A stretch of DNA of 64,000 bases from the NCBI GenBank assembly GCA_934757825.1, contig CAKVLP010000001.1, forward strand, positions 430,869-494,868, given 5' to 3'. The translations under genes and the position numbers were made by a program. This stretch comes from an uncultured Clostridia bacterium (GTDB lineage Bacteria > Bacillota > Clostridia > Christensenellales > UBA1242). Below the pieces are notes generated by a model. It did no database searches and was not told where the DNA came from. It was given only the letters and a program-made list of their open reading frames with translations. Every line of letters begins with the position of its first letter. Positions within the stretch are counted from its first letter, which is position 1. Positions 1 through 64,000 of this stretch are shown here, one piece after another.

Positions 1-205
1 TTTTATCCTCCTTCCCCTCTTTGTTAACACACATATAATATCACAGAATTTCCAAATTTCAAGCAGTGTTGTGCCAGTGTTTTTTGGGTTTTTTTGGCTA
101 GTTTTGTCGAAAAATATAGACAGGCGTCGAAACGAATTTTTAAAAAAACAAAATAAAAAAATTTCGTGACTTATTTGCACGAAATTTCTGTTTTTTGTAT
201 TTACA

Positions 206-907
206 TTACACAAACATTAGGAATGCTACAATTAAGATTTGAGCAACATAATATGTGCCAAGGTTTAGCGCCCAACGTAGGTTTAGGTTTTTCTGAGGCG
301 CGAAGTAAAGTAGTGATAGCACAAGGTCACTTATTAAGAATAGTAGTAGCGCGGTCGCAACAATCCACAATTTGCTTACTAGGAATGCAAGTGCAACCAT
401 TAGCGCAAATGTAATGCAGATTACAAATGTGTAGCCGTAGCATTGTTTTGAAAATCTCCCGAAATCCACACCCAACTTGCCAGCATTTATGCAGATGATT
501 GTTGCAAGCACAGATCCAATAGCAATCGCTACAAATATTGGTACTAGCACTTCGGCTCTGCTACCAGCATAAAGCGTAAAGCCCACAATGTACATAATGT
601 GGCCGATTGCAAAACTTAAAAAGCCTCCGTTTAGATATTGCGACTCGTGAGGTTTGTAATATTCCTTCAAGGCAAGTAGTATGTCGCCTAGCATACCCAT
701 AATTAGACCCAGCAAAACAAAGAACACGTAGGTTTCAATTGTGGATTTCATCATAATGGCTACAACTGCCGAGATTACAAACATAATAGATGCAAGTAGT
801 TTCGACCAGAAAAATGACATTCCAACTTTGGTCACTTTTAATGTGATAAGCGCCGTCAAACTTCCTAGGCAAAGTAGTAAAAATATAATTGATAAAGCGG
901 TTTTCAT
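206..907 (-). CDS. YhhN-family polytopic membrane protein (lysoplasmalogenase-like)
   Basis: 233-aa ORF that is almost entirely hydrophobic spans. Carries MLGDILLAL and LISDLVLSL motifs resembling the two conserved GD/SD-xx-L motifs of YhhN proteins. Confidence 0.5.
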   Translation of the reverse strand: MKTALSIIFLLLCLGSLTALITLKVTKVGMSFFWSKLLASIMFVISAVVAIMMKSTIETYVFFVLLGLIMGMLGDILLALKEYYKPHESQYLNGGFLSFAIGHIMYIVGFTLYAGSRAEVLVPIFVAIAIGSVLATIICINAGKLGVDFGRFSKQCYGYTFVICITFALMVALAFLVSKLWIVATALLLFLISDLVLSLLYFAPQKNLNLRWALNLGTYYVAQILIVAFLMFV

Positions 908-1047
908 ATAAAAACTCCTGTGTTTAAATTTCTTTTTCTATTATATCCCAACACGCGAAAAAAAACAAACATTAAACTAGATAGTTGCAAAAAACATTAA
1001 AAAAATATATAATCACTATATCTTAATAGAGATATTATGGAGTAAAC

Positions 1048-3066
1048 ATGGAAGATTTTAATGACATTCGACTAAAAAATATGATAGAACATCGCCCAGC
1101 ATTTAAAAAGCGCGCAGTAGTGACCTCGGGTATGCCATACGGCAACAAAGACATGCACTATGGCCACGTGCTAGGAATGGCGCTTTCTGCGGACTTTATG
1201 GCGAGATTTTTGCGCGATAGAATCGGAAGCGACAATGTGATATACGTGTCGGGCTCTGACTGCTACGGCAGTCCTAGTTTGGAGGGTTTTAGAAAACTTC
1301 AAGAAAAGGGCTATAAGGGCACAATAGAGGATATGGTTAGGGAAAAGTATGGAAGCCATATTCGCGACTGGGACGCCTACGAGATTAAGTTTAACGGCTA
1401 CTACGGAAGCGCCCTAGACCCAGCCAAAGACTTGCACGCCGAGACAAGCGCTGAGGTTTTTGAAAAACTTTACAAAAACGGACACCTAGAAAAGATGAGC
1501 ACCTATCAGTTTTACGATGAGGAAAAACAGACTTTCCTAAACGGTCGTCAGGTGCTAGGTAAATGCCCATACGAAGGCTGTACAAGCGAAAAGGGTTATG
1601 CAGACGAGTGTGATTTTGGGCACCAGTATTTGCCACAAGACCTTATTGACCCAGTGTCTACGCTTAGCGGAAAACGCCCCGTGTTAAAGAAGATTGAAAA
1701 CTGGTATTTTGACCTTCACAAACAACTTCCGCTTGTTTCAAACTGGCTTGATTACACCGAGAAAAATACGCCTATAAGGCAGTTTGCGGTTAAAGAAATG
1801 CGCGAGTTTTTGAAAAAGCCAGAGATATTTATAAAGAAAGACCAAATGGAGGCCTATGAGGCTATTAAGACAGAACTTCCTGCTCACGAACTTAGAGAGG
1901 ATAAGAGCAAGGCAAGTTTTGTGCTAACATTCGACGAGTTGTCTGATAGAGAAGTTGCGTGCGAAAAACTTAACAAGGCAAATATTCGCTACCGCACCGG
2001 CAAAACATTAACACCATTTAGAATAAGTGGAAACATCGAGTGGGGCGTTAAAGTTCCTGTTGAGGATGGAATGAAAGACCTTACTTTCTATTGCTGGCCA
2101 GAAAGCCTTTGGGCGCCTATAAGCTTTACAAAAACCTACTTGCGCTCCATCGGCAAGCCAGTTGACGATTGGAAGAAATGGTGGTGTAGTAAAGACTGTG
2201 CTATTTGGCAAGTTTTGGGCGAGGACAACTTGCAGTTTTATGGAATTCCACAACACGCAATGTGGCTAGCCACACAAAAAAATCCTCAAATTCCAGCGCC
2301 AGAGGGCGAACTTCAATTTAGTAATTTGATTATCAATAAGTTTAGTTTGTTTATGGGTGGCAAGGCTAGTTCGAGCGGAAAAATCCACGCACCGGGACCA
2401 CAAGAACTTCTTAACTATTACACACCAGAACAACTTAGAATGCACTTCTTGGGACTAAGCGTGGGCAATGTGAGCGCGTCGTTCTGCCCTAAGCCATTTA
2501 ATCCGGACGCCAAAGCAGATGAGCCAGACCCAGTACTAAAAGACGGCAACCTTCTTACAAACGTTTATAATCGAGTGCTTAGAAGTTTGTTCTATAGTTG
2601 GCAAAAATACTTCGATGGCGAGGTGCCATATAGACCAGTTAGCGAGCAGGTGCTTAAAGACTGCACGCTTAGCATTTTGAAATACGAAAAACTTATGATG
2701 GATAATAAATTCCATATGGTTATGTACGAGCTTGACAGCCTTATTAGAAATGCTAATAAGTATTGGGTTAAGAATATCAAACTTGCCGAAGAAGCAGACG
2801 ATAAAGAAATGATTGCTCAAACAATCGCCGATACACTTCATATGTGCAAAGTAGCAATGGTGCTATTACACCCTGTTACGCCAAAAAATACGGAGAATTT
2901 GGCAAAAAGCCTGGGGGTTTCTGACAATATCTTCTCTTGGGATAAAATTGAACAGCCTATTTACGAGTTCTTTGAAAATAAAGAACACCATAGACCAATG
3001 TTTTTGGAACCTAAGCAGGACTTCTTTAAAAAGCACCCTTCACAACTTGATGATATGGCAGAATAA
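1048..3066 (+). CDS. metG: Methionine--tRNA ligase
   Basis: 672 aa with a class I HIGH-like motif (MHYGHVLG) and a zinc-knuckle insertion (CPYEGCTSEKGYADECDFGH). Overall MetRS-like layout, with an RBS upstream and a terminator downstream. Confidence 0.9.
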   Translation: MEDFNDIRLKNMIEHRPAFKKRAVVTSGMPYGNKDMHYGHVLGMALSADFMARFLRDRIGSDNVIYVSGSDCYGSPSLEGFRKLQEKGYKGTIEDMVREKYGSHIRDWDAYEIKFNGYYGSALDPAKDLHAETSAEVFEKLYKNGHLEKMSTYQFYDEEKQTFLNGRQVLGKCPYEGCTSEKGYADECDFGHQYLPQDLIDPVSTLSGKRPVLKKIENWYFDLHKQLPLVSNWLDYTEKNTPIRQFAVKEMREFLKKPEIFIKKDQMEAYEAIKTELPAHELREDKSKASFVLTFDELSDREVACEKLNKANIRYRTGKTLTPFRISGNIEWGVKVPVEDGMKDLTFYCWPESLWAPISFTKTYLRSIGKPVDDWKKWWCSKDCAIWQVLGEDNLQFYGIPQHAMWLATQKNPQIPAPEGELQFSNLIINKFSLFMGGKASSSGKIHAPGPQELLNYYTPEQLRMHFLGLSVGNVSASFCPKPFNPDAKADEPDPVLKDGNLLTNVYNRVLRSLFYSWQKYFDGEVPYRPVSEQVLKDCTLSILKYEKLMMDNKFHMVMYELDSLIRNANKYWVKNIKLAEEADDKEMIAQTIADTLHMCKVAMVLLHPVTPKNTENLAKSLGVSDNIFSWDKIEQPIYEFFENKEHHRPMFLEPKQDFFKKHPSQLDDMAE

Positions 3067-3082
3067 AAAAATAGACCTTTTG

Positions 3083-3110
3083 ATGCAGTGAGAAATTCAC
3101 TGCATTTTTT
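3083..3110 (+). terminator. Rho-independent terminator after metG
   Basis: Hairpin ATGCAGTG-agaaat-CACTGCAT followed by a T-run. Confidence 0.65.
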
Positions 3111-3154
3111 GTGGCCTATTTTTGCTTTCTAAGTTTGTTTATATTGTTATGTAA

Positions 3155-4081
3155 TTATCTTTTTCTAGATAGTCTTGCTACAAGTTTTTGCGCAAGTGTA
3201 AGTTTTCGTTGTGGTTCGGGTGGGGTCTTACGACTAATTTCGTTTATCTTATTTAGCACGGTTAGAGGCACATCTTTGTTTTGCTCAAATATAAGTGGAA
3301 GTTGGTCTTCGCCTATTGGATGAGGAAGTGCACTATTGCCCACTTCTATTGTAAACGCTGGCACGCCTAAGTTTAGCGAAACCCAGTCGGAATAACCGCC
3401 TGTGCTGTTTTCGGTTTTAATTATTTGATAGCCCGTTACGTCCCTTATTGCTTCGGCAATGTTTAGGTCGCGCGCGATTTGCTCGTTTGATAGTAATTCA
3501 AATCCATAGTAAATTACTTCGCCCTTGGTGTGATAGGAGATTGTGGCATTTGGTTGGTTTTTAAGTGTAAAGTTTATTAAGTTGTTTACTTCGCGTTCGC
3601 TGTTTGGATAATATCCAACAAAGTTGCCCGGTGCTGGGCAAAACACGTTTTGACTTCCGCCTCCCCATAATGCGTCAAAATTGACGTTTAAGTCCACCGC
3701 ATTGGCGTCAGCCTTCCATTGACTAAAATCGCTGTTCCCGCCGTTTACGTTTGTCAAAAACTCCGCTAGTTTTTCACATCGGATACCTTCTGTACCACTG
3801 AGAACCAAACGCACTCCGTCGGGGTTAACCATAGGAATAAAGTATATTCCTCCGTCAATGGGTTTGTTGTATAAATACTTCACCAATTCCACAATAAGCG
3901 GTGCTGTTATGTACTCTCTGGCGTGAATTGCACCCTCTATCAACAACTGATTTCCCGTGTAATTACCTATGTGTATTCCGTAAACTGGTTGACCCAGCAA
4001 ACTATATCCTACCGTAAAAAAGTCTACCCCAGGTAGCCCCGCCAAACTATATATTTGGTCGTAAATTTCATTAAAAGTCAT
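3155..4081 (-). CDS. M14-family zinc carboxypeptidase (gamma-D-glutamyl-meso-diaminopimelate peptidase-like)
   Basis: 308 aa. GAIHAREYIT contains the HxxE zinc-binding motif of M14 carboxypeptidases, and NPDG follows as in the family. Confidence 0.7.
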   Translation of the reverse strand: MTFNEIYDQIYSLAGLPGVDFFTVGYSLLGQPVYGIHIGNYTGNQLLIEGAIHAREYITAPLIVELVKYLYNKPIDGGIYFIPMVNPDGVRLVLSGTEGIRCEKLAEFLTNVNGGNSDFSQWKADANAVDLNVNFDALWGGGSQNVFCPAPGNFVGYYPNSEREVNNLINFTLKNQPNATISYHTKGEVIYYGFELLSNEQIARDLNIAEAIRDVTGYQIIKTENSTGGYSDWVSLNLGVPAFTIEVGNSALPHPIGEDQLPLIFEQNKDVPLTVLNKINEISRKTPPEPQRKLTLAQKLVARLSRKR

Positions 4082-4271
4082 ATTTTTTCCCTCTTCCTAT
4101 GTAATGTGTATATGACAACGCCCGCCATAATGTGAAAAAATTAAAAGCAGAAAGATTTAAAAACTTCTTGTAGAAATATCCTCGTCTGCTTGTAAGGATT
4201 ATTTAAAATAAGTTTTTTTAAAAAAGTCTCTTTAAGATATAATTAACGGCATTTTAAAGAGCGATAAAAAA

Positions 4272-4298
4272 TAAAAACACCTAAAAACAATTAGGTGT
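4272..4298 (-). terminator. Rho-independent terminator (minus strand) after the 4344..4739 gene
   Basis: Stem ACACCTAA/TTAGGTGT with a T-run on the minus strand. Confidence 0.5.
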
Positions 4299-4343
4299 TT
4301 TATTTAGTTATTTGTTGGAGTTGTAAATGTTTCTTTAAAGACC

Positions 4344-4739
4344 TTATTCGTCGTGATATTTGTATTTTTCGCCGATAAGGAAATTTAGATAGACTTCAAG
4401 TAGCAAATATACAAGCACTGTAGGATAAAGCACAACTTCGTACATGTCCCAAAATTTGTAGCCCCAAATAGCGTAATAGATTAGGCTAGCCATAAGATAA
4501 GCCACGATAAAACTAAATAGGATAATTGCAACAAAATTTAGGAAATTTACCCATTTATTGTTTTTCTTCTTTTTAAACCTTCTAAAAAGTTTTGGGAGAA
4601 CCAACATAAGTACGCACGCAAGCATTGCGACGATTAGCCAGCACGAGAGCGTGTGAAAACCAATAAGCTCTGCGGTTATGCCCAGTGCAAAGCCTATTGT
4701 GGACGCAAATATCAATAATCCTTCAACATTTGAAATCAT
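4344..4739 (-). CDS. Small integral membrane protein, unknown function
   Basis: 131 aa with ~4 hydrophobic helices and a basic loop (RRFKKKKNNK). No recognisable family. Confidence 0.4.
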   Translation of the reverse strand: MISNVEGLLIFASTIGFALGITAELIGFHTLSCWLIVAMLACVLMLVLPKLFRRFKKKKNNKWVNFLNFVAIILFSFIVAYLMASLIYYAIWGYKFWDMYEVVLYPTVLVYLLLEVYLNFLIGEKYKYHDE

Positions 4740-4773
4740 ATCTAAACGCCTTGGTTCTCCTTAAAATAAGATT

Positions 4774-6939
4774 TTAGTTTTGTTTGTCTTCGGCAGGGCA
4801 GTCTTTAATGGTAAGCGATATGCGTTTTTTCTCAACATCAACATCTAGCACCTTAACGCGCACGTTGTCGCCAACTTTTAGCACTTCGCTAGGGTGTTTG
4901 ATGTAATCCTTGCTAATTTGCGATATGTGCACAAGCCCGTCTTGATGAACGGAAATATCCACAAACACGCCAAAGTCGCACACGTTTCGCACAACGCCGT
5001 TTAGCACCATACCTGGTTTTAGATTTTCGATGCCAAGTAGTTCGCTTTTTAGTTGTGGCTTAGGAAGTTCGTCACGCACATCTCTGCCTGGTTTTAGAAG
5101 TTCTTTAATAATGTCTTCTAATGTAGGTACACCAATATTGATGGTTTGTGCAACCTTTTCAATGCCTTCTTTTTCCACCATTTTAGGTAAAAGTGTAAGT
5201 TTTTCTTCTTTTATGTCGTTTTTGGTTAATCCGAAATATTTTAGCAGTCTGTTTACTGCGTCATAACTCTCTGGGTGAACGCCAGTGTTGTCTAGAATAT
5301 TGTCGCCATCTAAGATACGCAAGAAACCCGCACATTGTTCGTATGCTTTCGCACCTAGTTTTGGCACCTTTTTAAGTTGCTCACGGTTTGTGATTTTGCC
5401 GTTTTCTTGGCGGTATTTTTCTATACTTTTTGCAACACCGCTGTTAAGGCCAGCCACGTAGGTAAGTAGGCTAGGACTTGCAGTGTTTACGTCAACTCCA
5501 ACCGAGTTTACGCAATCTTCCACAACGCCTTCTAGTACTTCGGTCAAGCGCGCTTGTGGCATATCGTGTTGATATTGCCCAACACCGATTGACTTAACGT
5601 CAATTTTGATAAGTTCGGCAAGTGGGTCTTGCAAACGTCTTGCAATGCTCACCGCACTACGCAAAGCCACATCGAAATCTGGGAACTCGCTCGCGCCAAG
5701 TTTGCTTGCACTGTACACACTAGCACCCGCCTCGTTTACAACCGCGTATTCCACTTTGCGGTTTAGTTTTGGGATAAGGTTTGCAACAAATATTTCGCTT
5801 TCTTTGGTTGCGGTTCCGTTTCCGATGGAAATTACGTCAACCTTGTCTTTGTCGATAAAGTATTTTAGTTTTACTTCCGCTTCTTCCACTTTGTTTTGTG
5901 GTGGAGTAGGGTAAACTACGGTCGTGTCAAGCACGTTTCCGTTTTGGTCGATTACGGCAATCTTACAACCCGTACGATATGCTGGGTCTAGGCCAAGGAT
6001 AACCTTGTTTTTAAGAGGTGGTTGCATAAGTAGTGGTTTTAGGTTTATCTCAAACATCTTAATTGCCTGCTCGTTTGCTTTGTCGGTAAGTTCTGTCCTA
6101 ACTTCTCTCTCAATACTTGGCTCGATAAGGCGATCGTAACTGTCGGCACATACCTCGGTAAGTAGCTCAAGATATGGGCTGTTTTTCTTTATAAACATTC
6201 TGTGAATTTCTTTGTCTACAAGTTCTCTGTTTACGTCAAGCGTAACTTTCAAGCAATCCTCGTTTTCGCCACGATTGATGGCGAGCGTGCGGTGACTAGG
6301 AAGTTTTGCAATAGGAGACTTGTAATCCTTGTACATTTCGTAAGTGAAATTACCCTCTTTATCAAGAAGTTTTGTTTGGATTTCGCCCTTGTTAAACAAT
6401 AGTTCTCTTAATGTTTTTCTAAGTTCGGCGTTGTCGGAAATAATCTCGGCAATAATGTCCTTTGCTCCTTGAATAGCTTCGGCTACACTACCTACTTCCT
6501 TCTCGGCGTCAACATATTTTACTGCTTCTTCCTCAATGCTTCCGCCTTTTTGCGATAGGATAAACTCGGCAAGTGGTTTTAATCCTTTTGCGATTGCGAC
6601 GCTTGCACGCGTTTTGCGTTTTGGTTTGAACGGACGATAAATGTCCTCAACTTCTGTAATTGTGTTGGCTTTGTTTAGCGCCTCAACAATCTCGTCGGTA
6701 AGATTTCCTTGCTCGTCGATAAGTTTGGTTACATCCTCTTTTCTCTTAACTAAGTTTCTCAAATATTTTAGCCTGTCATCGAAAAGCCTTAGGGTCTGGT
6801 CGTCACAACTTCCCGTAAGTTCCTTTCTGTAACGTGCTATAAAAGGAATTGTGCACCCTTCGTCAAGTAGTGCAATGATGTTTTCGGTATGGTTTCGGCT
6901 TATGCCAAGTTCCATACTAAGTTGTTCTTTAATATCCAT
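4774..6939 (-). CDS. tex: Tex-like transcription accessory protein (YqgF-like and S1 RNA-binding domains)
   Basis: 721 aa with the N-terminal IPFIARYRKE motif typical of Tex. The C-terminal S1 domain reads GMVLNGVVRNVCDFGVFVDI...DGLVHISQI. Confidence 0.9.
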   Translation of the reverse strand: MDIKEQLSMELGISRNHTENIIALLDEGCTIPFIARYRKELTGSCDDQTLRLFDDRLKYLRNLVKRKEDVTKLIDEQGNLTDEIVEALNKANTITEVEDIYRPFKPKRKTRASVAIAKGLKPLAEFILSQKGGSIEEEAVKYVDAEKEVGSVAEAIQGAKDIIAEIISDNAELRKTLRELLFNKGEIQTKLLDKEGNFTYEMYKDYKSPIAKLPSHRTLAINRGENEDCLKVTLDVNRELVDKEIHRMFIKKNSPYLELLTEVCADSYDRLIEPSIEREVRTELTDKANEQAIKMFEINLKPLLMQPPLKNKVILGLDPAYRTGCKIAVIDQNGNVLDTTVVYPTPPQNKVEEAEVKLKYFIDKDKVDVISIGNGTATKESEIFVANLIPKLNRKVEYAVVNEAGASVYSASKLGASEFPDFDVALRSAVSIARRLQDPLAELIKIDVKSIGVGQYQHDMPQARLTEVLEGVVEDCVNSVGVDVNTASPSLLTYVAGLNSGVAKSIEKYRQENGKITNREQLKKVPKLGAKAYEQCAGFLRILDGDNILDNTGVHPESYDAVNRLLKYFGLTKNDIKEEKLTLLPKMVEKEGIEKVAQTINIGVPTLEDIIKELLKPGRDVRDELPKPQLKSELLGIENLKPGMVLNGVVRNVCDFGVFVDISVHQDGLVHISQISKDYIKHPSEVLKVGDNVRVKVLDVDVEKKRISLTIKDCPAEDKQN

Positions 6940-7081
6940 ATGTACCTCATTTTCATATTGTGCGTTTTTATTATATCACAATCACCACTTTTAACAAAAT
7001 TATAACCGCCGAAAATTAAAATACTTTTTGGTGTATTAAGTATAGTTTCTTTCAAAAAAATACAAACTAAAACAAAAAAGA

Positions 7082-7891
7082 GTGTGGGGTTTTATGGGCA
7101 AATTAAAACAGGCGGGCGTAATTTTAATGGTTGTAATAGTTTTTGTGAGCGCGGGAGTGGTGGCGATAGTGCTTGGAACAAGAAGTTCGCACGTGCATTA
7201 TGTGTGCTTGGAAGTAAACCCTCGCATCGAATTTTTAACCGATAGTAAGCACAACGTTAGTTCGTTTATTCCGCTTAATGAAGAGGCGAAAGAACTTGTG
7301 ATTCAAGAAGAATTTGTAGGTGTGAAAATAGATAAGGCGGTGGAAAAATTTCTCGACCTTTGTATGAGAGCGGGATACTTGAAAATTCACGGCGAGGACA
7401 ATGCAGTGAAACTTTCGGTTTTGTCGGGTCTAAACCAGGGACTGGAAGTAGAACTTACTAGAAAAATAAATGGCTTCTTTGTAAAAAACGAAATTTTGGG
7501 TGTTGTCGTAGATAGTAGTCAGGATTTACAAAACTTTAAGGACGCCAAAAAACTTGGCGTGTCTGCGGAACGATACGACCTTATGAAAGCGGTTGCTGAA
7601 AACGATCTGACAAAGTCTGTAAAAGAACTAAAAAACAAGTCAAGCCTAAAACTTATTAAAATGATAGAACAACAACACAAAGACTACGAGTTTTCCTATA
7701 CTGAGGAAGAACTTAATAATAAAGTAAAACTGATTGATTTTAATAGGACTAATGTGGAAGAACACCTTGCAAATATCACAACTAAAACCACCCGCGAGTT
7801 TAAAGAAAAACTACAAAAACACACTAAGAAAAATGGGAAAAAATACAAACTTAATTACGACTACACATATAATTCTTGGGTGGCAGGTTAA
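7082..7891 (+). CDS. Membrane-anchored hypothetical protein
   Basis: 269 aa with a single N-terminal TM helix (AGVILMVVIVFVSAGVVAIVLG) followed by a soluble Lys/Glu-rich domain. The start could instead be ATG at 7094. Confidence 0.4.
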   Translation: MWGFMGKLKQAGVILMVVIVFVSAGVVAIVLGTRSSHVHYVCLEVNPRIEFLTDSKHNVSSFIPLNEEAKELVIQEEFVGVKIDKAVEKFLDLCMRAGYLKIHGEDNAVKLSVLSGLNQGLEVELTRKINGFFVKNEILGVVVDSSQDLQNFKDAKKLGVSAERYDLMKAVAENDLTKSVKELKNKSSLKLIKMIEQQHKDYEFSYTEEELNNKVKLIDFNRTNVEEHLANITTKTTREFKEKLQKHTKKNGKKYKLNYDYTYNSWVAG

Positions 7892-8097
7892 AAACCTGGT
7901 TTAACGTATTGGTCAACATAAATATACTTTGTGGATAATTTAAATATACTTTATGGCAAAAACATATGACTTTTTGACATAAAGTATTTTTTATTATTTG
8001 TTTAAATATTGACTAATTGAATAAAAGTGGCATTGCTTGTATTTGAAATAAGGTGGTTTAATTAGTGTTTGCTAAAATGTCCGAATTTTAAAAAATA

Positions 8098-8127
8098 TTG
8101 ACAAATATATGTTTTAGGGTGTAATAT
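8098..8127 (+). promoter_or_regulatory. Sigma-70-type promoter for the hisS leader
   Basis: TTGACA (8098-8103), 18-nt spacer, TAATAT (8122-8127), with TG immediately upstream of the -10. Confidence 0.5.
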
Positions 8128-8151
8128 TATCCTAGATTAGGAGAGATTATA

Positions 8152-8190
8152 ATGTATTTTATTTTAACTTTGCATCATCATAGCAAATAA
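8152..8190 (+). CDS. Putative 12-codon leader peptide MYFILTLHHHSK with three consecutive His codons
   Basis: AGGAGA RBS 7 nt upstream of the ATG. CAT-CAT-CAT lies at 8173-8181, and the ORF sits between the promoter and a terminator upstream of hisS. Confidence 0.4.
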   Translation: MYFILTLHHHSK

Positions 8191-8263
8191 TACTTGCCGA
8201 TTGAAAGTATGGTAAGTAACTTTTACTATGCCGTTTGATTAAAGTTAAGATAAGTAAAATAAA

Positions 8264-8297
8264 ACATCAGCGCGCATAGTGGCTGGTGTTTTTTTGT
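8264..8297 (+). terminator. Leader (attenuator) terminator upstream of hisS
   Basis: Stem ACATCAGC/GCTGGTGT (one G-U pair) followed by T8, about 80 nt before the hisS start. Confidence 0.55.
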
Positions 8298-8377
8298 TGT
8301 TAACGCGCTAAAAGGCGCAATTACAATTTGAAAATACAAAAAAATATGATATAACATTATAGACTAGGAGATAAATT

Positions 8378-9706
8378 ATGAAATATGTAGAACCAAAAAC
8401 TCTTTCGGGAACAATGGAGTTGTTGCCAAAGGAGCAGATATTATTTAACGAAATTAAGGACACTATTAAGAGTGTTTATGAGTCGTATGGGTTTTTGCCA
8501 CTTGACACGCCAGTTATTGAGCGGGCGGACGTTTTGCTAGCAAAGGCTGGGGGCGAGACCGAAAAACAAATATATAGATTTAATAAGGGCGACACCGACA
8601 TTTGTATGCGTTTTGACCTTACCGTTCCGCTTGCAAAATATGTGTCGGCTAATATCAACACATTGGAGTTTCCTTTCAAGCGCTATCAGATAGGCAAGGT
8701 GTATCGTGGCGAGCGCCCTCAGAGGGGCAGATATCGCGAGTTTTATCAATGCGATATTGACACAATTGGCAAGGACTCACTTTCTATCAAAAACGACGCC
8801 GAGTTCCCAGCAATTATTTACGACATTTTCAAGCGCCTTGATTTTGGTGATTTCACAATTATGCTTAACAACCGCAAAATCATAAACGGGCTTTTTGAAG
8901 CGGTTGGATTATCCGACCTTAAAGAAGACGTTATGCGACTTGTGGACAAGTTTGACAAGGTGGGCGAGCAGACTGTAAGGCTAACACTTTTGGACGACTA
9001 CAAATTAAATAAGTCCACAGTGGACAACTTGCTAAAATTCTTGACCTTTAAAGGCACAACCGACGAGACCATTGCAATGATGAAGAATTGCGGAATTGAC
9101 AACGACACATTCCAAAGCGGAGTGAGCGAATTGGAAGAAGTTGTAAGATGCGTGCGTCTTCAAGGGGTTCCAGATAAGTACTTTAAAATAAAACTTACTA
9201 TCGTAAGAGGCTTAGACTACTACACGGGCACAGTTTTGGAAACTGTCCTAAACGACTATCCAGAACTTGGCAGTGTTTGTGGTGGCGGGCGTTATGAAAA
9301 CCTAGCAGGCTTCTATACCGACCAAAAACTCCCAGGAGTGGGCATTGCGATTGGACTTACAAGGCTTTTCTATCAACTTTGTGAGAAAAACCTTATAAAA
9401 TCGGACAAAACAAGTGTGGCCGATGTGCTTGTGCTTCCAATGGACGAGAATGCAATCGAAAAAGGATACGAGATTGCAAGCAAACTTAGACTAAACGGAA
9501 TTAAGTGTCAGTTGTATTTGGAAGATAAAAAGTTTAAAAACAAAATAAACTACGCAAGCAAACTTGAAATTCCTTACACCATAATCATTGGCGAGGACGA
9601 AGTTAAAAATAATTTTGTGACCCTAAAAGATATGGTCAAATTTTCACAAGAACAAGTCGCCGACTCCGACCTTGTAAAATCAATAATCCAAAAACTAAAT
9701 GCTTAA
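8378..9706 (+). CDS. hisS: Histidine--tRNA ligase
   Basis: 442 aa with class II motifs (YRGERPQRGRYREFYQCD and GGGRYENL) and a C-terminal anticodon-binding domain. Confidence 0.9.
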   Translation: MKYVEPKTLSGTMELLPKEQILFNEIKDTIKSVYESYGFLPLDTPVIERADVLLAKAGGETEKQIYRFNKGDTDICMRFDLTVPLAKYVSANINTLEFPFKRYQIGKVYRGERPQRGRYREFYQCDIDTIGKDSLSIKNDAEFPAIIYDIFKRLDFGDFTIMLNNRKIINGLFEAVGLSDLKEDVMRLVDKFDKVGEQTVRLTLLDDYKLNKSTVDNLLKFLTFKGTTDETIAMMKNCGIDNDTFQSGVSELEEVVRCVRLQGVPDKYFKIKLTIVRGLDYYTGTVLETVLNDYPELGSVCGGGRYENLAGFYTDQKLPGVGIAIGLTRLFYQLCEKNLIKSDKTSVADVLVLPMDENAIEKGYEIASKLRLNGIKCQLYLEDKKFKNKINYASKLEIPYTIIIGEDEVKNNFVTLKDMVKFSQEQVADSDLVKSIIQKLNA

Positions 9707-9714
9707 CAAAAAAA

Positions 9715-9741
9715 ACTCTACGAATAAAGTAGAGTTTTTTT
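9715..9741 (+). terminator. Bidirectional rho-independent terminator after hisS
   Basis: A-run, then stem ACTCTAC/GTAGAGT, then T-run. Confidence 0.65.
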
Positions 9742-9771
9742 ACAAATGTTAATGTGATAAACCAATTTGCA

Positions 9772-9958
9772 CTCGGCAAGTACTAACGATACACTTGTTT
9801 GATACAGGCTGTCACGCCCAGTGACCCGAGAACTAACTCGGCAAGTATTAGCGATACACCTGTTTGACATAGTCTGTGCGACAGCACCCAAGAACTGACT
9901 TAGCAAGTGCTAACGATACACTCGTTTGACACTGTCCGTGCGACCAGCACTTAGTAGA
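9772..9958. repeat. Three tandem copies of a ~62-65-bp unit (CTCGGCAAGTACTAACGATACAC...)
   Basis: Units start at 9772, 9837 and 9899. The 5' half of each unit is conserved (CT[CT][GA]GCAAGT[AG][CT]TA[AG]CGATACAC[TC][TC]GTTTGA[TC]A), while the 3' half diverges but each copy keeps a short hairpin. Confidence 0.85.
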
Positions 9959-10754
9959 GTTTTGGAAGGAGCCATAATACAAAACGTTTTGGCACAAGCC
10001 TGTTAAGAAAAGCATAAACCTTGTACTCAAAACCAACCAAATTGCTAGGAGGCGGATTTTTCTTGTTGCTCACCTTGTAAATCACTTTCGCAACCTTTTC
10101 GGGCGTCATTCCTTTTTGTTCAAACTTTTCCATACGCCCGACAGATGTGTTTTCCTTTTGATAAACATTGCCGGTGTCGTTTTGCTGTTTTTCACGAGCC
10201 TGCGTAAACCCAGTTTTCGTGTCGCCTGGAGTAACGGCACATACCCTTATGCCAAAGTCTTTCACTTCGACCCTAAGCGAATGCGTAAACATTTCAAGCG
10301 CAGCCTTGCTGGACGCATAAAACGCTTGATATGGCATAGGGAAAATCGCACCAGCAGGGGAGGTGATGTTGATGATGCACCCGCCTTTTTGCTCACGCAT
10401 TATTGGCAAAACCGCCTTTGTCATACGCACCGCACCCATAAAGTTTACGTCCATTTGCTTTTGGATACTCTCCAAACTGCAAAACTCAACTGACCCAGAT
10501 ATCCCGAAGCCTGCGATGTTTAGAAGCACATCAATACGCCCTTCTTTTTCGCGGACATAGTTAACACACCTTTCCACATCATCTTGATTTGTTATGTCGC
10601 CTTGAAGACAAACAATGTTTTCAAGGTTGTATTCTTGAAGAGCCATTCCATACACTTTGTCGCCCATTTCGGCAAACTTGATTGCGGTCGCTTTTCCAAT
10701 CCCGCTGGACGCGCCAGTGACCAAAACAACTCTTGTAACTTTTTCTTTACTCAT
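9951..10754 (-). CDS. Short-chain dehydrogenase/reductase (SDR) family oxidoreductase
   Basis: 267 aa with the TGASSGIGKA cofactor-binding motif and the YASSKAA (YxxxK) catalytic motif. Confidence 0.85.
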   Translation of the reverse strand: MSKEKVTRVVLVTGASSGIGKATAIKFAEMGDKVYGMALQEYNLENIVCLQGDITNQDDVERCVNYVREKEGRIDVLLNIAGFGISGSVEFCSLESIQKQMDVNFMGAVRMTKAVLPIMREQKGGCIINITSPAGAIFPMPYQAFYASSKAALEMFTHSLRVEVKDFGIRVCAVTPGDTKTGFTQAREKQQNDTGNVYQKENTSVGRMEKFEQKGMTPEKVAKVIYKVSNKKNPPPSNLVGFEYKVYAFLNRLVPKRFVLWLLPKLY

Positions 10755-10904
10755 AGTTTCCTCGCTTTTTATATGGATATTATAATAGAAAAAGCAAAAC
10801 TCGCAAAGTGAATTTTGATATACTTGACAAAAACGCGGACAAAATTATTGATTTTTAACGCATTTTAGAGTACAATAATCTTTGCAAAAACAAAGGAGAA
10901 AAAT

Positions 10905-11534
10905 ATGAAAAAGAAATACGATTTTAAGAAAGAATTTTGCGGATTTTTTAGCGATTTTAAAAAGTTTATCTCCAAAGGCAACATTGTCGATATGGCTGTC
11001 GGCGTTATCGTTGGCGGTGCGTTTAGCACAATTGTGACCGCGCTTACAAACAAAATTTTGATGCCACTTATCAACTTGCTTTTGTCGGCAGGCGGAGAAA
11101 ACGGGCTTGAAAAAGCATACACAATCCTAAAACCCGTGTACGACGCAAACAACGAACTTGATTTGACTAAGAGTATCTACATTGATTGGGGCGCATTTAT
11201 AACCGCTATTATCAACTTCTTCATTATTGCGTTTGTGTTGTTCCTAATCATTAGGGCAATGATGAAAGCGTCACTTATGGTCGATGATGCAGTAAAACTT
11301 AGCAAAAAAGAGAGTAGAGAAGAGCGCAAAATGATAAGAGCGCAGGCTAAGGCAGAGGGGCGCCCATACAAAGAAGTTTGGGCAGAACACGAAGAACGAA
11401 AAGAAGCCGAGATGGCAGAAAAAGCGCGTATCGCCGAAGCAAACAAACCTAAAATTGAAAGCCAAGAAGATATATTGAAAGACATTAGAACTTTGCTTAT
11501 CGCACAAGCAGAGAAGACCCAAGATAAGGAATAA
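10905..11534 (+). CDS. mscL: Large-conductance mechanosensitive channel with a long charged C-terminal extension
   Basis: KGNIVDMAVGVIVGGAFSTIVTALTNKILMPLI is the canonical MscL TM1 region. At 209 aa it carries a ~70-aa Lys/Glu/Ala-rich tail. Confidence 0.85.
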   Translation: MKKKYDFKKEFCGFFSDFKKFISKGNIVDMAVGVIVGGAFSTIVTALTNKILMPLINLLLSAGGENGLEKAYTILKPVYDANNELDLTKSIYIDWGAFITAIINFFIIAFVLFLIIRAMMKASLMVDDAVKLSKKESREERKMIRAQAKAEGRPYKEVWAEHEERKEAEMAEKARIAEANKPKIESQEDILKDIRTLLIAQAEKTQDKE

Positions 11535-11558
11535 TATTTAGGTTGCACGAAATAAAAA

Positions 11559-11583
11559 ACACTTGAATTTCAAGTGTTTTTTT
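11559..11583. terminator. Bidirectional terminator between convergent mscL and the GNAT gene
   Basis: Stem ACACTTGA/TCAAGTGT flanked by A- and T-runs. Confidence 0.6.
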
Positions 11584-11607
11584 CATAGTCCGATTAAATA
11601 CTAGCGA

Positions 11608-12222
11608 CTAAATTTTGTTTCTAAATGGATTTCTCTTTGCGTACTTAAAATCTTTTCTCTCTGTGTGTCGCATATCTTTAAGCGCAATTAGTTGGTCGGG
11701 ATTAACCTTAGACTCAATCACTTTGTAGCCGTTTTGCCTAAAAAATCTCTCGCTTCGATAGTTTTTCTTGTGAACTTCGGCGGACACACAACTGTGACCT
11801 AGCGAATGCTCCTCAATGTATTTAAGCAAACTGCTTGCAACTCCCATACCTTGCATAGATTTTTTCACGCCAATTTGCAAAATGTGTAGGTCGCTTCCTT
11901 CTTCGTTTTTTCTAACATGTTGACCACTGTCAAGCGAGCAAAACCCAGCAAATTCGCCGTTTACATAAGCGAAAATTAAGTGCTCGGCATAATCGCGAAT
12001 AAGGCTGTTGTCGCGTAGGAATCCGCCTTTTAATTGGTGGTGTTCGTTTATAACCGTGCGCGCCAAATTCATTGATTCCTTGTTAATGGCGGTCTCTCTA
12101 ATGCCGATTGTTGTGACTTTTTCCTCGCCCAACGAGTTTTTGATGCAAGTGTATTTTTCGTCGTATTTCATTATTTTCTTTTCGTAATAATTTCTCAAGT
12201 CTTCTAGTTCTTGTGAACTCAT
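11608..12222 (-). CDS. GNAT-family N-acetyltransferase
   Basis: 204 aa. LQIGVKKSMQGMGVASSLLKYI matches the acetyl-CoA-binding motif A (Q/RxxGxG/A). Confidence 0.7.
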   Translation of the reverse strand: MSSQELEDLRNYYEKKIMKYDEKYTCIKNSLGEEKVTTIGIRETAINKESMNLARTVINEHHQLKGGFLRDNSLIRDYAEHLIFAYVNGEFAGFCSLDSGQHVRKNEEGSDLHILQIGVKKSMQGMGVASSLLKYIEEHSLGHSCVSAEVHKKNYRSERFFRQNGYKVIESKVNPDQLIALKDMRHTERKDFKYAKRNPFRNKI

Positions 12223-12334
12223 CTTCCTCTCACCTCGCTAAAAATAGTATAACATAATAGCGACCATATTTCAAGGGGTAAATTTGCTTGCGACAACGCG
12301 ATGTTTTGATGTAAGATAAGTAAAAGGAATTGAT

Positions 12335-13042
12335 ATGGATTTAATTAAAACCAATTGGACGGAAAAAGACGTTAGGGGCTTAAAAACCTACTTAAAAAGC
12401 ATCGGAAATCCCGAAAAAGAAAAGTGGACGAGAAGGGTTATAAACACTCAAATGCCTATGTATGTAATTAAAATGCCACCACTTAGACAAATCGCAAACG
12501 AGATAGCAAAAGGAGATATTGAGAGTTATCTAAAACTCTTTCCTAACGAGTCGTACGAGGAGTGTGTTATCTTAGGTTTTTTAATCCCCAAAATTAAGGA
12601 TTTTAAAACGCTAAAAACAACCTTAATTAAGTACGGGCAATTGGTAGACAATTGGTCGAATTGTGACCAGTTAAAGTTTAGGATAGACAACAATAACGCC
12701 CTTGAGTTTTTCCAAATGGCGACCGAGTTTTTGGAGTCGAAGTATACTTACGTGCGAAGAATAGGGGTTATTATCCTATTTGACTTTGTTAAGTTTGACG
12801 AATATGTGGAGCGGGTTTTTGAAAACATAATGACACTAAAAAACGACCAAGAATACTACGTAAATATGGCTGTCGCTTGGCTTGTGGCAGAGATGTTTAT
12901 AAAAAGACGGGAGGAGACTTTGGAGTTTTTAAAAACCGACCCGCTTAACGCTTTTGCCGTCAACAAAGCAGTGCAAAAATGTCGCGATAGTTTTAGAGTG
13001 AGCGCGTCCGACAAGGAAATGCTACTTCAATTTAAGAAGTGA
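12335..13042 (+). CDS. DNA alkylation repair protein (AlkD-like HEAT-repeat family)
   Basis: 235 aa, all-helical. Overall resemblance to the DNA_alkylation family (WTRRVINTQ..., VAWLVAEMF...). Recognised by memory only. Confidence 0.55.
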   Translation: MDLIKTNWTEKDVRGLKTYLKSIGNPEKEKWTRRVINTQMPMYVIKMPPLRQIANEIAKGDIESYLKLFPNESYEECVILGFLIPKIKDFKTLKTTLIKYGQLVDNWSNCDQLKFRIDNNNALEFFQMATEFLESKYTYVRRIGVIILFDFVKFDEYVERVFENIMTLKNDQEYYVNMAVAWLVAEMFIKRREETLEFLKTDPLNAFAVNKAVQKCRDSFRVSASDKEMLLQFKK

Positions 13043-13254
13043 TTTTAAAGGCGTAATAAATATGATTTTATCTGTACTTTGCGCTATATGGAACAATATA
13101 AAAGTAAATATAAGAGAATATAATTCTCTTTTTTCTTGACTATGGTTTCAAAAATCACTAAAATCATATAGCAAAATTATTTTAATATTTATTGTAAATC
13201 TTTATTGAGGTTAATGAATATATATTTAAGGTTTTTTAATTTTAAGGAGGAAGA

Positions 13255-15003
13255 ATGTTTAACGTCATTTTTAAGAATTTCAAGAAAAGTGAATGGTTAT
13301 CAATCCTTTTAGTTGTGGTGTTTATCGTGGGTCAGGTGTGGCTTGACCTAAAACTTCCCGACTATATGCAGGAGATAACCGTGCTCATCAACAACGGCAC
13401 CGCGACGGTTGGCAAGGTGTTCGCGTCGGGTGGAATGATGCTACTTTGCGCCGTGGGAAGCGCGCTTATGTCGATTGCAGTCGGCTTTGTTGTGGCTAGG
13501 CTTTCGGCGACTGTTTCGGCAAGGCTTAGAGCGCAAGTTTTTGGAAAAGTGCTAGGATATAGCCATAGCGAAATTAGCAAATTTTCAACATCAAGTCTAA
13601 TTACGCGTTCCACCAACGATATCTCGCAAATCCAAGGCTTTATCGCAATGGGAATGCAGTCCACAATCAAAGCGCCAATTTTGGCAGTATGGGCGATATG
13701 CAAGATAGCAAACAAAAGTTGGCAGTGGAGTACGGCGACAGCAGTTACAATCGGTATACTTTTGGTGGCGGTAATAACAATGTTGTTGCTGGTTTTGCCA
13801 AGGTTTAAGAAAATCCAAACCTTGACCGACAATCTTAACAACGTGACCCGCGAAAACTTAACAGGTGTGCGAGTTGTGAGGGCTTACAATGCCGAGGGTT
13901 ATGAGGAAGAAAAGTTTGAAAAAGTAAACAAGGACATTACGTCCAATCACTTGTTTAGCCAGCGAATTATGTCAATTCTTAATCCGCTTATGACACTTTT
14001 AATGAGCGGGCTTAGCCTTGCGATATATTGGATTGGCGCAAATATTATCAATGAGGCGCCACTTGCCAACAAGGCGGTTTTGATGGGCGATATGGTCGTA
14101 TTCTCAGCATACGCTATGCAAGTGGTTATGGCGTTTATGATGCTTATAATCATATTCGTTATGACTCCAAGAACAATGGTGTCGGCGCGCCGTCTAAATG
14201 AGGTTTTGACCACCGAGTCGACTATTATCGACGGCGACGGAAATGTGACCCCAGTAGGCGAGGGCGAAGTGGAGTTTAAGCATGTTTGCTTTAAATATCC
14301 TAATGCCGACGAATATGTGTTAAAGGACATTAGTTTCACCGCTAAAAAGGGCGAAACGGTGGCAGTTATCGGCTCGACTGGTTGCGGGAAGAGTACACTT
14401 ATCAACCTTGTTCCAAGGTTTTATGACGCGACCGAGGGTAGTGTGCTACTTGACGGCGTAAATGTTAAGGATTACAAACTTAAAGATTTGCACAACAAGA
14501 TTGGATATATCTCGCAAAAAGCAGTTATGTTTGCGGGCACAGTCGAAAGCAATATTTCGCTAGGTGACTACATAAAAGAGCCTACAAAAGAGGATATGAT
14601 GGACGCCATCAACCTAGCACAAGCGGGCGATTTTGTTGCAAGCGAAGAGGATTTGCAAAAACCTATCGCTCAGGGAGGCCTTAACGTTTCGGGCGGTCAA
14701 AAGCAAAGACTAAGTATTGCAAGAGCACTTCTTAGAGCGCCAGAAGTTTTGATATTCGACGACACCTTTTCGGCGCTAGATTACAAGACCGATAAAAAAC
14801 TAAGAAAGGGCATTGAGAAAAAACTAAAAAATAGCACTTGTCTGATAGTCGCACAACGAATAGGCACCATTAAAAATGCCGACAAAATAATTGTGCTTGA
14901 AGACGGGGAAATCGTTGGAATGGGCAAACACGATGACCTGCTTAAAAACTGCAATGTCTACAAAGAAATTGCGTTGTCACAATTAAGCAAGGAGGAACTA
15001 TAA
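13255..15003 (+). CDS. ABC exporter, fused permease/ATPase (heterodimer subunit 1)
   Basis: 582 aa with six N-terminal TM helices, Walker A GSTGCGKST, signature VSGGQKQR and Walker B LIFDD. Confidence 0.85.
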   Translation: MFNVIFKNFKKSEWLSILLVVVFIVGQVWLDLKLPDYMQEITVLINNGTATVGKVFASGGMMLLCAVGSALMSIAVGFVVARLSATVSARLRAQVFGKVLGYSHSEISKFSTSSLITRSTNDISQIQGFIAMGMQSTIKAPILAVWAICKIANKSWQWSTATAVTIGILLVAVITMLLLVLPRFKKIQTLTDNLNNVTRENLTGVRVVRAYNAEGYEEEKFEKVNKDITSNHLFSQRIMSILNPLMTLLMSGLSLAIYWIGANIINEAPLANKAVLMGDMVVFSAYAMQVVMAFMMLIIIFVMTPRTMVSARRLNEVLTTESTIIDGDGNVTPVGEGEVEFKHVCFKYPNADEYVLKDISFTAKKGETVAVIGSTGCGKSTLINLVPRFYDATEGSVLLDGVNVKDYKLKDLHNKIGYISQKAVMFAGTVESNISLGDYIKEPTKEDMMDAINLAQAGDFVASEEDLQKPIAQGGLNVSGGQKQRLSIARALLRAPEVLIFDDTFSALDYKTDKKLRKGIEKKLKNSTCLIVAQRIGTIKNADKIIVLEDGEIVGMGKHDDLLKNCNVYKEIALSQLSKEEL

Positions 15004-15004
15004 T

Positions 15005-16798
15005 ATGCCAGGACCAATGAGAGCAGTAAACAAAGCAAAAGACTTTAAAAAGTCAACAAAAAGGCTGTTTAATTATAGTAAAAAACAAATTGTGTATGTA
15101 GTTGTCGCAACAATTTTGGCGGTTCTTAGCACGGTTCTAACCTTGATAGGCCCAAACAAACTTAGAGACATAACCAACATTATTGCCGAGCCGTTTGAGA
15201 TAGTTAGAAACACTCACGTTTGGACGGGAATTGATGTTAATGCGATATTAAAAATTGCAATATTCCTAGTTGTGATTTACGGAGTGAGCGCACTTTCTGG
15301 CTACGGTCAAGGATTTTTGATGAGCGGAGTTACGCAAAGAGTGTCAAAGCGAATGCGTGGCGACATCTCCAAAAAAATAAACCGCCTGCCACTAAAATAT
15401 CTTGACTCAACTCCTTATGGCGACGTGTTAAGCCGTGTGACCAACGACGTTGACACCGTTTCGCAATCGCTTAACAATAGCATAACAACACTTGTAAGTT
15501 CCATAACTTTGTTTTTAGGTTCGGTAATTATGATGTTTGTGACCAACTGGATTATGGCAATCTCAGCCATTGTTTCGTCGCTAATAGGCGTGGGGATAAT
15601 GGGCATTGTTATGGCAAAATCACAAAAATACTTCAAACAACAACAAGAGGTTTTGGGCGCTTTGAACGGTCAGATTGAAGAGGCGTATTCGGGTCAAACA
15701 ATCATCAAGGCCTACAACGCCGAAAGGGAAGTGACCGAAAAATTTGTCGCCAAAAACAACGAACTATATAGTAGTGCGTGGAAATCGCAATTTTTAAGCG
15801 GGCTTATGGGGCCGTTAATGAACTTTGTGGGCAACTTCGGATATGTTGTGGTGTGCATAGTGGGTTCGGCGCTTGCCATAAATGGAAACATCTCATTCGG
15901 CGTAATTATCGCGTTTATGGTGTATGTAAGGCTATTTACTCAGCCACTTGCGCAAATGGCACAGTGCTTGACCAATGTTCAACAACTTGTCGCTGCAAGC
16001 GAACGTGTATTTGAATTTTTGGACGAAAAGGAAATGAGCAATGCTGAGCCTAAGGCACAACTTAAAGACGTTAAGGGCGAGGTTGAATTTAAAATTGTTA
16101 AGTTTGGCTACAACCCCGACAAAACAATTATCCACGATTTTAGCGCTAAGATTAAGCCGGGTCAAAAGGTCGCAATAGTGGGACCAACTGGCGCGGGCAA
16201 AACCACGCTTGTAAACCTGCTAATGAGGTTTTACGAGATAGAAAGTGGCGAGATTTTAATAGACGGCATCAACATTCAAGATTTGTCGCGAGAAAATGTG
16301 CACGATTTATTTGGAATGGTTTTGCAAGACACCTGGTGCTTCAATGGCACAATAAAACAAAACATCATTTACTCAAAGCAAGGCGTGACCGACGAGCAAG
16401 TTGTTGACGCGTGTCGTGAGTGCGGATTGCATCACTTTATTAAGACCTTGCCTGAGGGTTATGACACAGTGCTTAGCGACAACACATCTATCTCCGCCGG
16501 TCAAAAACAACTTCTTACAATCGCCCGCGCAATGGTTCAAGATAATCCGATGTTGATTTTGGACGAGGCGACCAGTAGCGTGGATACAAGGACTGAGGTG
16601 CTTATCCAAAAAGCAATGGATAAACTTATGAAGGGTCGCACAACATTTGTAATTGCGCATAGACTGTCTACTATCAAAAATGCCGACTTAATCCTTGTAT
16701 TAAAAGACGGGGACATCGTGGAAAAAGGCAAACACGACGACCTATTAAAGCAAGGCGGTTTTTATGCCGAACTTTACAATAGTCAGTTTGAAGAATAA
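15005..16798 (+). CDS. ABC exporter, fused permease/ATPase (heterodimer subunit 2)
   Basis: 597 aa with Walker A GPTGAGKTT, signature ISAGQKQL and Walker B LILDEATS. The start lies 2 nt after the upstream stop. Confidence 0.85.
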   Translation: MPGPMRAVNKAKDFKKSTKRLFNYSKKQIVYVVVATILAVLSTVLTLIGPNKLRDITNIIAEPFEIVRNTHVWTGIDVNAILKIAIFLVVIYGVSALSGYGQGFLMSGVTQRVSKRMRGDISKKINRLPLKYLDSTPYGDVLSRVTNDVDTVSQSLNNSITTLVSSITLFLGSVIMMFVTNWIMAISAIVSSLIGVGIMGIVMAKSQKYFKQQQEVLGALNGQIEEAYSGQTIIKAYNAEREVTEKFVAKNNELYSSAWKSQFLSGLMGPLMNFVGNFGYVVVCIVGSALAINGNISFGVIIAFMVYVRLFTQPLAQMAQCLTNVQQLVAASERVFEFLDEKEMSNAEPKAQLKDVKGEVEFKIVKFGYNPDKTIIHDFSAKIKPGQKVAIVGPTGAGKTTLVNLLMRFYEIESGEILIDGINIQDLSRENVHDLFGMVLQDTWCFNGTIKQNIIYSKQGVTDEQVVDACRECGLHHFIKTLPEGYDTVLSDNTSISAGQKQLLTIARAMVQDNPMLILDEATSSVDTRTEVLIQKAMDKLMKGRTTFVIAHRLSTIKNADLILVLKDGDIVEKGKHDDLLKQGGFYAELYNSQFEE

Positions 16799-16842
16799 TA
16801 TATTTGATAATGGTTTGTTTGTAATCGCTTTATTTTAAAAAA

Positions 16843-16872
16843 ACTCTATCCAATAAAGATAGAGTTTTTTTT
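16843..16872. terminator. Bidirectional terminator
   Basis: Stem ACTCTATC/GATAGAGT flanked by A7 and T9. Confidence 0.6.
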
Positions 16873-18217
16873 AATCAACTTTTTTAATGTGGTCGGTTTT
16901 GTAATTTAGTTTTTTGTAAGCAAAATCGCCTTGTGTGTTTTTCTCAATTGAGGCAAGTGTAAGAGTGGTAAGTAGTAACACAAACAAGTCCATAGTAGGG
17001 GCTTGGTCGGTAAGACCAGTAAGTTCTATAAAAATTATTAACATTATTAAAAATGCGTTTTGAGCCGACGGGCGTGTAAAGCACACTTTGTATTTTTTGT
17101 AATAGAAGTACGCCACAATTATGGTGCCAATAACGCCCACACTTGTAAAGTATTGCAAAACTGTGTTGTGAGCAAGGATAATTTTGACCACTGTGTTAAG
17201 CGATGGGACTGTTTCGTCGCTTATAAATCCTACACCAAACCAAGGGTTTTCGGTAAACTTGTCCCAGCACCAAGGCCATAGGTAGTTTCGACCGTTTCCG
17301 CCCGAGCCAAACTTGGAAAGGATAGATCCGACTATTATCGACAAGTCTTTGCTAAACGCTATCACGAATAAGCACGTCACGGTTATCACTAGGGTGTATT
17401 GCACTTTGTTTTCGCTCGTTGCAAAACTGTAAGTGGTTAGCCCCACAAATGCAAGCCCCGCAAGCGCGATGTTCATTCGGCAGAAGCATAGGCACACCGA
17501 TAAGGCTAGGAATGTGGCAATAATGTAGTATAAGTAATCGTATTTGTTTTTGTGTCCAAGTCCGAATGCGGATAGCATTCCAAGGCATATAAAAAGTGAA
17601 ACCACATTGATGTTTTGTGCGCCGACTTGCGTCACTTTGCGGTCAATTATGGCGCTTAAAACGTCACCTGACGATATTAGCAAAATAATGGTTTCAATAG
17701 ATAGCGCAACTGCACCCGCCATAATGGTTTTTAGCAAAAACGGCTTTAAGTTTTCGCAAAAGTTGATGGCGATAAAGTAAAATAAATATGCCACAAGCAC
17801 CGCGCCCACCATCACAAGTTTTTCAAGTGGCCTTATCTTAAAGAAAAGCCCGCCTAGCAAAAATGCAACCGCTAGACACACAAATCCCCAAAACATATTG
17901 CCCTTTTGAAGGGTTAGTTTGTATTTGACTATGTGCTTTACTAGGTAGTAAATAAGGCTTAATATCAACAGCCCAAACGCGATAAAATAAACAATAAGGT
18001 GCGAGCGGTCAAAGTCGAATTGAATGAAAAATGAGATGTAGAGTATTGGTGCAAAGGCGTTTTTGATGTCGGTGCAAAACAAAAGCAAGGTAATCATATA
18101 GATTGCCGAGATTATAGCACATACGGTGCTTGCCTTGACACTCCAACATATTGTCAAAAGCAAAAATAGCACGTATATGGCATATTGAGATTGAATAATC
18201 TTTTTAAATTTTGCCAT
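16871..18217 (-). CDS. O-antigen ligase/polymerase-like (Wzy_C) membrane protein
   Basis: 448 aa with more than 10 TM helices. AHNTVLQYFTSVGVIGT resembles the Wzy_C H-N-x-x-L...G-x-x-G motif. Confidence 0.55.
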   Translation of the reverse strand: MAKFKKIIQSQYAIYVLFLLLTICWSVKASTVCAIISAIYMITLLLFCTDIKNAFAPILYISFFIQFDFDRSHLIVYFIAFGLLILSLIYYLVKHIVKYKLTLQKGNMFWGFVCLAVAFLLGGLFFKIRPLEKLVMVGAVLVAYLFYFIAINFCENLKPFLLKTIMAGAVALSIETIILLISSGDVLSAIIDRKVTQVGAQNINVVSLFICLGMLSAFGLGHKNKYDYLYYIIATFLALSVCLCFCRMNIALAGLAFVGLTTYSFATSENKVQYTLVITVTCLFVIAFSKDLSIIVGSILSKFGSGGNGRNYLWPWCWDKFTENPWFGVGFISDETVPSLNTVVKIILAHNTVLQYFTSVGVIGTIIVAYFYYKKYKVCFTRPSAQNAFLIMLIIFIELTGLTDQAPTMDLFVLLLTTLTLASIEKNTQGDFAYKKLNYKTDHIKKVD

Positions 18218-18351
18218 TATGTTTTTTAAACTGCCCTTAAAAATTTCTATAAATCAACAAATATGTCACAAGTATTATTTGACTTGTGACAAAGTAAATC
18301 GTTTTTACTTAAAAAATGGACGCCTAAAACTTTAAGGTGTCCATTAGTATT

Positions 18352-18897
18352 TTATTCCTCGTCAAAATCGGTCTGTTTTGGAACATTTTGGTTGTCCATC
18401 TTTCCGCGATAAACAACATATTTACAAAACAAAAATTCGGTTACAAAGTTTAAAATCATGGTTATTGCTAGCACGAGATATTCGTTCCAGTTTGCACCTG
18501 TTAGTGCGTCTCCGCCTAGAATGCTAAGCGGTGTAAACACAAGATAATATCCGAAAACTTCCAACATTGCAATCGGAATGTTTGCTGCCGACTTGAATGT
18601 GAATTTGCGGTTGAATGTAAAGTTCCATAGCACGCTAAGAGTAAGCGAGATCAGATAACTTGGCCAGTACGACCACTTTACAAGTTCGTTTAGAAGCGTA
18701 AACGATATGATTTGAATAATCCCCGCACTTAGCGAGAAAAACAAAAATTTTAGCGCGCGCATAAGTTCTATTCGCTTAGACGCAAATATCATAGCGGCGT
18801 CCTTTGGAGAAAGGTCCTCAGTTGTTTTTTCGATTTCCTCAATTTCTTGCTTATTCAGTAAATTTTCGTCCTTCATTTTGGACCTCACTTGTAACAA
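18352..18897 (-). CDS. GtrA-family membrane protein
   Basis: 181 aa with 4 TM helices. FTFNRKFTFKS is typical of the GtrA family. Confidence 0.6.
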   Translation of the reverse strand: MLQVRSKMKDENLLNKQEIEEIEKTTEDLSPKDAAMIFASKRIELMRALKFLFFSLSAGIIQIISFTLLNELVKWSYWPSYLISLTLSVLWNFTFNRKFTFKSAANIPIAMLEVFGYYLVFTPLSILGGDALTGANWNEYLVLAITMILNFVTEFLFCKYVVYRGKMDNQNVPKQTDFDEE

Positions 18898-18949
18898 TCA
18901 TTTAGGTTATTATATCATAATATATTTCTGTTACAAAGTGAAAATAACA

Positions 18950-20143
18950 CTAATCTAGTTTTAATGACAATTGATTTGTGTTTGGAATGTCGTGTTTTTT
19001 TAATTTTGGCTCGCTTTTTTCTGCCCTAAACAGCGCATAATCTCTCACAATAGGCGAGTCCTCTTTTTTGTTTGCCACTTCCACAGGAACATTTTGTGTA
19101 GTAACCACAACATTATACTTTTTGCTCTTTGGATTAAGTGGCTCAATTGGAAACGCCGAAACGGTTGCGAATGAAAACTCTGGCGCAGTCACAACCTCTC
19201 CGTTTTCGGCTACTGTATTTGCGAGAACCGAGTTTAGAAGCGCTGGGATTTCGCTAAAAATTTCTCTGTGGTTTTTGTAAATGTCGTCCAAAATGTTTTT
19301 GGCTTCCACGTGGTCAAGCGGGGTGGAGTATATGTTTTCAAAAGCCTTGTTTTTAAACAACTTATCCTCGCGCCCATCGCGATTTTCGTATGAAGGATAT
19401 ATTTGAGTGCTAAGTGCCTCTTCAAGCAGTTCTAGCCTGCTTGCGTCAAACGAATACAATGGCCTATTGTGATTTGCAAGATAGTAGTCGTTTATTTTCT
19501 TTCTGTAAAGATAATATTCGCATAGCGTGTATACATTTAGATAGTTTAGGATTGTGTTGTTGCTTTTTGGCGCGTCTTCGCCATATGTGCGACTTTCATA
19601 TGAGGTGATATCTTCTTTTATAAGGCCTAATAGATTTCTAAAATCATAGTCGACCTTTTCAAACGAGCGCGCTTTCACGCCGTGATTGATTTCGGTGTTG
19701 AGCGCCTCAATGTCCATATTATAACTCTGTTTTTGGCGCGCCAATATATAATCAAGCACCGCAAACTGACCATATATTTCGTCAAAAAGTTTTAGCGACT
19801 TTTTGTGGCGGTCGTTTAGGATTTCTTGTACGCGGTTGCCGTTAATGGAAAAGTACTTGTACGCTTGTTTTAGTACTGGGTTGGAGGTCATGTAAAAATA
19901 GGAGTTTATTGTCCTATACGACTGCGAAAAGCGGTCGTTTTGAAATTCGTATTTGGTGTGTCCTTGTCCACAATATTTGCTTTGGGAAAGTACGCTTGCC
20001 TGCTGTACAACAAGCCCACTCTTCGTTTTGCTTGGCATTATTATGCAAGGAAGTTCGTCCAAAATGCGCTTTGTTTTGTTGTTTTCGCTCGCGATGGCGC
20101 ACCTTAACACCGCTCTTAGTATGTTTTCGGTTTGAATATCCAT
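18950..20143 (-). CDS. Hypothetical soluble protein
   Basis: 397-aa uninterrupted ORF with no motif I recognise. Confidence 0.4.
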   Translation of the reverse strand: MDIQTENILRAVLRCAIASENNKTKRILDELPCIIMPSKTKSGLVVQQASVLSQSKYCGQGHTKYEFQNDRFSQSYRTINSYFYMTSNPVLKQAYKYFSINGNRVQEILNDRHKKSLKLFDEIYGQFAVLDYILARQKQSYNMDIEALNTEINHGVKARSFEKVDYDFRNLLGLIKEDITSYESRTYGEDAPKSNNTILNYLNVYTLCEYYLYRKKINDYYLANHNRPLYSFDASRLELLEEALSTQIYPSYENRDGREDKLFKNKAFENIYSTPLDHVEAKNILDDIYKNHREIFSEIPALLNSVLANTVAENGEVVTAPEFSFATVSAFPIEPLNPKSKKYNVVVTTQNVPVEVANKKEDSPIVRDYALFRAEKSEPKLKKHDIPNTNQLSLKLD

Positions 20144-20246
20144 ATTTCACCTCAAAACCCATATTATTTACTATATTATAACAAAAAAATTGCTACAATT
20201 CAATAGCAATTTTTGATTTTGTGTATTATGGAAATTTTTACCTTTT

Positions 20247-20930
20247 TTACTTGAAAATTGGCAAGAAAAGTTGCCTAAATATATCGAGCGATGGCACGCG
20301 ACCCGCTTTGACCGTGTATTCGACTTTACCTTGAAGTTGGTCATAACTAAAACACCCGTACTGTGCGCTGTCACTGCTGTTGGCGCGATTGTCACCAAGC
20401 ACAAAAAACTCGTTTTCGCCCACAACAACGCTCTTGCCTTGGAATGTTTTAAATTCGTTGTATTTTTTCGTGTTGCCTTCAATGCCGTTTATATATGGCT
20501 CGTGAAGACGTTCTCCATTTCGATAAACATAATAGTAGCCAGTTACATCTTCTTTTATCTCAATTGTGTCGCCACTAAGTCCGATTACGCGCTTTATTAT
20601 ATCCTTGTCGGAAGTCGAAATAATCACAATGTCGCCGTAGGTGATTTCGTGCGTTTGGCTGTAATACACAATGTCGCCGTCACTAAAAGTGGGGCACATA
20701 CTTTCGCCTTTTATCTTGTCCGCAATATACACCTTTGAAAATGCGATTAGGATTACAAAAACCGCAACTAAAAACAAAAATAGCGCCGAGCATATCTTGT
20801 CGCTAAGCGAGGTTTTCTTTGGGAATATTAAGTTTCTAAAATTAACTGTTCCTTGTTTCATATATTTAATATACCACAAAAAACGAATTTTTGAAATGAA
20901 ATAGGAAAACTTCGCCTTTAATTTTTTCAC
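20247..20930 (-). CDS. lepB: Signal peptidase I
   Basis: N-terminal TM helix, catalytic Ser box GESMCPTF and C-terminal box GDNRANSSDS. Confidence 0.8.
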   Translation of the reverse strand: MKKLKAKFSYFISKIRFLWYIKYMKQGTVNFRNLIFPKKTSLSDKICSALFLFLVAVFVILIAFSKVYIADKIKGESMCPTFSDGDIVYYSQTHEITYGDIVIISTSDKDIIKRVIGLSGDTIEIKEDVTGYYYVYRNGERLHEPYINGIEGNTKKYNEFKTFQGKSVVVGENEFFVLGDNRANSSDSAQYGCFSYDQLQGKVEYTVKAGRVPSLDIFRQLFLPIFK

Positions 20931-21227
20931 TTTTCTTTAACATTTTTAATTAAAACCTAAAAAAGTAGATGTTTTTTTGCCCGATTTGATGTATACTTAT
21001 TTGTGTTGAATATGTTTTATAAGGCTTGCTATCTAATTTGAATCCAAATAGAGATTATATAAAAATCAATATGATGGCAGTATAACTAAGTGGTTAAAAT
21101 AAAAAATCCTATCACTTTTTAGCAAATATAAAGCACTAGGAAATGTTAAAACATAAACGCCAAAACAATAGACGACCTCATAGACGTCAAAATTAGTTTT
21201 CAAAAAAAACAAACACGCCTGACATAT

Positions 21228-21295
<68 letters not shown>

Positions 21296-21313
21296 TAAAA
21301 AAATAATCAATTT

Positions 21314-21390
<77 letters not shown>

Positions 21391-21558
21391 TAAAAGCCCG
21401 ATTTTATGGGCATTTCAGCGATTTTTGATAGTCGCTGATTTTTTATTATTTGCAAAAAAACAACCCCTAAAAATGAAAATTTTTCACAATTAGGGGTTCG
21501 TTTCTTACTAGAAAATTTTAATGGTTTTTTACTTAAAAATGACCGATTTTTGCTTGTT

Positions 21559-21601
21559 TTCTACAAATTTTCTACAAATTTATCACAAATTTATGCAAAT
21601 G
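21559..21601. repeat. Four tandem ~11-bp repeats (TTCTACAAATT x2, TATCACAAATT, TATGCAAATG)
   Basis: Read directly from the sequence. Located between the tRNA-Arg 3' end and the integrase remnant. Confidence 0.7.
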
Positions 21602-21633
21602 ACATATTATATCGTATTGTGTTTGCTAGTGTT

Positions 21634-21900
21634 TTACATTTCAAAATCCTTATTTCTTTTTCTTTTTTCAAGGCGTTTTTCTTCTAGCATTCGTTCTAAT
21701 TTTTCAATTTCATCATCAATTTCTTCTTCGGTTTCTTCAATGTTTTCTTTATTGCTAAAATTAAGAGCACTACTTATTGTGCTTGCACTTTCAAGTTTTG
21801 TAGAATAATCCAAATGAGAATATACATCTGCTGTTGTATTAAAATTGGAATGACCTAACCATTCTTGAATGTTTTTCATTGGAGTTCCGTTTGCAAGCAT
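21634..21900 (-). pseudogene. C-terminal fragment of a tyrosine recombinase/phage integrase
   Basis: The 88-aa ORF contains LGHSNFNTTADVYSHL, the conserved C-terminal box with the catalytic Tyr. The N-terminal ~250 aa of a normal integrase are absent. Confidence 0.7.
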
Positions 21901-21926
21901 TAAACTTGCACACGAGTTTTACCGTT

Positions 21927-22538
21927 TTAATAATACTGAACAATTTCTTTTATTTGTGATTTACTGTCTTTAAAAGTATAGGTCACTTTTTCACCAACAT
22001 TCTTTTGCGAAATGAATACCATTGGCTTGTTGTTTTCAATTGGCCATTCACAGGCTTGCGCCCAGCGCGGTGGCTTATTTTCATAAACAAACAGTGTTTT
22101 AACTATTTCTTTGCTTTCTTTAATCGCTTTTGATATGCTTTCAATTTTGCCAAGTTTGGATATAACATTGTTTACAATAAACTTTTCAACATCTTTCTCC
22201 GCATTATACACCAACGACATTTCTGTTATTCCACTAAGGATAAAGTCATTTATATCTTCTTGGCTTAAATATTGAATATTTTTACCTTTTGATAAATAAT
22301 CCCTTATCAATAACCAGACTAAATAATCACCAACTCTTGTTCCGTCTTCTAAATCTGTGTTTTTTGAATAACTCGTGTTCATCCATTCAATTGCTGTTGT
22401 GGTTTTAGGATTTGGCGGACTATTTTTTAAAACCTTATTAAATTCATCTTGTAAACTATTATCATTATTTACTATTTCAACAAATTCTTTAGCAGAAATT
22501 TTTTTATTATAAAAATCTAAAATAGGCTGAATGTTCAT
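21927..22538 (-). CDS. Hypothetical protein (island cargo)
   Basis: 203-aa ORF with AGGAGG upstream and no recognisable catalytic motif. Confidence 0.4.
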   Translation of the reverse strand: MNIQPILDFYNKKISAKEFVEIVNNDNSLQDEFNKVLKNSPPNPKTTTAIEWMNTSYSKNTDLEDGTRVGDYLVWLLIRDYLSKGKNIQYLSQEDINDFILSGITEMSLVYNAEKDVEKFIVNNVISKLGKIESISKAIKESKEIVKTLFVYENKPPRWAQACEWPIENNKPMVFISQKNVGEKVTYTFKDSKSQIKEIVQYY

Positions 22539-22547
22539 AAATCCTCC

Positions 22548-22952
22548 TTAAATTTTAAGTGGCTTTGTGCCGTAAGTTTCTTCTGTTATAAATTTGCTAT
22601 AACATTCAACATTGTCGGTGAATGCATTTCTTATTAAAGCAACAGCTTTGCCTTCAACCATGACAGCAAATGATTGTTCATCAATCCATTTAAATTCAAA
22701 ATTCTTAATTGGAGCAATACCCTCTGGAATAGCACAAGCAGAGATGTGCATCCTTGGTTGCATCCCTTTTTCCATTGATTTAATATCTTTTTCAATCGGA
22801 GCCTTACAATAATTTGCAAGCCAACACTTAGCAAAGATATGATTTCTTCTTTCATTTGTGACATATAAATAGGCACATTTATTGTGTTCTTCTATAAAAA
22901 ATTCTCTGCCGTTTTTTAGTTCTGCTTTTCGCAATTTAGGTCCAAATAACAT
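22548..22952 (-). CDS. Hypothetical protein (island cargo)
   Basis: Start moved to MLFGPKL..., which has AGGAGT 7 nt upstream. 134 aa. Confidence 0.4.
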   Translation of the reverse strand: MLFGPKLRKAELKNGREFFIEEHNKCAYLYVTNERRNHIFAKCWLANYCKAPIEKDIKSMEKGMQPRMHISACAIPEGIAPIKNFEFKWIDEQSFAVMVEGKAVALIRNAFTDNVECYSKFITEETYGTKPLKI

Positions 22953-23205
22953 ATTATTACTCCTCTTATAAGAGATTATAGCACACAATAGCTGTTTTTG
23001 TATCAATAATTTTATAAAAATCTCAATTTTTCTAACGGAACAGCGAAAAATGCGCTTGAGTCTTGCTTTTGCCTATATTTTCGGGCTTTTAGTGATTTAA
23101 TAACTCCAAAAGTGGCTGAATGCCTTTGCTTATGGGAAGAATAAGTAATCTTAAACAACTTTAAAAAGATAAAAACGACACTTGCTAAAACTGGTGCTAA
23201 AAAAC

Positions 23206-24012
23206 TCAAAATCTTGCATAATAAGCACCAGACCTATCAACCTTGGTCGCATTTTTACTTGAAAAGCACCCACCGCCAACACGACCAACTCCGCCATAAG
23301 TATCAACAACAATCTTTCTTCCAACGCAACCAGAATCTCCATAAGAGCCCCAAATTGTAAACTTGCCACTTGGATTGATGATGTAGTGAATGTCTTTTGT
23401 GTATTTTTTGTATTCTTTCAAAACTTTATCCAAAACATTCTCCTTGATTAACTGTTGTATTTCTTCAAGTTGAAGCCTTTTATCATGAGAAACAGAGATT
23501 AAAACAGTAGAGATTTTACTTGGTTTTTCATTGTTATATTCTACCGTTACTTGACTTTTTGCATCTGCAAAGAAATCGGTCCTTGTTCTTCTAAATGACT
23601 CATACTGACGCATTATTTTATGGGCTATTAAGAGAGGCAATGGCATAAATTCTTTTGTTTCGTTAGTTGCGTATCCATAAACCATGCCTTGATCATTCGC
23701 ACCAATATCATCTTTAACAACAGCTTGATTAATGTCAGGGCTTTGCTTACTTATTTCTTTAATTATTTTAAATTTATTTTTGTAGCCAATATCTTTTAAA
23801 ATTGTTCTAGCGATACTATCATAATCTATTTTTGCTTTTGTTGTTGCTTCTCCGTAAATAAAAAGTTTATTGTTTTTAATTGCACACTCAACAGCCATTT
23901 GTGAATTTGCGTCTTGCGAGAGTGCTTCATCTAAAAAGGCATCTGCGATAACATCACAAGTTTTATCAGGATGCCCAATGTTTACGCTTTCGCTTGTAAT
24001 AATTTTTTTCAT
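23206..24012 (-). pseudogene. metK: 3'-truncated S-adenosylmethionine synthetase paralogue
   Basis: 268 aa that align with residues ~18-285 of the full metK at 29435..30553 (ESVNIGHPDKTCDVIADAFLDEAL ... DRSGAYYAR). Similarity stops abruptly and a stop codon follows. Confidence 0.8.
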
Positions 24013-24034
24013 TTTTCTTTCATCCTTTATTTTT

Positions 24035-24180
24035 TATTTCCATAAAGGGATTAAAAAATCCCATCGTTACCGATAGGATTAAAAATTATATAGTTCCCAT
24101 CGGTCAGCCTTTAGCACCTTAACCATTGTCAGGTTGCTGTGTGGTCAACGGGGCTGTCCCTCGCACACTCTTTATGGATG
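24035..24180 (-). promoter_or_regulatory. SAM-I (S-box) riboswitch upstream of the truncated metK
   Basis: The minus strand reads ...AAAGAGTGTGCGAGGGACAGCCCCGTTGACCACACAGCAACC...GGTGCTAAAGGCTGACCGATGGG..., matching S-box core elements, followed by a GGGATT/AATCCC terminator hairpin. Confidence 0.8.
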
Positions 24181-24185
24181 TAAAT

Positions 24186-24214
24186 ATCTTACATCTTTTG
24201 AACTACTTTGTCAA
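24186..24214 (-). promoter_or_regulatory. Promoter of the truncated metK leader
   Basis: Minus strand reads TTGACA, 17-nt spacer, TAAGAT. Confidence 0.5.
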
Positions 24215-24481
24215 ATTTCTTTCTTTATTTCTAAAATTAAATGCAATAAAATGTATAGTTTTTTAATACCGTTTCTAAGATAATTTACAATAAAAATGCA
24301 AAAATTCTGCAAGTATGTCGTTTAATGTTGTATTTTATTTACAAAATATTGTATGATAACTTTTGTTAAATTAAAGTGCCTAAAAGCCTTTATTCCTCGG
24401 GGTTTTAGCTATATCACAAAACGATTTTATATGTTAAAAAACGATTAAAATATGATACAATTTGGTAAGTTTTGGTGCCCC

Positions 24482-24526
24482 CTTCGGAACCGAGGGTTGG
24501 GGGTTCGAGTCCCTTCAAGCGCACCA
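24482..24526 (+). repeat. Displaced 3' half of a tRNA-Arg(UCG)-like gene (att-type remnant)
   Basis: CTTCGGAACCGAGGGTT is identical to 21346-21362 of tRNA-Arg. A different T-arm follows (GGGGGTTCGAGTCCCTT), then an acceptor strand ending in ACCA. No 5' half is present. Confidence 0.7.
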
Positions 24527-24662
24527 ATAAGACGTATGCCAAAAAGAGCATACAACTTGCCATACTACTTACTTGGCAGGTTTAATCAATAAAAAAACAA
24601 CCGACTAAATTCTTACGAGAACAGTCGGTTATTTTTTATAACTTTTTTTTGATACAGTCTAT

Positions 24663-27600
24663 TTAGTTCTTCTTATTTTTTTTGGTAAACATTGATTTTA
24701 TTGCAATGCCCAAGTCTGCAAAAGTTTTTTTCTTTACTGCAAACCAGAATAATGAAAACCCAGCAATTCCAACAAATACCACTGCACCGATTATTATGCC
24801 TGCAATTTTACCACTGCTTAGGGTATCGTTTTGTTTTTCACCGCCATTCGTTTCTGGTTTAGGCAATGATAAATTGTCGTAAACTGCCGTAAGGCTTACT
24901 TCACTATTTACCGGAAATGTATAGTTTTTGTTTGTGCTTACAATTTCTCCTCGTTCATTTTTCCAGCCTTTAAACACTTTTCCAGCAGTTGGTTCATCGG
25001 CTGTTATGGTTATACTTTCTCCTGCCTTAACAAACTCTTTATCGCCGTTAACAGTGCCACCAGTGATTGTTACTTTGTACGTGCCGATTTTTGCAATTCT
25101 AAGGTCGGCAATTTCGTTTCCAACTTTATCAAAGTGTTTTCCACAAACTAAACAATCACAGTGTCCTTTTGTTCCAAATTCTGTTTCGGTTGCTGATACT
25201 TCTTCTTTCCAGTCACCGTAAGTATGGGGTTTTGTTGTACCATAAGTGGCTTTGCAAACGGCACAAATTGCTTTTTCTGTGCATGTTGCAGTTCCACCCA
25301 AACAGTTTGCTGTTTCAGTATGGCTACCATCTTTCTTACAAGTGCGAGTGTGTGTACCATTTCCATTGCTAATCCACTCGCCCCAACTGTGGATATGAAT
25401 ATTGGTTTGTTTGGTGTAATAATACGTCACTGTTTGGCCACTGCCGTTTACTGTTGCGTGTTGTCCTTCCGCTCTTGCGAAAGTATGCCCCAAAAGTGTA
25501 GGAGGTGCAGTCCAATTGAGAGTGGTTCCAAGTGGAATAGGTATTACGGCTTTTGGAGCGTTTGGAATTTCACTTCCGTCTTCAAACTTGTATTCTATAT
25601 TTACGTTTGCATAAGTTTGAGTTTCTGTGTTGTCATTTGCTAGCACGTTTCCTGTTTCGTCTATCACTTCAAAAGCAACTGTGCCTCCACTACTTAATAC
25701 TGCATTTGCAGGAATTTGATAAATCATAGAACAACTCATTAGTCCGGAGTTAAAATCGCTACCAGTATATTCTAAAGCACCTTTAGGCCAAAATTTGTTT
25801 TTATCACCCCATACGGGAATAGTAAAAGTTTGAGTTGATTCAAGCTTACTGCCACTTGTCGTAGTTCCAACACTTCCGTCAGCACGTTTTATCCAAACCT
25901 TCATGGTAATGTATCGTTCTGTGGTTGCAGAAAGATTTTGGATAATTGTTCTAAGCTCAATTTTTTCACCTACCATACTAGCGTCGAATTTGTTTTTGTT
26001 TGCTCCGCTAAGAATCACATTGTTATGATAGTTTGCGAAATTATAATACCCAGTAGAGGTTGTGTCTTCAAACTCAGAGTAAGTGGTATATTGACCAGTA
26101 TATTTCTTAACTTCAGGGTTGGCAACATAGATGCTTTTTCCGCTTACAAGTTGCGATAATCTTTTATAACCTTGCAACTTACAAACTTCACATAATTGGA
26201 ACTCTGTTTTACGCATAAGGCACTCAAAACTTGAGTTGTAAGCATTGCCATAACCTAGTGGATTGCATGTATAAGTTTTTCTAAAACCTAATAGTTGTTT
26301 CCATTTTACATTGTTTGGATCGTGAGTGTGTGTTACATTTAATGATGTGATATCATTTTCTGGTGCAGTCCTATCTAAATACTCGTCGCCAAGACCTAAT
26401 AATCCGTGTCCAAGCTCGTGAGTAAAAGTCTTTGCAGCTCGGTAGTTGTCCGATGGTGTTATGAAATAGTGAAATCCCCACTTTAAATTTGTATATGCGT
26501 CACCAAAATCACGGGTGGTATTTACAAGCAAGGCAAACTGGTTAATGTAATTATGCACGTAATAAAATGGGGGATATTGGTCGTTGTCTTCCTCATAATA
26601 TTTGTCAGGTTCAGTGTTATTAGGAATATGGGCATCGTGTATTTGTTCAATAAATGTAGGGCCTATACATCTTTCAAAAATATGATTTTTCCACTGACTG
26701 CCCATATTTGTTGATATCGAAGACGAGTTTTTACTACTTACTATTACGTCAAAAAATGTACTGCCACCATTCTCAAAACTCGACTCTGATGCTGTGCAAA
26801 GTGCATAGACGTTAAAACGGTCGGCATAACTACGGTATGGTTCATACTGCATGGCACCCCTCCAAACCTTTTTGACGTCGTTTATATACTTTTGTTGCTG
26901 ACTTTTTGTATATCCTTCACCACAAAACACGATAACCATATTTTCGGTATCGCTTCTTGTTTTTTGAATAGTGTAGACGGGGATTGTTGGATTAGCATAC
27001 TTGCCGTCACTTGAGTAATAAGGCCCAAGGGTAAGTTCAAGTTTTTGTTCAATATCAATATCCCACTCTTGGTTTGGGTCGTCTTCAGGCTCGGCAACGG
27101 TATAATCGTCTTCAATGTTGTCGGGAGCAGAACCAATATATGGGTTTGACAGTGTTCCATTGCCTGACGTTGATACGTAATAGTTGGTATCAAGATAAAA
27201 TGCGGGTCTCACTCCAATGTAATCTCGTTGAGGTGACTCTCTGCCTATTGTTCCATTATTATGGACATAACGCATATCGTGGTTGCAATCTGTTACCGGA
27301 GTTCTTAGCCAATATGGCCAGCTCATTCCTTCTTCATTTTTACCCACATAGTAGCTGTCAAAATTTTTCCAAACAGCATTTACTTGCTTAACATCGAGAA
27401 GAAAAACTTTTTCAGTTGATTTTTCGCCGTATGCACTTTCAAAGTTGTTAGCAACGTTTTGAATATCATAATTTAATTCCAAATCGGAGCGACCATCGCC
27501 GTCATAAATTCCTTGTTTGTATTCTGGATGAGATACAAGCGAACGTTGAGTGATAGTCTTCATTGCTACAATTTCAGCTTTTGTAAAGTCGTTTAAAAAC

Positions 27601-28103
27601 CCAGCTTTTCCATCATAAGCATTACCATCAACATAATTAGCTTTTGGTGGATTACCACACAACCACTTTACCTCACCAGATGATGCAGTGGAATTTAACC
27701 ACGAGCGCATATTACTGTCTTTCCAGTAATTGGAGCCATATCTATCACGCTTGTAATTTCGGCTGTGCGATTTCGAACGACTGTTGTCGCTGGTCATAGC
27801 ATCATACGGAAGAGTATCAATTATTTTGTCGGCAAGCATAAGGTAGCCTTTTTCATCAACACTCACGCACTTCCAAATAATATTTTTGCCATTATATTTG
27901 CCAAGACTTATATAATCGCCAAGCTTTATTTGAGTGGATTTTGTACTGCTTGTTGATAAAGAGTTTAGAGTGTTTTCGATTGTTTTATTTTCCGCATTGG
28001 CAACACTTTTTATTCTCATTGCCTCACAGCCAAAAACAACAAGAACAAGTATTGTTGCGATTAACATTAAAATTGCACTTATTTTTTCAAAATATTTCTT
28101 CAT
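24663..28103 (-). CDS. Large cell-surface protein with an M64-like (IgA-peptidase-type) zinc metalloprotease domain and a C-terminal TM anchor
   Basis: 1146 aa with an N-terminal signal/anchor helix and HELGHGLLGLGDEY (an HExxH...DEY motif as in peptidase M64). Also has a Cys-rich segment, an InlB-B-repeat-like module (FKGWKNERGEIV) and a C-terminal TM helix with a KKKT tail. Confidence 0.65.
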   Translation of the reverse strand: MKKYFEKISAILMLIATILVLVVFGCEAMRIKSVANAENKTIENTLNSLSTSSTKSTQIKLGDYISLGKYNGKNIIWKCVSVDEKGYLMLADKIIDTLPYDAMTSDNSRSKSHSRNYKRDRYGSNYWKDSNMRSWLNSTASSGEVKWLCGNPPKANYVDGNAYDGKAGFLNDFTKAEIVAMKTITQRSLVSHPEYKQGIYDGDGRSDLELNYDIQNVANNFESAYGEKSTEKVFLLDVKQVNAVWKNFDSYYVGKNEEGMSWPYWLRTPVTDCNHDMRYVHNNGTIGRESPQRDYIGVRPAFYLDTNYYVSTSGNGTLSNPYIGSAPDNIEDDYTVAEPEDDPNQEWDIDIEQKLELTLGPYYSSDGKYANPTIPVYTIQKTRSDTENMVIVFCGEGYTKSQQQKYINDVKKVWRGAMQYEPYRSYADRFNVYALCTASESSFENGGSTFFDVIVSSKNSSSISTNMGSQWKNHIFERCIGPTFIEQIHDAHIPNNTEPDKYYEEDNDQYPPFYYVHNYINQFALLVNTTRDFGDAYTNLKWGFHYFITPSDNYRAAKTFTHELGHGLLGLGDEYLDRTAPENDITSLNVTHTHDPNNVKWKQLLGFRKTYTCNPLGYGNAYNSSFECLMRKTEFQLCEVCKLQGYKRLSQLVSGKSIYVANPEVKKYTGQYTTYSEFEDTTSTGYYNFANYHNNVILSGANKNKFDASMVGEKIELRTIIQNLSATTERYITMKVWIKRADGSVGTTTSGSKLESTQTFTIPVWGDKNKFWPKGALEYTGSDFNSGLMSCSMIYQIPANAVLSSGGTVAFEVIDETGNVLANDNTETQTYANVNIEYKFEDGSEIPNAPKAVIPIPLGTTLNWTAPPTLLGHTFARAEGQHATVNGSGQTVTYYYTKQTNIHIHSWGEWISNGNGTHTRTCKKDGSHTETANCLGGTATCTEKAICAVCKATYGTTKPHTYGDWKEEVSATETEFGTKGHCDCLVCGKHFDKVGNEIADLRIAKIGTYKVTITGGTVNGDKEFVKAGESITITADEPTAGKVFKGWKNERGEIVSTNKNYTFPVNSEVSLTAVYDNLSLPKPETNGGEKQNDTLSSGKIAGIIIGAVVFVGIAGFSLFWFAVKKKTFADLGIAIKSMFTKKNKKN

Positions 28104-28577
28104 TGTGGTTCACATCCTCCTAACTTTTCGTTTTTATAAACTTTGGGAGATAGGGTTTTATTTTAGTTTTTGACTTTATATTCAATAGTAAAATGATTTT
28201 ATTAAACTTAAATCGTGCCTACTAATTATTTTTCTCACTTTATGAATTATATCATACATTATTGCAATTTCATATAAAAAAAGTCTAAATCAAATATTTT
28301 AATTATTTCACGACTTGCAGTTAGTAATTATAAAAACTTAATCTCTTTAGTATGTTAAACCTATATATATTTAATAAAAAACCCAAATCGAATACTGCTA
28401 AATGTATTTGGTTTGGGTTTTTATTGGTGCACCAAGTAAACAAAAAAGAAAAGCCTTAATGGTTTTTCTTTTTTGTTTACAATGAAATTGATTTTATGAT
28501 TTGTTTTTTCTTGTTGGATTTAACTTGGGGATTTGGGAAAAGTTTGATACAATAATAGGAGAAAGTAGGAGACCCAA

Positions 28578-29252
28578 ATGAAAGAGAGTATATTTAAGCC
28601 ATCGAAAAGTGAAAAGCGCGGATTGAAACTGATAAAACCAAATATGGAAATGATATTGTCAATTGGAATTAGCACCGGCGGGTCGGCGGAAATAAATATG
28701 GCAAAAGCCTGCCCTAATGCGAAAATTATCGCGACAACAGTTGATGAAAAAGGGCTAAACTTTTCAATTGAAAAGATGTCTAAGTTTCCGGAATTTAGCC
28801 AAATCGAAGCAAAAATTGAGGACGTTTCAAAACCAATGCCGTACGACGACAACACATTTGACTATGTGTACGCAAGGCTTGTGTTGCACTACTTAAATAG
28901 ACAACAATTAGACGATGCTCTTAACGAAATTTATAGGGTTTTGAAGCCAAATGGCACACTTTTTATCGTCGCAAGAAACAACAAAGAATGGGAACTAAGA
29001 AAGCCGGAATTTGTGATTTCGTACGATGAACAAACCAACATAACTACATACTACTCTCAGTGGGAAAAGAAAGTAATTGACAAAAGACAGTTTTTGTCCG
29101 AAGAACAACTTAGAAGTGTTTTAAAAACACACAATTTCAAAATCAAATCAGTTGCTTCTTACAGGGAAAGGCTTTATACAGACTACGAAAGAACAAGAAA
29201 AAACCGCTCCAAAAAACCAAACTATTTGACCGAAGTTGTTGCGGTGAAGTAG
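28578..29252 (+). CDS. Class I SAM-dependent methyltransferase
   Basis: 224 aa with a glycine-rich motif I-like segment (ILSIGISTGGSAE) and the LKPNGTLFIV post-II motif. AGGAGA RBS upstream. Confidence 0.7.
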   Translation: MKESIFKPSKSEKRGLKLIKPNMEMILSIGISTGGSAEINMAKACPNAKIIATTVDEKGLNFSIEKMSKFPEFSQIEAKIEDVSKPMPYDDNTFDYVYARLVLHYLNRQQLDDALNEIYRVLKPNGTLFIVARNNKEWELRKPEFVISYDEQTNITTYYSQWEKKVIDKRQFLSEEQLRSVLKTHNFKIKSVASYRERLYTDYERTRKNRSKKPNYLTEVVAVK

Positions 29253-29434
29253 TTAAAAGTCTTTAAGAAATATATATTAAGTGGTAAAATAAGTTAAGTA
29301 ATAAAATATTTATTAAGACAACTTAATTTTGTAGAAAAAAACAACCCAAAGGCAAAAAGCGCGGTTGTTTTTTTGTCAGTTAAATAAACTAATTAAATTT
29401 TACATCAATCAGATTTCATGTTAAAAATTGTTTG

Positions 29435-30553
29435 TTAGTTTTTTATCTGCTCCCAAGGAAATATTTCTCTTCCAAAATGCCCATAGCAAGCAGTAGAGGT
29501 GTAGATTGGCCTTAATAGACCAAGTTCTGTAATTATGTTTGCAGGGCTAAAATCAAAGTTTTTGTTCACATAATTATAGATGTCGCTAAGTGCCTTTTTT
29601 TCAGTGTTAAAGGTATCAATATTTAGGGCTATTGGACTAGAAAGCCCTATACCATATGCAACCTGAACTTCACACCTATCGGCAAACCCATGAGCGACAA
29701 TGTTTTTGGCGACATATCTGGCATAATATGCTCCAGACCTGTCGACTTTGGTTGCGTTTTTGCTGGAAAAACACCCACCGCCAACTTTAGATGCTCCACC
29801 GTATGTGTCGACAACAATTTTTCGCCCCACACAACCCGAATCGCCAAACGAACCCCAAATAGTAAATCTTCCGCTTGGGTTTATTATAAACTTGGTGTTT
29901 TTGACAAGGCTTTCATATTTTTTAAGCACCTTGTTTAAAACATTTTCTTGAATAAGATGTTTGATTTTTTCAAGACGTAGATGTTTCGCATGCGAAACCG
30001 AAATAAGCAGTGTTGTTATTTTAACTGGTTTGTTTTTATAATATTCCACTGAAACTTGGCTCTTGGCATCAGCAAAAAAGTCGTCACGAGTCTTTCTAAA
30101 CTCTTCATATTGTCGCATTATTTTGTGTGCGATAGTGATAGGCAATGGCATATATTCCTTTGTTTCGTTGGTCGCATAACCATATACCATTCCTTGGTCG
30201 TTTGCTCCAATGTTATCTTTGACAACCGCTCTTGTGATGTCTGGGCTTTGCTCGCTTATTTCTTTGATGATTGTAAATTCGTTTTTGTAGCCAATACTCT
30301 TTAAAATTTCCTTGGCAATTCCATCGTAATTGATGTTTGCCTTTGTGGTCGCTTCACCATAAATAAAAAGTTTGTTGTTTTTGATGGCACACTCTACAGC
30401 CATTTGGGAGAGCGGGTCTTGCCTTAAAGCCTCATCTAAAAAGGCGTCTGCTATTACGTCGCAGGTTTTGTCAGGATGTCCAATGTTTACACTTTCACTC
30501 GTTAGGGTGGAGTGATCGTTTTTAACCTGACTTGATGTTAGAAAATTTTTCAT
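29435..30553 (-). CDS. metK: S-adenosylmethionine synthetase
   Basis: 372 aa with ESVNIGHPDK, GANDQGMVYGYA and GGGCFSSKNATKVDRSGAYYARY motifs. Confidence 0.9.
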   Translation of the reverse strand: MKNFLTSSQVKNDHSTLTSESVNIGHPDKTCDVIADAFLDEALRQDPLSQMAVECAIKNNKLFIYGEATTKANINYDGIAKEILKSIGYKNEFTIIKEISEQSPDITRAVVKDNIGANDQGMVYGYATNETKEYMPLPITIAHKIMRQYEEFRKTRDDFFADAKSQVSVEYYKNKPVKITTLLISVSHAKHLRLEKIKHLIQENVLNKVLKKYESLVKNTKFIINPSGRFTIWGSFGDSGCVGRKIVVDTYGGASKVGGGCFSSKNATKVDRSGAYYARYVAKNIVAHGFADRCEVQVAYGIGLSSPIALNIDTFNTEKKALSDIYNYVNKNFDFSPANIITELGLLRPIYTSTACYGHFGREIFPWEQIKN

Positions 30554-30584
30554 ATTTTTCCTTTATTGATAAATTTCCATAAAG

Positions 30585-30725
30585 GGATTAAAAAAATCCC
30601 ATCGTTTCCGATAGGATAAAAATCGTTTTAAATTATTCCCATCGGTCAGCCTTTAGCACCTTGGCTTGTCGCTAGGTTGCTGTGTGGTCAACGGGGCTGT
30701 CCCTCGCACACTCTTTATGGATATA
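30585..30725 (-). promoter_or_regulatory. SAM-I (S-box) riboswitch upstream of metK
   Basis: Carries the same conserved core as the copy at 24035-24180, with a terminator hairpin GGGATTTTTTTAATCCC. Confidence 0.8.
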
Positions 30726-30728
30726 AAT

Positions 30729-30757
30729 ATTCTATATTTTTTAACCGCTTTTGTCAA
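30729..30757 (-). promoter_or_regulatory. metK promoter
   Basis: Minus strand reads TTGACA, 17-nt spacer, TAGAAT. Confidence 0.5.
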
Positions 30758-30917
30758 GCGTATATCTAAAAATGTAATGTGATTTGTCAAACTGTTCGTT
30801 CCGATAAATATGGACAACTTTGACGAGTGGTGTTTAAAATTGAAAATATGTGCAAAATTCGTTTGATAATTTAATCCAAGTGTTTTAAAATATTGCTGAA
30901 AATATAAGGAGGAAGTT

Positions 30918-31502
30918 ATGAAAGAATTTTTTAAACGTATTAAAGTTGTGTCGCTACTTGACGCGACCCTTGCAGTAGTGTTTGGCTTTTTGATGATTTT
31001 CTGCACCGATTTTACTAAGGAGACAATCGTGGCTTTGTTTGCTAGCCTTATCTTGGTTTTGGGTGTTGTGAGAGTTGTCAATTACTTCCTATACGGCATT
31101 GAGCCATTCGGTTTTATCTTTGGGCTTGCCGATGTAGTAATGGGCGTTGTGCTATTTGTTAATATGCACGCAATTGCTTCGTCAAACGTACTAGGCCTAA
31201 TCTTTGGAATTATCCTACTTCTTAAAAGTTTGTTTGACATTCAAGAGTCGTTTGACCTTAGAAGAATGGGCGCTAAATGGTGGTTTGTAGACACAATTAT
31301 GGCTACCTTGGTGTTTGGCTTTGCATTGTCGGTTGTTTGCAATCCGGGCACGGAAAGAGTGTTGTTTACCCTTCTTGGCGTAACACTTATCCTTGACGGA
31401 ATACTTAATATCGTAGATATCTTTGTGGTTTCGGCAAAAGTTAAAAAGACCACTAAGACTATTAAGGATATGTTTAAAATCGACACCGATATCGAAATGT
31501 AA
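30918..31502 (+). CDS. DUF308/HdeD-like membrane protein
   Basis: 194 aa with ~6 TM helices in repeated pairs. AGGAGG RBS upstream. Confidence 0.45.
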   Translation: MKEFFKRIKVVSLLDATLAVVFGFLMIFCTDFTKETIVALFASLILVLGVVRVVNYFLYGIEPFGFIFGLADVVMGVVLFVNMHAIASSNVLGLIFGIILLLKSLFDIQESFDLRRMGAKWWFVDTIMATLVFGFALSVVCNPGTERVLFTLLGVTLILDGILNIVDIFVVSAKVKKTTKTIKDMFKIDTDIEM

Positions 31503-31670
31503 CAAAATAGCGTTTTTATTTAAGTAAAACCATATGCGGGCACTTAATAAAAGCGCTTTTTTTGTGCAAAAAAAACTTGCGATAATTGTATTTTTTAAAA
31601 AATATAATGCAATTTGTGTAATATTATGTTATATTAAAAGTGTAATAGTATTCCATAGAGGGGGAAAGTT

Positions 31671-32486
31671 ATGAAAAAAACAGTTGTCGCAATTTGCTAC
31701 GATTTTGATAAAACGCTAGCAACCAACGATATGCAAGCCTTTCGGTTTATCCCAAACTTAGGTATGACCGAGGCGGAGTTTTGGAAGAAGAGAACCGAGT
31801 TTTCGGAAAAACACAACGCCGACCCAACGCTGTCGTTTATGCTACTTATGCTTGACGAGTGCAACAAACGAGGCATTAAACTAACCAAAAAATATCTAAA
31901 CGATATGGGCAAAGACATTAGATTTTTTGACGGCGTGCTAACGTGGTTTAAGAGGATTAACGCCTATGCCGAAAGTCGTGGAGTCAAACTAGAACACTAC
32001 CTTATCTCAACCGGCAACCGCGAGATAATAGAGGGGTGCCCGATATATAAGGAATTTAAAATTGTGTATGGCTCGGAATATTTGTATGGCAAAGACGGAG
32101 TAGCGTATTGGCCTAAAAACATTGTAAACTACACGCTTAAAACCCAACACTTGTTTAGAATTTGCAAAGGCGTAACATCGCTAAAAGACGAAATGGGCGT
32201 AAACGAGCGCGTGACCAAAAAACACGTTGAGTTTAGAAATATGGTGTACATAGGCGACGGCTACACCGATGTGCCTTGTATGACGCTTGTTAAGGAAAAG
32301 GGTGGCACGGCGATTGCGGTGTATCCTAAAGGCAAGGATTTGGTGAGCAAAAAACTGCTGGAAGACGATAGGGTTAACTTTATTTGCGAAAGCGATTATA
32401 GCGCAAACTCAGCTCTTGAAAAACTTATGAAACTCATAATCGACACTTGCGAATTGAAAGACCGCCTTGCAAAACAAAAGCAATAA
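31671..32486 (+). CDS. HAD-superfamily hydrolase
   Basis: 271 aa with motif I YDFDKTLA (DxDxT) and motif IV IGDGYTDVP. Confidence 0.6.
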   Translation: MKKTVVAICYDFDKTLATNDMQAFRFIPNLGMTEAEFWKKRTEFSEKHNADPTLSFMLLMLDECNKRGIKLTKKYLNDMGKDIRFFDGVLTWFKRINAYAESRGVKLEHYLISTGNREIIEGCPIYKEFKIVYGSEYLYGKDGVAYWPKNIVNYTLKTQHLFRICKGVTSLKDEMGVNERVTKKHVEFRNMVYIGDGYTDVPCMTLVKEKGGTAIAVYPKGKDLVSKKLLEDDRVNFICESDYSANSALEKLMKLIIDTCELKDRLAKQKQ

Positions 32487-32724
32487 AGTTTATGTGTAAG
32501 GCTAAAAGTTAATTAGGTTAGTTTGCTATTGGCTGATTTTAAAAGACAATCGACACAAACTAAAACGTTATGATGAAAAACTTAACGCAAGGATAAATAT
32601 GTTAAAATATAAAAAAAGAACATTGTGTACTCAATGTTCTTTTTTTGTTAATCCGTACTTAAAATGCCTTATATTTTTAAGTGCCATATTGATTAAATAA
32701 ACACCCAAATCTTTGAAGGTTTTA

Positions 32725-34776
32725 TTACAACTTGCAAGCAACGTCCCACGCGCGCCAAATTACAGTACGCAAGTTTCCAACTCTTAACGCGTCGCCAATA
32801 ATGTGAACGTGTTTGTCCGCTTTGGCGATTGGGTTAGGGTTGTAGCCAATTGCTGTGATTACGCTGTCGGCTTTAACCTTGTGCACTTCTCCCGCCTTGT
32901 CGGTAATTTCTGCCGAGTCAGGGTGAATGGCACTAAGTTTGCTTTCCAAGAATACTGGAGTCTTTTTAAAGCGGAAGTAATCGCGTAAGAACGACGAGTT
33001 TGCTAGGCACAATCCGCTAACAGCCATAAGGTCGTTTTTGGACTCAACAATCACTGGCTTTTTGCCTTTTAGGATAAGGTCGTAAGCGATTTCGCACCCA
33101 GTAAGTCCGCCACCAACGATTAGCACGTTGTCGCCAACTTCTTTGCCGTTTAGATAATCAATTGCGTCGATACAACGCTCTGAGCCAGGCATTCTAAGGC
33201 GCCTTGTGGACGAGCCGGTTGCAACGATTATTTCGTCGGCGTCAAGAGTGGAGATGTCCTTAATCTCGGTGTTAAACTTGATGTCGATGTTTAGTTCTTT
33301 CATTTGTCTTGCGTACCATTTTAGTAGCAAGCGGTCTTTTTCTTTAAACACAGGTGCGCTTGCAGGAACAAATACACCGCCCAAGTGTTTGGTTTTTTCG
33401 TAAATAGTAACATGGTGTCCGCGCAATGTGCACACTCTTGCAGTTTCCATTCCGCCAATACCAGCGCCGATTATGGCGATGTTTTTCTTAACCTTGGTTG
33501 GCTTGAAATCGTACTTTCCGCCGTCCATAGTTTGAGGATTTAGCGCACAGCGAGCCATATGCTTAGAGTCTTCCATAGTCGAAGCGCAAGCCACGCCCTT
33601 GTAATGTGCCATTGGGAAACAACCATTGTGACAGCATATGCAAGGCATAATGTCTTCAAGACGATTTTCTTTAAGTTTTGTAACCCAGTGAGGGTCGGTC
33701 AAGAATTGCCTTGCTACACCCATGGCGTCGATTTTACCTTCCTTAATTGCTTTGGAGGCGTCGGCTGGTTCCATACGTCCAGCGCAAACAACAGGCAAAT
33801 TTGTAAAGCCTTTAATGTGAGCCACGTCTTCAAGGTTGCAGTTTTTAGGCATATATCCAGGTGGATGAGCCCAGTACCAAGCGTCGTAGGTTCCGTTGTC
33901 GCAGTTAAGCATATCGTAACCCGCTTTTTCTAGGTATTTTACAGCCTTTTCGCTCTCTTTCATTGTTCTGCCGATTTCCTTAAATTTTTCGCCAGGAACA
34001 GCGCCTACGCAGAAGTCGATTGTTTTGCTTTCTACTGAGTAACGTAGCGAAACAGGGTAGTCGTCTCCGCACTCTGCCTTGATTGCCTTAACAATCTCGG
34101 TGGCAAAACGATAGCGGTTTTCAAAACTTCCGCCGAATTTGTCGGTGCGGTGGTTGGTGTAAGGAAGGGTAAATTGGTCAAGCAAGTATCCCTCGTGAAC
34201 AGCGTGGATTTCCACACCGTCTACACCTGCGTCTTTGCACTTTTTGGCAGTTTTTGCAAATCCAATAATCATCTTTTCAATCTCTTCCGATTTAAGCGGA
34301 CGGCAAGTATAACCTTCTAGCCACCTCGATGGAAGTTCGCTAGGCGAAGCGCAAAGCCTGCTTATGTCGATAATAGGTTTTAACATTCCGCTTAATACCT
34401 TGCTTTTTGCCACCTTGGATAGCGAGTCTGGGATTGAGAACGAGCGTCCAAATCCAGCAGTAAGTTGAACAAACAACTTTGCGCCGGTTTTGTGAAGTTC
34501 TGCCATATATGGTTTTAGTTTTCTGAATGCACCATTTGCCTTGTATAGCCAGCCTCCGCCAATAAGGTTTCTAATAGGTGCAATGCCAGGGATTATAAGC
34601 CCGGCGTCGTGTTGTGCAATGTCCATAAAAAATTCGGCAGCGTCTTTGTCGAAGTGGTGTGGCTCCATCCAGCCAAACAGCGACGTCCCACCCATAGGAC
34701 ACACAACAATACGGTTCTTTATCTCCACCTTGCCGATGTGCCAAGGCGTAAACAAAGTTTCATACTTTTTATCCAT
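32725..34776 (-). CDS. Old-yellow-enzyme-type NADH:flavin oxidoreductase fused to an FAD/NAD(P)-binding domain (2-enoate / 2,4-dienoyl-CoA reductase-like)
   Basis: 683 aa with an N-terminal OYE TIM-barrel domain, a 4Fe-4S cysteine cluster (CICCHNGC...C) and dinucleotide folds (IIGAGIGG, IVGGGLTG). Confidence 0.8.
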   Translation of the reverse strand: MDKKYETLFTPWHIGKVEIKNRIVVCPMGGTSLFGWMEPHHFDKDAAEFFMDIAQHDAGLIIPGIAPIRNLIGGGWLYKANGAFRKLKPYMAELHKTGAKLFVQLTAGFGRSFSIPDSLSKVAKSKVLSGMLKPIIDISRLCASPSELPSRWLEGYTCRPLKSEEIEKMIIGFAKTAKKCKDAGVDGVEIHAVHEGYLLDQFTLPYTNHRTDKFGGSFENRYRFATEIVKAIKAECGDDYPVSLRYSVESKTIDFCVGAVPGEKFKEIGRTMKESEKAVKYLEKAGYDMLNCDNGTYDAWYWAHPPGYMPKNCNLEDVAHIKGFTNLPVVCAGRMEPADASKAIKEGKIDAMGVARQFLTDPHWVTKLKENRLEDIMPCICCHNGCFPMAHYKGVACASTMEDSKHMARCALNPQTMDGGKYDFKPTKVKKNIAIIGAGIGGMETARVCTLRGHHVTIYEKTKHLGGVFVPASAPVFKEKDRLLLKWYARQMKELNIDIKFNTEIKDISTLDADEIIVATGSSTRRLRMPGSERCIDAIDYLNGKEVGDNVLIVGGGLTGCEIAYDLILKGKKPVIVESKNDLMAVSGLCLANSSFLRDYFRFKKTPVFLESKLSAIHPDSAEITDKAGEVHKVKADSVITAIGYNPNPIAKADKHVHIIGDALRVGNLRTVIWRAWDVACKL

Positions 34777-34952
34777 TTTTATTCTCCTTAGGATTTATTA
34801 TTTATAATTTAAAACAAAATAATTCAACTTGTCAAATAATGCGACCGATATTTAAACAAAAAAAAGATTAAGTGTCACACTTAATCTTTGAAAAACGTCC
34901 GCGTTTTATATAAAAATTCAAATGGTAAGCCGTTTTCATAGACCCCAAAAAA

Positions 34953-35591
34953 CTATTTTTTTATTATCCTTAAATCGTAATCTTTGTAAAAAGTTTCGCT
35001 AAGTAGTTTTAGGAATGCGACCAACTTTTTGCCAAAGTAGTCGTCTAAAAAGGCACTTTCGTCAAAATTTTCATCGGCATAAATTTCGATAATGTACTTG
35101 TTGTCCTCAATTAAAAATTTTGTGTCGTGCACGCACAAAAACAAGTTTTTTATTTCGCGTGGCGCAAGAGACTTTTTATATCTTGACTTTACAAAATCAA
35201 GTTTGTCGGCAATGCACAAGCACTTGGAAACTGGCTCCAAAAAGTCCTCGCTACGTTTTCCGCCGTGATTTGCAATTGCGTTGCAAATAATGTCAATGTC
35301 GGCTAGTTTTACTTTGTTTTGCTCCAAGAAGTTGCGGGCAATAATGCTCCCGTTAAGCGCGTGGTCGTCGCGCCCGTCCAAATATCCCACATCGTGCAAA
35401 ACAGATGCTATATATAGTAGTTGTTTTTCCTTTTTGGTCAAATTAAATTGCGAGGCAATACTTTTAGCGTTTTTCAAAACGTGGCTAATGTGCAAAAAGC
35501 CGTGGTCGACATAAAAGTCCTTTTTAAGTTCCTCAATTTTTGTGTAAGTGTCTTTGTAAAACTTTGATTTTTGAATATCTGAGTAGTTCAT
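34953..35591 (-). CDS. HD-domain phosphohydrolase
   Basis: 212 aa with H...HD metal-binding residues (FLHISHV, VLHDVGY). Confidence 0.6.
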   Translation of the reverse strand: MNYSDIQKSKFYKDTYTKIEELKKDFYVDHGFLHISHVLKNAKSIASQFNLTKKEKQLLYIASVLHDVGYLDGRDDHALNGSIIARNFLEQNKVKLADIDIICNAIANHGGKRSEDFLEPVSKCLCIADKLDFVKSRYKKSLAPREIKNLFLCVHDTKFLIEDNKYIIEIYADENFDESAFLDDYFGKKLVAFLKLLSETFYKDYDLRIIKK

Positions 35592-35602
35592 TATTCCTCC
35601 AA

Positions 35603-36460
35603 TTAAATTTGTCTTAGGGTTGTGTCAAGTGTGTTTTTAAGTAGCATTGTTATAGTCATTGGACCGCACCCGCCAGGAACTGGGGATATAAATCCAGCGA
35701 CTTTTGAAACGTTCTCAAAATCCACATCGCCACACACTTTTTTGGTAACTTCGTCGCGCACAATGCCCACATCTATCACTGTTGCGCCCGGTTTTATCAT
35801 ATCGGCGGTTATAAAGTTTTTCTTGCCGACCGCTGTCACAACTATGTCGCACTCACGCGTTATAGTTTTAACGTCCGTGGTTTTTGAGTGACACACGGTC
35901 ACGGTGCCGTTAAGCGAAGTTAGCATATGAAATAGTGGTTTGCCCACCAATATACTGCGGTTTATGATTGCTACCCGCTTGCCCTCAATCGAAATGTTGT
36001 ATTCCTTTAACATCTCCACAACACCCGATGGCGTGCAACTTTTTATAACACTAAGGTCGCCCGAAATCAACTTACCAAGGTTTACATTTGTAAGCCCGTC
36101 CACGTCCTTTTCGGCGCTTATAAGGTTAAGCGCAACGTTTGAATCAAGGTGGCTAGGAAGAGGAAGTTGCAACAAAATCCCGTTTACACTAGGGTCGCTG
36201 TTAAGTCTAATTATGGTGTCGTTGAGTTGTTTTTGCGAAACGGTCGCGTCCAAAATCACCGATTCGGATACAATTCCGCATTCCCCACACGCTTTAATTT
36301 TGCCCGAAACATATATCTTGCTCGCTGGGTCGTCGCCAACCAAAATCACAGCGAGTTTTGGAGCGGGTTTGCCGTGTAATAAAAGCTTCTCCTCAATTGT
36401 CGATTTTATGTTTTGCCTTATTTTGTTTGACAATGCTCTGCCATCTATTATTGTTGCCAT
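35603..36460 (-). CDS. folD: Bifunctional methylenetetrahydrofolate dehydrogenase/methenyl-THF cyclohydrolase
   Basis: 285 aa with YVSGKIKAC, NRSILVGKPL, TVCHSKT and PVPGGCGPMT motifs. Confidence 0.9.
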   Translation of the reverse strand: MATIIDGRALSNKIRQNIKSTIEEKLLLHGKPAPKLAVILVGDDPASKIYVSGKIKACGECGIVSESVILDATVSQKQLNDTIIRLNSDPSVNGILLQLPLPSHLDSNVALNLISAEKDVDGLTNVNLGKLISGDLSVIKSCTPSGVVEMLKEYNISIEGKRVAIINRSILVGKPLFHMLTSLNGTVTVCHSKTTDVKTITRECDIVVTAVGKKNFITADMIKPGATVIDVGIVRDEVTKKVCGDVDFENVSKVAGFISPVPGGCGPMTITMLLKNTLDTTLRQI

Positions 36461-36661
36461 TAGTTCTCCTGTTGTCGCCGTGTTTTTTAAGGCGAGTTGT
36501 TATTACAATTATTATTGTATCATTTTGAAAGATTTGTTGCAAACATTATTGTGGTCGGCAGTGACAAATCTCAAAAAATTTGAAAAACTAAAACTAAAAG
36601 CGTAATATTATTTGGTCGCCCTAATTAAAATATGGTATACTACCTAAAAGGAGTGGGTTAT

Positions 36662-36898
36662 ATGAAGAAAAGTAAGGCAAAAATTTTGGCAGACGCAATT
36701 GAAGGAAGTTTGGTTATGCTAAGCGTTTTGATCTACATAATCCTAGGAATTACCATTGGCTGGTGGCACCCAGGTTGGATCATTGTTGTGGCTACCTGCA
36801 TGATTACTGGCATTGCTTCAATTATAGTTAAAGCGACAGTTGATGTGAAAGCATTTGACGCTAAGGCCGAAGTAAAAGACGAGCCAGAAAAGAAATAA
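36662..36898 (+). CDS. Small membrane protein
   Basis: Start chosen at the ATG preceded by AAAGGAG. 78 aa with 2 TM helices. Confidence 0.35.
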   Translation: MKKSKAKILADAIEGSLVMLSVLIYIILGITIGWWHPGWIIVVATCMITGIASIIVKATVDVKAFDAKAEVKDEPEKK

Positions 36899-36991
36899 TA
36901 ATAACAAAAAAAGGGCGAAGATAATTCGCTCTTTTTTTTACCTTATTTACATCTTAACTTTTCGTATTGATTTATGTGTTAAAGGTGCAAA

Positions 36992-37981
36992 TTAGTCGTT
37001 GTTCTTTTTTACTTTGCTAGCGCGTTTTATGGAATATTCTTTCATTTTGTTGTCCATAAATCCGCCGAAATTCCAAGTTTTTACGATTATGTACACCGGA
37101 ATCATTATTGCCATTGACCCAAACATATCTACAATAAAGTGCTGTTTTAAGAAAACCGTGGAAAGAAGTATCAATATACCAACAATGTAGTTTGTAATTC
37201 TAAACCATAGTTTGGTGGTTTTTTGTTGGTTGTAGAAAAGTAGAAATAGTACTATTCCCATAACGCAATGTTGGCTAGGGAAGCAGTTTATAGGTTTGCA
37301 CGCAGCCCATATATCTACAAGAAATCTGTCGGATATCGTAACTGGAACAAAGTCGGGTTTTGTCATTTGAGTCTGGAAGAAAAAGTAAATAAAGCCACTT
37401 ATTATGAAGGTTATATTTGAAGTAAGCCAAATATCCCAGTAGTGCTTGCGGTCTTTTGTTGCAATGAAAAACACAGCAAATATTACTATCGGGAAGGCCA
37501 GAATATATATGTAACAGAACTCGCTTATAATGGGAATTTTGCTGTCGATTGGAAGCGCAAGGCTTACGCCATCTTTACCAATCCACATGTTTAGTTGCCA
37601 CGAAAATTGTTGGATAATCACTAGCAAAATAAACGAAGGAACTGCCCATTTAATTGCTTTTAAAAACTCCAAAATTTTGTTTAAAAACTTGGATTTTACG
37701 CGCTTATACTGCTTAATCGGCTTTTCTTCAAGTGTTTTGTTTTCGGAATTTTTATCGTCCGATTTTTCATCGCTTTTTATAGTGCCCACATTGCTTGTTT
37801 TTTCCTCGTTAGTTTCTGCGGGTGTGTTGTTTGTCTCCTCGGGGCTAGCAGTTGTTTGGGCGTCAGTGGATTTTTGCCAATCGCTGTCGTTAAAATTGTT
37901 CTTATTTAAAACCTCTGTTTTGCCTGTATTTTCAGAAGCAAGTTTTGCCCCGTTGGTAAGGTCTTGTTGCGTTTTGTCCAT
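36992..37981 (-). CDS. PAP2-superfamily-like membrane protein with a low-complexity N-terminal region
   Basis: 329 aa with 6 TM helices. FPSQHC and HFIVD resemble the PAP2 C2/C3 motifs. The N-terminal ~110 aa are Thr/Asn/Glu/Lys-rich. Confidence 0.45.
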   Translation of the reverse strand: MDKTQQDLTNGAKLASENTGKTEVLNKNNFNDSDWQKSTDAQTTASPEETNNTPAETNEEKTSNVGTIKSDEKSDDKNSENKTLEEKPIKQYKRVKSKFLNKILEFLKAIKWAVPSFILLVIIQQFSWQLNMWIGKDGVSLALPIDSKIPIISEFCYIYILAFPIVIFAVFFIATKDRKHYWDIWLTSNITFIISGFIYFFFQTQMTKPDFVPVTISDRFLVDIWAACKPINCFPSQHCVMGIVLFLLFYNQQKTTKLWFRITNYIVGILILLSTVFLKQHFIVDMFGSMAIMIPVYIIVKTWNFGGFMDNKMKEYSIKRASKVKKNND

Positions 37982-38105
37982 TTAGAGTTCCTTTTGTTTG
38001 TAGTTTTAGGTATTTAAACACGAAACGCCGATTTAAGTCAAACGATAATCCGAGATAATATGCAAATTTTAGTTCGTTTTTAAGCATTTTACTGACATAT
38101 AGATT

Positions 38106-38134
38106 TTGACAACTTTATTTAGATGTGGTAAAAT
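38106..38134 (+). promoter_or_regulatory. leuS promoter
   Basis: TTGACA, 17-nt spacer, TGgTAAAAT extended -10, about 30 nt before the leuS ATG. Confidence 0.55.
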
Positions 38135-38165
38135 CTAATACGTATACGATTTTAGGAGATATTTA

Positions 38166-40586
38166 ATGAAACCTTACGATTACAAGCAAGTAGAAGAAAA
38201 GTGGCAAAAAAGATGGGAGAATAACCCACACTTTAAGGCGGTTGATTTTGATAAAACCCGCCCAAAATATTATGTGCTTTACGAGTTTCCAAACATTAGC
38301 GGAAAGAGTTTGCATGTGGGACACTTAAAAGGCTCGGTTCCTGCTGATGCACTTGCTAGATACAAGAGATTTTGCGGATATAATGTGCTATTCCCAATAG
38401 GCGGAGACGCTTTTGGATTGCCAGCCGAAAACGCTGCAATTAAGTATGGCACCGACCCAAAGAAGTTTGTGCACGATGGATTTGAAATTGTTTTAAATCA
38501 GTTTAAGAATTTGGGACTATCGTTTGACTATTCTAGGGCATTTTGCACAAGCGACCCCGATTACTACAAATGGACACAGTGGATATTTGCAGAACTTTAT
38601 AAACACGGCAAAGCATACAAGCAAAAAGGCACCGTAAACTACTGCGAGCATTGCCAAACGGTTCTTTCCAATGAGGATAGCCAAGGTGGAAAGTGCGATA
38701 GATGCGGAAACGATGTTGTGCAAGTAAATCGTGACGTGTGGTTTTTGAAAATGAAAGAGTACGCCGAAAGACTTCTTGAAAATGTTGACCGTATTCAGAT
38801 GGCGGATTATTTAAAAGAGGCTCAGCGCAACTGGATTGGCAAATCGGAAGGCGTACAAGTAAAATTTGACACCGTTGACGAGGCGGGCAAAAAAGTGGAC
38901 GAAGTTGAGATTTTCACGACCTGCATTGAGACGATATATGGTGTAACATTTATTAGTATTGCGCCAGAAAACGAACTTGTAGAAAAACTTGCGCCATATG
39001 TTAAAAATATGGACGAGGTGCGCGATTATCAGAGAAAAACCGCGCTTAGAAGCGAGTTTGATAGAAAGAGCCAGGTTAAGGACAAGACCGGTTGCGAGTT
39101 GAAAGGCGTTAAGGCAGTTAATCCTGTAAACGGGAGCGCTGTTAAGATGTTCCTAGCCGACTTTGTGCTTAACGGATATGGTACGGGCGCAGTTATGGCT
39201 GTTCCTACTCACGACCAACGCGACTTTGAATTTGCAGAGAAGTTTAATCTTCCACTTATTCAGGTTATCGATGGCGATGTTTCAAAATGTGCCGTTGAAA
39301 AGCAGGAATATTTGGCTAAAAATTCCAAAATGCTTAATTCCGCCGAGTTTACTGGTATGCCTGTTAAGGAAGCAAAAAAACTTATGGCAGAAAAAGCCGT
39401 GAAAGAGGGATATGGCAAAAAGGTTGTAAATTACAGCCTTAAAGACTGGCCATTTAATCGTCAGCGTTATTGGGGCGAGCCATTCCCAGTAGTGTTCTGT
39501 GACAAATGTGGAACGGTGCTACTAGACGAAAAGGATTTGCCTCTAACTCTTCCTGATACTAAGGACTTTTTGCCAAACGCAAATGGCGATAGTCCACTTT
39601 CGAAAATTGATAGTTTTGTAAATTGCACTTGTCCTAAGTGTGGTGGCAGAGCACGTCGTGAAACCGACACTATGCCAAACTGGGCAGGGTCGAGTTGGTA
39701 CTGGCTAAGATTTTGCGACCCTCACAATGACAAAGCACTTGCCGATTTTGAAAAACTTAAATACTGGGGAAGTGTTGATGTTTACACGGGCGGAACCGAA
39801 CACATTACTCGCCACGTGTTGTACGCATTTTTCTGGCAAAACTTTTTGTACGAGATAGGCGCTGTGCCTACTCGCGACCCATTCATTAGAAAGATGGGAA
39901 GCGGGCTTATCCTAGACGATGAGGGCAAAAAGATGAGTAAGTCGTCCAAAAACGGCGTGTCGCCATCGGAGATTATTGAAAAGTACGGCGTTGACGTGGC
40001 TAGAATGCACCTTCACTTCTTGTCGGCTTATGAGGATAATTGCCTTTGGACTTACAATGGCATCGATGGAATTGTAAACTTCCTTGACAAGGTTTGGAAT
40101 TTGCCAGACATTATGAAGGGAGAAGGTGTGTCAAAAGAGCACGAAGTAGAACTTCACGCACTTATCAAAAAAGTGTCGACCGATTATGAAAATCTAAAAC
40201 TTAACACTGCAATTTCGGCATGTATGATATTCCTTAAAAAGGTTAGAGAGGACGGATTTATAACAAAAGAGGAACTTCAAAAGTTCTTGATTGTGCTTAA
40301 TCCACTTGCGCCTCACATTACTAGCGAACTTTACGAGATTGTTTTTGGCAAAGATATCTTGGACGAAAAGTGGCCGGAATTTGACGAAGCAAAAACAGTT
40401 AAAAAAGAAATTGAAATCCCAGTTCAGGTTAATGGCAAACTTAGAGCGACTGTCGCTATCACAAGAGATGCGGAACAAGCCCAAGTTGTTGAAAAAGTAA
40501 AAGAACTAGGAAAACTTGCGATTGATTTTGAAAACGTGAAGAAAATAATTTACGTTAAAGGAAAAATCATTAACTTTATTGTTTAG
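38166..40586 (+). CDS. leuS: Leucine--tRNA ligase
   Basis: 806 aa with HIGH motif (LHVGHLKG), KMSKS motif (KKMSKSSKNG) and a CP1 editing insertion. Confidence 0.92.
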   Translation: MKPYDYKQVEEKWQKRWENNPHFKAVDFDKTRPKYYVLYEFPNISGKSLHVGHLKGSVPADALARYKRFCGYNVLFPIGGDAFGLPAENAAIKYGTDPKKFVHDGFEIVLNQFKNLGLSFDYSRAFCTSDPDYYKWTQWIFAELYKHGKAYKQKGTVNYCEHCQTVLSNEDSQGGKCDRCGNDVVQVNRDVWFLKMKEYAERLLENVDRIQMADYLKEAQRNWIGKSEGVQVKFDTVDEAGKKVDEVEIFTTCIETIYGVTFISIAPENELVEKLAPYVKNMDEVRDYQRKTALRSEFDRKSQVKDKTGCELKGVKAVNPVNGSAVKMFLADFVLNGYGTGAVMAVPTHDQRDFEFAEKFNLPLIQVIDGDVSKCAVEKQEYLAKNSKMLNSAEFTGMPVKEAKKLMAEKAVKEGYGKKVVNYSLKDWPFNRQRYWGEPFPVVFCDKCGTVLLDEKDLPLTLPDTKDFLPNANGDSPLSKIDSFVNCTCPKCGGRARRETDTMPNWAGSSWYWLRFCDPHNDKALADFEKLKYWGSVDVYTGGTEHITRHVLYAFFWQNFLYEIGAVPTRDPFIRKMGSGLILDDEGKKMSKSSKNGVSPSEIIEKYGVDVARMHLHFLSAYEDNCLWTYNGIDGIVNFLDKVWNLPDIMKGEGVSKEHEVELHALIKKVSTDYENLKLNTAISACMIFLKKVREDGFITKEELQKFLIVLNPLAPHITSELYEIVFGKDILDEKWPEFDEAKTVKKEIEIPVQVNGKLRATVAITRDAEQAQVVEKVKELGKLAIDFENVKKIIYVKGKIINFIV

Positions 40587-40591
40587 TTTTT

Positions 40592-40616
40592 GAGAGGGGT
40601 TTTCCCCCTCTTTTTT
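40592..40616 (+). terminator. leuS terminator
   Basis: Stem GAGAGGGG/CCCCCTC followed by T6. Confidence 0.7.
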
Positions 40617-40689
40617 AAATTTTTTTAAAAAACCTATTGACCTTACAGTTTACTATAATGTTATAGTGAGGCAAATAAAGGAGAAGTTT

Positions 40690-40824
40690 ATGATAAAAAT
40701 CGGAGAACTAAGTAGTATTAGTGAAGTGACGCCACAGACATTAAGATTTTATGAGGATAAGGGACTCATATGTCCAATTGAAGTGGATAGGTGGACGGGA
40801 TATTATGTGTTTAAAAAGGTGTGA
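40690..40824 (+). pseudogene. N-terminal fragment of a MerR-family regulator
   Basis: 44 codons: MIKIGELSSISEVTPQTLRFYEDKGLICPIEVDRWTGYYVFKKV. This is the MerR wHTH only, with no effector or coiled-coil part. Confidence 0.6.
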
Positions 40825-41072
40825 GTTTTTTAGGTGTTAAGTCTCCAATTGAGTGTTAAAAGTCTCTTGACTTTAAGAAATAATTTAATGATTTTTGCTT
40901 AGTGTGAAGAAATAATTTTATGGTTAGTATAAAATCAAAAATACACTATTATAGTTTGAAAAAGCATTGTTATTCTTATTTGTGTAAGGATAAAACTTTA
41001 CATGTTTGACAAACCACATAAAAAAATAAAATCAATATTGATTTTAATAATGAGGTGTGATACAATTAAAAT

Positions 41073-42056
41073 ATGAAAAAAGAATATATTGAATCAACAA
41101 AAAACAAAATAATAGAGTATATTAGAAATGGCGGGTCGCTTTACGTAGACAAGATTAAGAGTTTGCCGTTTTATGAGTCGCTTAATTTCATAAGACGTGA
41201 AAAAGAACTTGGGCTTACGTCTTGCGCAGATGTACTTAATTACCTTGGCTTTGAATATGATCGCGAATATCACGACTATAAAGTGATGTTGGAGGAAATC
41301 GCTAAGTATGCTGATGCGGAAAACTATGTTGATGACTTTAAAAAACAAAGAGACACCCATATTCATAATGCATTTAAAGAACGTGCAAGGGAAATTGGCT
41401 GTACTCCAAGCGACTACTTAATACTTATGACTCCGTTTAGATATAGAAAAACCTTTAAGTAAGTTGATTATGTTGAGCAATTAGTCGAAGAGTTTTGGAA
41501 AAAGTATCCCGATGGCGATGTGACCAGATTTAAGCGCGAAAATCCTACGCTTTATTATAAATTCAAACACCTTGTTTGGGCTTCTCAACAGGAAGGGGCT
41601 AGTTCGGAAGATGTTGCTGCTTTGCTTGGAATAAGTAGCGAGAAAAAATTTAGCGAAAAGATGATTAGGGCGTCTATTAACGAAGAAGATATGATCAATG
41701 AGTATCTTAAAAAGGTTGCTTCTGGCGAAATTAAAAATCTTTCGAGAGATAGAACTTTTTATATGAGGCTAAACTCAATTGCTGCTCGAAACGGCACTTC
41801 GGTTTATCAACTTTTGGTGCTTCACGGCATTACGCCTCCACCAGGACTTAGAAAACAATCCGAAAGACTAAGACTTACGAAAGTAGACTCAAACGAAAGA
41901 GCAAAAGAACTTTTAGCCAAACGCGCCGAAATAATGTGTCGAGAAGGTTTCCCAGTTCCAAAAAACGAACGCGAAAAATATTATCTAAACAAGCGCCTTG
42001 CAATTATGACAATTAAAGAATTGTCCCCAGCAAAAGACAATATTACAATAAAATAA
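41073..42056 (+). pseudogene. Hypothetical gene interrupted by one in-frame TAA (41460-41462)
   Basis: ORFs 41073..41462 and 41520..42056 are in the same frame. The 57 nt between them are open, and the downstream half has no RBS. Confidence 0.5.
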
Positions 42057-42200
42057 CAAAAAGATAATTTTTCAATATAATATTTGTTTTAAAATATTGA
42101 TTTGAAAATATTGATAAATTGTTTTTTAAAACCATAAAAAATAAAGGAAACAAAAAAGAAGGATTTATGTTAAATCCTTCTTTTTGTTTATCAAAGTACA

Positions 42201-42704
42201 TTATTTAACCATTTCTTTTTTGTCAAAACTTTTTACGACTTTAAATTTGTGGTCTAGCATATTCATTTCGGGGTCAAACTTGACTTTGCCTACAATGTTT
42301 TTGCCTTCAAGCACCTTTGGCAACCACAACAAGTCGTCTGGCAACATTCGGTCAAGTGGTGGATTTTTGATATCAAACCAATGTGGAATTATCTCCTCGG
42401 TTTCCTTAATTGTGCCGGAATATTTAAAACACTTGTATATAAACATTTCCATATTTGCGTGTTCGCCCTTGTACCACAAGTCAAAGTCGATTTTGCCTAC
42501 TTGGGTGTAGTCGATAGGCTTTGCGCCAATTTCCTCAACGCACTCTCTTATCATCGCTTGTTCTATCGTTTCGCCAGGGTCTTGTTTGCCACCAATGCCG
42601 TTAAGTGTGCCTTTTGCAAACCCGCGTTTCTTTTCGCCTAGCAAAATTTTGTCGCCCTCAATAAATAAAGTTAAAGTTGTTTTTAATTGTTTTAATTTCT
42701 CCAT
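42201..42704 (-). CDS. Nudix hydrolase (MutT-like)
   Basis: Nudix box GGKQDPGETIEQAMIRECVEEIGA. Confidence 0.8.
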   Translation of the reverse strand: MEKLKQLKTTLTLFIEGDKILLGEKKRGFAKGTLNGIGGKQDPGETIEQAMIRECVEEIGAKPIDYTQVGKIDFDLWYKGEHANMEMFIYKCFKYSGTIKETEEIIPHWFDIKNPPLDRMLPDDLLWLPKVLEGKNIVGKVKFDPEMNMLDHKFKVVKSFDKKEMVK

Positions 42705-43117
42705 ATTCTACTCCTAAAAAAAATTGTTTAAGCTGTTTAGAATTAAACCTCCTTTGAACGTCCGCAAAAATAACACAGCCAAATTATAATTTGCATGTAT
42801 TTTTGCCATTCTTAAGAACTTAATCTTCCATACTTAAACAAACGGAATGGGCGAATATTTGTACCTATATATTACAATACTTCCGCCAAACTGTCAACCC
42901 CTAATTTTGCTAAACTTCATTTTACAAATCCTAACAACTAATTTGACAAGCGATTTAATTTGCAAGTTAAATTTATTGCTTATGTAAAATCATAAATGCT
43001 ATTTGACCGCATATTGACCCAAAGACATAAAACTTTCGCCGTAATTTGTTGGGCTAATGATGAAGTTGTGATATAATTACAAATGATAAAAAGCATATAA
43101 CTAAGGAGTGGGCAGAT

Positions 43118-43624
43118 ATGAAACTGTTGGAAATTAAGGACAATCAAAAATATATTGAAAGAATTAAAGATATTTACATTTCATCTTTTCCAGAGGTGGA
43201 AAGAGTTGACTTTAAAGACCTTATAGAGCATAAAAAGTATCCAGGCAGTAAACTATTGGGTGTTTTTAATGATGATTGTTTGGTTGGGTTTTCCTATGTG
43301 AGCACAAAGGGGAATTTTGCCTACATTATTTATTTGGCGATTGCCAGCGAGTATAGAAACAAAAACTATGGCACCACAGCACTAAAACTAATATGTGATA
43401 TGTATAAGGACAAAACTATGTCGATGTGTGTTGAAAAGCCTGAGCTCCCCGATGATGAGCCAACAAGAAGAATAAATTTTTACAAACGAAATGGTTTTAA
43501 AGTTGCGGATTTGGAGTATATTTACTTGGGACAAAAATACAATGTTATGTATAATGGCAATTTTGATGAGGAAAAGTTTGTAGAGTTTTTCACGTGCTTG
43601 TTCCCGTATATTGATAGGCTTTAA
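43118..43624 (+). CDS. GNAT-family N-acetyltransferase
   Basis: 168 aa with motif A at LAIASEYRNKNYGTTAL. Confidence 0.7.
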   Translation: MKLLEIKDNQKYIERIKDIYISSFPEVERVDFKDLIEHKKYPGSKLLGVFNDDCLVGFSYVSTKGNFAYIIYLAIASEYRNKNYGTTALKLICDMYKDKTMSMCVEKPELPDDEPTRRINFYKRNGFKVADLEYIYLGQKYNVMYNGNFDEEKFVEFFTCLFPYIDRL

Positions 43625-43752
43625 GTAGTGCAAAAAGATAAATTGAGAAGACCATAAAGGCGGGGTAATATCCTTATAAGTTTAATCATTCCGCTTTTTA
43701 AGGAAATTAAATAAGAAAATACATTCAATGTGCCCAAAATTCAAATAAAAAT

Positions 43753-44220
43753 GTGAGTGTGAAAGATACAATTTACTCTATCAAAAACGCGGGTTTTGAT
43801 GGCGTTTTTCTGCAATGGTACAATAAGGACTGGGAGTTTTCTGAGCAGCAGCAACTAGACCTTTGCAGAGAATTGGGGCTTTAAATTCCATTTGTGCATC
43901 TTGGCTATAAAGGGATTAACAACATTTGGCTTGAAGGCGAAGAGGGCGACAAGTTAGTCGAAGGATATCTAAACGATTTGGACGCTTGCAAGGCGAATAA
44001 CATCGATATGGTCGTAATGCGTATTACTTCAAAAGATAAGGCGCCCGCTCCTAGTATGGTTGGGATAAAGAGATTGCAAAACCTTGCTGACAACCTAAAA
44101 AATGCAAATTATCTAGGACACGTGATATTGGAAAGTTGTTATCAAAACGACTACTTAAATATGTCGCTTGATCATTTCTACAAACGTAGTATGGAAAGAG
44201 CGAAACAAATAAATTTATAG
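43753..44220 (+). pseudogene. Xylose-isomerase-like TIM-barrel (sugar phosphate isomerase/epimerase) gene interrupted by an in-frame TAA (43882-43884)
   Basis: The upstream piece (...IKNAGFDGVFLQW...CRELGL*) and ORF 43894..44220 share a frame. The total is shorter than normal family members. Confidence 0.45.
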
Positions 44221-44228
44221 GAGTAAAA

Positions 44229-44798
44229 ATGGCAAAAAATATTTTCATTTTGCATAGTTTAAATGGCGACACGCTCGAATTTTGGGGAAAAGATGTAAAA
44301 CAAAAATTTGAGGGGAAATTGGACGTAATTATGCCACAATTTCCAGTTAGAGCCGAAAGTAGATTCGAAAAATTTGATGAAATCCTTTCAAAATATTTGG
44401 AAAACGGGCAATTGTGTGAGGACTCAATCGTCGTTTGTCATAGCATAGCAAATCCATATTTCATTAGGTTTTGTAGATTGCACAACTTTGTTCCGCTAAA
44501 CTACATCGCAGTCGCCCCAGGTGCTGCGTATCCTTATCCTATGACAAGAACAGACTATGTTGTTGAAGTGAAAAAACAGTCTTATCTAAAACCAGAAGAT
44601 ATTGCGTTTGCCGACCACTTCAAAAACATCTTTATGCTTTACTCGGACGAGGACGACCTTAATCCCGATAAATTTGTAAGATTTAGTAACGATTTTCACA
44701 CAAAAAATATGTATTTAAAGGGCTACAAACACTTTGATGGAAAACATAAAGTTTATGAAATTCCTGAACTTATAGAACTAATAAACAGCCTAATTTAA
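44229..44798 (+). CDS. Alpha/beta hydrolase (YdeN/RBBP9-like serine hydrolase)
   Basis: 189 aa with the nucleophile-elbow-like VCHSIA. Size and layout match the YdeN family. Confidence 0.45.
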   Translation: MAKNIFILHSLNGDTLEFWGKDVKQKFEGKLDVIMPQFPVRAESRFEKFDEILSKYLENGQLCEDSIVVCHSIANPYFIRFCRLHNFVPLNYIAVAPGAAYPYPMTRTDYVVEVKKQSYLKPEDIAFADHFKNIFMLYSDEDDLNPDKFVRFSNDFHTKNMYLKGYKHFDGKHKVYEIPELIELINSLI

Positions 44799-44901
44799 CA
44801 AAAAACACTCAAAGAAAACTTAGAGTGTTTTTTTAAAAGCCTATTTGATAGTATTTTTTCGGTTAATTAAGAAGTTTTGAAAAATAAAACATCTTTTGAA
44901 A

Positions 44902-47658
44902 TTATCTATTTTGTATAGCGTCAATAGGGCGTTTTTTAGAAATTTTAATTGATGGAATTAGACTTGAAATAAATGCCGAACCCCAGCAAATTGCAAGCAA
45001 CAACAATATTTGACGAAGTCCGAATGAAAGTAGCACAACGGAAACGCCAATTGCCTTAATGATAACGCGGTTGATTATCATACTTCCAACAAATGTTGCA
45101 GTGGCTGATAATACAAAGTTTATAAACGCAATAATTGTGCTTTCGTTAAAGAATATTCCGAAAATATCGCTTCCTCTTGCGCCAAGCGCACGAAGCACGC
45201 CGATTTCACGTTTTTTATAACTAATACTCGTTGAGATAAAGTTCATAAGAAGTAGGGACGCAAACACTGCAAACGCAATGGCTACATACAAGAATATTGT
45301 GCTAACACTGGTAATAATGTCCTCAAAACTATCAAACACTTCGGTTGCACCGTTTACAACTGCAAATCTAGTGTTTTCGGAATTTATAGTTTCGCAATAT
45401 TTAATAAGTTCGGCGTCTTGGCTGGTGCCTTGCATAAATGTGTAAATTGAATTGTAATTTGACATACTTTCGTAGTGTTTATAAGTATTGGCAAATCCAT
45501 TTCCGCCCAAAATATTGTTGTTATTGCTTTGTAGTGTGCCAATAACTTTGTATGTTCCAATCTTTTCTCCGCCATAGGGTTTGGTGTAAATTGAAATATA
45601 AAGTTGATCGTTATCAATTTGGGTTTTGTAATCGCTTACTCTGTTTTCCAAAAGGCCATAGTAAACCATAATTTCATTGTCGCCGATTTGCACAAATTTC
45701 CCATCAGAGCCAATTATTTTTTCAACCCCGCCTTTAAAATAGTTGATATTGTAATATTTAACAAGGTTATAGTCATTAGAGTATTCCTTTGCCAAGTTGT
45801 CTGCCCACTCGTTAAATGTAATGCTTACTTCATCTCCCCAAATATTTTGTCTGTTTGAAGCGTCGTTAATTTCCATATATGCGTATGTGGAATTTTCCCC
45901 GTTCAATTTGTTTAATTTTTCCATATTTGATGAAGATACGAATACCCAGTTTGAAATACCCGACATTATCCTGCTGGTAATTTCGTTTGCAACTTTGTAG
46001 TTTGATTGGATTTCGCTGTCTTTTAGGCTTTCGTATTTGCTGAAATCGGACTTGTCGTCCACAATGCCCACAACATCAAACTGCACTTTTTCGTATCGGG
46101 AGTCGTCGTCCTCGTAGAAGTTGTTGATTGTAAGTTTTAGTCCAGAAAACGATGTTAAATTCATATCGGGCAAGTTTTTTTCTAGTACATTAAACAAGTG
46201 CTTTGTGATTGCGATTTCGTGGTCGTTGACTGGCAATCTTCCCTCTATTTCAAAATCGCCCGCTTCTAAGTCGTCGTTTGAGAAGTTTGCAAATTTTGTG
46301 GCGCAAAACTGCCAAACATAGTTAACCTGTGAAGGAAGTTCTTGCCCGACAACGTCCATAGTGGCAAACCTGTATCTGCTCCCGGCTACTGGCTTGAAGG
46401 TATAATCTGGGAATTTTTGGCTTAGGTTTTCAATGTCGACAGAAGAAAAATTCATGTCGTTCATATATGTATTGCCTTCTTCTCTTTGTTGTTTTTTGAA
46501 AACCACAATTTTTTGATTGTCGTATTTTATTCCGTCATAAACAGAAGTTGCCCTGTTCCAAGTGGAGAAGGTATCTATTAGACCAAACACTGTAAATGCG
46601 AAAAATGAAAGGAGTAGTGTGAATATAAGTTTGCCGACTTTTGTTTTTAGCGAACTAGCGCCCATTTTAAAACTGTCGGAAAATTTAAGGTGCGACTTAA
46701 TTAGTTTTAAACTGTTGCCGTTGTAATTTTGTTGTTTGATGTCGGAAGGAGTGGTCGCTACAAAAGACTCTTTGTTTCCCTCGTCATTTATCTTTGCGCC
46801 CTCTTTAAGTTTTTTGTTTCCCTCTTTGTCAAACGATATGAATAAGTCCGATTTTTCAACGTTTCGTTTTATAAACTTAGAAAGACTGTACACCTCGCTA
46901 TCGCTAATTTGTTGACCTTTTTTGATGTACAACATATCGTCGCCAATGAGTTTTATGCCCGATGCGGTCTGACGGCTTTGAATTTCTTTTTTCGTCATAT
47001 CCGAAATAATCTGGCCGTCTTTAAGTTCTATAATTCGGTCACCGTAAACCTCGGCAAACTCGCGGTCGTGCGAAACTATTATCACAAGTTTTTTCTCAGA
47101 TAGTTTTTTAAGCGTGTCCATAACTTGCTTTCCGGTGTTGCTGTCTAGCGCGCCAGTAGGCTCGTCCGCCATAATGATTTCGGGGTTTTTAATAAGCGCA
47201 CGCGCAATCGCAACCCTCTGTTTTTGACCGCCAGAAAGTTGGTTTGGTTTGCGGTTTGCATACTGAAGCATATCCACTTGTTCTAGTAGCGCATTTACTT
47301 CTTCTTTTCTTGCCTTTTTGCCTTGAAGTTCTAGCGCAAGGGCAAGGTTTTTGGCTACTGTGAAGTTTTCCAAGATGTTGTACTCCTGGAAGATAAAACC
47401 AATAAAGGTGTTTCGATAACTATCAAAGTCGCTCTGTGTGAAATCCTTGCTGGATTTGCCCTTGATAATTATTTCGCCGGAGTCAAACTTGTCTAGACCA
47501 CCAATGGCGTTTAAAAGAGTACTTTTACCACTACCGGATTTGCCCAACAAAAACACAAGGCCTGTTTCGGGAAACTCGATGCTAACGTTGTTTAGAGCGT
47601 ATACGGTGTCGGCTTTTTTGGTTTTGTAGATTTTTACCAAATTTAATACTTTTAACAT
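44902..47658 (-). CDS. ABC transporter, ATPase fused to a MacB/FtsX-type permease
   Basis: 918 aa with Walker A GKSGSGKST, signature LSGGQKQRVAIARAL and Walker B IIMADEPTGALD. Also has a large extracytoplasmic domain and a C-terminal FtsX-like 4-TM bundle. Confidence 0.8.
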   Translation of the reverse strand: MLKVLNLVKIYKTKKADTVYALNNVSIEFPETGLVFLLGKSGSGKSTLLNAIGGLDKFDSGEIIIKGKSSKDFTQSDFDSYRNTFIGFIFQEYNILENFTVAKNLALALELQGKKARKEEVNALLEQVDMLQYANRKPNQLSGGQKQRVAIARALIKNPEIIMADEPTGALDSNTGKQVMDTLKKLSEKKLVIIVSHDREFAEVYGDRIIELKDGQIISDMTKKEIQSRQTASGIKLIGDDMLYIKKGQQISDSEVYSLSKFIKRNVEKSDLFISFDKEGNKKLKEGAKINDEGNKESFVATTPSDIKQQNYNGNSLKLIKSHLKFSDSFKMGASSLKTKVGKLIFTLLLSFFAFTVFGLIDTFSTWNRATSVYDGIKYDNQKIVVFKKQQREEGNTYMNDMNFSSVDIENLSQKFPDYTFKPVAGSRYRFATMDVVGQELPSQVNYVWQFCATKFANFSNDDLEAGDFEIEGRLPVNDHEIAITKHLFNVLEKNLPDMNLTSFSGLKLTINNFYEDDDSRYEKVQFDVVGIVDDKSDFSKYESLKDSEIQSNYKVANEITSRIMSGISNWVFVSSSNMEKLNKLNGENSTYAYMEINDASNRQNIWGDEVSITFNEWADNLAKEYSNDYNLVKYYNINYFKGGVEKIIGSDGKFVQIGDNEIMVYYGLLENRVSDYKTQIDNDQLYISIYTKPYGGEKIGTYKVIGTLQSNNNNILGGNGFANTYKHYESMSNYNSIYTFMQGTSQDAELIKYCETINSENTRFAVVNGATEVFDSFEDIITSVSTIFLYVAIAFAVFASLLLMNFISTSISYKKREIGVLRALGARGSDIFGIFFNESTIIAFINFVLSATATFVGSMIINRVIIKAIGVSVVLLSFGLRQILLLLAICWGSAFISSLIPSIKISKKRPIDAIQNR

Positions 47659-48025
47659 TTCTCTTTCCTTGAAAATTATTTGTTATTATAAATGTTTAAA
47701 ATAATAAATATATAACATCAAAAGTATACATGATTTTTATAGAATTATCAAGTGCGATGTTGGTATTTTTAAATTAGCCCACGCGTGTAAAGTTTTATCC
47801 TTACACAAATACCAATAAATCCTCACAAAATTAGCCCGTGTGGGCTTGTATAACCTTGTGACGATGTTGGTCCCGTGTGTGAAATTCGATTTATGAAAGC
47901 TTTTTATCTGATAGGCGTATAATAACTTTTGTTTTTTAAATTCACTCAAATAGAATTGAAAATTGAAAGCGCATAGGTTTTGCGCTATTGTTATTTTGTG
48001 ATATAATATCTTTAAAGGTGAAGTT

Positions 48026-48424
48026 ATGAATCAAAAGGGAATAATGCGAGAGAATATAGATTTTCAAAATCCTAACATTGAGCGGTGGCATTTTGGTGTG
48101 GATAATGACAAATTGTTAAATCTGGTTTTGGCTGGCAAGAAAAAAGCGACTTGCTATCTTTATGATGAAAACGAGGAGTTGGCGAAAATAGGAGACTTAT
48201 CGGTTATTACAACATCTGATGGGAAAGATGCGTGCATTATACAAACCGAAGATGTTAAAATTTTGCCTTTTAACGAAATAACGTGGGATTTGGCAAAACT
48301 TGAAGGCGAAACCAATAATCTTGAAGAATGGATTAAAATACACACCAAGTTTTTTAAAACGCGAAACAAGGATTTTAATGAAAGCACCTTAATTGTATTT
48401 GAAAAATTTAAGCTGCTTAACTAA
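48026..48424 (+). CDS. ASCH-domain protein
   Basis: WHFG...LLNLVLAGKKKATCYLYDE...GDLSVI...ACIIQTEDVKILPFNEIT...AKLEGE matches the ASCH (YqfB-like) family pattern. Confidence 0.7.
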   Translation: MNQKGIMRENIDFQNPNIERWHFGVDNDKLLNLVLAGKKKATCYLYDENEELAKIGDLSVITTSDGKDACIIQTEDVKILPFNEITWDLAKLEGETNNLEEWIKIHTKFFKTRNKDFNESTLIVFEKFKLLN

Positions 48425-48458
48425 CAAAATCATTATTTTTGATTAAAGAGGGATAATT

Positions 48459-48902
48459 ATGAATATAAAACAATGTGATGTTTGCGGTAATAAAATACTT
48501 GTTGATAACTATGGAAATGGGTGTGATTGTCCTATTTGCGGTTGGAGGCAATCGGAGGAATCTTTTAATCATCCAAATACTGCGGGGGTTAGAAATATTC
48601 CAACCTTAAATAATGCTATAAAACAATTTAAAGAAGGGAAATCTGCAACATTGGCAAATTTTGAAGACTTCATTAGTGCTTTCAATAATTATGGAGAGTT
48701 GGAATTTACTTACGACAACAAAAGATTTGGCGTATTGTTGGATGATAAAAGCAATAATATTATTTTATTAAACATTGAAAACAACCAAAAACAATATTAT
48801 TCCAACATTGATAGTTTTGCGCGTACTTCTCAAATAGATGGAATCCCATTAAAAACATTATGGAATAGAGTGACAAATACAGATTTCTTACAAGAAACTT
48901 AA
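48459..48902 (+). CDS. Zinc-ribbon (CPCC-like Cys-rich) protein, paralogue of 59268..59693
   Basis: CDVCG...CDCPICGW four-Cys ribbon at the N-terminus. The first ~26 nt are identical to the start of the 59268 gene. Confidence 0.5.
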   Translation: MNIKQCDVCGNKILVDNYGNGCDCPICGWRQSEESFNHPNTAGVRNIPTLNNAIKQFKEGKSATLANFEDFISAFNNYGELEFTYDNKRFGVLLDDKSNNIILLNIENNQKQYYSNIDSFARTSQIDGIPLKTLWNRVTNTDFLQET

Positions 48903-48947
48903 TTATTAAAATATACTGCTCATCCAAATATTAACAAATATGGATAT

Positions 48948-49021
48948 AAAAAAAATCACTAGCAAAACTAGTGATTTTTTGTTGTGGTGCCGAAGGTGGG
49001 GGTCGAACCCACATGAAGTTG
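48948..49021. repeat. Direct repeat copy 1: terminator hairpin plus the last 37 nt of tRNA-Leu(CAA)
   Basis: AAAAAATCACTAGCAAAACTAGTGATTTTTTGTTG+TGGTGCCGAAGGTGGGGGTCGAACCCACATGAAGTTG is identical, apart from one A in the A-run, to 60648-60720. Confidence 0.9.
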
Positions 49022-49182
49022 TTTTTAGAAGGTTATTATTTGCTTAATGTCTCGATGGATGTTTGTTTAAATATAAGCATGCTCTTAATTTAAAAAATCA
49101 GTATGGTAAAAGATAATTCATAATTGTAGCGGGAGTAAATTTAGTATCCTGATACAATTTATCATGTTTTTCCAAAGAAGTA

Positions 49183-49211
49183 TTGACTTTTTATCCGACT
49201 TAATTTATAAT
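49183..49211 (+). promoter_or_regulatory. Promoter of the island A operon
   Basis: TTGACT, 17-nt spacer, TATAAT, 30 nt upstream of the first ATG. Confidence 0.55.
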
Positions 49212-49240
49212 TGCATAAAGAATTTACGAATGAGGCTGAT

Positions 49241-50197
49241 ATGAATTCAATGTTTCAAGAAAATTTAAAAAAACTTGCAAAGCAATACACTCAGAAGGGT
49301 ATTGCGGATAAAACAGGCTTTTCTCAATCTAGTGTTAATAATTATATTTTTGGTGTCAGTGAACCGTCCATACAATTTCTAATTGCATTAAAAGATGCAT
49401 TTGGGGTAAGTGTGGACGATTTTTTGTTTTCTGATTTTGAAGTGGAAGAGAGAGAAACTTATAGTAGATATATTGGGAATTATCTCATTTATTATTATAA
49501 CAATGATTCCTACAAAGGAGAAGTTCATACAAATCTAAAAAATACATTAAACTATGGTGTTTTGAGTGTATTTAAGGATAAGCCGTTTGATAAGTCGGTT
49601 AAGGTTAATGCCATTTTTACAAAAGAACGCACAGATGCGGTAAAACTTTTAAAAATATTAAATTCAACAAAAGAAGTGGGTAAAGTTTATTTAGATTTGA
49701 ACAACTTTTATGTTGGTGATATATCGGCCAGTGATCAGAGCATATTTATTGATTTGGCAAACAAAACAAATGGTGACAAAAGTTTTATTATTTTAAATAA
49801 TCCACCTTCAAAACAAAGTTATATAGGCGGGGTAGGAACATCTAATTCAATTGCAAGGGGTAGAGAACATAACCCATGCATTCAACTTATAATTTTATCA
49901 AAAAAACTCATTGATGTGCCAGATGGAGAGCTGTATAATTTGTTAAAGTTTGATGACTATACAGTAAATATGGATTTTGCAATCAAAGATATAATTTCCT
50001 TGTTTAAGCGTTTGTATGTGGAAAAAAATGAAATTTCAATTGAGCTTACTGACAATCAAAAACAAGCAATTGTGAAAAATAAAATGGAATATCATTTTAA
50101 TGAAATATTGGAAGCAAATGTATTTAGATTTGCGAAAGTTTCAAATAAAGAAGACGATGCAATTTACAAACTAATAAGGGAGGGCATTGATGTTTGA
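49241..50197 (+). CDS. XRE-family helix-turn-helix protein with a ~250-aa C-terminal domain of unknown function
   Basis: The N-terminus (LKKLAKQYTQKGIADKTGFSQSSVNNYIFGVSEPSIQFLIALKDAFGVSVDDFLF) is a typical Cro/CI HTH. Start set at the ATG preceded by GAGG. Confidence 0.6.
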   Translation: MNSMFQENLKKLAKQYTQKGIADKTGFSQSSVNNYIFGVSEPSIQFLIALKDAFGVSVDDFLFSDFEVEERETYSRYIGNYLIYYYNNDSYKGEVHTNLKNTLNYGVLSVFKDKPFDKSVKVNAIFTKERTDAVKLLKILNSTKEVGKVYLDLNNFYVGDISASDQSIFIDLANKTNGDKSFIILNNPPSKQSYIGGVGTSNSIARGREHNPCIQLIILSKKLIDVPDGELYNLLKFDDYTVNMDFAIKDIISLFKRLYVEKNEISIELTDNQKQAIVKNKMEYHFNEILEANVFRFAKVSNKEDDAIYKLIREGIDV

Positions 50198-51614
50198 GGA
50201 TATTGATAAACGATTTGATAGCCTTCTTGAAGCTGTAAAATCCAACGATTTGCCTGTTGAAATAATTAAAAAAGCATATTTAAAAGCGAGGAACTTACAC
50301 AAAGACCAAAAGCGTAAAGATGGCACACCATACATAAGTCATCCCGTTGAAGTTGCACTTATTTTGGCAAAACTTAATTTTGATGAAAATGTCATTGCTG
50401 GTGCTTTACTGCACGATACTATTGAAGATTGTGGATACACTGCCGATGAAATGAAAGCAGATTTTAATGAAACAATTTTTAAACTTGTTGACTGTGTTAG
50501 TGCAATCGACAAAACGAAATATGTGTTTAACAAAGAAAACATTTATGAAGACCCAGAATTTGTTAAATCTTCAGCTGAAGAGCAGACTTTTAAAAAACTA
50601 ATCACTCTCGGCAAAGAGAATCCATGTGGATTTGCAATAAAATTTGCGGATAGATTGCACAATTTAAGGACAATTGAAACATTTGATTATACAAAGCAAC
50701 TTGAAAAAGTGCGAGAAACCGAAAAATGGATTCTTCCTATTGCCAAAGCTCTTAAAGGCGAATATTTTTACAGAGCAATAAAAAATGAATGCTTTAAAAT
50801 TCAAAATCAACAGATAATAAAACCATTTTTGGAACACTATTCAATTTACCACAACTCAAATCAAAAAAATATTGAAAATTTGAACTATAAATTTAAAGAG
50901 ATATTTGCGAATTCATCTATAAAAACAGTAAAGATAAAAAATGTTAGAGAATACAAAGTTTTTGAAGATCTAACAAGGTTGTATAAAAAGGTTGATTTAG
51001 GTAAAATTTCACAAGGACAAATTTTAAAAGTTGCAAACTACAATATTTTTATGATTTACCAAGATGTGCCACATAAAAAAGCTTTAGCTGAAGTTATAAA
51101 TCTATTGAATGCGAAAACAAAGCTTAAAATTATTGATACAAAAATCGGTGGCTTTACAGGTAAAATGTATATGGAAGTTGAAGATGATTGCAAAAACAAA
51201 TATAATGTTTATACTCTTACGGCGAATGAATATACAATAATGAAAGTTGGAACTGCTAATGGTCAAAATCTTGATAAGATAGACGAAGAGAATATCAATG
51301 AACTTGATATGGATTTAATAAAAGTTAAAACTCGTTCCGGAGAACTGCGTTATATTGCGAAGGGTAGTACCGTTTTGGATTTTGCGTTTAAAATTCATAG
51401 AGATATCGGTTTTGCATTTAAGTATGCGATAGTTAACGACAGTAAAACAAAATTTCCACCATACACGAAATTGAATGATGGAGATAAGGTCGAAATAGTA
51501 ACAGAAAAAGATTCGAATGGCGATGCGAAAAATTGTGCACAACTTAAGTGGCTGGCATATGTTAATAGCGAGTTGGCAAAGAAAAATTTAATAAAATGGT
51601 TTGAAAAATTATAA
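50190..51614 (+). CDS. RelA/SpoT-homologue: HD (p)ppGpp-hydrolase-type domain plus TGS domain, with no recognisable synthetase motifs
   Basis: HD region PYISHPVEVALILAKL...ALLHDTIED...ADRLHNLRT. TGS region IKVKTRSGELRYIAKGSTVLDFAFKIHRDIG...LNDGDKVEIVT. The ATG overlaps the upstream stop (ATGTTTGA). Confidence 0.8.
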   Translation: MFEDIDKRFDSLLEAVKSNDLPVEIIKKAYLKARNLHKDQKRKDGTPYISHPVEVALILAKLNFDENVIAGALLHDTIEDCGYTADEMKADFNETIFKLVDCVSAIDKTKYVFNKENIYEDPEFVKSSAEEQTFKKLITLGKENPCGFAIKFADRLHNLRTIETFDYTKQLEKVRETEKWILPIAKALKGEYFYRAIKNECFKIQNQQIIKPFLEHYSIYHNSNQKNIENLNYKFKEIFANSSIKTVKIKNVREYKVFEDLTRLYKKVDLGKISQGQILKVANYNIFMIYQDVPHKKALAEVINLLNAKTKLKIIDTKIGGFTGKMYMEVEDDCKNKYNVYTLTANEYTIMKVGTANGQNLDKIDEENINELDMDLIKVKTRSGELRYIAKGSTVLDFAFKIHRDIGFAFKYAIVNDSKTKFPPYTKLNDGDKVEIVTEKDSNGDAKNCAQLKWLAYVNSELAKKNLIKWFEKL

Positions 51615-51629
51615 TGGGAGAACACTAGT

Positions 51630-52802
51630 ATGTTATGTAGAATTATAAAAACCAAAAAAAGTACGGAAGTTGTATTAGTGCAGGCAATAACAGAAGATTT
51701 GCAAAAAATAAACATGATATTTGAAAGAGCTTTATTTGATGAATATAATATAGTTAATTCAAATATAGTTGATTTAGATGTAGAAAAAATAAAAGACTTT
51801 AAAGGTAATGATATTTGGAATGTTGTTAAAATCAACAAGTTATTTTATGGGAATAAAAAAGAGCCTTATAAAAACCCTGAAGAATTACACTATTCACAAA
51901 AGACTACTATAAATAGAAAATTTATACAAGCGTATAATGCTGGAGATAATTTAAAAAAATGGATTTTCAAACAAAAGCTAACAGAGCAGTTGTCTAAATT
52001 GATGACTGAAAAAGGATTTATGCGTATTTACACAAATAATATTATGGATGAACGTGGAACGTCTATTGTAAATCCGATGAAAGTGTCATCTAATTTTAGC
52101 GAAACAAAGTATTTGAAAATAACAAATGAATTATTGCTGAAAGAGGCATCTTTTCTAACAATGCAACCTGTTTTTGAGATTGGTTATGTGTCAAGGGATA
52201 TTTATAAAAACAGGGATGATTTAAATGAATATTTATCTTTAGAGGCAGTGCAAAATATAAAACTGAACTATGATCTAGCAGAGTTATATCACGAAATTTA
52301 TGAGACAGCAGTTGAAACAGCTCAACGATGTGGACTTGAAGACAGCATATCAGTTCCACCTATTCGCATTGTGGATGTTTTAAAGGAGTTTAAATATGCT
52401 GGTAAATTTGATATTGGTGCATTTAAAGATTATTATAAAACATTAGTTAAAACACTAGATAAAGAAAATGTAATTTTTGTAAATGCTCCTACAAACTCTC
52501 CATTAGCTAAAAAGATAGATATTGGAATTGGATTGGAAACAAAATGGAGATTATGTGGTGCTGGTGTTGGTCATGGATATTGGAGTGAAATTGACCATGA
52601 GTTAGTATCCCAACATATGCAATATCAAGTTGATGAGTTAAAATCTAAAGGAGTTGATACTAAATTACCATTAAACTTTATAAATTCATTAAAATATGCC
52701 GGAATGGAAAATTGTGCATTTAATTTAGGAATTGATAGATTTTATTATAAATTTTTAGGATATCCATCCATAAGAGATTCTGAAAATGTTTTAGGACTAT
52801 AA
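51630..52802 (+). CDS. Class II (subclass IIb, Lys/Asp/Asn-type) aminoacyl-tRNA-synthetase-like ligase paralogue
   Basis: Motif 1 region LMTEKGFMRIYTNNI, motif 2 region VFEIGYVSRD...NEYLSLEA and motif 3 FNLGIDRFYYKFLGYPSIRDS. The N-terminus is only ~100 aa and highly divergent. Confidence 0.65.
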   Translation: MLCRIIKTKKSTEVVLVQAITEDLQKINMIFERALFDEYNIVNSNIVDLDVEKIKDFKGNDIWNVVKINKLFYGNKKEPYKNPEELHYSQKTTINRKFIQAYNAGDNLKKWIFKQKLTEQLSKLMTEKGFMRIYTNNIMDERGTSIVNPMKVSSNFSETKYLKITNELLLKEASFLTMQPVFEIGYVSRDIYKNRDDLNEYLSLEAVQNIKLNYDLAELYHEIYETAVETAQRCGLEDSISVPPIRIVDVLKEFKYAGKFDIGAFKDYYKTLVKTLDKENVIFVNAPTNSPLAKKIDIGIGLETKWRLCGAGVGHGYWSEIDHELVSQHMQYQVDELKSKGVDTKLPLNFINSLKYAGMENCAFNLGIDRFYYKFLGYPSIRDSENVLGL

Positions 52803-52812
52803 GGAGATTTAA

Positions 52813-54027
52813 GTGAAAAAAGTATTAGTAATGTGGCCTCCACAATTAATGTTTTATGGAAGTGTATTTAGGCACTTTACTTTTGTAGGAGAAACAATAG
52901 ATTACATATGTAAAAATGTAGATGCAGAAGTTGAATATATTGATTGTGGAATTGAAATGTATTCTCTAAAAGTTATTCAAAATCACTTTAAAAACAATCA
53001 ATATTTGGTGATTTACGGAGAAACTTATACCATAGAATCGTGTAGGAAAATGGCTAAATTGGCAAAGCAAGTAAATCCACAAATAAAGATTATTGGATTT
53101 GGCAGAGCGTTTTGTTATATGCCACAATATTTTTTAAGCAACAATTTTGATGCGGTTGTTGTAAATGGTTTTTGGGAAAAATCTATTGTAGACTTTATTA
53201 ATGAAAACACGGCGGATGATTGCGGTGAAATCCTTACACTGGAAGGTCGAAAAGGTAAACCTTATCAGTTGCAACCTGATGAATGGGGTGTCCCTAGGTT
53301 GGATAAAATCCCATATGAAAAGTATTTTGAGATTACTCAAAAGAAACAACTGGAAATATGTGTTAATAAAGGATGTCCTTATAATTGTTCTTTTTGTTCA
53401 GAGAAGTTTGTTTATGGGAGGAAAGAAGGTAGAAGAAGCCCCAATAATTTGATAAAGTTTATAGAATCTTCTCATCACTTGTGTGATACTTATTTCTTTG
53501 ATGCTACAACATTTACATTTGATAAACAATGGGTAAAAGAAGTATGCGAAAAAATTAAAGCGTTGCCTTATAAAATAAAATGGTGCACTACAACTAGGTT
53601 AGATGAATTAAGTGAAGATTTAATTAAAATGATGTCAGAAGCCGGTTGTTTTAGATTAAGTGTTGGTGTCGAGACTTTGAATAAAGATATACAAAAAAAC
53701 GTGCATAAAGAAATAAATTATAACAATATGATAGATTTGTTCAATTTGTTAAAGAAATATAATATAAAGCCTCGAGCATTATTAATTTGTGGCCTTCCTG
53801 GTCAAACAAAAGAAGAATTGTTGCATACATATCAAAAAGTAAAAGAAATGGATTTGGATTTTCGTTTTAAAGAATATGCACCGTATAATGAAATTTTGAA
53901 AGATGGGGTAAGTAGACAGGTTATTGATAGATTTGACAGAACTGAATATATGAGTGATGATATAGATGTCAAGGATTTGTCTTCAGAACAATATATGGAA
54001 CTTTTATTTGCTGATACCGGGAGGTAA
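52813..54027 (+). CDS. B12-binding-domain radical SAM enzyme (class B-like)
   Basis: N-terminal Rossmann-like cobalamin-domain layout followed by the CxxxCxxC cluster (CPYNCSFC). GTG start with AAGGAG RBS. Confidence 0.75.
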   Translation: MKKVLVMWPPQLMFYGSVFRHFTFVGETIDYICKNVDAEVEYIDCGIEMYSLKVIQNHFKNNQYLVIYGETYTIESCRKMAKLAKQVNPQIKIIGFGRAFCYMPQYFLSNNFDAVVVNGFWEKSIVDFINENTADDCGEILTLEGRKGKPYQLQPDEWGVPRLDKIPYEKYFEITQKKQLEICVNKGCPYNCSFCSEKFVYGRKEGRRSPNNLIKFIESSHHLCDTYFFDATTFTFDKQWVKEVCEKIKALPYKIKWCTTTRLDELSEDLIKMMSEAGCFRLSVGVETLNKDIQKNVHKEINYNNMIDLFNLLKKYNIKPRALLICGLPGQTKEELLHTYQKVKEMDLDFRFKEYAPYNEILKDGVSRQVIDRFDRTEYMSDDIDVKDLSSEQYMELLFADTGR

Positions 54028-54030
54028 AAT

Positions 54031-55071
54031 ATGATATTATATTTAAAATCTTCTATTTCAATATCCGCTTATACTGGATGTTTAATAGGGTGTAAATATT
54101 GCATACTTGGCACATGTAGAGAAAACAATAAGATATGGAAAGTAATTGATGAAGAGAAACTAATACAAAATCTAAGTGATTATAAATATTTTGTTAAAGA
54201 TTTTACGCCTATCACAATTAACAATACTAGCGATCCATTCCTAAACAATATATTGAAGAAAAGTACTTTTAAATTATTAAACTTAATAGAACAAAAAGGA
54301 TGGAAAAATCCATTGATTCTCATAACTAAAGGCTATTTAAGTGATGAAGATATAAAAATATTAAGTAAAGTTAATCTTAATATGTATATATTTTACACAT
54401 TGTCAGGATTGTCGGAGACTATGGAAAATAGAAACTTATCAACTCAAATATATACTATAGAAAAACTTTCTACATGTAAGAATATTAAATTAATTCATTA
54501 TTGGCGTCCTGTAATAGAAGGAATAAATAGCGACGATAAAACGATAGAGTCGGTTGCAATATTAGCCACAAAATATTTTAAAGCAAGTATAATTTCAGGA
54601 ATAAGGGTTAATTCGCATATTAAAGACATGTTCGCAAAAGAAAACATTCCAATGCTAATATCTCCAAACGCTGAACATAAAGTTATTTTAGATAAGACCT
54701 TTAGAAAAATATATGACAAGTGTAAAGAATTGGATCCGGGATATAGGATATTTAAAAAGACGTCTTGTTGTATAAGTTATTTTGAAAATGATGTTGATTA
54801 TAATGGTTATGCATTATCAAAAAAATTTTGCTCTGAAGCTTGTCCTAATTATCAAAATTGTTCACATGCAAAATATCCAAGCAAAAGAGATATCGGCAAA
54901 CTATTACATAATTTTGGTATCAAATCAAAATACTCCATAGAAAAATATACGCTACATATTCATACTACACTTTCTCAAGAAGACTGTTCAGCAATTAGGC
55001 ACAATCTAAAGATCAAAGTTATTCCCGATAAATTGATAAAAAGTAATTCGGAGGATGAATTATCAAAATGA
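54031..55071 (+). CDS. Radical SAM enzyme (SplB/COG1533-like) with a Cys-rich C-terminal region
   Basis: YTGCLIGCKYC (CxxxCxxC) near the N-terminus. The C-terminus has SCCISYF...FCSEACPNYQNC. GGGAGG RBS upstream. Confidence 0.7.
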   Translation: MILYLKSSISISAYTGCLIGCKYCILGTCRENNKIWKVIDEEKLIQNLSDYKYFVKDFTPITINNTSDPFLNNILKKSTFKLLNLIEQKGWKNPLILITKGYLSDEDIKILSKVNLNMYIFYTLSGLSETMENRNLSTQIYTIEKLSTCKNIKLIHYWRPVIEGINSDDKTIESVAILATKYFKASIISGIRVNSHIKDMFAKENIPMLISPNAEHKVILDKTFRKIYDKCKELDPGYRIFKKTSCCISYFENDVDYNGYALSKKFCSEACPNYQNCSHAKYPSKRDIGKLLHNFGIKSKYSIEKYTLHIHTTLSQEDCSAIRHNLKIKVIPDKLIKSNSEDELSK

Positions 55072-55604
55072 TATCGATTTGTTATGATTTGCACAACACT
55101 TTGATTAAAAGTGATCCAGCATGGTTAAAAGCTTTTAAGAAATTGTGTAAAAATAGATACCCTGTCATAAAACAAGAATATAAATTTATGAGTAGAAAAG
55201 CTATATGTAGGAAATACAATATAGATTTTGAAACCCTTGAAAACGAGTACAGAAAACATATACGATTAAATAAAAAAGTGTGTAAGACATATTATAAATA
55301 TTTAGATGAGTATCCAACGATGATAATATCAAATGCTCCAGCAAGTCGTGTTTATAAAGATATTGAAAAATGTAAACTTAATCACGATTTAGTAAAGATT
55401 TATACAAAAGAAGATGGTGAAAAGCCTGCTAGCAAATACATAAATAAAATATTGTCGCAAAATAAAATTCAATTTGCTATAATGATTGGAGACAACAAGG
55501 ATGAAGACATATTTAATCTAACAAACGTTAAAACAATGCTCGTTGATAAAACAAAAAATATAAACAAAGAGATAAATAAAATATTGGAGAGTTTAAAAAG
55601 ATGA
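55068..55604 (+). CDS. HAD-superfamily hydrolase with atypical motif I
   Basis: Motif I YDLHNTL (DxHxT instead of DxDxT), motif II ISNAP and motif IV IGDNKDED. The ATGA start overlaps the upstream stop. Confidence 0.55.
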   Translation: MISICYDLHNTLIKSDPAWLKAFKKLCKNRYPVIKQEYKFMSRKAICRKYNIDFETLENEYRKHIRLNKKVCKTYYKYLDEYPTMIISNAPASRVYKDIEKCKLNHDLVKIYTKEDGEKPASKYINKILSQNKIQFAIMIGDNKDEDIFNLTNVKTMLVDKTKNINKEINKILESLKR

Positions 55605-56266
55605 AAATTTATTTACTTAGTGGGCCAGATAAATATAAAGGATATTGTGATGTTCTTAAAGCAGATATAAGCAATGAGGTCAATAATATAAAATGTTTAG
55701 TTGGCATTGCCGCCAATCCCAATAAACATGAGAAGAACGATAAAATGTTTTTTGGTGATGGGGCTTGTCCTGGCGTTGTTAATATGTTAAAGTCTTGCAA
55801 CATTCAAATAGACGAAAGCATTTTAATAGATGATAGAATGGATGTTCAAACTGCGAAATTAACCATAGAAAGAGCTGATGCTATATATTTGTTGGGTGGC
55901 GACCCTATGAGTCAATACAAATTTATTGAAAGTATTGGTTGTCTTGAGGTATTAAAAGAATTTAGTGGAATTATATTTGGTATTAGTGCTGGTTCAATGA
56001 ATTGTTCAAATAATGTTTTATATTTTGCAGAGGATGGGTCTAACGATATAATAAAATATAAAGGGTTAGGGATTTCTTCAGTATATATCTACCCTCACTT
56101 TTCAGTAGACAATGAAGAATTGGTTTCACAATTAAAACAGTTATCGCAAGATACGGACATTTTCGCTTTGCCAAACGATTCTTATATTAAAACAACTAAC
56201 AACAAAACCGAGATAGTAGGTAAATGTTATTTATTTTCAAATCGAAAGATTACGGAGTTGAATTAG
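55601..56266 (+). CDS. Peptidase S51 (dipeptidase E / cyanophycinase-type) family protein
   Basis: AIYLLGGDP...GISAGSMNC...YPHF matches the GG(N/D)...G-x-SAG-S/A...H arrangement of S51. The ATGA start overlaps the upstream stop. Confidence 0.6.
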   Translation: MKIYLLSGPDKYKGYCDVLKADISNEVNNIKCLVGIAANPNKHEKNDKMFFGDGACPGVVNMLKSCNIQIDESILIDDRMDVQTAKLTIERADAIYLLGGDPMSQYKFIESIGCLEVLKEFSGIIFGISAGSMNCSNNVLYFAEDGSNDIIKYKGLGISSVYIYPHFSVDNEELVSQLKQLSQDTDIFALPNDSYIKTTNNKTEIVGKCYLFSNRKITELN

Positions 56267-56818
56267 TTGGAGCTAATTAAGTATTATAATCAAGATGGTG
56301 ACTACGTAAAGACATTAGAAAGAAATCATCCATCTTCTAAAGAATTATGGTACAATATTGTTGTAGGATTAATTGTAAATTTAAAATTTCGAAAATTATA
56401 TTTACAATTAGATACCGAAAATAATCTACAACTAACTGCTGGCGGACACGTACAATGTGATGAAGAATCTAATGAGGCTATAGCTAGAGAAATATTGGAA
56501 GAAACTGGAATAAATGTTGGCGATTGTGAGTTGTTAAATACATTTACATATAAGTGTTATTCTAAAAATCAGTTCCATAAATATTATATATATAATGCGG
56601 ATATTACATTAAACTCGTTTCAAATAAAAGACAAAAAAGAGGTATTAACTTTTATTGAACTTGATATAGATGAATTGTTAAACCAAGCAGGCTGTATTGG
56701 AAAAGATGTTGAGGGAATTAAAAAAAGTCTAAATTATTATGAGGTTGTAAAAGCCTTTAATGGTGAATATGTTTTATATCAAATATGTAATATTATAAAA
56801 AATCTTCCATCGGTATAA
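56267..56818 (+). CDS. Nudix hydrolase
   Basis: Nudix box GGHVQCDEESNEAIAREILEETGI. TTG start directly after the upstream TAG. Confidence 0.7.
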   Translation: MELIKYYNQDGDYVKTLERNHPSSKELWYNIVVGLIVNLKFRKLYLQLDTENNLQLTAGGHVQCDEESNEAIAREILEETGINVGDCELLNTFTYKCYSKNQFHKYYIYNADITLNSFQIKDKKEVLTFIELDIDELLNQAGCIGKDVEGIKKSLNYYEVVKAFNGEYVLYQICNIIKNLPSV

Positions 56819-57071
56819 CGTTGGAAGATTTAATTTTTGTTATAAATAAATTTGTATTGTTCCTTTTTAAAAGATTGTTTTATTTTGGTATCCTAGCGTG
56901 TGCTTGTCTTGATGCAAGTAAACGCTTTTGTTCCGCCTTGAGATGATAAACGAGAACTCTTTATTGTCTCTTTTTTTGGTGTTGTGTTTCATTTTGGCTT
57001 GTTATTGAGCACATTAAACGGTAGTTTAAGCAATAAAAAGACTAAATCAAATATTTGATTTAGTCTTTATT

Positions 57072-57127
57072 TGGTGCCGAAGGTGGGGGTCGAACCCACA
57101 TGAAGTTGCCCTCGCAAGATTTTGAGT
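57072..57127. repeat. Direct repeat copy 2: last 56 nt of tRNA-Leu(CAA), from CCA through the anticodon loop
   Basis: TGGTGCCGAAGG...CCCTCGCAAGATTTTGAGT is identical to 60684-60739. It is preceded by a different hairpin (AAAGACTAAATCAAATATTTGATTTAGTCTTT). Confidence 0.9.
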
Positions 57128-57442
57128 TGTTTATATGGTGTTTTATATGGTGTTGTTTTGCACCATTTTTAATTAAATAAATCTTAAAAAATCCCTATAA
57201 ATAAAGGAGTTCACACATATTGATTGGTTATTTTATGCCATATCGTGTTATCACATATTCAGTTGGTTTTTTTTCGTGTTTTGGGGAAATTTTGCGATTA
57301 TTCGTTAAAAAACTATCAAAATTTTGGCACCACTTCTTGCATTTGCTACATCTGTCAGTTAAAATGCTATTAACATAAAAACTAAAAAGGTTGGAGATTG
57401 TAATTTTACAGTCTTCAACCTTTTTGCATTAAAGGAGTGCTT

Positions 57443-57868
57443 ATGGAAAAGTGGGAAAAGGAAATGTCAGAGAGAAATAGAATTGTTCAGGCTGAAACAG
57501 ACAAGATCAATAACGAGATTTTGCAAATTCCAGCATGTTTGACCGAAGAAGAGAAATTGGCATATGAAGCGATTGTGAAAACGTTAAAAGAGAGTATCAG
57601 TTATAGGTTGTCGCACAGTGATGTGGAACTTATTTGGCAATATTGCCAAATAAAAATTATGAGAGATAGGGCTTGGAGAGAATATAATAAAAATCCAGAT
57701 AGATACATTCGAATTGTTACGGGAATATGCAGTGATGGAAAAACTCCAAAAGTTATGGTTAAAGAGAACGAACATTACAAAACTTTGATAGACTGCAACA
57801 AACAACTTGAAAAAATCTTAAAGGATTTAAGGCTTACGCCAGATGCAAGAGCAAAAAGAAGATTTTAG
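57443..57868 (+). CDS. Phage terminase small-subunit-like (P27-family-like) protein
   Basis: 141 aa, helical, with the C-terminal LRLTPDARAKRRF tail reminiscent of the P27 family. This is a weak call made from memory. Confidence 0.35.
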   Translation: MEKWEKEMSERNRIVQAETDKINNEILQIPACLTEEEKLAYEAIVKTLKESISYRLSHSDVELIWQYCQIKIMRDRAWREYNKNPDRYIRIVTGICSDGKTPKVMVKENEHYKTLIDCNKQLEKILKDLRLTPDARAKRRF

Positions 57869-57912
57869 AAAATAAAATCCTTTATTTTGCGTTATTTATA
57901 AGGAGAATTATT

Positions 57913-58962
57913 GTGGAACAGTTAAAAATTGAATATATAGAAATTGAAAAGTTAAATCATTATGAAAATAATTCAAAAATACATACGAAAGAACAAGTTG
58001 AGCATATTGCAAATTCAATTAAAGAATTTGGATTTAATGATCCGTTGGGAATTGCTGGCGACAATAATGTTGTTTTGGAGGGAAATGGTAGAGTTGAAGC
58101 AGCAAGAATGCTTGGTATAACAAAAATTCCTTGTGTTAGACTTGACCATTTATCAAAAGAAGAACAACAAGCTTATGTAATCGCTCATAACTCAACAAAT
58201 TTGGAAACTGGGTTTGATAGGGTTGTATTAAAAAAGGAATTAGATAAGCTACAAGGAAGTTATGATTTTTCAATGCTCGGACTAAGTGAAATTGAAATTG
58301 AAAAATTACAACATATTAATGATGAGTTTTATAAACAATTACTTAATTTACAAACAAAAAAACTTGTTAGAAATGAATTTAAAATGGTTGGAAAGTTTGA
58401 ACTTCCCATAATTTTAAAAAATGACTTTGAATTAGAGAAAATTAAACTATATAGTTATAGCAATACAAAGTATAATGATGAAAGGAATAGGTTTAAAACA
58501 ATTCATTTTTTTATTCATGATTATAGATTTGAAAGTATTTATGAAAATGCTGAATATGCAGTTGAAAAACTAAAACAATATCATGCATTATGTTCACCTG
58601 ATTTTAGTTTATATGCAGACATGCCATTAACATTACAAATGTATAATACTTTTAAAAACCGTTGGTGTGGAGCATATTGGCAAAGTTTGGGAATAAAAGT
58701 AATACCAACAATATCGTGGAGTGATGAGCGTAGTTTTGATTTTTGTTTTGATGGTGTTGAAAAAGGAAGTATCGTTGCAATTTCAACTCACGGTAATCAT
58801 AAATGTAAAGAAGAATTTATGCTTGGCTATGAAAAGATGTTGGGAATAATTAGTCCTAGTGCTATAATATGCTATGGAAAGCCCTTTCCAGAAATGAAGG
58901 GTAACTTAAAAGTTTTTCCATACAATCACTACGAACATAGTGAGGCTAAATATGAAAATTAA
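57913..58962 (+). CDS. ParB/Srx-like N-terminal domain fused to a DUF4417-like domain
   Basis: ParB-N region IEKLNHYENNSKIHTKEQVEHIANSIKEFGFNDPL...LEGNGRVEAARMLG. C-terminal region IHFFIHDYRFE...CSPDFSLYADMP...NRWCGAYWQSLGIKVIPTISW matches my recollection of DUF4417. Confidence 0.65.
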   Translation: MEQLKIEYIEIEKLNHYENNSKIHTKEQVEHIANSIKEFGFNDPLGIAGDNNVVLEGNGRVEAARMLGITKIPCVRLDHLSKEEQQAYVIAHNSTNLETGFDRVVLKKELDKLQGSYDFSMLGLSEIEIEKLQHINDEFYKQLLNLQTKKLVRNEFKMVGKFELPIILKNDFELEKIKLYSYSNTKYNDERNRFKTIHFFIHDYRFESIYENAEYAVEKLKQYHALCSPDFSLYADMPLTLQMYNTFKNRWCGAYWQSLGIKVIPTISWSDERSFDFCFDGVEKGSIVAISTHGNHKCKEEFMLGYEKMLGIISPSAIICYGKPFPEMKGNLKVFPYNHYEHSEAKYEN

Positions 58963-59251
58963 TTTACAACTTTTTGGCGGAAGGGGAATCAGTAGTGGTG
59001 GAAATTTTCGTGGCAACTCTAAAACTCCATTTAATGGTGCTCCTAATTCTACATATACATGGTATAAAAATGGAAACCCGTATCAAAAACGGTGGTATGA
59101 TAAAAATGGAAAGCCTAAATTAGATAAAGATTTTACAGATCATGGAAATGGTAAGGCTCATCCTAAGTCGCCTCACTTCCATGACTGGGAAGATGGTCAA
59201 AGAGGTAGAGGGTATTGGAAAGATTCAAGTGGAAGAAAACACTATTTTTAA
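58952..59251 (+). CDS. Small protein with an N-terminal MKINLQLFGG motif and a His/Trp/Gly-rich C-terminus
   Basis: 99 aa. The start overlaps the upstream gene by 11 nt. The NLQLF(G/A) N-terminus is common in Firmicute phage head-associated proteins, recalled from memory. Confidence 0.4.
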   Translation: MKINLQLFGGRGISSGGNFRGNSKTPFNGAPNSTYTWYKNGNPYQKRWYDKNGKPKLDKDFTDHGNGKAHPKSPHFHDWEDGQRGRGYWKDSSGRKHYF

Positions 59252-59267
59252 TAAAGGAGGAAAAAAT

Positions 59268-59693
59268 ATGAATATAAAACAATGTGATGTTTGTGGGAAA
59301 AATATAAAAGTAGATAAATGGGGTAATGGTAAGTGTAAAAATTGCGGGTGGATTCAATGTGAAGCGTCTTTAAAAAACCCAAATGAAGTTAAATATCCTA
59401 ATATTACTTCATTCAATAACGCGAAGGAATTAAGTGTTAAGAAACAAAAACTAAAACCAACATACGAAGAGTTTATAATTATCGTCAAAGAAAATTTAGA
59501 GCCAAGTTTTAAGTACAAAAATAAAAAATATGGCAATACAAATTTTAATGGTTTTGAATTTTTTGAGTTTAATTCTGAAAAGTGCTATCAAAAATATTCC
59601 TCTATTGAAGAATTTGATAAAAATGTAAATATAAATGGAAAACACTTAAAAGATTTGTGGGATAGTGTAAACCACTTTGAACTAAATTGTTAA
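59268..59693 (+). CDS. Zinc-ribbon (CPCC-like) protein, paralogue of 48459..48902
   Basis: Start chosen at the ATG with AAAGGAGG 7 nt upstream. MNIKQCDVCGKNIKVDKWGNGKCKNCGW parallels MNIKQCDVCGNKILVDNYGNGCDCPICGW. Confidence 0.5.
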   Translation: MNIKQCDVCGKNIKVDKWGNGKCKNCGWIQCEASLKNPNEVKYPNITSFNNAKELSVKKQKLKPTYEEFIIIVKENLEPSFKYKNKKYGNTNFNGFEFFEFNSEKCYQKYSSIEEFDKNVNINGKHLKDLWDSVNHFELNC

Positions 59694-59745
59694 AAAAATA
59701 AAATAAATAATTAAAATAAAATGGATTTTATGTTATCATAGTCAT

Positions 59746-60450
59746 ATGAGTATAATTTATGGACCTTGTGGAATGGCGAGGGAGTACAGCCCTTATGCGT
59801 TAAACATTTACATTGGTTGTAGTCATAGATGTAAATATTGTTATGCGCCACATACTTTGCAAAGAAAAGAGGACGAGTATTTTGGCAAACCTGAGCCACG
59901 AAAAGATATCTTAAAACTGCTAGAAAGGGACTTGCAAAAAAACACTTATAACGAACAAGTTCTTTTGTCTTTCGTTGGAGATTGTTATTGCGATAGTGCC
60001 GACAATGGCGCAACAGTGCGAGAAGTTTTGAAAATGCTGAATCATTACAAAGTTCCCGTTGCTGTGCTTAGTAAAGGTGGAAAAAAGATGTTGAGAGACT
60101 TGGATATTTTCAAACAATTTGGGAATAGAATTACAGTCGGAACGACTCTTACATTCTTAGATGAGAAAAAATCAAAAGAATGGGAACCTTTTGCTTCAAC
60201 TCCTAGCGAAAGGCTCGAAACCTTGAAAACGCTTCACGACAATGGCATTAAAACTTTTGCAAGTTTTGAACCAACAATCGAACCCGAAGAGAGTCTGAAA
60301 CTTATCAAAAAGACATTAGAAATAGACTGCGTCGATCACTACAAAATCGGAAAGATAAACAACTATAAGTCCGCCGATAAATGGCAAGATTGGGCAAAAT
60401 ATTTGCAAGATTGTTTGGATTTGCTCCGACCTACTGGTAAGCAAGTTTAA
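59746..60450 (+). CDS. Radical SAM enzyme (SplB/COG1533-like, phage-type)
   Basis: IGCSHRCKYCYAP (CxxxCxxC) near the N-terminus. 234 aa. Confidence 0.7.
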   Translation: MSIIYGPCGMAREYSPYALNIYIGCSHRCKYCYAPHTLQRKEDEYFGKPEPRKDILKLLERDLQKNTYNEQVLLSFVGDCYCDSADNGATVREVLKMLNHYKVPVAVLSKGGKKMLRDLDIFKQFGNRITVGTTLTFLDEKKSKEWEPFASTPSERLETLKTLHDNGIKTFASFEPTIEPEESLKLIKKTLEIDCVDHYKIGKINNYKSADKWQDWAKYLQDCLDLLRPTGKQV

Positions 60451-60647
60451 TACAAATTTTGTTTAAGAAAACTTGCGCCAAACATTGTACTAACAGATAA
60501 TGAAAAAAATCCAGATGCATATATTGTGCAAACGACAACTCCAAAACAAACGAGCCTTTTTGATTGGTGAAAGCGATGTTGGTTTTAAGTATGTTGCTCG
60601 CAAGAAATAAATCCAATTATTTTGGAAATTGAAAAACAACATAAAAT

Positions 60648-60720
60648 AAAAAAATCACTAGCAAAACTAGTGATTTTTTGTTGTGGTGCCGAAGGTGGGG
60701 GTCGAACCCACATGAAGTTG
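60648..60720. repeat. Direct repeat copy 3: hairpin plus tRNA-Leu 3' end (part of the intact gene)
   Basis: See copy 1. Confidence 0.9.
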
Positions 60721-60769
60721 CCCTCGCAAGATTTTGAGTCTTGTGCGTCTGCCATTCCGCCACTTCGGC
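60684..60769 (-). tRNA. tRNA-Leu (anticodon CAA), long variable arm, CCA encoded
   Basis: The reverse complement is GCCGAAGTGGCGGAATGGCAGACGCACAAGACTCAAAATCTTGCGAGGGCAACTTCATGTGGGTTCGACCCCCACCTTCGGCACCA. Acceptor stem GCCGAAG/CTTCGGC, anticodon stem CAAGA/TCTTG with loop CTCAAAA, T stem GTGGG/CCCAC. Confidence 0.9.
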
Positions 60770-60929
60770 ATATCTATCAAATTGCAGTGATAGTATAAAT
60801 CAAATTGGTCGCGGTGTCAAGGGAAAATTTAAACTTGATTTTGAAAAAGTGCGGAAAAATCTTTTTTAATATCCCGCAATTTATGTTATACTCAACTTGT
60901 ATTGATTAAAACCCGCTAGGAGGAAACAT

Positions 60930-62114
60930 ATGAGAAGTGTAGGAACGAGTGTATATGGCGTTAGGACGCCGATAATAAGGAAGGGAAACGACCTAGTAAA
61001 AATAGTTTGCGATAGCGTTCAAAACGTGCTAAAAGAACAACACCTTACTCTAAAACCAAACGATGTTGTTGCTGTGACTGAGGCTGTTGTGGCAATTAGC
61101 CAAGGAAACTACGTGACAGTCGATGAAATCGGTCGCGATGTTAGGCGCAAAACGGGTGGTGGTCGAGTGGGGCTTATCTTCCCAATATTGTCGCGAAATA
61201 GGTTTTCGACACTGCTTTCTGGCATTGTTAAGGGCGTGGACGAACTTGTAATACAACTATCGTATCCAAACGATGAAGTCGGAAATCCGCTTGTTTCGAT
61301 TGACCGCTTGTACGAACTCGGCTTGACCACATTTGACCGCGTTTTCACTAGCGACGAGTTTTACAAACTTGTGGGTAGCGTGGAACACCCATTTACAGGA
61401 ATGGACTACATTAAATACTATCTTGACCTATGCGGTGGCAAAGCAAAAGTAATACTTAGCAACGACCCGACAACAATTCTTAAATACACCGACAAAGTAA
61501 TTAACGCGGACATTCATTCAAGAGCACGCACTAAAAAATTGCTACTAAATAAGGGCGCAAAAGTTGTGTGTTCGCTGTCCGATTTTCTAAACGAGGAGAG
61601 TAAAACCCACGGCTACAATTTGGCTTATGGGCTACTTGGAAGCAACAAATCGAAAGAAGGAAATGTAAAACTTTTCCCACGTGATTGCGACAAATTTGTG
61701 ACTGCACTTCAAAAGGAGTTTAAAAAGCGCACAGGCGTAAGTCCAGAATGTATGGTTTATGGTGATGGCGCGTTTAAGGACCCAGTTGGCGGGATATGGG
61801 AACTTGCCGACCCAGTTGTGAGCCCAGCGTTCTCAAAAGGGCTTAATGGCACTCCAAACGAAATCAAACTAAAATATGTGGCTGACAACGACCTAAGCGG
61901 TTGCACCAAAGAGGGCGAGATTGAGGACAAAATGAGAGAGATAATCCGAAGCAAAGAAAAGGATTTGAAAAACAAAAATATTTCCCTTGGCACAACTCCT
62001 AGACGTTTGACCGACCTTCTTGGCTCGCTTTCCGATTTAACTAGCGGAAGCGGTGACAAGGGTACGCCAGTTGTTTTAATTAAAGGCTACTTTGATAATT
62101 ACGCAACAGAATAA
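60930..62114 (+). CDS. CofE-like (F420-0:gamma-glutamyl ligase family) protein
   Basis: The N-terminal half (GVRTPIIRKGNDLVKIV...LKPNDVVAVTEAVVAISQGN) resembles the F420_ligase fold signature. At 394 aa it is longer than canonical CofE. Confidence 0.45.
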   Translation: MRSVGTSVYGVRTPIIRKGNDLVKIVCDSVQNVLKEQHLTLKPNDVVAVTEAVVAISQGNYVTVDEIGRDVRRKTGGGRVGLIFPILSRNRFSTLLSGIVKGVDELVIQLSYPNDEVGNPLVSIDRLYELGLTTFDRVFTSDEFYKLVGSVEHPFTGMDYIKYYLDLCGGKAKVILSNDPTTILKYTDKVINADIHSRARTKKLLLNKGAKVVCSLSDFLNEESKTHGYNLAYGLLGSNKSKEGNVKLFPRDCDKFVTALQKEFKKRTGVSPECMVYGDGAFKDPVGGIWELADPVVSPAFSKGLNGTPNEIKLKYVADNDLSGCTKEGEIEDKMREIIRSKEKDLKNKNISLGTTPRRLTDLLGSLSDLTSGSGDKGTPVVLIKGYFDNYATE

Positions 62115-62256
62115 TTTATAAGGTCACCAATTTTTTGGTGGCTTTTTTATTTAAAAACCTAATTATTTTTACAGTTTACTCGCTTAGCCGTCGTCAATAT
62201 GATTGTAATATTCGCGGTTTTAGGGTATAATTAAATAACTAAGGCGGTGCTTTTAT

Positions 62257-64000
62257 ATGGAAAAATTTGTAATTATTGATGGCAACAACATTATGTTTAG
62301 GTCGTATTACGCTTTGCCGAAACTGGCAAACTTTGAAGGCGTTGTGAGCAATGGTGTGTTTGGATTTTGCAACATTTTGGTCAAGATTATTAAGGAAGTA
62401 AAACCTAAATACATCGCGGTAGCGTTTGATAGCGCTAAGAAAAACTTTCGCCACGAACTTTTCCCAGAATACAAGGGACAGCGTGGCCCCGTGGAAGAGG
62501 ACCTTATTTCCCAACTTCCTATTTTAAAGGATTTGCTTAGAAAAATGGGCGTGACCGTAGTGGAACAGCCTGGGCTTGAAGCGGACGATTTGATAGGGTG
62601 CTTGTCAAGACAATTTACGGAAACAGAAAACATCATTTTGACCGCCGACAAGGACTGCCTTCAACTTATCAACGACAACAACACGGTTATGCAACCTAAA
62701 AAAGGTGTGACCGAGGCGGAGATGATAGACGCACCAGCGCTGAAAGAAAAAATGGGTCTAACGCCTTTGCAGGTAATCGACTACAAGGGCTTGGCTGGTG
62801 ATTCCAGCGACAATATTCCAGGTGTAAAAGGCGTGGGTGATAAGACCGCTGTTGACTTGCTAAGCAAGTATGGTTCTGTTGAGGGCGTGTATGAAAACAT
62901 TGATAAAATAAGCGGAAAACTTAAGGAAAAACTTGAAAAAGACAAAGAAAACGCCTTTTTGTGCAAAAAACTTGCAACAATTGTGACCGATAAACACCTT
63001 GATTACACACTGGACGATTTTAATTATAGATTTCCTTTTAATAGCGAAGTGCTTGAAATATTCAAAAAATATCAGTTTAACTCGCTACTAAAACACCCCG
63101 AACTATTTGGCGACATTCCGCAAGAAGTGGCAAAAGTGGAAGTTGAAAATATCCAATCGGACGAGGAATTAGAACAACTTGTAAAACAAATTCTTTCGCA
63201 AGATAGGATTGCTCTGCACTTGGATTCAAAGGCACTTGATTGCGCATTCGGAGGAAAGGAATACAAGATTTCATTCGCTGAAACTTTGCTTGATAGCGGG
63301 CTTAATTACACTACAACCTTAGAAAAGTTTAAACCAGTTTTTGAAAGTGAAAAAATAAAGAAAATAGTATTTGACTATAAAAAACTAAAACACGTTTTGT
63401 ATGATTGCGGGTTAAAACTTAATGGCGTGGAGTTTGATTGTACAATTGCTAGGTACTTGGTTAATGTAAATGGCAACAACAATGTTAGTTTTCAAAATGT
63501 TATGGACGAAAATTTGCTAGATGCGACCACGCCTGCTTCGAATTTAATTATTTTACAAGATAAATATTTGAAGTTGATGGAACAAACTGACACAAAAGGG
63601 GTGTTTTTTGACATAGAGATGCCACTTGTTGACGTTTTGTTTGGTATGGAAATCGAAGGCTTTAAGATTGACGAAATGGAACTAAAAAGCCTTGAAGTAA
63701 AATACGAGGCGGAAATTGATGCGTTAACCAGGGACATTTACGACCTTGCTGGCAAGAAGTTTAATATAAATAGTCCAAAACAACTGGGTGAGGTTTTGTT
63801 TGACGATTTAAAGATTGAGACGTGGAATAACAAGAAAAAAAGCACAAATGCCCAAGTGCTTGCGGATATTCAATTTGCGCACCCAATAGTGCCGAAGATT
63901 ACGCAGTATAGGCTTGTAAATAAACTGTACACCACATATATTTTGGCGTATAAGGATATGATTAAAAATGGTAAAATATATACAGTGTTTAATCAGACCC
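62257..64000 (+). CDS. polA: DNA polymerase I (5' partial; continues beyond the window)
   Basis: ATG at 62257, with an open frame to the window end. The 5'-3' exonuclease N-terminus reads IIDGNNIMFRSYYAL...FPEYKGQR...LEADDLIG...GDSSDNIPGVKGVGDKTA. This ORF is not in the supplied track because it has no stop inside the window. Confidence 0.9.
   Translation, partial: MEKFVIIDGNNIMFRSYYALPKLANFEGVVSNGVFGFCNILVKIIKEVKPKYIAVAFDSAKKNFRHELFPEYKGQRGPVEEDLISQLPILKDLLRKMGVTVVEQPGLEADDLIGCLSRQFTETENIILTADKDCLQLINDNNTVMQPKKGVTEAEMIDAPALKEKMGLTPLQVIDYKGLAGDSSDNIPGVKGVGDKTAVDLLSKYGSVEGVYENIDKISGKLKEKLEKDKENAFLCKKLATIVTDKHLDYTLDDFNYRFPFNSEVLEIFKKYQFNSLLKHPELFGDIPQEVAKVEVENIQSDEELEQLVKQILSQDRIALHLDSKALDCAFGGKEYKISFAETLLDSGLNYTTTLEKFKPVFESEKIKKIVFDYKKLKHVLYDCGLKLNGVEFDCTIARYLVNVNGNNNVSFQNVMDENLLDATTPASNLIILQDKYLKLMEQTDTKGVFFDIEMPLVDVLFGMEIEGFKIDEMELKSLEVKYEAEIDALTRDIYDLAGKKFNINSPKQLGEVLFDDLKIETWNNKKKSTNAQVLADIQFAHPIVPKITQYRLVNKLYTTYILAYKDMIKNGKIYTVFNQT

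Follow-up and report, generated by a model that had tools for sequence, protein, structure and literature searches.

The 64,000-nucleotide stretch of DNA from an uncultured Clostridia bacterium that was analysed here (the window) contains an eight-gene operon, four of whose genes, encoding a predicted paralogue of class II lysyl-tRNA synthetase (LysRS), two radical SAM enzymes and a HAD-superfamily hydrolase (g3 to g6), recur collinearly in 16 loci. The explanation tentatively preferred for it, with a probability a little below even, is that of a biosynthetic cluster for a lysyl-nucleotide-like antimetabolite directed against class II LysRS and accompanied by detoxification and bypass immunity. 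In other gut bacteria, relatives of the operon have an additional, unrelated LysRS and additional lysine tRNAs next to it, which suggests that the cluster may make an undescribed compound attacking the lysine charging of tRNA.

An operon in its own inserted segment

The ORF list of the window contains eight consecutive ORFs on the + strand (49211-56818), and the operon that they form is real. A single compact, co-oriented unit with gaps of 0-15 nt or overlaps had been proposed in the first-pass annotation, and the junctions are as first described: an 8-nt overlap between g1 and g2 (ATGTTTGA), gaps of 15, 10 and 3 nt at g2/g3, g3/g4 and g4/g5, ATGA overlaps at g5/g6 and g6/g7, and a TAG-TTG junction at g7/g8. 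The sigma-70-like promoter site proposed at the same time (TTGACT-17-TATAAT, 49183-49211, + strand) is present and matches 11 of 12 consensus positions, but it is a candidate by consensus match alone, promoter-like matches being commonplace across this AT-rich DNA (95 found versus 76 expected). The -10 box of this site ends at the opening TTG of the g1 ORF, and g1 therefore probably starts at the ATG at 49241, which is preceded by GAGG. At the other end, a terminator-like hairpin with a T run (56800-56835, + strand; -15.4 kcal/mol, z -4.35, with none of 200 shuffles folding as well) closes the unit at the end of g8.

The GC content is 0.275-0.31 over 48-60 kb, versus roughly 0.35-0.45 outside. 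The AT-rich island flanked by tRNA-Leu repeats that had been recognised before is thus borne out in its composition and its flanks, but the copies of the tRNA-Leu(caa) 3' end number three and not two (48985-49021, 57072-57127 and within the intact gene at 60684-60769, - strand, which is the integration target). The first copy (48949-49021, - strand) joins 37 nt of the tRNA 3' end (48985-49021) to a 36-nt terminator hairpin, found after the intact gene as well; its 73 nt (repeat family D1) are 100% identical to 60648-60720, and the inserted DNA has its outer limit here. The second copy (57036-57127, - strand), with 56 nt of the 3' end (57072-57127) and a different hairpin before it, separates the operon segment from a second inserted segment. 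The third copy therefore places the operon alone in a segment of its own, between copies 1 and 2, the second segment (57.1-60.7 kb) carrying phage-satellite-like genes; neither inserted segment contains an integrase ORF.

A conserved core with variable accessories

The association of these genes is far above chance. Homologues of the operon genes clearly co-occur elsewhere, in 16 loci (28-45% identity for the g3 protein), but of the eight-gene set first described only four genes (aaRS-like, two radical SAM, HAD) make up the conserved core; in the most divergent member g3 and two radical SAM genes are still grouped with class I LysRS (LysRS1), but arranged differently. Horizontally mobile and patchy in its taxonomic spread, with relatives in other gut bacteria, the family is very rare: a search of 5.8e9 proteins gave 18 full-length relatives, one of 1.84e9 proteins gave 40 representatives at E<=1e-30, and 4 of 185,579 species genomes contain it. 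Its sites include tRNA-flanked islands and positions next to toxin-antitoxin and restriction-modification genes. Among 2.9 million viral contigs there were zero matches, which is neutral for an anti-phage reading. Judged from sequence, the accessory frame is conserved and the cores are swapped between loci, g2 being 64-83% identical between loci whose g4 identity is only about 34%.

Every domain call of the first reading was upheld by Pfam, with a weak match for g5, and structure prediction followed by Foldseek, also proposed then, returned a LysRS fold for g3 and a radical SAM fold for g5. The class II aaRS-like ligase call for g3 (51630-52802, + strand; tRNA-synt_2, E 2e-9) is confirmed and can be refined. 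In the AF2 model (pLDDT 85), Foldseek ranks 1-28 are class II LysRS chains throughout (E about 1e-18, ~450 aligned columns), the alignment spans both the OB fold and the catalytic core, and the best NCBIfam and PDB sequence matches are LysRS as well; on sequence and predicted structure, g3 is a compact, trimmed paralogue of class II LysRS with an N-terminal OB fold. It retains the motif 2 and 3 arginines as well as the counterparts of the LysU glutamates E240 and E278, but several Mg2+- and lysine-binding residues of LysRS are replaced. One of the two class IIb Mg2+-binding glutamates is not kept, so that adenylate formation is not assured, a point against the antimetabolite reading. Two g3-like proteins are fusions, with dTMP kinase in one case and a radical SAM domain in the other.

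The two radical SAM enzymes share a CX3CX2C motif. The first, g4 (52813-54027, + strand; Radical_SAM, E 9e-21), is the best-conserved protein in type A cores (54-93% identity); its N-terminus is weakly B12-binding-like (E 1e-3, below the Pfam cut-off) and among solved structures the diol dehydratase AprD4 (6fd2, E 4e-17) comes closest to it. The second, g5 (54031-55071, + strand), has the motif at C17/C21/C24 and four more cysteines, C246, C267, C271 and C277, that are invariant or nearly so. Its class is supported by the radical SAM fold matches of its AF2 model (pLDDT 90.5), the best of which are PFL-activating enzyme, spore photoproduct lyase and viperin at a TM of only about 0.5, and it is an undescribed radical SAM subfamily. 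Neither of the two is lysine-2,3-aminomutase-like. The core is completed by g6 (55068-55604, + strand; HAD_2, E 9e-10), probably a phosphatase, whose previously noticed D-x-H-x-T motif I is real and invariant in 12 orthologues; a histidine phosphatase stands in for it in the related locus L021.

Around this core, g7 (55601-56266, + strand; Peptidase_S51, E 3e-11) belongs to the PepE/MccG type of S51 serine peptidases, with both the nucleophile elbow (GxSAGS) and the PH histidine in place; of the 16 family loci, 12 have S51 adjoining the core, as do both distant loci. The Nudix hydrolase g8 (56267-56818, + strand; NUDIX, E 4e-8), whose Nudix box (GX5EX7REUXEEXGU) reads as intact, is specific to the clade formed by the window and its closest relative (L007), the Nudix gene of L009 sitting on the opposite strand. 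Also limited to that clade is the XRE-type regulator g1 (49211-50197, + strand; HTH_3, E 2e-9), which is RstR-like and matches phage repressor PHROGs; its C-terminal domain of ~250 aa resembles a 358-aa protein adjoining HD-TGS in L008 (E 1e-7). HD-TGS itself is a frequent accessory among the family loci, outside the conserved core. For g2 (50187-51614, + strand, probably starting at the ATG at 50190), both domains of the earlier HD-TGS call hold (HD_4, E 3e-24; TGS, E 3e-15), but it is not a plain fusion: its sequence reads as a Rel/SpoT-type protein with intact HD hydrolase motifs, a degenerate pseudo-synthetase middle domain and then TGS. It is without the ribosome-binding C-terminal domains and scores 184 bits against spoT_relA (TIGR00691), whose cut-off is 499.

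The neighbours of the core in the relatives are informative too. An intact class I LysRS (HIGN and KMSxS motifs) adjoins it in 9 loci, and L005 has a LysRS1 pseudogene there, an 81-aa piece of which is 83-90% identical to type B LysRS1 genes. The distant g3-like gene of L028 has a different class I LysRS as its neighbour, one of bacterial type (NF001968, 799 bits), which looks like an independent recruitment. In L008 and L009 the LysRS1 gene is immediately preceded by genes for tRNA-Lys(UUU) and tRNA-Lys(CUU), and L003 has a decayed tRNA-Lys copy. The presence of LysRS1, with or without tRNA-Lys, suggests that what the cluster affects is the charging of tRNA with lysine. That LysRS1 could be the sole LysRS copy of the genomes that carry it counts against the antimetabolite reading. 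The window and L007 have no LysRS1, GNAT or tRNA-Lys genes, and this key inference is therefore borrowed from relatives. GNAT mostly alternates with S51 (GNAT without S51 in three loci, S51 only in most, both in L013 alone), and the accessory phosphohydrolases vary (HD, Nudix, CYTH), nucleotides being substrates for all of them. No exporter is consistently linked across the loci, ABC/FtsX genes lying near the core in some of them only.

A proposed lysyl-nucleotide antimetabolite and its rivals

Of the three ideas put forward in the first-pass annotation, a pathway for an aminoacyl- or peptidyl-nucleotide metabolite fits best, and tRNA or alarmone modification and phage defence are less probable. 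The product would be a small lysine-containing nucleotide or nucleoside mimicking lysyl-adenylate or the 3' end of lysyl-tRNA, and its target class II LysRS and thereby the charging of tRNA-Lys. To make it, g3 would bind lysine (or an acid resembling it) along with ATP and couple this amino acid to a nucleotide scaffold; g4, AprD4-like and possibly a dehydratase, and g5 would rework the ribose, base or side chain into a stable product, and g6 would take off a phosphate. The other genes would shield or control the producer. By analogy with MccG acting on processed microcin C, g7 may cut the aminoacyl-nucleotide bond; g8 would split a diphosphate link; g2 would act on (p)ppGpp-type 3'-diphosphates or sense uncharged tRNA as charging drops, and g1 would hold the operon repressed. 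In most relatives LysRS1, structurally unrelated to the target, would further protect the producer, as might the extra tRNA-Lys genes in two of them. Counted in favour are the collinear core and the LysRS2 origin of g3, the LysRS1, tRNA-Lys and S51/GNAT neighbours, the link to nucleotides given by the dTMP kinase fusion and the phosphohydrolases, and the rarity, patchy taxonomy, island context and core swapping; counted against it are a window without LysRS1, the missing linked exporter, and distant g5 homologues in defence-island-like modules.

A small-molecule ligase alone needs no anticodon signature, so that the OB fold of g3 favours a tRNA-bound mechanism. Such chemistry on tRNA-Lys is an unlikely alternative, in which g3 would charge or modify the 3' end with the anticodon bound by its OB fold, the radical SAM enzymes would act on the tRNA-bound aminoacyl group or the tRNA itself, and the modified tRNA would be a carrier for a tRNA-dependent product or a disabled tRNA. 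LysRS1 and the spare tRNA-Lys would sustain translation, or serve a dedicated tRNA together with g3, GNAT or S51 would clear misloaded tRNA, and g2 would read the CCA end through TGS, the domain that binds it in Rel and ThrRS. The class IIb anticodon-binding signature R...F...IQ is kept by g3 orthologues in 11 of 15 loci, the fold match takes in the OB domain, and two tRNA-Lys genes lie inside the L008 and L009 clusters, all of which agrees with this idea. However, the F and Q of the signature are lost in the window clade and L001 with the whole operon kept, tRNA genes occur in only 2 loci (decayed in a third), the cluster encodes no transferase domain of a known aa-tRNA-dependent type, free nucleotides are what the HAD, Nudix, CYTH and dTMP kinase partners suggest, and the published role of S51 concerns an aminoacyl-nucleotide (PMC9239234).

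Rather improbable is an anti-phage cassette in which, on infection, the radical SAM enzymes and the ligase would turn a nucleotide into a modified or aminoacylated one that stops phage replication or translation, by analogy with viperin-like systems, and the phosphohydrolases would trim or reset it. The operon does adjoin a phage-satellite-like segment on a tRNA-flanked island, relatives neighbour AbiEii/ParD, type I restriction-modification or Fic genes, distant g5 homologues (27-30% identity) form radical SAM / 3'-5' exonuclease / small ATPase / (HD or aldo-keto reductase) modules beside CBASS, toxin-antitoxin and restriction-modification genes on plasmids, and g4 and g8 weakly match PADLOC profiles (PDC-M51A, 8e-11; PDC-S07, 3e-6). 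But these matches stay at superfamily level, 6-9 enzymes are many for a defence system, several loci lie among housekeeping genes, and a defence effector leaves the spare LysRS and tRNA-Lys genes unexplained. More improbable again is a resistance-only island that makes no toxin and protects against competitors' lysine analogues or LysRS inhibitors, in which LysRS1 would stand in as an insensitive enzyme, detoxification would fall to S51, GNAT and Nudix, and the core would serve for salvage or degradation; it would agree with the replacement of class II by class I LysRS in B. subtilis (PMC2916919, which cites Jester et al.) and with the basal resistance conferred by stand-alone MccG homologues (PMC9239234). 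Against it, the invariant part is a four-enzyme core of biosynthetic character (two radical SAM plus ligase), and the protective genes are the variable part, repeatedly lost. EpmA, a LysRS2 paralogue working with the radical SAM enzyme EpmB, sets a precedent for an ordinary metabolic or modification pathway carried on islands, such as cofactor synthesis or EF-P lysylation, to which the weak genX match of g3 (E 0.006) and the EpmA match of the g3-like P0119 (1e-12) can be added. Yet this is the least probable reading, and very much so: the family is extremely rare and patchy, g3 retains an OB fold that EpmA does not have, the radical SAM proteins are not lysine-2,3-aminomutase-like, and the association with extra LysRS1, tRNA-Lys, S51 and GNAT would go unexplained.

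Comparison with known systems

The earlier impression that this composition fits no described system stands, since PADLOC matched no defence system and no described system matching the operon was found in the literature. Aminoacyl-nucleotide inhibitors of aaRSs set off the stringent response, and published immunity against them includes S51 (MccG), which cleaves the toxic aminoacyl-nucleotide, and GNAT (MccE2), which acetylates its amine, functions that are interchangeably lost and regained (PMC9239234). It is this immunity kit for aminoacyl-nucleotide aaRS inhibitors, MccG and MccE2, that the S51 and GNAT accessories of the family match.

The trimmed LysRS2 paralogue and its operon partners

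The operon consists of eight + strand ORFs (g1 to g8, 49211-56818 by ORF calling) that encode an HTH protein, an HD-TGS protein, a paralogue of class II lysyl-tRNA synthetase (LysRS2), two radical SAM enzymes, a HAD protein, an S51 peptidase and a Nudix protein. These domains, already read in the first-pass annotation, were recovered for all eight proteins in Pfam and NCBIfam profile searches, and its picture of a tightly spaced, same-strand block agrees with the ORF coordinates, in which neighbouring genes overlap or lie 0-15 nt apart (g1 and g2 share 8 nt; spacings of 15, 10 and 3 nt come next, then two ATGA overlaps and a final TAG-TTG abutment).

The top matches of g3 are, in NCBIfam as well as in PDB sequence searches, class II LysRS. 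An AlphaFold model built on a 15-sequence family alignment (pLDDT 85) leads to the same enzymes: ranks 1-28 in Foldseek are all class II LysRS chains (E ~1e-18, ~450 columns), and the match covers the N-terminal OB fold. As in class II LysRS, g3 joins an OB fold to a class II core with the motif 2 and motif 3 arginines; these arginines (R189 and R370) and the glutamates equivalent to E240 and E278 of LysU are invariant. The residues at the equivalents of E264, Y280, E421 and N424 are replaced, and there is an invariant His-Gly-Tyr. The protein has 390 aa vs ~500, and its PRK00484 score is 41.9 bits vs a cut-off of 468. Given this score and the incomplete lysine/ATP/Mg2+ site, g3 can be dismissed as a bona fide full-length class II LysRS, and the scores far under the cut-offs, together with the co-occurrence with class I LysRS (LysRS1), speak against a resistant housekeeping LysRS. 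The EF-P ligase EpmA/GenX was also discarded, in view of the OB fold and of a genX score of 16 bits (cut-off 287). In related loci and proteins from other genomes and metagenomes, g3-like domains are found fused to a dTMP kinase (locus L028) and to a radical SAM domain (protein P0115).

The first of the two radical SAM enzymes, g4, is of the CX3CX2C type (Radical_SAM, E 9e-21) and has a weakly B12-binding-like N-terminus (19 bits vs a cut-off of 32). Among solved structures, the diol dehydratase AprD4, which is not known to use cobalamin, comes closest to it (E 4e-17). The second, g5, carries the CX3CX2C motif plus four further conserved cysteines, and is modelled as a radical SAM barrel (pLDDT 90.5). 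This barrel has no close relative among known structures; PFL-activating enzyme, spore photoproduct lyase and viperin match it best, at TM ~0.5. The structural comparison that the first-pass annotation had proposed as a check, based on AlphaFold and Foldseek, thus predicts a LysRS2 fold for g3 and a radical SAM barrel for g5. Motif I of the HAD protein g6 is D-x-H-x-T in the 12 of 12 orthologues examined, with motifs II-IV retained; the serine elbow and the histidine are present in the S51 peptidase g7, and the Nudix box of g8 is intact.

A g5-like radical SAM gene and a DxHxT HAD gene also exist as a stand-alone pair, without g3 and g4 (L019, 10001-11651, and L020). These pairs form a ~366-aa subgroup that outnumbers the full cluster, and the gene upstream of those in L019 and L020 encodes a surface protein of 1698 aa with GLUG motifs; a Sua5/YciO/YrdC gene is close by.

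Like the long RelA/SpoT (Rel) proteins, g2 has a (p)ppGpp-hydrolase-type HD domain, a synthetase-fold middle and a TGS domain (E 3e-15), in this order. Its HPVEV...LLHDTIED stretch aligns with Rel hydrolase domains (E 5e-35), and the HD and ED motifs are intact. Unlike those proteins, however, g2 comprises 475 aa and ends ~35 aa past the TGS domain, with none of the helical, zinc-finger or ACT/RRM ribosome-binding domains after it (TIGR00691, 184 bits vs a cut-off of 499), its synthetase segment being deleted or degenerate. In the window protein, the substrate-binding segment is shorter by ~30 aa, the HD-TGS interval is a remnant of the synthetase fold and Pfam finds no match to PF04607 (RelA_SpoT synthetase); the fuller relatives do match PF04607, all of them with QTQIRT, which, taking the Rel motif to be ExQIRT, places Gln at the position of the catalytic Glu. 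An active alarmone synthetase was thus rejected, and, since the segment is deleted or substituted, the functions retained by g2 are, as far as its motifs tell, most likely the hydrolase and the TGS domain. As for g1, an XRE HTH is followed by a C-terminal domain of ~250 aa that weakly resembles a 358-aa protein encoded beside the HD-TGS gene of a Roseburia locus (L008; E 1e-7). A weak CARF-domain match (PADLOC PDLC01868, E 0.028) covers g1 residues ~90-201 (window 49460-49870); should it be genuine, the repressor might respond to a nucleotide ligand.

The inserted segments and the wider family

A promoter-like TTGACT-17-TATAAT (49183-49211, +) is a good match to the consensus, in DNA so AT-rich that sites of this type are frequent (95 found vs 76 expected). 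The -10 box reaches into the TTG at the start of the g1 ORF and, consequently, translation of g1 probably starts at ATG 49241, after GAGG. At the other end, a stable hairpin followed by a T run overlaps the end of g8 (-15.4 kcal/mol, z -4.35). Control by a riboswitch or T-box was rejected, as tRNA was the only Rfam match, both in the window region (E<=0.1) and in 16 related loci (gathering score).

The GC content falls to 0.275-0.31 over 48-60 kb, vs ~0.35-0.45 outside, and the 3' end of tRNA-Leu(caa) is present three times, at 48985-49021, at 57072-57127 and within the intact gene at 60684-60769 (60684-60720), the copy at 48985-49021 being followed by a terminator identical to the one after the intact gene. 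Direct repeats of a tRNA 3' end thus stand at both boundaries, as in tRNA-integrated islands. The AT-rich, tRNA-Leu repeat-flanked island of the first-pass annotation therefore stands in its repeats and its low GC, with the count of repeats set at three, which makes the operon the sole occupant of an inserted segment of ~49022-57071. A second segment (57128-60683), between the second repeat copy and the intact tRNA-Leu, contains a small-terminase-like gene (57437-57868), a ParB_N+DUF4417 nuclease gene (57913-58962; phrog_940, E 1e-85), a gene for a Cys-rich CPCC zinc-ribbon protein (~59268-59693) and a 234-aa radical SAM gene (59746-60450), and looks like the remnant of an integrase-less phage satellite. 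No integrase-like ORF was found in either segment, between 48.9 and 60.7 kb, by ORF and domain searches, and both look immobilised or helper-dependent.

The CPCC gene has a paralogue just outside the operon segment (48459-48902), and a 94-nt direct repeat (48427-48520 and 59236-59329, 79% identity) spans the ribosome-binding site and the start of the two genes. Both are located upstream of identical 73-nt copies of a block formed by the terminator and the tRNA-Leu 3' end, the first directly and the second ~950 nt away, with the radical SAM gene in between. The repeats and the blocks suggest an earlier duplication of, or recombination between, tandem elements. The remaining window is an ordinary Firmicute-like chromosome (MetRS, Tex, LeuRS, ABC transporters). 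In it, a tRNA-Arg(tcg) at 21314-21390 precedes a low-GC stretch (0.31-0.34) with the gene for a SAM synthetase fragment (23206-24012; 268 aa) that has a truncated C-terminal domain. The region 21314-25000 may represent a further insertion or a broken copy of metK. Just off the island, a 33-nt inverted repeat (40970-41002 / 47786-47818, 94% complementary) brackets 6.8 kb that include a fused ABC-FtsX transporter gene (44902-47658, -).

The family to which g3 belongs is small. Only 18 full-length relatives were found in 5.8 billion clustered proteins, and a profile search of 1.84 billion representatives gave 40 at E<=1e-30, further matches being ordinary synthetases. By species, the family occurs in 4 of 185,579 genomes, all of them gut MAGs (Erysipelotrichaceae, Bacilli or "Tenericutes"), and on 3 additional metagenome contigs. 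There are no g3 relatives among 2.9 million viral contigs or 72,556 plasmids. A phage-borne element was accordingly discarded (the PHROGs matches, moreover, all fall into generic families, namely HTH, HD and Nudix), and so was a plasmid-borne cluster, as the g5 homologues found on plasmids are distant and part of a different module.

In every locus with available DNA (16 loci, ~30-45% identity) the order g3-g4-g5-g6 is retained, in differing genomic contexts, which argues against a chance juxtaposition; homologues of these core genes do, then, co-occur, a point that the first-pass annotation had left to be checked. The most divergent member has an altered order (LysRS1, radical SAM, radical SAM, g3). 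Two core lineages can be told apart, with g4 identities of 54-93% within type A, 67-93% within type B and ~34% between them. Nevertheless, g2 is 64-83% identical across both types, and L005, which is of type A, has an 81-aa LysRS1 remnant with 83-90% identity to the LysRS1 genes of type B, pointing to a conserved accessory frame that holds exchangeable cores. The closest relative, L007, has all eight genes (82% g3 identity), flanked by GreA and TauE/Rnf genes and without a tRNA in the vicinity, so the unit has moved. In a Bacilli MAG, a tRNA-Leu(caa) (L012, 683-769), the same species as at the integration site of the window, lies ~5 kb upstream of a type B cluster. A variant locus (L021, 121-4851) reads histidine phosphatase, S51, g4-like, g5-like and a 412-aa protein, and adjoins a tRNA-Gly with an att-like partial repeat; the 412-aa protein, which takes the place of g3, was rejected as its homologue after showing no similarity in profile comparison and no Pfam match.

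The accessory genes vary around the core. A LysRS1 gene with intact HIGN and KMSxS adjoins it in L008, L009, L010-L015 and the contig of protein P0018, and LysRS1 pseudogene pieces remain in L005/L006. MAGs with LysRS1 beside the cluster are GCA_023666445.1, CADBDE01, JAFQQQ01, CANPWK01 and UREA01. In L008 and L009, LysRS1 is fused to an additional tRNA-binding (Trbp111/MetRS-C-like) domain, and genes for tRNA-Lys(UUU) and tRNA-Lys(CUU) lie directly upstream of it (L008 7163-7317; L009 9871-10033). A decayed copy of the same tRNA-Lys(UUU), with no CUU, follows the HAD gene in L003 (13988-14060), and the tRNA-Lys(UUU) of L008 has a C3:A70 mismatch in the acceptor stem. A dedicated unusual tRNA, as in the pyrrolysine system, was considered and dropped, since the cluster tRNAs are ordinary-looking Lys(UUU/CUU) and absent in most loci. 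In L028, the dTMP kinase-fused distant g3-like protein is encoded beside two S51 genes, a NadR-type kinase-like gene and a LysRS1 of a separate, bacterial clade (NF001968, 799 bits), with no radical SAM genes in the locus; taken with the other loci, this makes the LysRS2 paralogue, S51 and LysRS1 the kernel of the association, with two independent LysRS1 lineages. At the level of Pfam families, S51 is present in the window and GNAT in some relatives, GNAT standing in place of S51 in L003, L008 and L009 and both occurring in L013. A class I SAM methyltransferase is found in L010-L015 and L017, and other phosphohydrolases are Nudix (window, L007, L009), CYTH (L018) and the histidine phosphatase that replaces HAD in L021. 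The window and L007 have neither LysRS1 nor GNAT nor tRNA-Lys genes, and no exporter is conserved across the related loci.

Directly upstream of the GNAT-type cluster in L003 (200-8916; also in L004) are genes for a 700-aa ThiF-family protein, an AAA+ ATPase and a ClpP-like protease, with a radical SAM/SPASM gene and a 35-aa ORF on the opposite strand; they may be a separate peptide-modification or conflict system. Distant g5 homologues, in turn, belong to a module of a g5-like radical SAM, a 3'-5' exonuclease, a ~195-aa AAA/ATP-binding protein and an aldo-keto reductase or HD protein (L022 in S. meliloti pSymA, L024 in Nostoc, L025 in Streptomyces, L026 in Gluconobacter and L027 in Mesorhizobium). 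It occurs on plasmids, beside CBASS, toxin-antitoxin, HNH and DUF3800 genes, the Streptomyces copy adjoining thymidylate synthase and NDK, and may be an uncharacterised nucleotide-modifying or defence module.

A candidate mechanism and its rivals

We infer the product, the target and the individual reactions of the operon. The product of the core would be a nucleotide or nucleoside bearing lysine, which would imitate lysyl-adenylate or the end of lysyl-tRNA and inhibit class II LysRS. Support for a nucleotide as substrate comes from the fusion to dTMP kinase, from the variety of nucleotide phosphohydrolases and from the exchange of one phosphatase for another. S51, GNAT and Nudix would detoxify or trim the product, whereas LysRS1, with or without the tRNA-Lys genes, would bypass the LysRS block. 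The hydrolase-only Rel-like g2 might handle (p)ppGpp-type 3'-diphosphates or the uncharged-tRNA signal, and g1 would repress the operon in the window clade. This model of core, detoxification and bypass is the simplest that uses all the facts cited.

Two features of g3 argue for tRNA as a substrate in many members of the family: the OB fold, and the anticodon-binding signature of class IIb, R...F...IQ, retained in 11 of 15 orthologues, those of the window clade not among them. [quoted passage not shown] A bolder form of the idea, which we think quite improbable, is a new conflict system on tRNA-Lys, in which the LysRS2-derived enzyme and the two radical SAM enzymes would alter the 3' end or the aminoacyl group. 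The LysRS2-derived enzyme may then recognise the anticodon and the carrier may survive on an orthogonal LysRS1 and its own tRNA-Lys set and, if so, a mobile element would carry a full substitute for the machinery that decodes one amino acid. In a related reading, a non-standard lysine derivative may be installed or used on tRNA.

An anti-phage nucleotide system is kept as a decidedly doubtful alternative on account of the module of the distant g5 homologues (radical SAM, exonuclease, small ATPase and HD or aldo-keto reductase), which adjoins CBASS, toxin-antitoxin and restriction-modification genes. In PADLOC, g4 matches PDC-M51A (39 bits), g8 matches PDC-S07 (25 bits) and g1 gives generic HTH matches, while g2, g3, g5, g6 and g7 have no match, and the models of viperin (pVip) and of the other systems found no counterpart; with matches at superfamily level only, a known defence system was rejected. 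Both an island that confers resistance and nothing else, very unlikely in our judgement, and a housekeeping pathway, which we hold to be extremely unlikely, fit the data more poorly.

If the proposal of a lysine-bearing inhibitor holds, gut Firmicutes have an unrecognised route to an aminoacyl-nucleotide-type LysRS inhibitor, based on a duplicated target enzyme and radical SAM chemistry, i.e., neither on a ribosomal peptide and ThiF nor on NRPS, and there would be a selective reason for the class I LysRS genes scattered among bacteria. To our knowledge, no bacterial natural product targets lysyl-tRNA synthetase, and we know of no earlier case of self-protection in which the same synthetase is supplied from the opposite structural class, at times with dedicated tRNAs. 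The two radical SAM enzymes, the DxHxT HAD and the hydrolase-only Rel, which have no characterised close relatives, make up a directly testable set. Even if the model of the product were wrong, the repeated linkage of the LysRS2 paralogue, S51, LysRS1 and tRNA-Lys in very divergent loci demands an explanation.

Comparison with known systems

The first-pass annotation knew of no described system with this composition, and this still holds: no PADLOC system or NCBIfam equivalog matches the gene set, and full-text searches of one literature library returned no published description of it. There are, nonetheless, several partial likenesses. EF-P beta-lysylation by EpmA/EpmB (PoxA/YjeK) shares the pairing of a LysRS2-derived ligase with a radical SAM enzyme, but EpmA lacks the OB fold that g3 has, EpmB is a lysine 2,3-aminomutase and both are widespread and housekeeping. 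In oxetanocin A biosynthesis, encoded on a Bacillus plasmid, the B12-dependent radical SAM enzyme OxsB acts on a nucleotide, and phosphohydrolases, with the HD protein OxsA, then strip the phosphates to leave a nucleoside analogue. The mobile element in a Firmicute and the combination of a radical SAM enzyme, in g4 with a weakly B12-binding-like N-terminus, with phosphohydrolases are alike; however, oxetanocin A has no aaRS-like ligase, S51 or LysRS1, and the solved structure nearest to g4 is AprD4.

The presence of class I and class II-type LysRS in one organism has been linked to an unusual tRNA substrate, and class I LysRS can substitute for class II LysRS in B. subtilis (PMC2916919). In the family, by contrast, the class II partner is trimmed, altered in its active site and located beside radical SAM genes, and the tRNAs are ordinary-looking. 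An extra aaRS within a mobile multi-enzyme cluster is a classic mark of self-resistance to an aaRS inhibitor, usually understood as target replacement, with resistant copies of the target aaRS in the clusters of mupirocin, albomycin, agrocin 84, borrelidin and indolmycin (PMC7916415, PMC8323819). These clusters share the embedded extra aaRS gene, but their biosynthetic enzymes are unrelated to those of the operon, and in the operon family the extra enzyme comes from the other structural class, sometimes with its own tRNAs, which implies a bypass instead of a mutated target.

Microcin C (mcc) clusters have in common with the proposal the product class, i.e., an aminoacyl-nucleotide that acts on a class II(b) aaRS as a mimic of the aminoacyl-adenylate, and the logic of the immunity, with an S51 (MccG) or a GNAT (MccE2) protein detoxifying the compound. 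Immunity in these clusters comes from MccE2 (GNAT), MccF (S66), MccG (S51) or MccH (HIT). Experiments have shown MccG and MccE2 to be interchangeable immunity enzymes: once microcin C has set free its toxic aminoacyl-nucleotide, they destroy or block it. The two are gained and lost interchangeably on mobile elements, and inhibitors of this type provoke a stringent response as a side effect (PMC9239234). The synthesis is nevertheless different, as microcin C depends on MccA, a short precursor peptide with a terminal Asn, and the ThiF-like MccB, where the operon has the LysRS2-paralogue ligase, two radical SAM enzymes and a HAD. No ThiF (PF00899) match exists in the eight proteins or the flanks, the ThiF gene near L003 lying outside the conserved unit, and no MccA-like small precursor ORF is conserved in or beside the operon, whose gaps are 0-15 nt; this bears out the lack of a RiPP precursor-like ORF reported at first pass and excludes a RiPP or McC-type cluster. 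Furthermore, microcin C targets AspRS and the implied target of the operon is LysRS, and the immunity of the operon family adds LysRS1 and tRNA-Lys genes, with no dedicated exporter conserved. The general kind proposed is known, with an antimetabolite directed against an aaRS and an immunity that both detoxifies and bypasses the target; the enzymology, the implied LysRS target and the class-switch immunity with tRNAs are new.

Follow-up and report, generated by a model that had tools for sequence, protein, structure and literature searches.

The locus and its gene products

The window analysed here is a stretch of 64,000 nucleotides from an uncultured Clostridia bacterium. It carries a gene for a RelA/SpoT homologue (RSH) composed of an HD hydrolase domain, a pseudo-synthetase domain and a TGS domain, hereafter called HD-TGS. 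The gene is preceded by one for an XRE-type HTH protein and is followed, after a gap of 15 nt, by a co-directional cassette (Table 1).

Table 1. Positions of genes and other features in the window.
Feature	Position	Strand	Remarks and basis
Left att-like repeat	48949..49021	.	hairpin + 37 nt of tRNA-Leu(CAA) 3' end; 100 % identical to 60648-60720
Sigma-70-like promoter TTGACT-17-TATAAT	49183..49211	+	upstream of HTH gene; consensus scan, 11/12 matches
XRE-HTH partner gene	49241..50197	+	stop overlaps HD-TGS start by 8 nt; Pfam HTH_3
HD-pseudoSYN-TGS protein gene (HD-TGS)	50190..51614	+	474 aa from ATG 50190 (likely start); Pfam, AF2, Foldseek, hhalign
Co-directional cassette, whole	51630..56818	+	Pfam + NCBIfam
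Class II aaRS-like core	51630-52802	+	Pfam/NCBIfam
B12-binding radical SAM	52813-54027	+	Pfam/NCBIfam
Second radical-SAM-like gene	54031-55071	+	Pfam/NCBIfam
HAD	55068-55604	+	Pfam/NCBIfam
Peptidase S51	55601-56266	+	Pfam/NCBIfam
Nudix	56267-56818	+	Pfam/NCBIfam
Middle att-like repeat	57036..57108	.	different hairpin + tRNA-Leu 3' end
Intact tRNA-Leu(CAA), putative integration target	60684..60769	-	ARAGORN; Rfam tRNA 57 bits

The att-like repeats were obtained by a direct-repeat search (family D1), and the middle one closes a putative island with the 8-gene operon. One close relative (G033) lacks the window segment 42.9-60.6 kb at this locus, and the HD-TGS copy is absent genome-wide in this relative and in three other close relatives. 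No integrase gene was found between the repeats in the list of open reading frames or with Pfam and NCBIfam. In Rfam, tRNA-Leu was the only match in the region, with no riboswitch or T-box. We interpret the whole HD-TGS operon as accessory DNA, carried here on an integrase-less island at tRNA-Leu. When other HD-TGS loci were searched for the att core, no exact match was found outside the window's own genome, thus integration at tRNA-Leu is not general to the HTH/HD-TGS pair.

The open reading frame of HD-TGS was called at 50187..51614, giving 475 aa from a TTG start. The ATG at 50190 is the likely start rather than TTG 50187; it is preceded by the ribosome-binding site GGGAGGG and overlaps the stop codon of the HTH gene as ATGTTTGA. 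The original prediction had given the gene the same coordinates as this ATG start.

Domain architecture of HD-TGS

HD-TGS belongs to the RSH superfamily, as indicated by a match to Pfam HD_4 (residues 33-180, E 2.9e-24), by phmmer against PDB chains of Rel, RelA and SpoT (1e-21 to 5e-35), and by Foldseek, in which the AF2 model (overall pLDDT 82.6) matched SpoT and Rel with probability 1.0. The protein consists of the HD hydrolase domain (~30-190), the pseudo-synthetase (~195-355), a linker (357-374), the TGS domain that had been predicted (378-439, Pfam E 3.2e-15) and a C-terminal helix (453-474). It ends only 36 residues past TGS, and no match to AH/RIS or ACT was obtained, and the helical and zinc-finger regions are lacking too, in line with the predicted absence of the C-terminal regulatory domains of long RSHs. 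In contrast, RelA_AH_RIS and ACT were both matched in the 728-aa long RSH of the same genome. HD-TGS therefore does not have the long-RSH architecture (HD, SYNTH, TGS, helical, zinc-finger (CC) and ACT/RRM), and it scored 184 bits against TIGR00691, whose cut-off is 499. Nor is it a single-HD protein of the small alarmone hydrolase (SAH) class, since the pseudo-SYNTH and TGS domains are also folded in the model (pLDDT about 85-93).

The signature motifs named in the prediction, HPVEV, LLHDTIED and ADRLHNLRT, are all found in the HD domain. In an alignment of 26 family members, with 58-92 % identity to the window protein, residues R43, H52, P53, H76, D77, E80, D81, D155 and N159 are invariant. 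The set H52, H76/D77, E80/D81, D155 and N159 corresponds to H53, H77/D78, E81/D82, D144 and N148 in RelSeq numbering, which we take to be the residues of RSH hydrolase activity. The motif residues are also kept in distant relatives scoring 230-300 bits, and in 8 outgroup Rel proteins the corresponding motifs fall in the same alignment columns. This conservation indicates that the hydrolase site is intact and under selection. Compared to Rel, the HD alpha6-alpha7 region has an insertion of 12-15 aa, modelled with pLDDT below 50. In both sequence and fold, the HD domain as a whole is nearest to long-RSH HDs (1e-25 to 1e-35), compared with 1e-13 or worse for MESH1 and (pp)pApp hydrolases.

The marks of an active RSH synthetase, the catalytic motifs and a match to the RelA_SpoT family (PF04607), are both missing from HD-TGS. 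PF04607 was not matched even when the middle 198 aa were scanned alone at E <= 10; this Pfam scan gave only noise, and a cryptic synthetase domain was rejected. Mapping of the active site by hhalign ruled out a synthetase-competent protein: GRPKH is replaced by KVFED, D-x-x-A-x-R falls on K281/N286 with K281 in place of the catalytic Asp, Y-x-S-L-H falls on E332, the catalytic Glu of EIQIRT falls on N340, and the KDYIA.PK segment is deleted. The AF2 model has a pLDDT of about 90 across this region, and Foldseek aligned 356-381 columns of it with HD+SYNTH crystal structures of Rel (target TM 0.65-0.78). The model also matched the small synthetase RelP, and its best match was full-length A. baumannii SpoT (7qpr, E 3e-23). 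The original prediction had correctly noted that the synthetase motifs are missing from the middle ~180 aa; the AF2, Foldseek and hhalign results refine its picture to that of a dead synthetase fold. Judging from the model, this region is a pseudo-synthetase with every catalytic residue replaced, not a different domain.

The replaced residues are themselves conserved across the 26 members: K257, Q276, G277, N284, Y285, D317 and D333 do not vary, and N340 hardly does. This pattern already contradicts the reading that HD-TGS is a functionless, decaying remnant of a duplicated rel, to which we give practically no credence. The loss of the synthetase motifs and C-terminal domains would fit decay, but there are hundreds of intact, full-length homologues at 39-93 % identity with undisrupted frames and invariant catalytic residues. 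Sequence and model both support the prediction of a hydrolase-only RSH that keeps TGS without the C-terminal half. The two results that could have overturned it, an intact synthetase site or the loss of HD catalytic residues, were both looked for; the catalytic residues of HD are in place, those of the synthetase are not.

For the TGS domain, H404 is invariant in the family alignment and is the counterpart of H420 in the TGS of B. subtilis Rel, the histidine that senses the CCA end of tRNA there. In A. baumannii SpoT[Hs], the one characterised hydrolase-only long RSH, TGS scaffolds the HD site from within the molecule: it clamps the HD alpha6-alpha7 region, and deletion of TGS-HEL lowers activity 42-fold (PMC9974481). 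Because TGS can scaffold the HD site in this way, its retention in HD-TGS would not require tRNA sensing. Gating of alarmone hydrolysis by the state of tRNA, one of the two activities suggested in the original prediction, has H404 in its favour and is a possible but not a necessary reading.

The HTH partner gene

The HTH protein, in a 328-aa open reading frame call, is composed of an XRE-type HTH (~8-73), a beta-rich domain (89-230) and a helical domain (238-323). From homologue alignment and a ribosome-binding site, its translation probably starts at ATG 49241. The gene lies immediately 5' of HD-TGS in 28/28 family loci as well as in the window. Within the genus, a full-length homologue was found only in the 19 genomes with HD-TGS, always adjacent to it (19/19). 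The two genes also diverge in step (68/59 %, 80/79 % and 97/94 % in three comparisons). This gene arrangement indicates that the HTH gene is an obligate, translationally coupled partner of HD-TGS in every locus examined. The original prediction was silent on this partner, as it was on the hydrolase loss in the long RSH described below. To the best of our knowledge, no characterised RSH system has a counterpart of it.

The C-terminal 250 aa of the partner are strongly conserved and match no assigned fold, and a PDB profile search with the protein returned HTH domains only. Foldseek likewise matched HTH domains, plus calycin-like barrels; the latter were not accepted as the fold of this part, as the matches were weak (TM about 0.4). 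Upstream of the HTH start, a TTGAC(A/T)...TATAAT-like site is present at 30-60 nt in almost all family loci, as a consensus match only. A search of the family loci for a universal palindrome, or another operator in common, 5' of the pair was negative; a TTTAT-N6-ATAAA-type dyad covers the -10 box in four related loci only.

It is conceivable that the HTH protein and HD-TGS are one signalling device. HD-TGS, bound to (p)ppGpp or, through TGS, to uncharged tRNA, would control DNA binding of the partner, or the partner would replace the lost C-terminal half in trans; the main job would be to switch a downstream operon, and hydrolysis would end the signal. The strict adjacency and co-occurrence, the overlapping stop and start, and the parallel divergence are consistent with such a device, as is the large conserved domain of the partner, weakly barrel-like, a form common for ligand-binding domains. 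Same-strand genes, including a sole-copy CysRS gene, also often lie 11-158 nt after the pair. In at least 6 loci, however, the pair is followed by a gene of opposite orientation and has no operon after it that it could control, and the expected operator shared upstream of the pair was not found. The invariant HD catalytic residues also favour a real enzyme over a pure sensor. We regard this reading as unlikely. We are equally doubtful of its physical form, in which the 250-aa domain of the partner would stand in for the C-terminal half in trans and let the alarmone or uncharged-tRNA status sensed by TGS and the pseudo-synthetase govern transcription from the promoter of the pair into the downstream cassette. 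We know of no such two-protein device for any RSH; if true, it would be a portable stringent-response reset module spreading in reduced gut Clostridia with synthesis-only Rel.

Genes downstream of the pair

The genes downstream of HD-TGS are highly variable over roughly 17 contexts. The cassette genes of the window and of locus L001 share 77-96 % identity and the HD-TGS genes only 59 %, while L001 and L012 have near-identical HD-TGS genes followed by different cassettes. The aaRS-like/radical-SAM cassette was rejected as a functional partner on the basis of this separate history and the variable contexts, and the suggested link between HD-TGS and its aaRS-like neighbour did not hold. The cassette is a swappable, separately evolving neighbour and not a conserved partner.

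Cassettes co-directional with HD-TGS occur in several loci and encode aaRS-like, Nudix, HAD and PLP decarboxylase proteins. Such nucleotide- and amino-acid-handling genes could suggest that HD-TGS hydrolyses some other phosphorylated nucleotide, for example (pp)pApp, NADPH, PAPS or a cassette intermediate, and serves accessory metabolism of the island instead of the stringent response. The three named substrates are known for RSH-type HDs, and the Foldseek matches include 7smg, 5vxa and 9chy. The pair, however, persists where the cassette next to it is exchanged, and many HD-TGS loci have no cassette at all; the HD domain also resembles long-RSH HDs far better than it does MESH1 or the (pp)pApp hydrolases. 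We consider this substrate choice very improbable.

In L001 the pair adjoins Hachiman and restriction-modification genes, and aaRS genes or aaRS paralogues are recurrent beside the pair. A known defence system was rejected for the HD-TGS locus, as PADLOC gave no specific match, only generic HTH and radical-SAM matches.

The resident long RSH and the distribution of HD-TGS

HD-TGS proteins form a large family without a name in small-genome Christensenellales-like Clostridia; they are annotated just as "HD domain-containing protein". The only other RSH in the window's genome is the 728-aa long RSH, which matches RelA_SpoT at 4e-36 and has lost the HP, HD..ED and DRLHN motifs. The same loss of the hydrolase motifs with retention of the synthetase was found in all 13 long RSHs inspected in the genus and in the long RSH of 13/16 further genomes bearing HD-TGS. 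In three HD-TGS-bearing genomes the HD motifs of the long RSH look largely intact, with single substitutions in G065 and G074. Long RSHs of eight outgroup families in the same order keep the HD motifs. In the tree, the pseudo-HD long RSHs are one clade (SH-aLRT 99), whose sister group comes from three HD-TGS-bearing genomes in which the long RSH is HD-intact. The branch of HD-TGS is long and is placed outside every long RSH sampled, a position that fits both local duplication and import.

When 37 genomes of the genus were compared, the HD-TGS/HTH pair was present in 19, a SAH in 13 others (182-237 aa, motifs intact) and neither in 5, with no overlap. The exclusion of HD-TGS and SAH has a hypergeometric P of 2.4e-6, uncorrected for phylogeny. 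In these 5 genomes the long RSH is synthetase-only and HD_4 hydrolases are missing altogether, so an RSH hydrolase is not indispensable in the genus; four of them are close relatives by long RSH (54-84 % identical). Among genomes whose long RSHs are about equally diverged (50-53 %), the HD-TGS proteins share anywhere between 39 and 69 % identity, which suggests horizontal exchange over a stable housekeeping role.

No toxSAS or other small synthetase was found in 8 genus genomes searched, in which the long RSH has the sole RelA_SpoT domain (PF04607). The gene adjacent to HD-TGS encodes the HTH protein and not a small synthetase, so a toxSAS partner was rejected and the locus does not have the make-up of a toxSAS module with a SAH-type antitoxin. 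These results bear on the possibility that HD-TGS is a tRNA 3'-end repair enzyme, in which TGS would dock the CCA end and HD would remove the 3'-pyrophosphate added by toxSAS toxins (CapRel, FaRel2, PhRel) from phages, competitors or mobile elements. Such a role would make use of the CCA-sensing His kept in TGS (H404), and it would suit the putative mobile island in the window, the Hachiman and restriction-modification neighbours in L001 and the aaRS genes beside the pair. There is also precedent, as FaRel2-pyrophosphorylated tRNA can be aminoacylated again through the action of the SAHs MESH1 and ATfaRel (bioRxiv 10.1101/2021.04.30.441581). These SAHs, however, perform the reaction without TGS. 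With no toxSAS in the 8 genomes and no specific PADLOC match, the toxSAS-antitoxin analogy of the original prediction was not borne out, and alarmone turnover explains the SAH complementarity and the pseudo-HD long RSH more simply. We consider tRNA repair quite improbable.

Proposed function and relation to known systems

The textbook account of RelA and SpoT, described for Beta- and Gammaproteobacteria, is that of a bifunctional Rel divided into one enzyme that only synthesises and another that only hydrolyses; the division is complete only in Moraxellaceae. We propose, with a probability of about 0.62 and judging the substrate by homology, that HD-TGS is a monofunctional (p)ppGpp hydrolase derived from a long RSH, a truncated analogue of SpoT[Hs] whose counterpart is a RelA-like enzyme with the synthetase function only. 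The HD domain would remove the 3'-pyrophosphate from (p)ppGpp in a Mn2+-dependent reaction. Within the molecule, the dead synthetase fold and TGS would still serve the HD site as scaffolds or allosteric elements, like those of A. baumannii SpoT[Hs]; the ribosome-anchoring helical, zinc-finger and ACT/RRM regions have been lost. The enzyme would be made from its own promoter and, through the overlapping stop and start, in fixed stoichiometry with the XRE-HTH protein, whose most likely role is autoregulation of the pair, with direct control of the enzyme as a further possibility. Because the resident long RSH, now RelA-like, would only synthesise, the degrading half of the stringent-response cycle would be supplied by HD-TGS, or by a SAH in other genomes. 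The pair would have arrived here on the tRNA-Leu island together with an unrelated biosynthetic-looking cassette. Against this proposal stand the 5 genus genomes with neither HD-TGS nor SAH, the accessory position in the window's genome, the uneven HD-TGS identities, the three genomes with largely intact-looking HD motifs in the long RSH, the alpha6-alpha7 insertion and the HTH partner, to which other RSH systems are not known to have a counterpart.

SpoT[Hs] of Moraxellaceae, a monofunctional hydrolase with a pseudo-SYNTH domain, is the closest parallel (A. baumannii, 7qpr; PMC9974481): both proteins appear derived from a long RSH, have an intact HD, a pseudo-synthetase and TGS, and coexist with a synthetase-only, pseudo-hydrolase long RSH, which is RelA in Moraxellaceae. 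HD-TGS has the sequence features of the SpoT[Hs] type, yet as an independent, truncated, long-branch clade it is not an orthologue, and its origin in Bacillota/Clostridia would be independent of the proteobacterial one. In SpoT[Hs], hydrolysis is stimulated by the helical, zinc-finger and RRM domains that it still has, whereas HD-TGS ends soon after TGS; the HD alpha6-alpha7 loop is shortened in SpoT[Hs] and longer in HD-TGS. SpoT is a core chromosomal gene with no dedicated HTH partner, while HD-TGS is patchy, apparently horizontally exchanged and here on a putative island.

Other known classes share some features with HD-TGS. RshC[HS], a subgroup of Bacilli long RSHs (Atkinson et al. 2011, PMC3153485), is likewise a second divergent long-RSH copy in Firmicutes; it is annotated [HS] with a competent-looking synthetase, and this description sets it apart from HD-TGS with its dead site. 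SAHs (Mesh1, RelH, PbcSpo/ATfaRel, PaSpo) are stand-alone (p)ppGpp-type HD hydrolases and fill the same genomic niche in genus genomes without HD-TGS, but they are single-domain proteins of about 150-240 aa with HDs much further from its own, and HD-TGS keeps two more long-RSH domains. With bifunctional Rel (RelSeq 1vj7, T. thermophilus 6s2t, B. subtilis 6yxa), HD-TGS shares the HD-SYNTH-TGS order and fold; unlike Rel, it has all synthetase residues replaced, no C-terminal ribosome-binding half and a TIGR00691 score far below the cut-off.

If HD-TGS is the hydrolase proposed here, the split of Rel would have arisen independently in uncultured gut Clostridia. New with respect to RelA/SpoT would be a hydrolase half cut to HD, pseudo-synthetase and TGS, its tie to a dedicated HTH partner gene, and its status as an exchangeable accessory gene alternating with SAHs. 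HD-TGS could then be used as a natural minimal construct for the contribution of TGS and the pseudo-synthetase to hydrolysis. The natural genomes in which a synthetase-only RSH occurs in the absence of any RSH hydrolase raise the question of how (p)ppGpp is cleared. The long RSHs of this clade are also prone to mis-annotation as bifunctional, a trap that the loss of their hydrolase motifs corrects.

The hydrolase site is intact

The open reading frame was called at 50187..51614 with a TTG start (475 aa). The ATG at 50190 is preceded by a GGGAGGG ribosome-binding site, overlaps the TGA of the upstream XRE-HTH gene as ATGTTTGA, and gives an N-terminus, MF(E/D), also seen in homologues in the family alignment. 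For these reasons this ATG, where the original prediction began the gene, is likely the true start. The 474-aa product, HD-TGS, matched Pfam HD_4 (residues 33-180, E 2.9e-24) and TGS (residues 378-439, E 3.2e-15) and ends 36 residues past TGS. RelA_SpoT was not found by Pfam in the full-length protein, the middle 198 aa scanned separately at E <= 10 gave noise only, and the RelA/SpoT family model TIGR00691 reached 184 bits, below its cut-off of 499, in agreement with the predicted hydrolase and TGS domains without a recognisable synthetase domain. Loss of the HD catalytic residues was looked for in the family alignment, and every hydrolase motif residue (R43, H52-P53, H76-D77, E80-D81, D155 and N159) was invariant among 26 members.

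Word-indexed searching gave more than 120 clusters (444-485 aa, 57-93 % identity), all with HD_4 and TGS; the few named ones were labelled "HD domain-containing protein" and came from Christensenellales or Clostridia MAGs. An exhaustive profile search gave 890 representatives at E <= 1e-30, many of them 474-500 aa long and matched in a single full-length stretch. Longer members had a C-terminal extension (600-625 aa) or an N-terminal extension of ~140 aa (650-690 aa). HD_4 and TGS were present in 10/10 sampled representatives, and a synthetase domain in none. The distant relatives P0143 (625 aa), P0164 (673 aa) and P0171 (689 aa) have either a tandem pair of TGS domains or, at the N-terminus, a helical extension of ~140-170 aa without a Pfam match; in P0143, the TGS model matched in two stretches and the TGS motif is repeated in the sequence.

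The middle region is a predicted pseudo-synthetase

The ~180 aa between the domains had been described as lacking synthetase motifs, which held in Pfam and in the alignment; structural modelling added a synthetase fold with replaced catalytic residues. The AlphaFold2 model, for which 26 family members were used, had a mean pLDDT of 82.6 (~90 across residues 190-350) and a pTM of 0.70. Its top Foldseek match in the PDB was the full-length SpoT of A. baumannii (7qpr, E 3e-23). The model further aligned over 356-381 columns with Rel hydrolase-plus-synthetase crystal structures from S. aureus, T. thermophilus, RelSeq and M. tuberculosis (target-normalised TM 0.65-0.78) and, over ~500 columns, with the full-length Rel of B. 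subtilis, and the small synthetase RelP was matched as well. By these matches to Rel, SpoT and RelP, the middle region is predicted to have the synthetase fold.

The synthetase site was mapped by profile-profile alignment of the family against 21 long RSHs (full-architecture Rel/RelA/SpoT proteins), with the catalytic positions identified by RelSeq numbering. G-R-P-K-H, conserved in long RSHs, reads KVFED in the family; the catalytic Asp and the Arg of D-L-x-A-x-R are replaced by K281 and N286, the His of S-L-H-T by E332 and the catalytic Glu of E-I-Q-I-R-T by N340, and the KDYIA.PK segment is deleted. The synthetase site is thus not intact in this mapping, as had been proposed. At the replaced site, K257, Q276, G277, N284, Y285, D317 and D333 were invariant among the 26 members and N340 nearly so. 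This conservation of the replacement residues contradicts a decaying sequence, and the middle region is, judged from its sequence, a maintained pseudo-synthetase.

Among characterised systems, the nearest is SpoT[Hs], a monofunctional hydrolase of Moraxellaceae with a pseudo-SYNTH domain, found alongside a synthetase-only RelA (PMC9974481). Its HD alpha6-alpha7 element is clamped by the TGS beta-hairpin and Core, and hydrolysis was 42-fold lower without TGS-HEL (PMC9974481). This clamp role explains how a pseudo-synthetase and TGS can be kept in a hydrolase-only enzyme with no need for tRNA sensing, and HD-TGS may retain both to support its HD site in the same manner. RshC of Bacilli, as described in the text of PMC3153485, likewise ends after TGS, but is annotated [HS], unlike HD-TGS. 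Published classifications distinguish 11, later 13, long-RSH subgroups, and in their texts the combination of features in HD-TGS is not described for any of them (PMC3153485, PMC7229694).

The long RSH of the genus has lost its hydrolase motifs

The window genome (G000; 1.09 Mb, ~96 % complete) has only one other RSH, of 728 aa, with RelA_SpoT (4e-36), TGS, AH/RIS and ACT. Its HD region scored only 38.7 bits and has lost all catalytic motifs (for example LYYC for LLHD and CIEKEKLN for ADRLHN), and four residues are deleted at the HP motif; the synthetase region is intact, with a ~27-aa insertion after the first synthetase motif (KKLQKKNM...). On sequence grounds this protein is RelA-like, but it would probably be labelled bifunctional by standard pipelines. 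The HD motifs were lost and the synthetase motifs kept in 13/13 genus long RSHs inspected by residue, and none of the 34 detected matched the HD region of the query. In other families of the same order 24/24 matched it (1e-16 to 1e-25), with intact motifs in all eight checked by residue. Sixteen further family-bearing genomes, some of which may be genus genomes under other handles, gave 13 long RSHs with lost motifs and three that look largely intact. In the tree, the pseudo-HD long RSHs group as a single clade (SH-aLRT 99), sister (95) to these three HD-intact ones, and the HD-TGS family forms another (100) on a long branch. The simplest history would place HD-TGS first, followed by a single loss of the hydrolase from the long RSH.

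HD-TGS occurs with its HTH partner in 19 of the 37 genus genomes; 13 carry a small alarmone hydrolase (SAH; 182-237 aa, intact motifs) without HD-TGS, and five lack any HD_4 hydrolase. A distinct ~150-aa HD protein was found in two of the 19. The zero overlap of HD-TGS and SAH has a chance of 2.4e-6 by a hypergeometric count not corrected for phylogeny. In the hydrolase-less five (G008, G025, G032, G033 and G035) the long RSH is synthetase-only; four of these genomes are 93-97 % complete, and four were confirmed by long RSH as close relatives of the window genome.

Synthetase domains in eight genus genomes searched were confined to the long RSH, with neither a small synthetase nor a toxSAS (toxic small alarmone synthetase) system, which speaks against the toxSAS link drawn originally. 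Repair of tRNA by HD-TGS has an experimental precedent in single-domain SAHs (bioRxiv 10.1101/2021.04.30.441581) and finds no support in the genomes studied.

HD-TGS is paired with an HTH gene

An XRE-HTH gene (317-343 aa) lies directly 5' of HD-TGS in 28/28 fetched family loci and in the window, with a stop/start overlap in most loci. Full-length homologues of this partner (E <= 1e-69) were found in exactly those genus genomes that have HD-TGS, always adjacent; the others, among the 37 searched, gave generic HTH matches only. Partner and HD-TGS identities were 68/59 %, 80/79 % and 97/94 % in three comparisons, so the two genes diverge together. The partner consists of HTH, beta-rich and helical domains (AF2 pLDDT 77) with the strongly conserved motifs NNPP...YIGGxGTxN..ARGREHNPC and FRFAKVSNKEDD; PDB profile search and Foldseek gave no assignment for its C-terminal 250 aa. 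A consensus match to a sigma-70-like promoter lies 30-60 nt 5' of the HTH start in nearly every family locus.

We put at roughly 60 % the probability that HD-TGS is a dedicated (p)ppGpp hydrolase, analogous to SpoT[Hs] but truncated and of independent origin, which would be made together with the HTH partner and probably regulated by it. This and every other functional statement on HD-TGS is drawn from sequence, predicted structure and distribution. The main alternative, in which the pair would serve above all as a regulatory device, we consider improbable.

Features of the window and of related loci
Feature	Location	Remarks
Sigma-70-like promoter	49183-49211	TTGACT-17-TATAAT, consensus match
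HTH gene	49241..50197 (+)	ATG start placed by promoter position
HD-TGS gene	50190..51614 (+)	
Cassette	51630-56818; L001:11447-16687	class II aaRS-like core without anticodon domain, B12-binding radical SAM, second radical-SAM-like (no Pfam match), HAD, peptidase S51, Nudix
att-like repeat, 73 nt	48949-49021; 60648-60720	identical; carries tRNA-Leu(CAA) 3' end
Partial repeat copy	57036-57108	carries tRNA-Leu(CAA) 3' end
tRNA-Leu(CAA), intact	60684-60769	third 3'-end copy spans 60648-60769
Predicted tandem islands	49.0-57.1 kb; 57.1-60.6 kb	first holds HD-TGS operon
CPCC-type Cys-rich genes	48459-48902; 59268-59693	paralogous
Long RSH of G000	contig 2, ~181.6-183.8 kb; L087:310-2496	728 aa
PLP/MetRS cassette	L004:11412-15819; L006:11437-15853	PLP-dependent decarboxylase, 217-aa protein, HAD-like, divergent extra MetRS
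CysRS	L016:11512-12933; L018:2654-4075	
Long RSH near pair	L028:13825-15630 (-)	
Defence genes	L001:1-6521	metagenomic contig

The pair lies in a predicted island at tRNA-Leu

The pair is accessory in the window genome. Its 8-gene operon lies inside a low-GC block (0.29-0.30 vs 0.38-0.41). The tRNA-Leu(CAA) 3' end is present in three direct copies, each with a hairpin before it, which delimit two predicted tandem islands. The second contains a small-terminase-like gene, ParB-like/DUF4417, a CPCC zinc-ribbon and a radical SAM; no integrase gene was found between the repeats of either. G033, whose long RSH is 80 % identical, has the flanks but lacks window 42.9-60.6 kb at this locus, and a different ~3-kb insert lies at the same tRNA. 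HD-TGS is absent from four close relatives by long RSH (G008 84 %, G033 80 %, G025 55 %, G032 55 %). Where long-RSH divergence is alike (50-53 %), HD-TGS is anywhere between 39 and 69 % identical to that of the window. The low GC, the repeats, the segment missing from G033, the relatives without HD-TGS and this uneven identity together suggest that genomes of the genus have exchanged the pair horizontally. The two CPCC-type genes each lie left of an att copy, and repeat D2, which covers their starts and the 33 nt before them, shows 79 % identity over 94 nt.

Downstream genes vary

The class II aaRS-like core begins 15 nt past the HD-TGS stop, a spacing at which the two would surely be co-transcribed in the window. 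The link to this neighbour, on which the original prediction drew, is not conserved: the window and L001 share 77-96 % identity in the cassette genes against 68 % in the HTH gene and 59 % in HD-TGS, the near-identical pairs of L001 and L012 (97/94 %) are followed by different cassettes, and downstream genes vary. The cassette, to which L001 adds a second S51, resembles a mobile unit for biosynthesis or modification. Other loci have a PLP decarboxylase, a protein without known function, HAD and an extra MetRS paralogue, or an Asp/Asn-type aaRS, CysRS (the genome's only copy), HisRS, a P-type ATPase, sugar-nucleotide genes or opposite-strand genes. The extra MetRS is ~30 % identical to the 660-aa housekeeping MetRS of the same genome, and the pattern of this PLP/MetRS cassette is reminiscent of self-resistance or aminoacyl-dependent biosynthesis.

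Genes for aaRSs seem commoner near the pair than we would expect, although the order rel-dtd-hisS-aspS, found at the Rel loci L032, L036, L037 and L041, is the ordinary Bacillota neighbourhood. Two genomes labelled Onthoplasma have their housekeeping CysRS, a sole copy, 72 nt (L016) and 11 nt (L018) 3' of HD-TGS; since the gaps are so short, it is probably co-transcribed with the pair, and no room is left for a T-box leader. At L028, the locus of a deep-branching family member, a long RSH gene lies ~5.5 kb from the pair with AspRS directly 5' of the pair, which could be a trace of local duplication at an ancestral rel-hisS-aspS locus. In L001, the pair and its cassette have a defence-island setting: they adjoin HamA and DEAD-helicase genes of Hachiman-like type and a cluster in which an HNH nuclease accompanies three DNA methylases.
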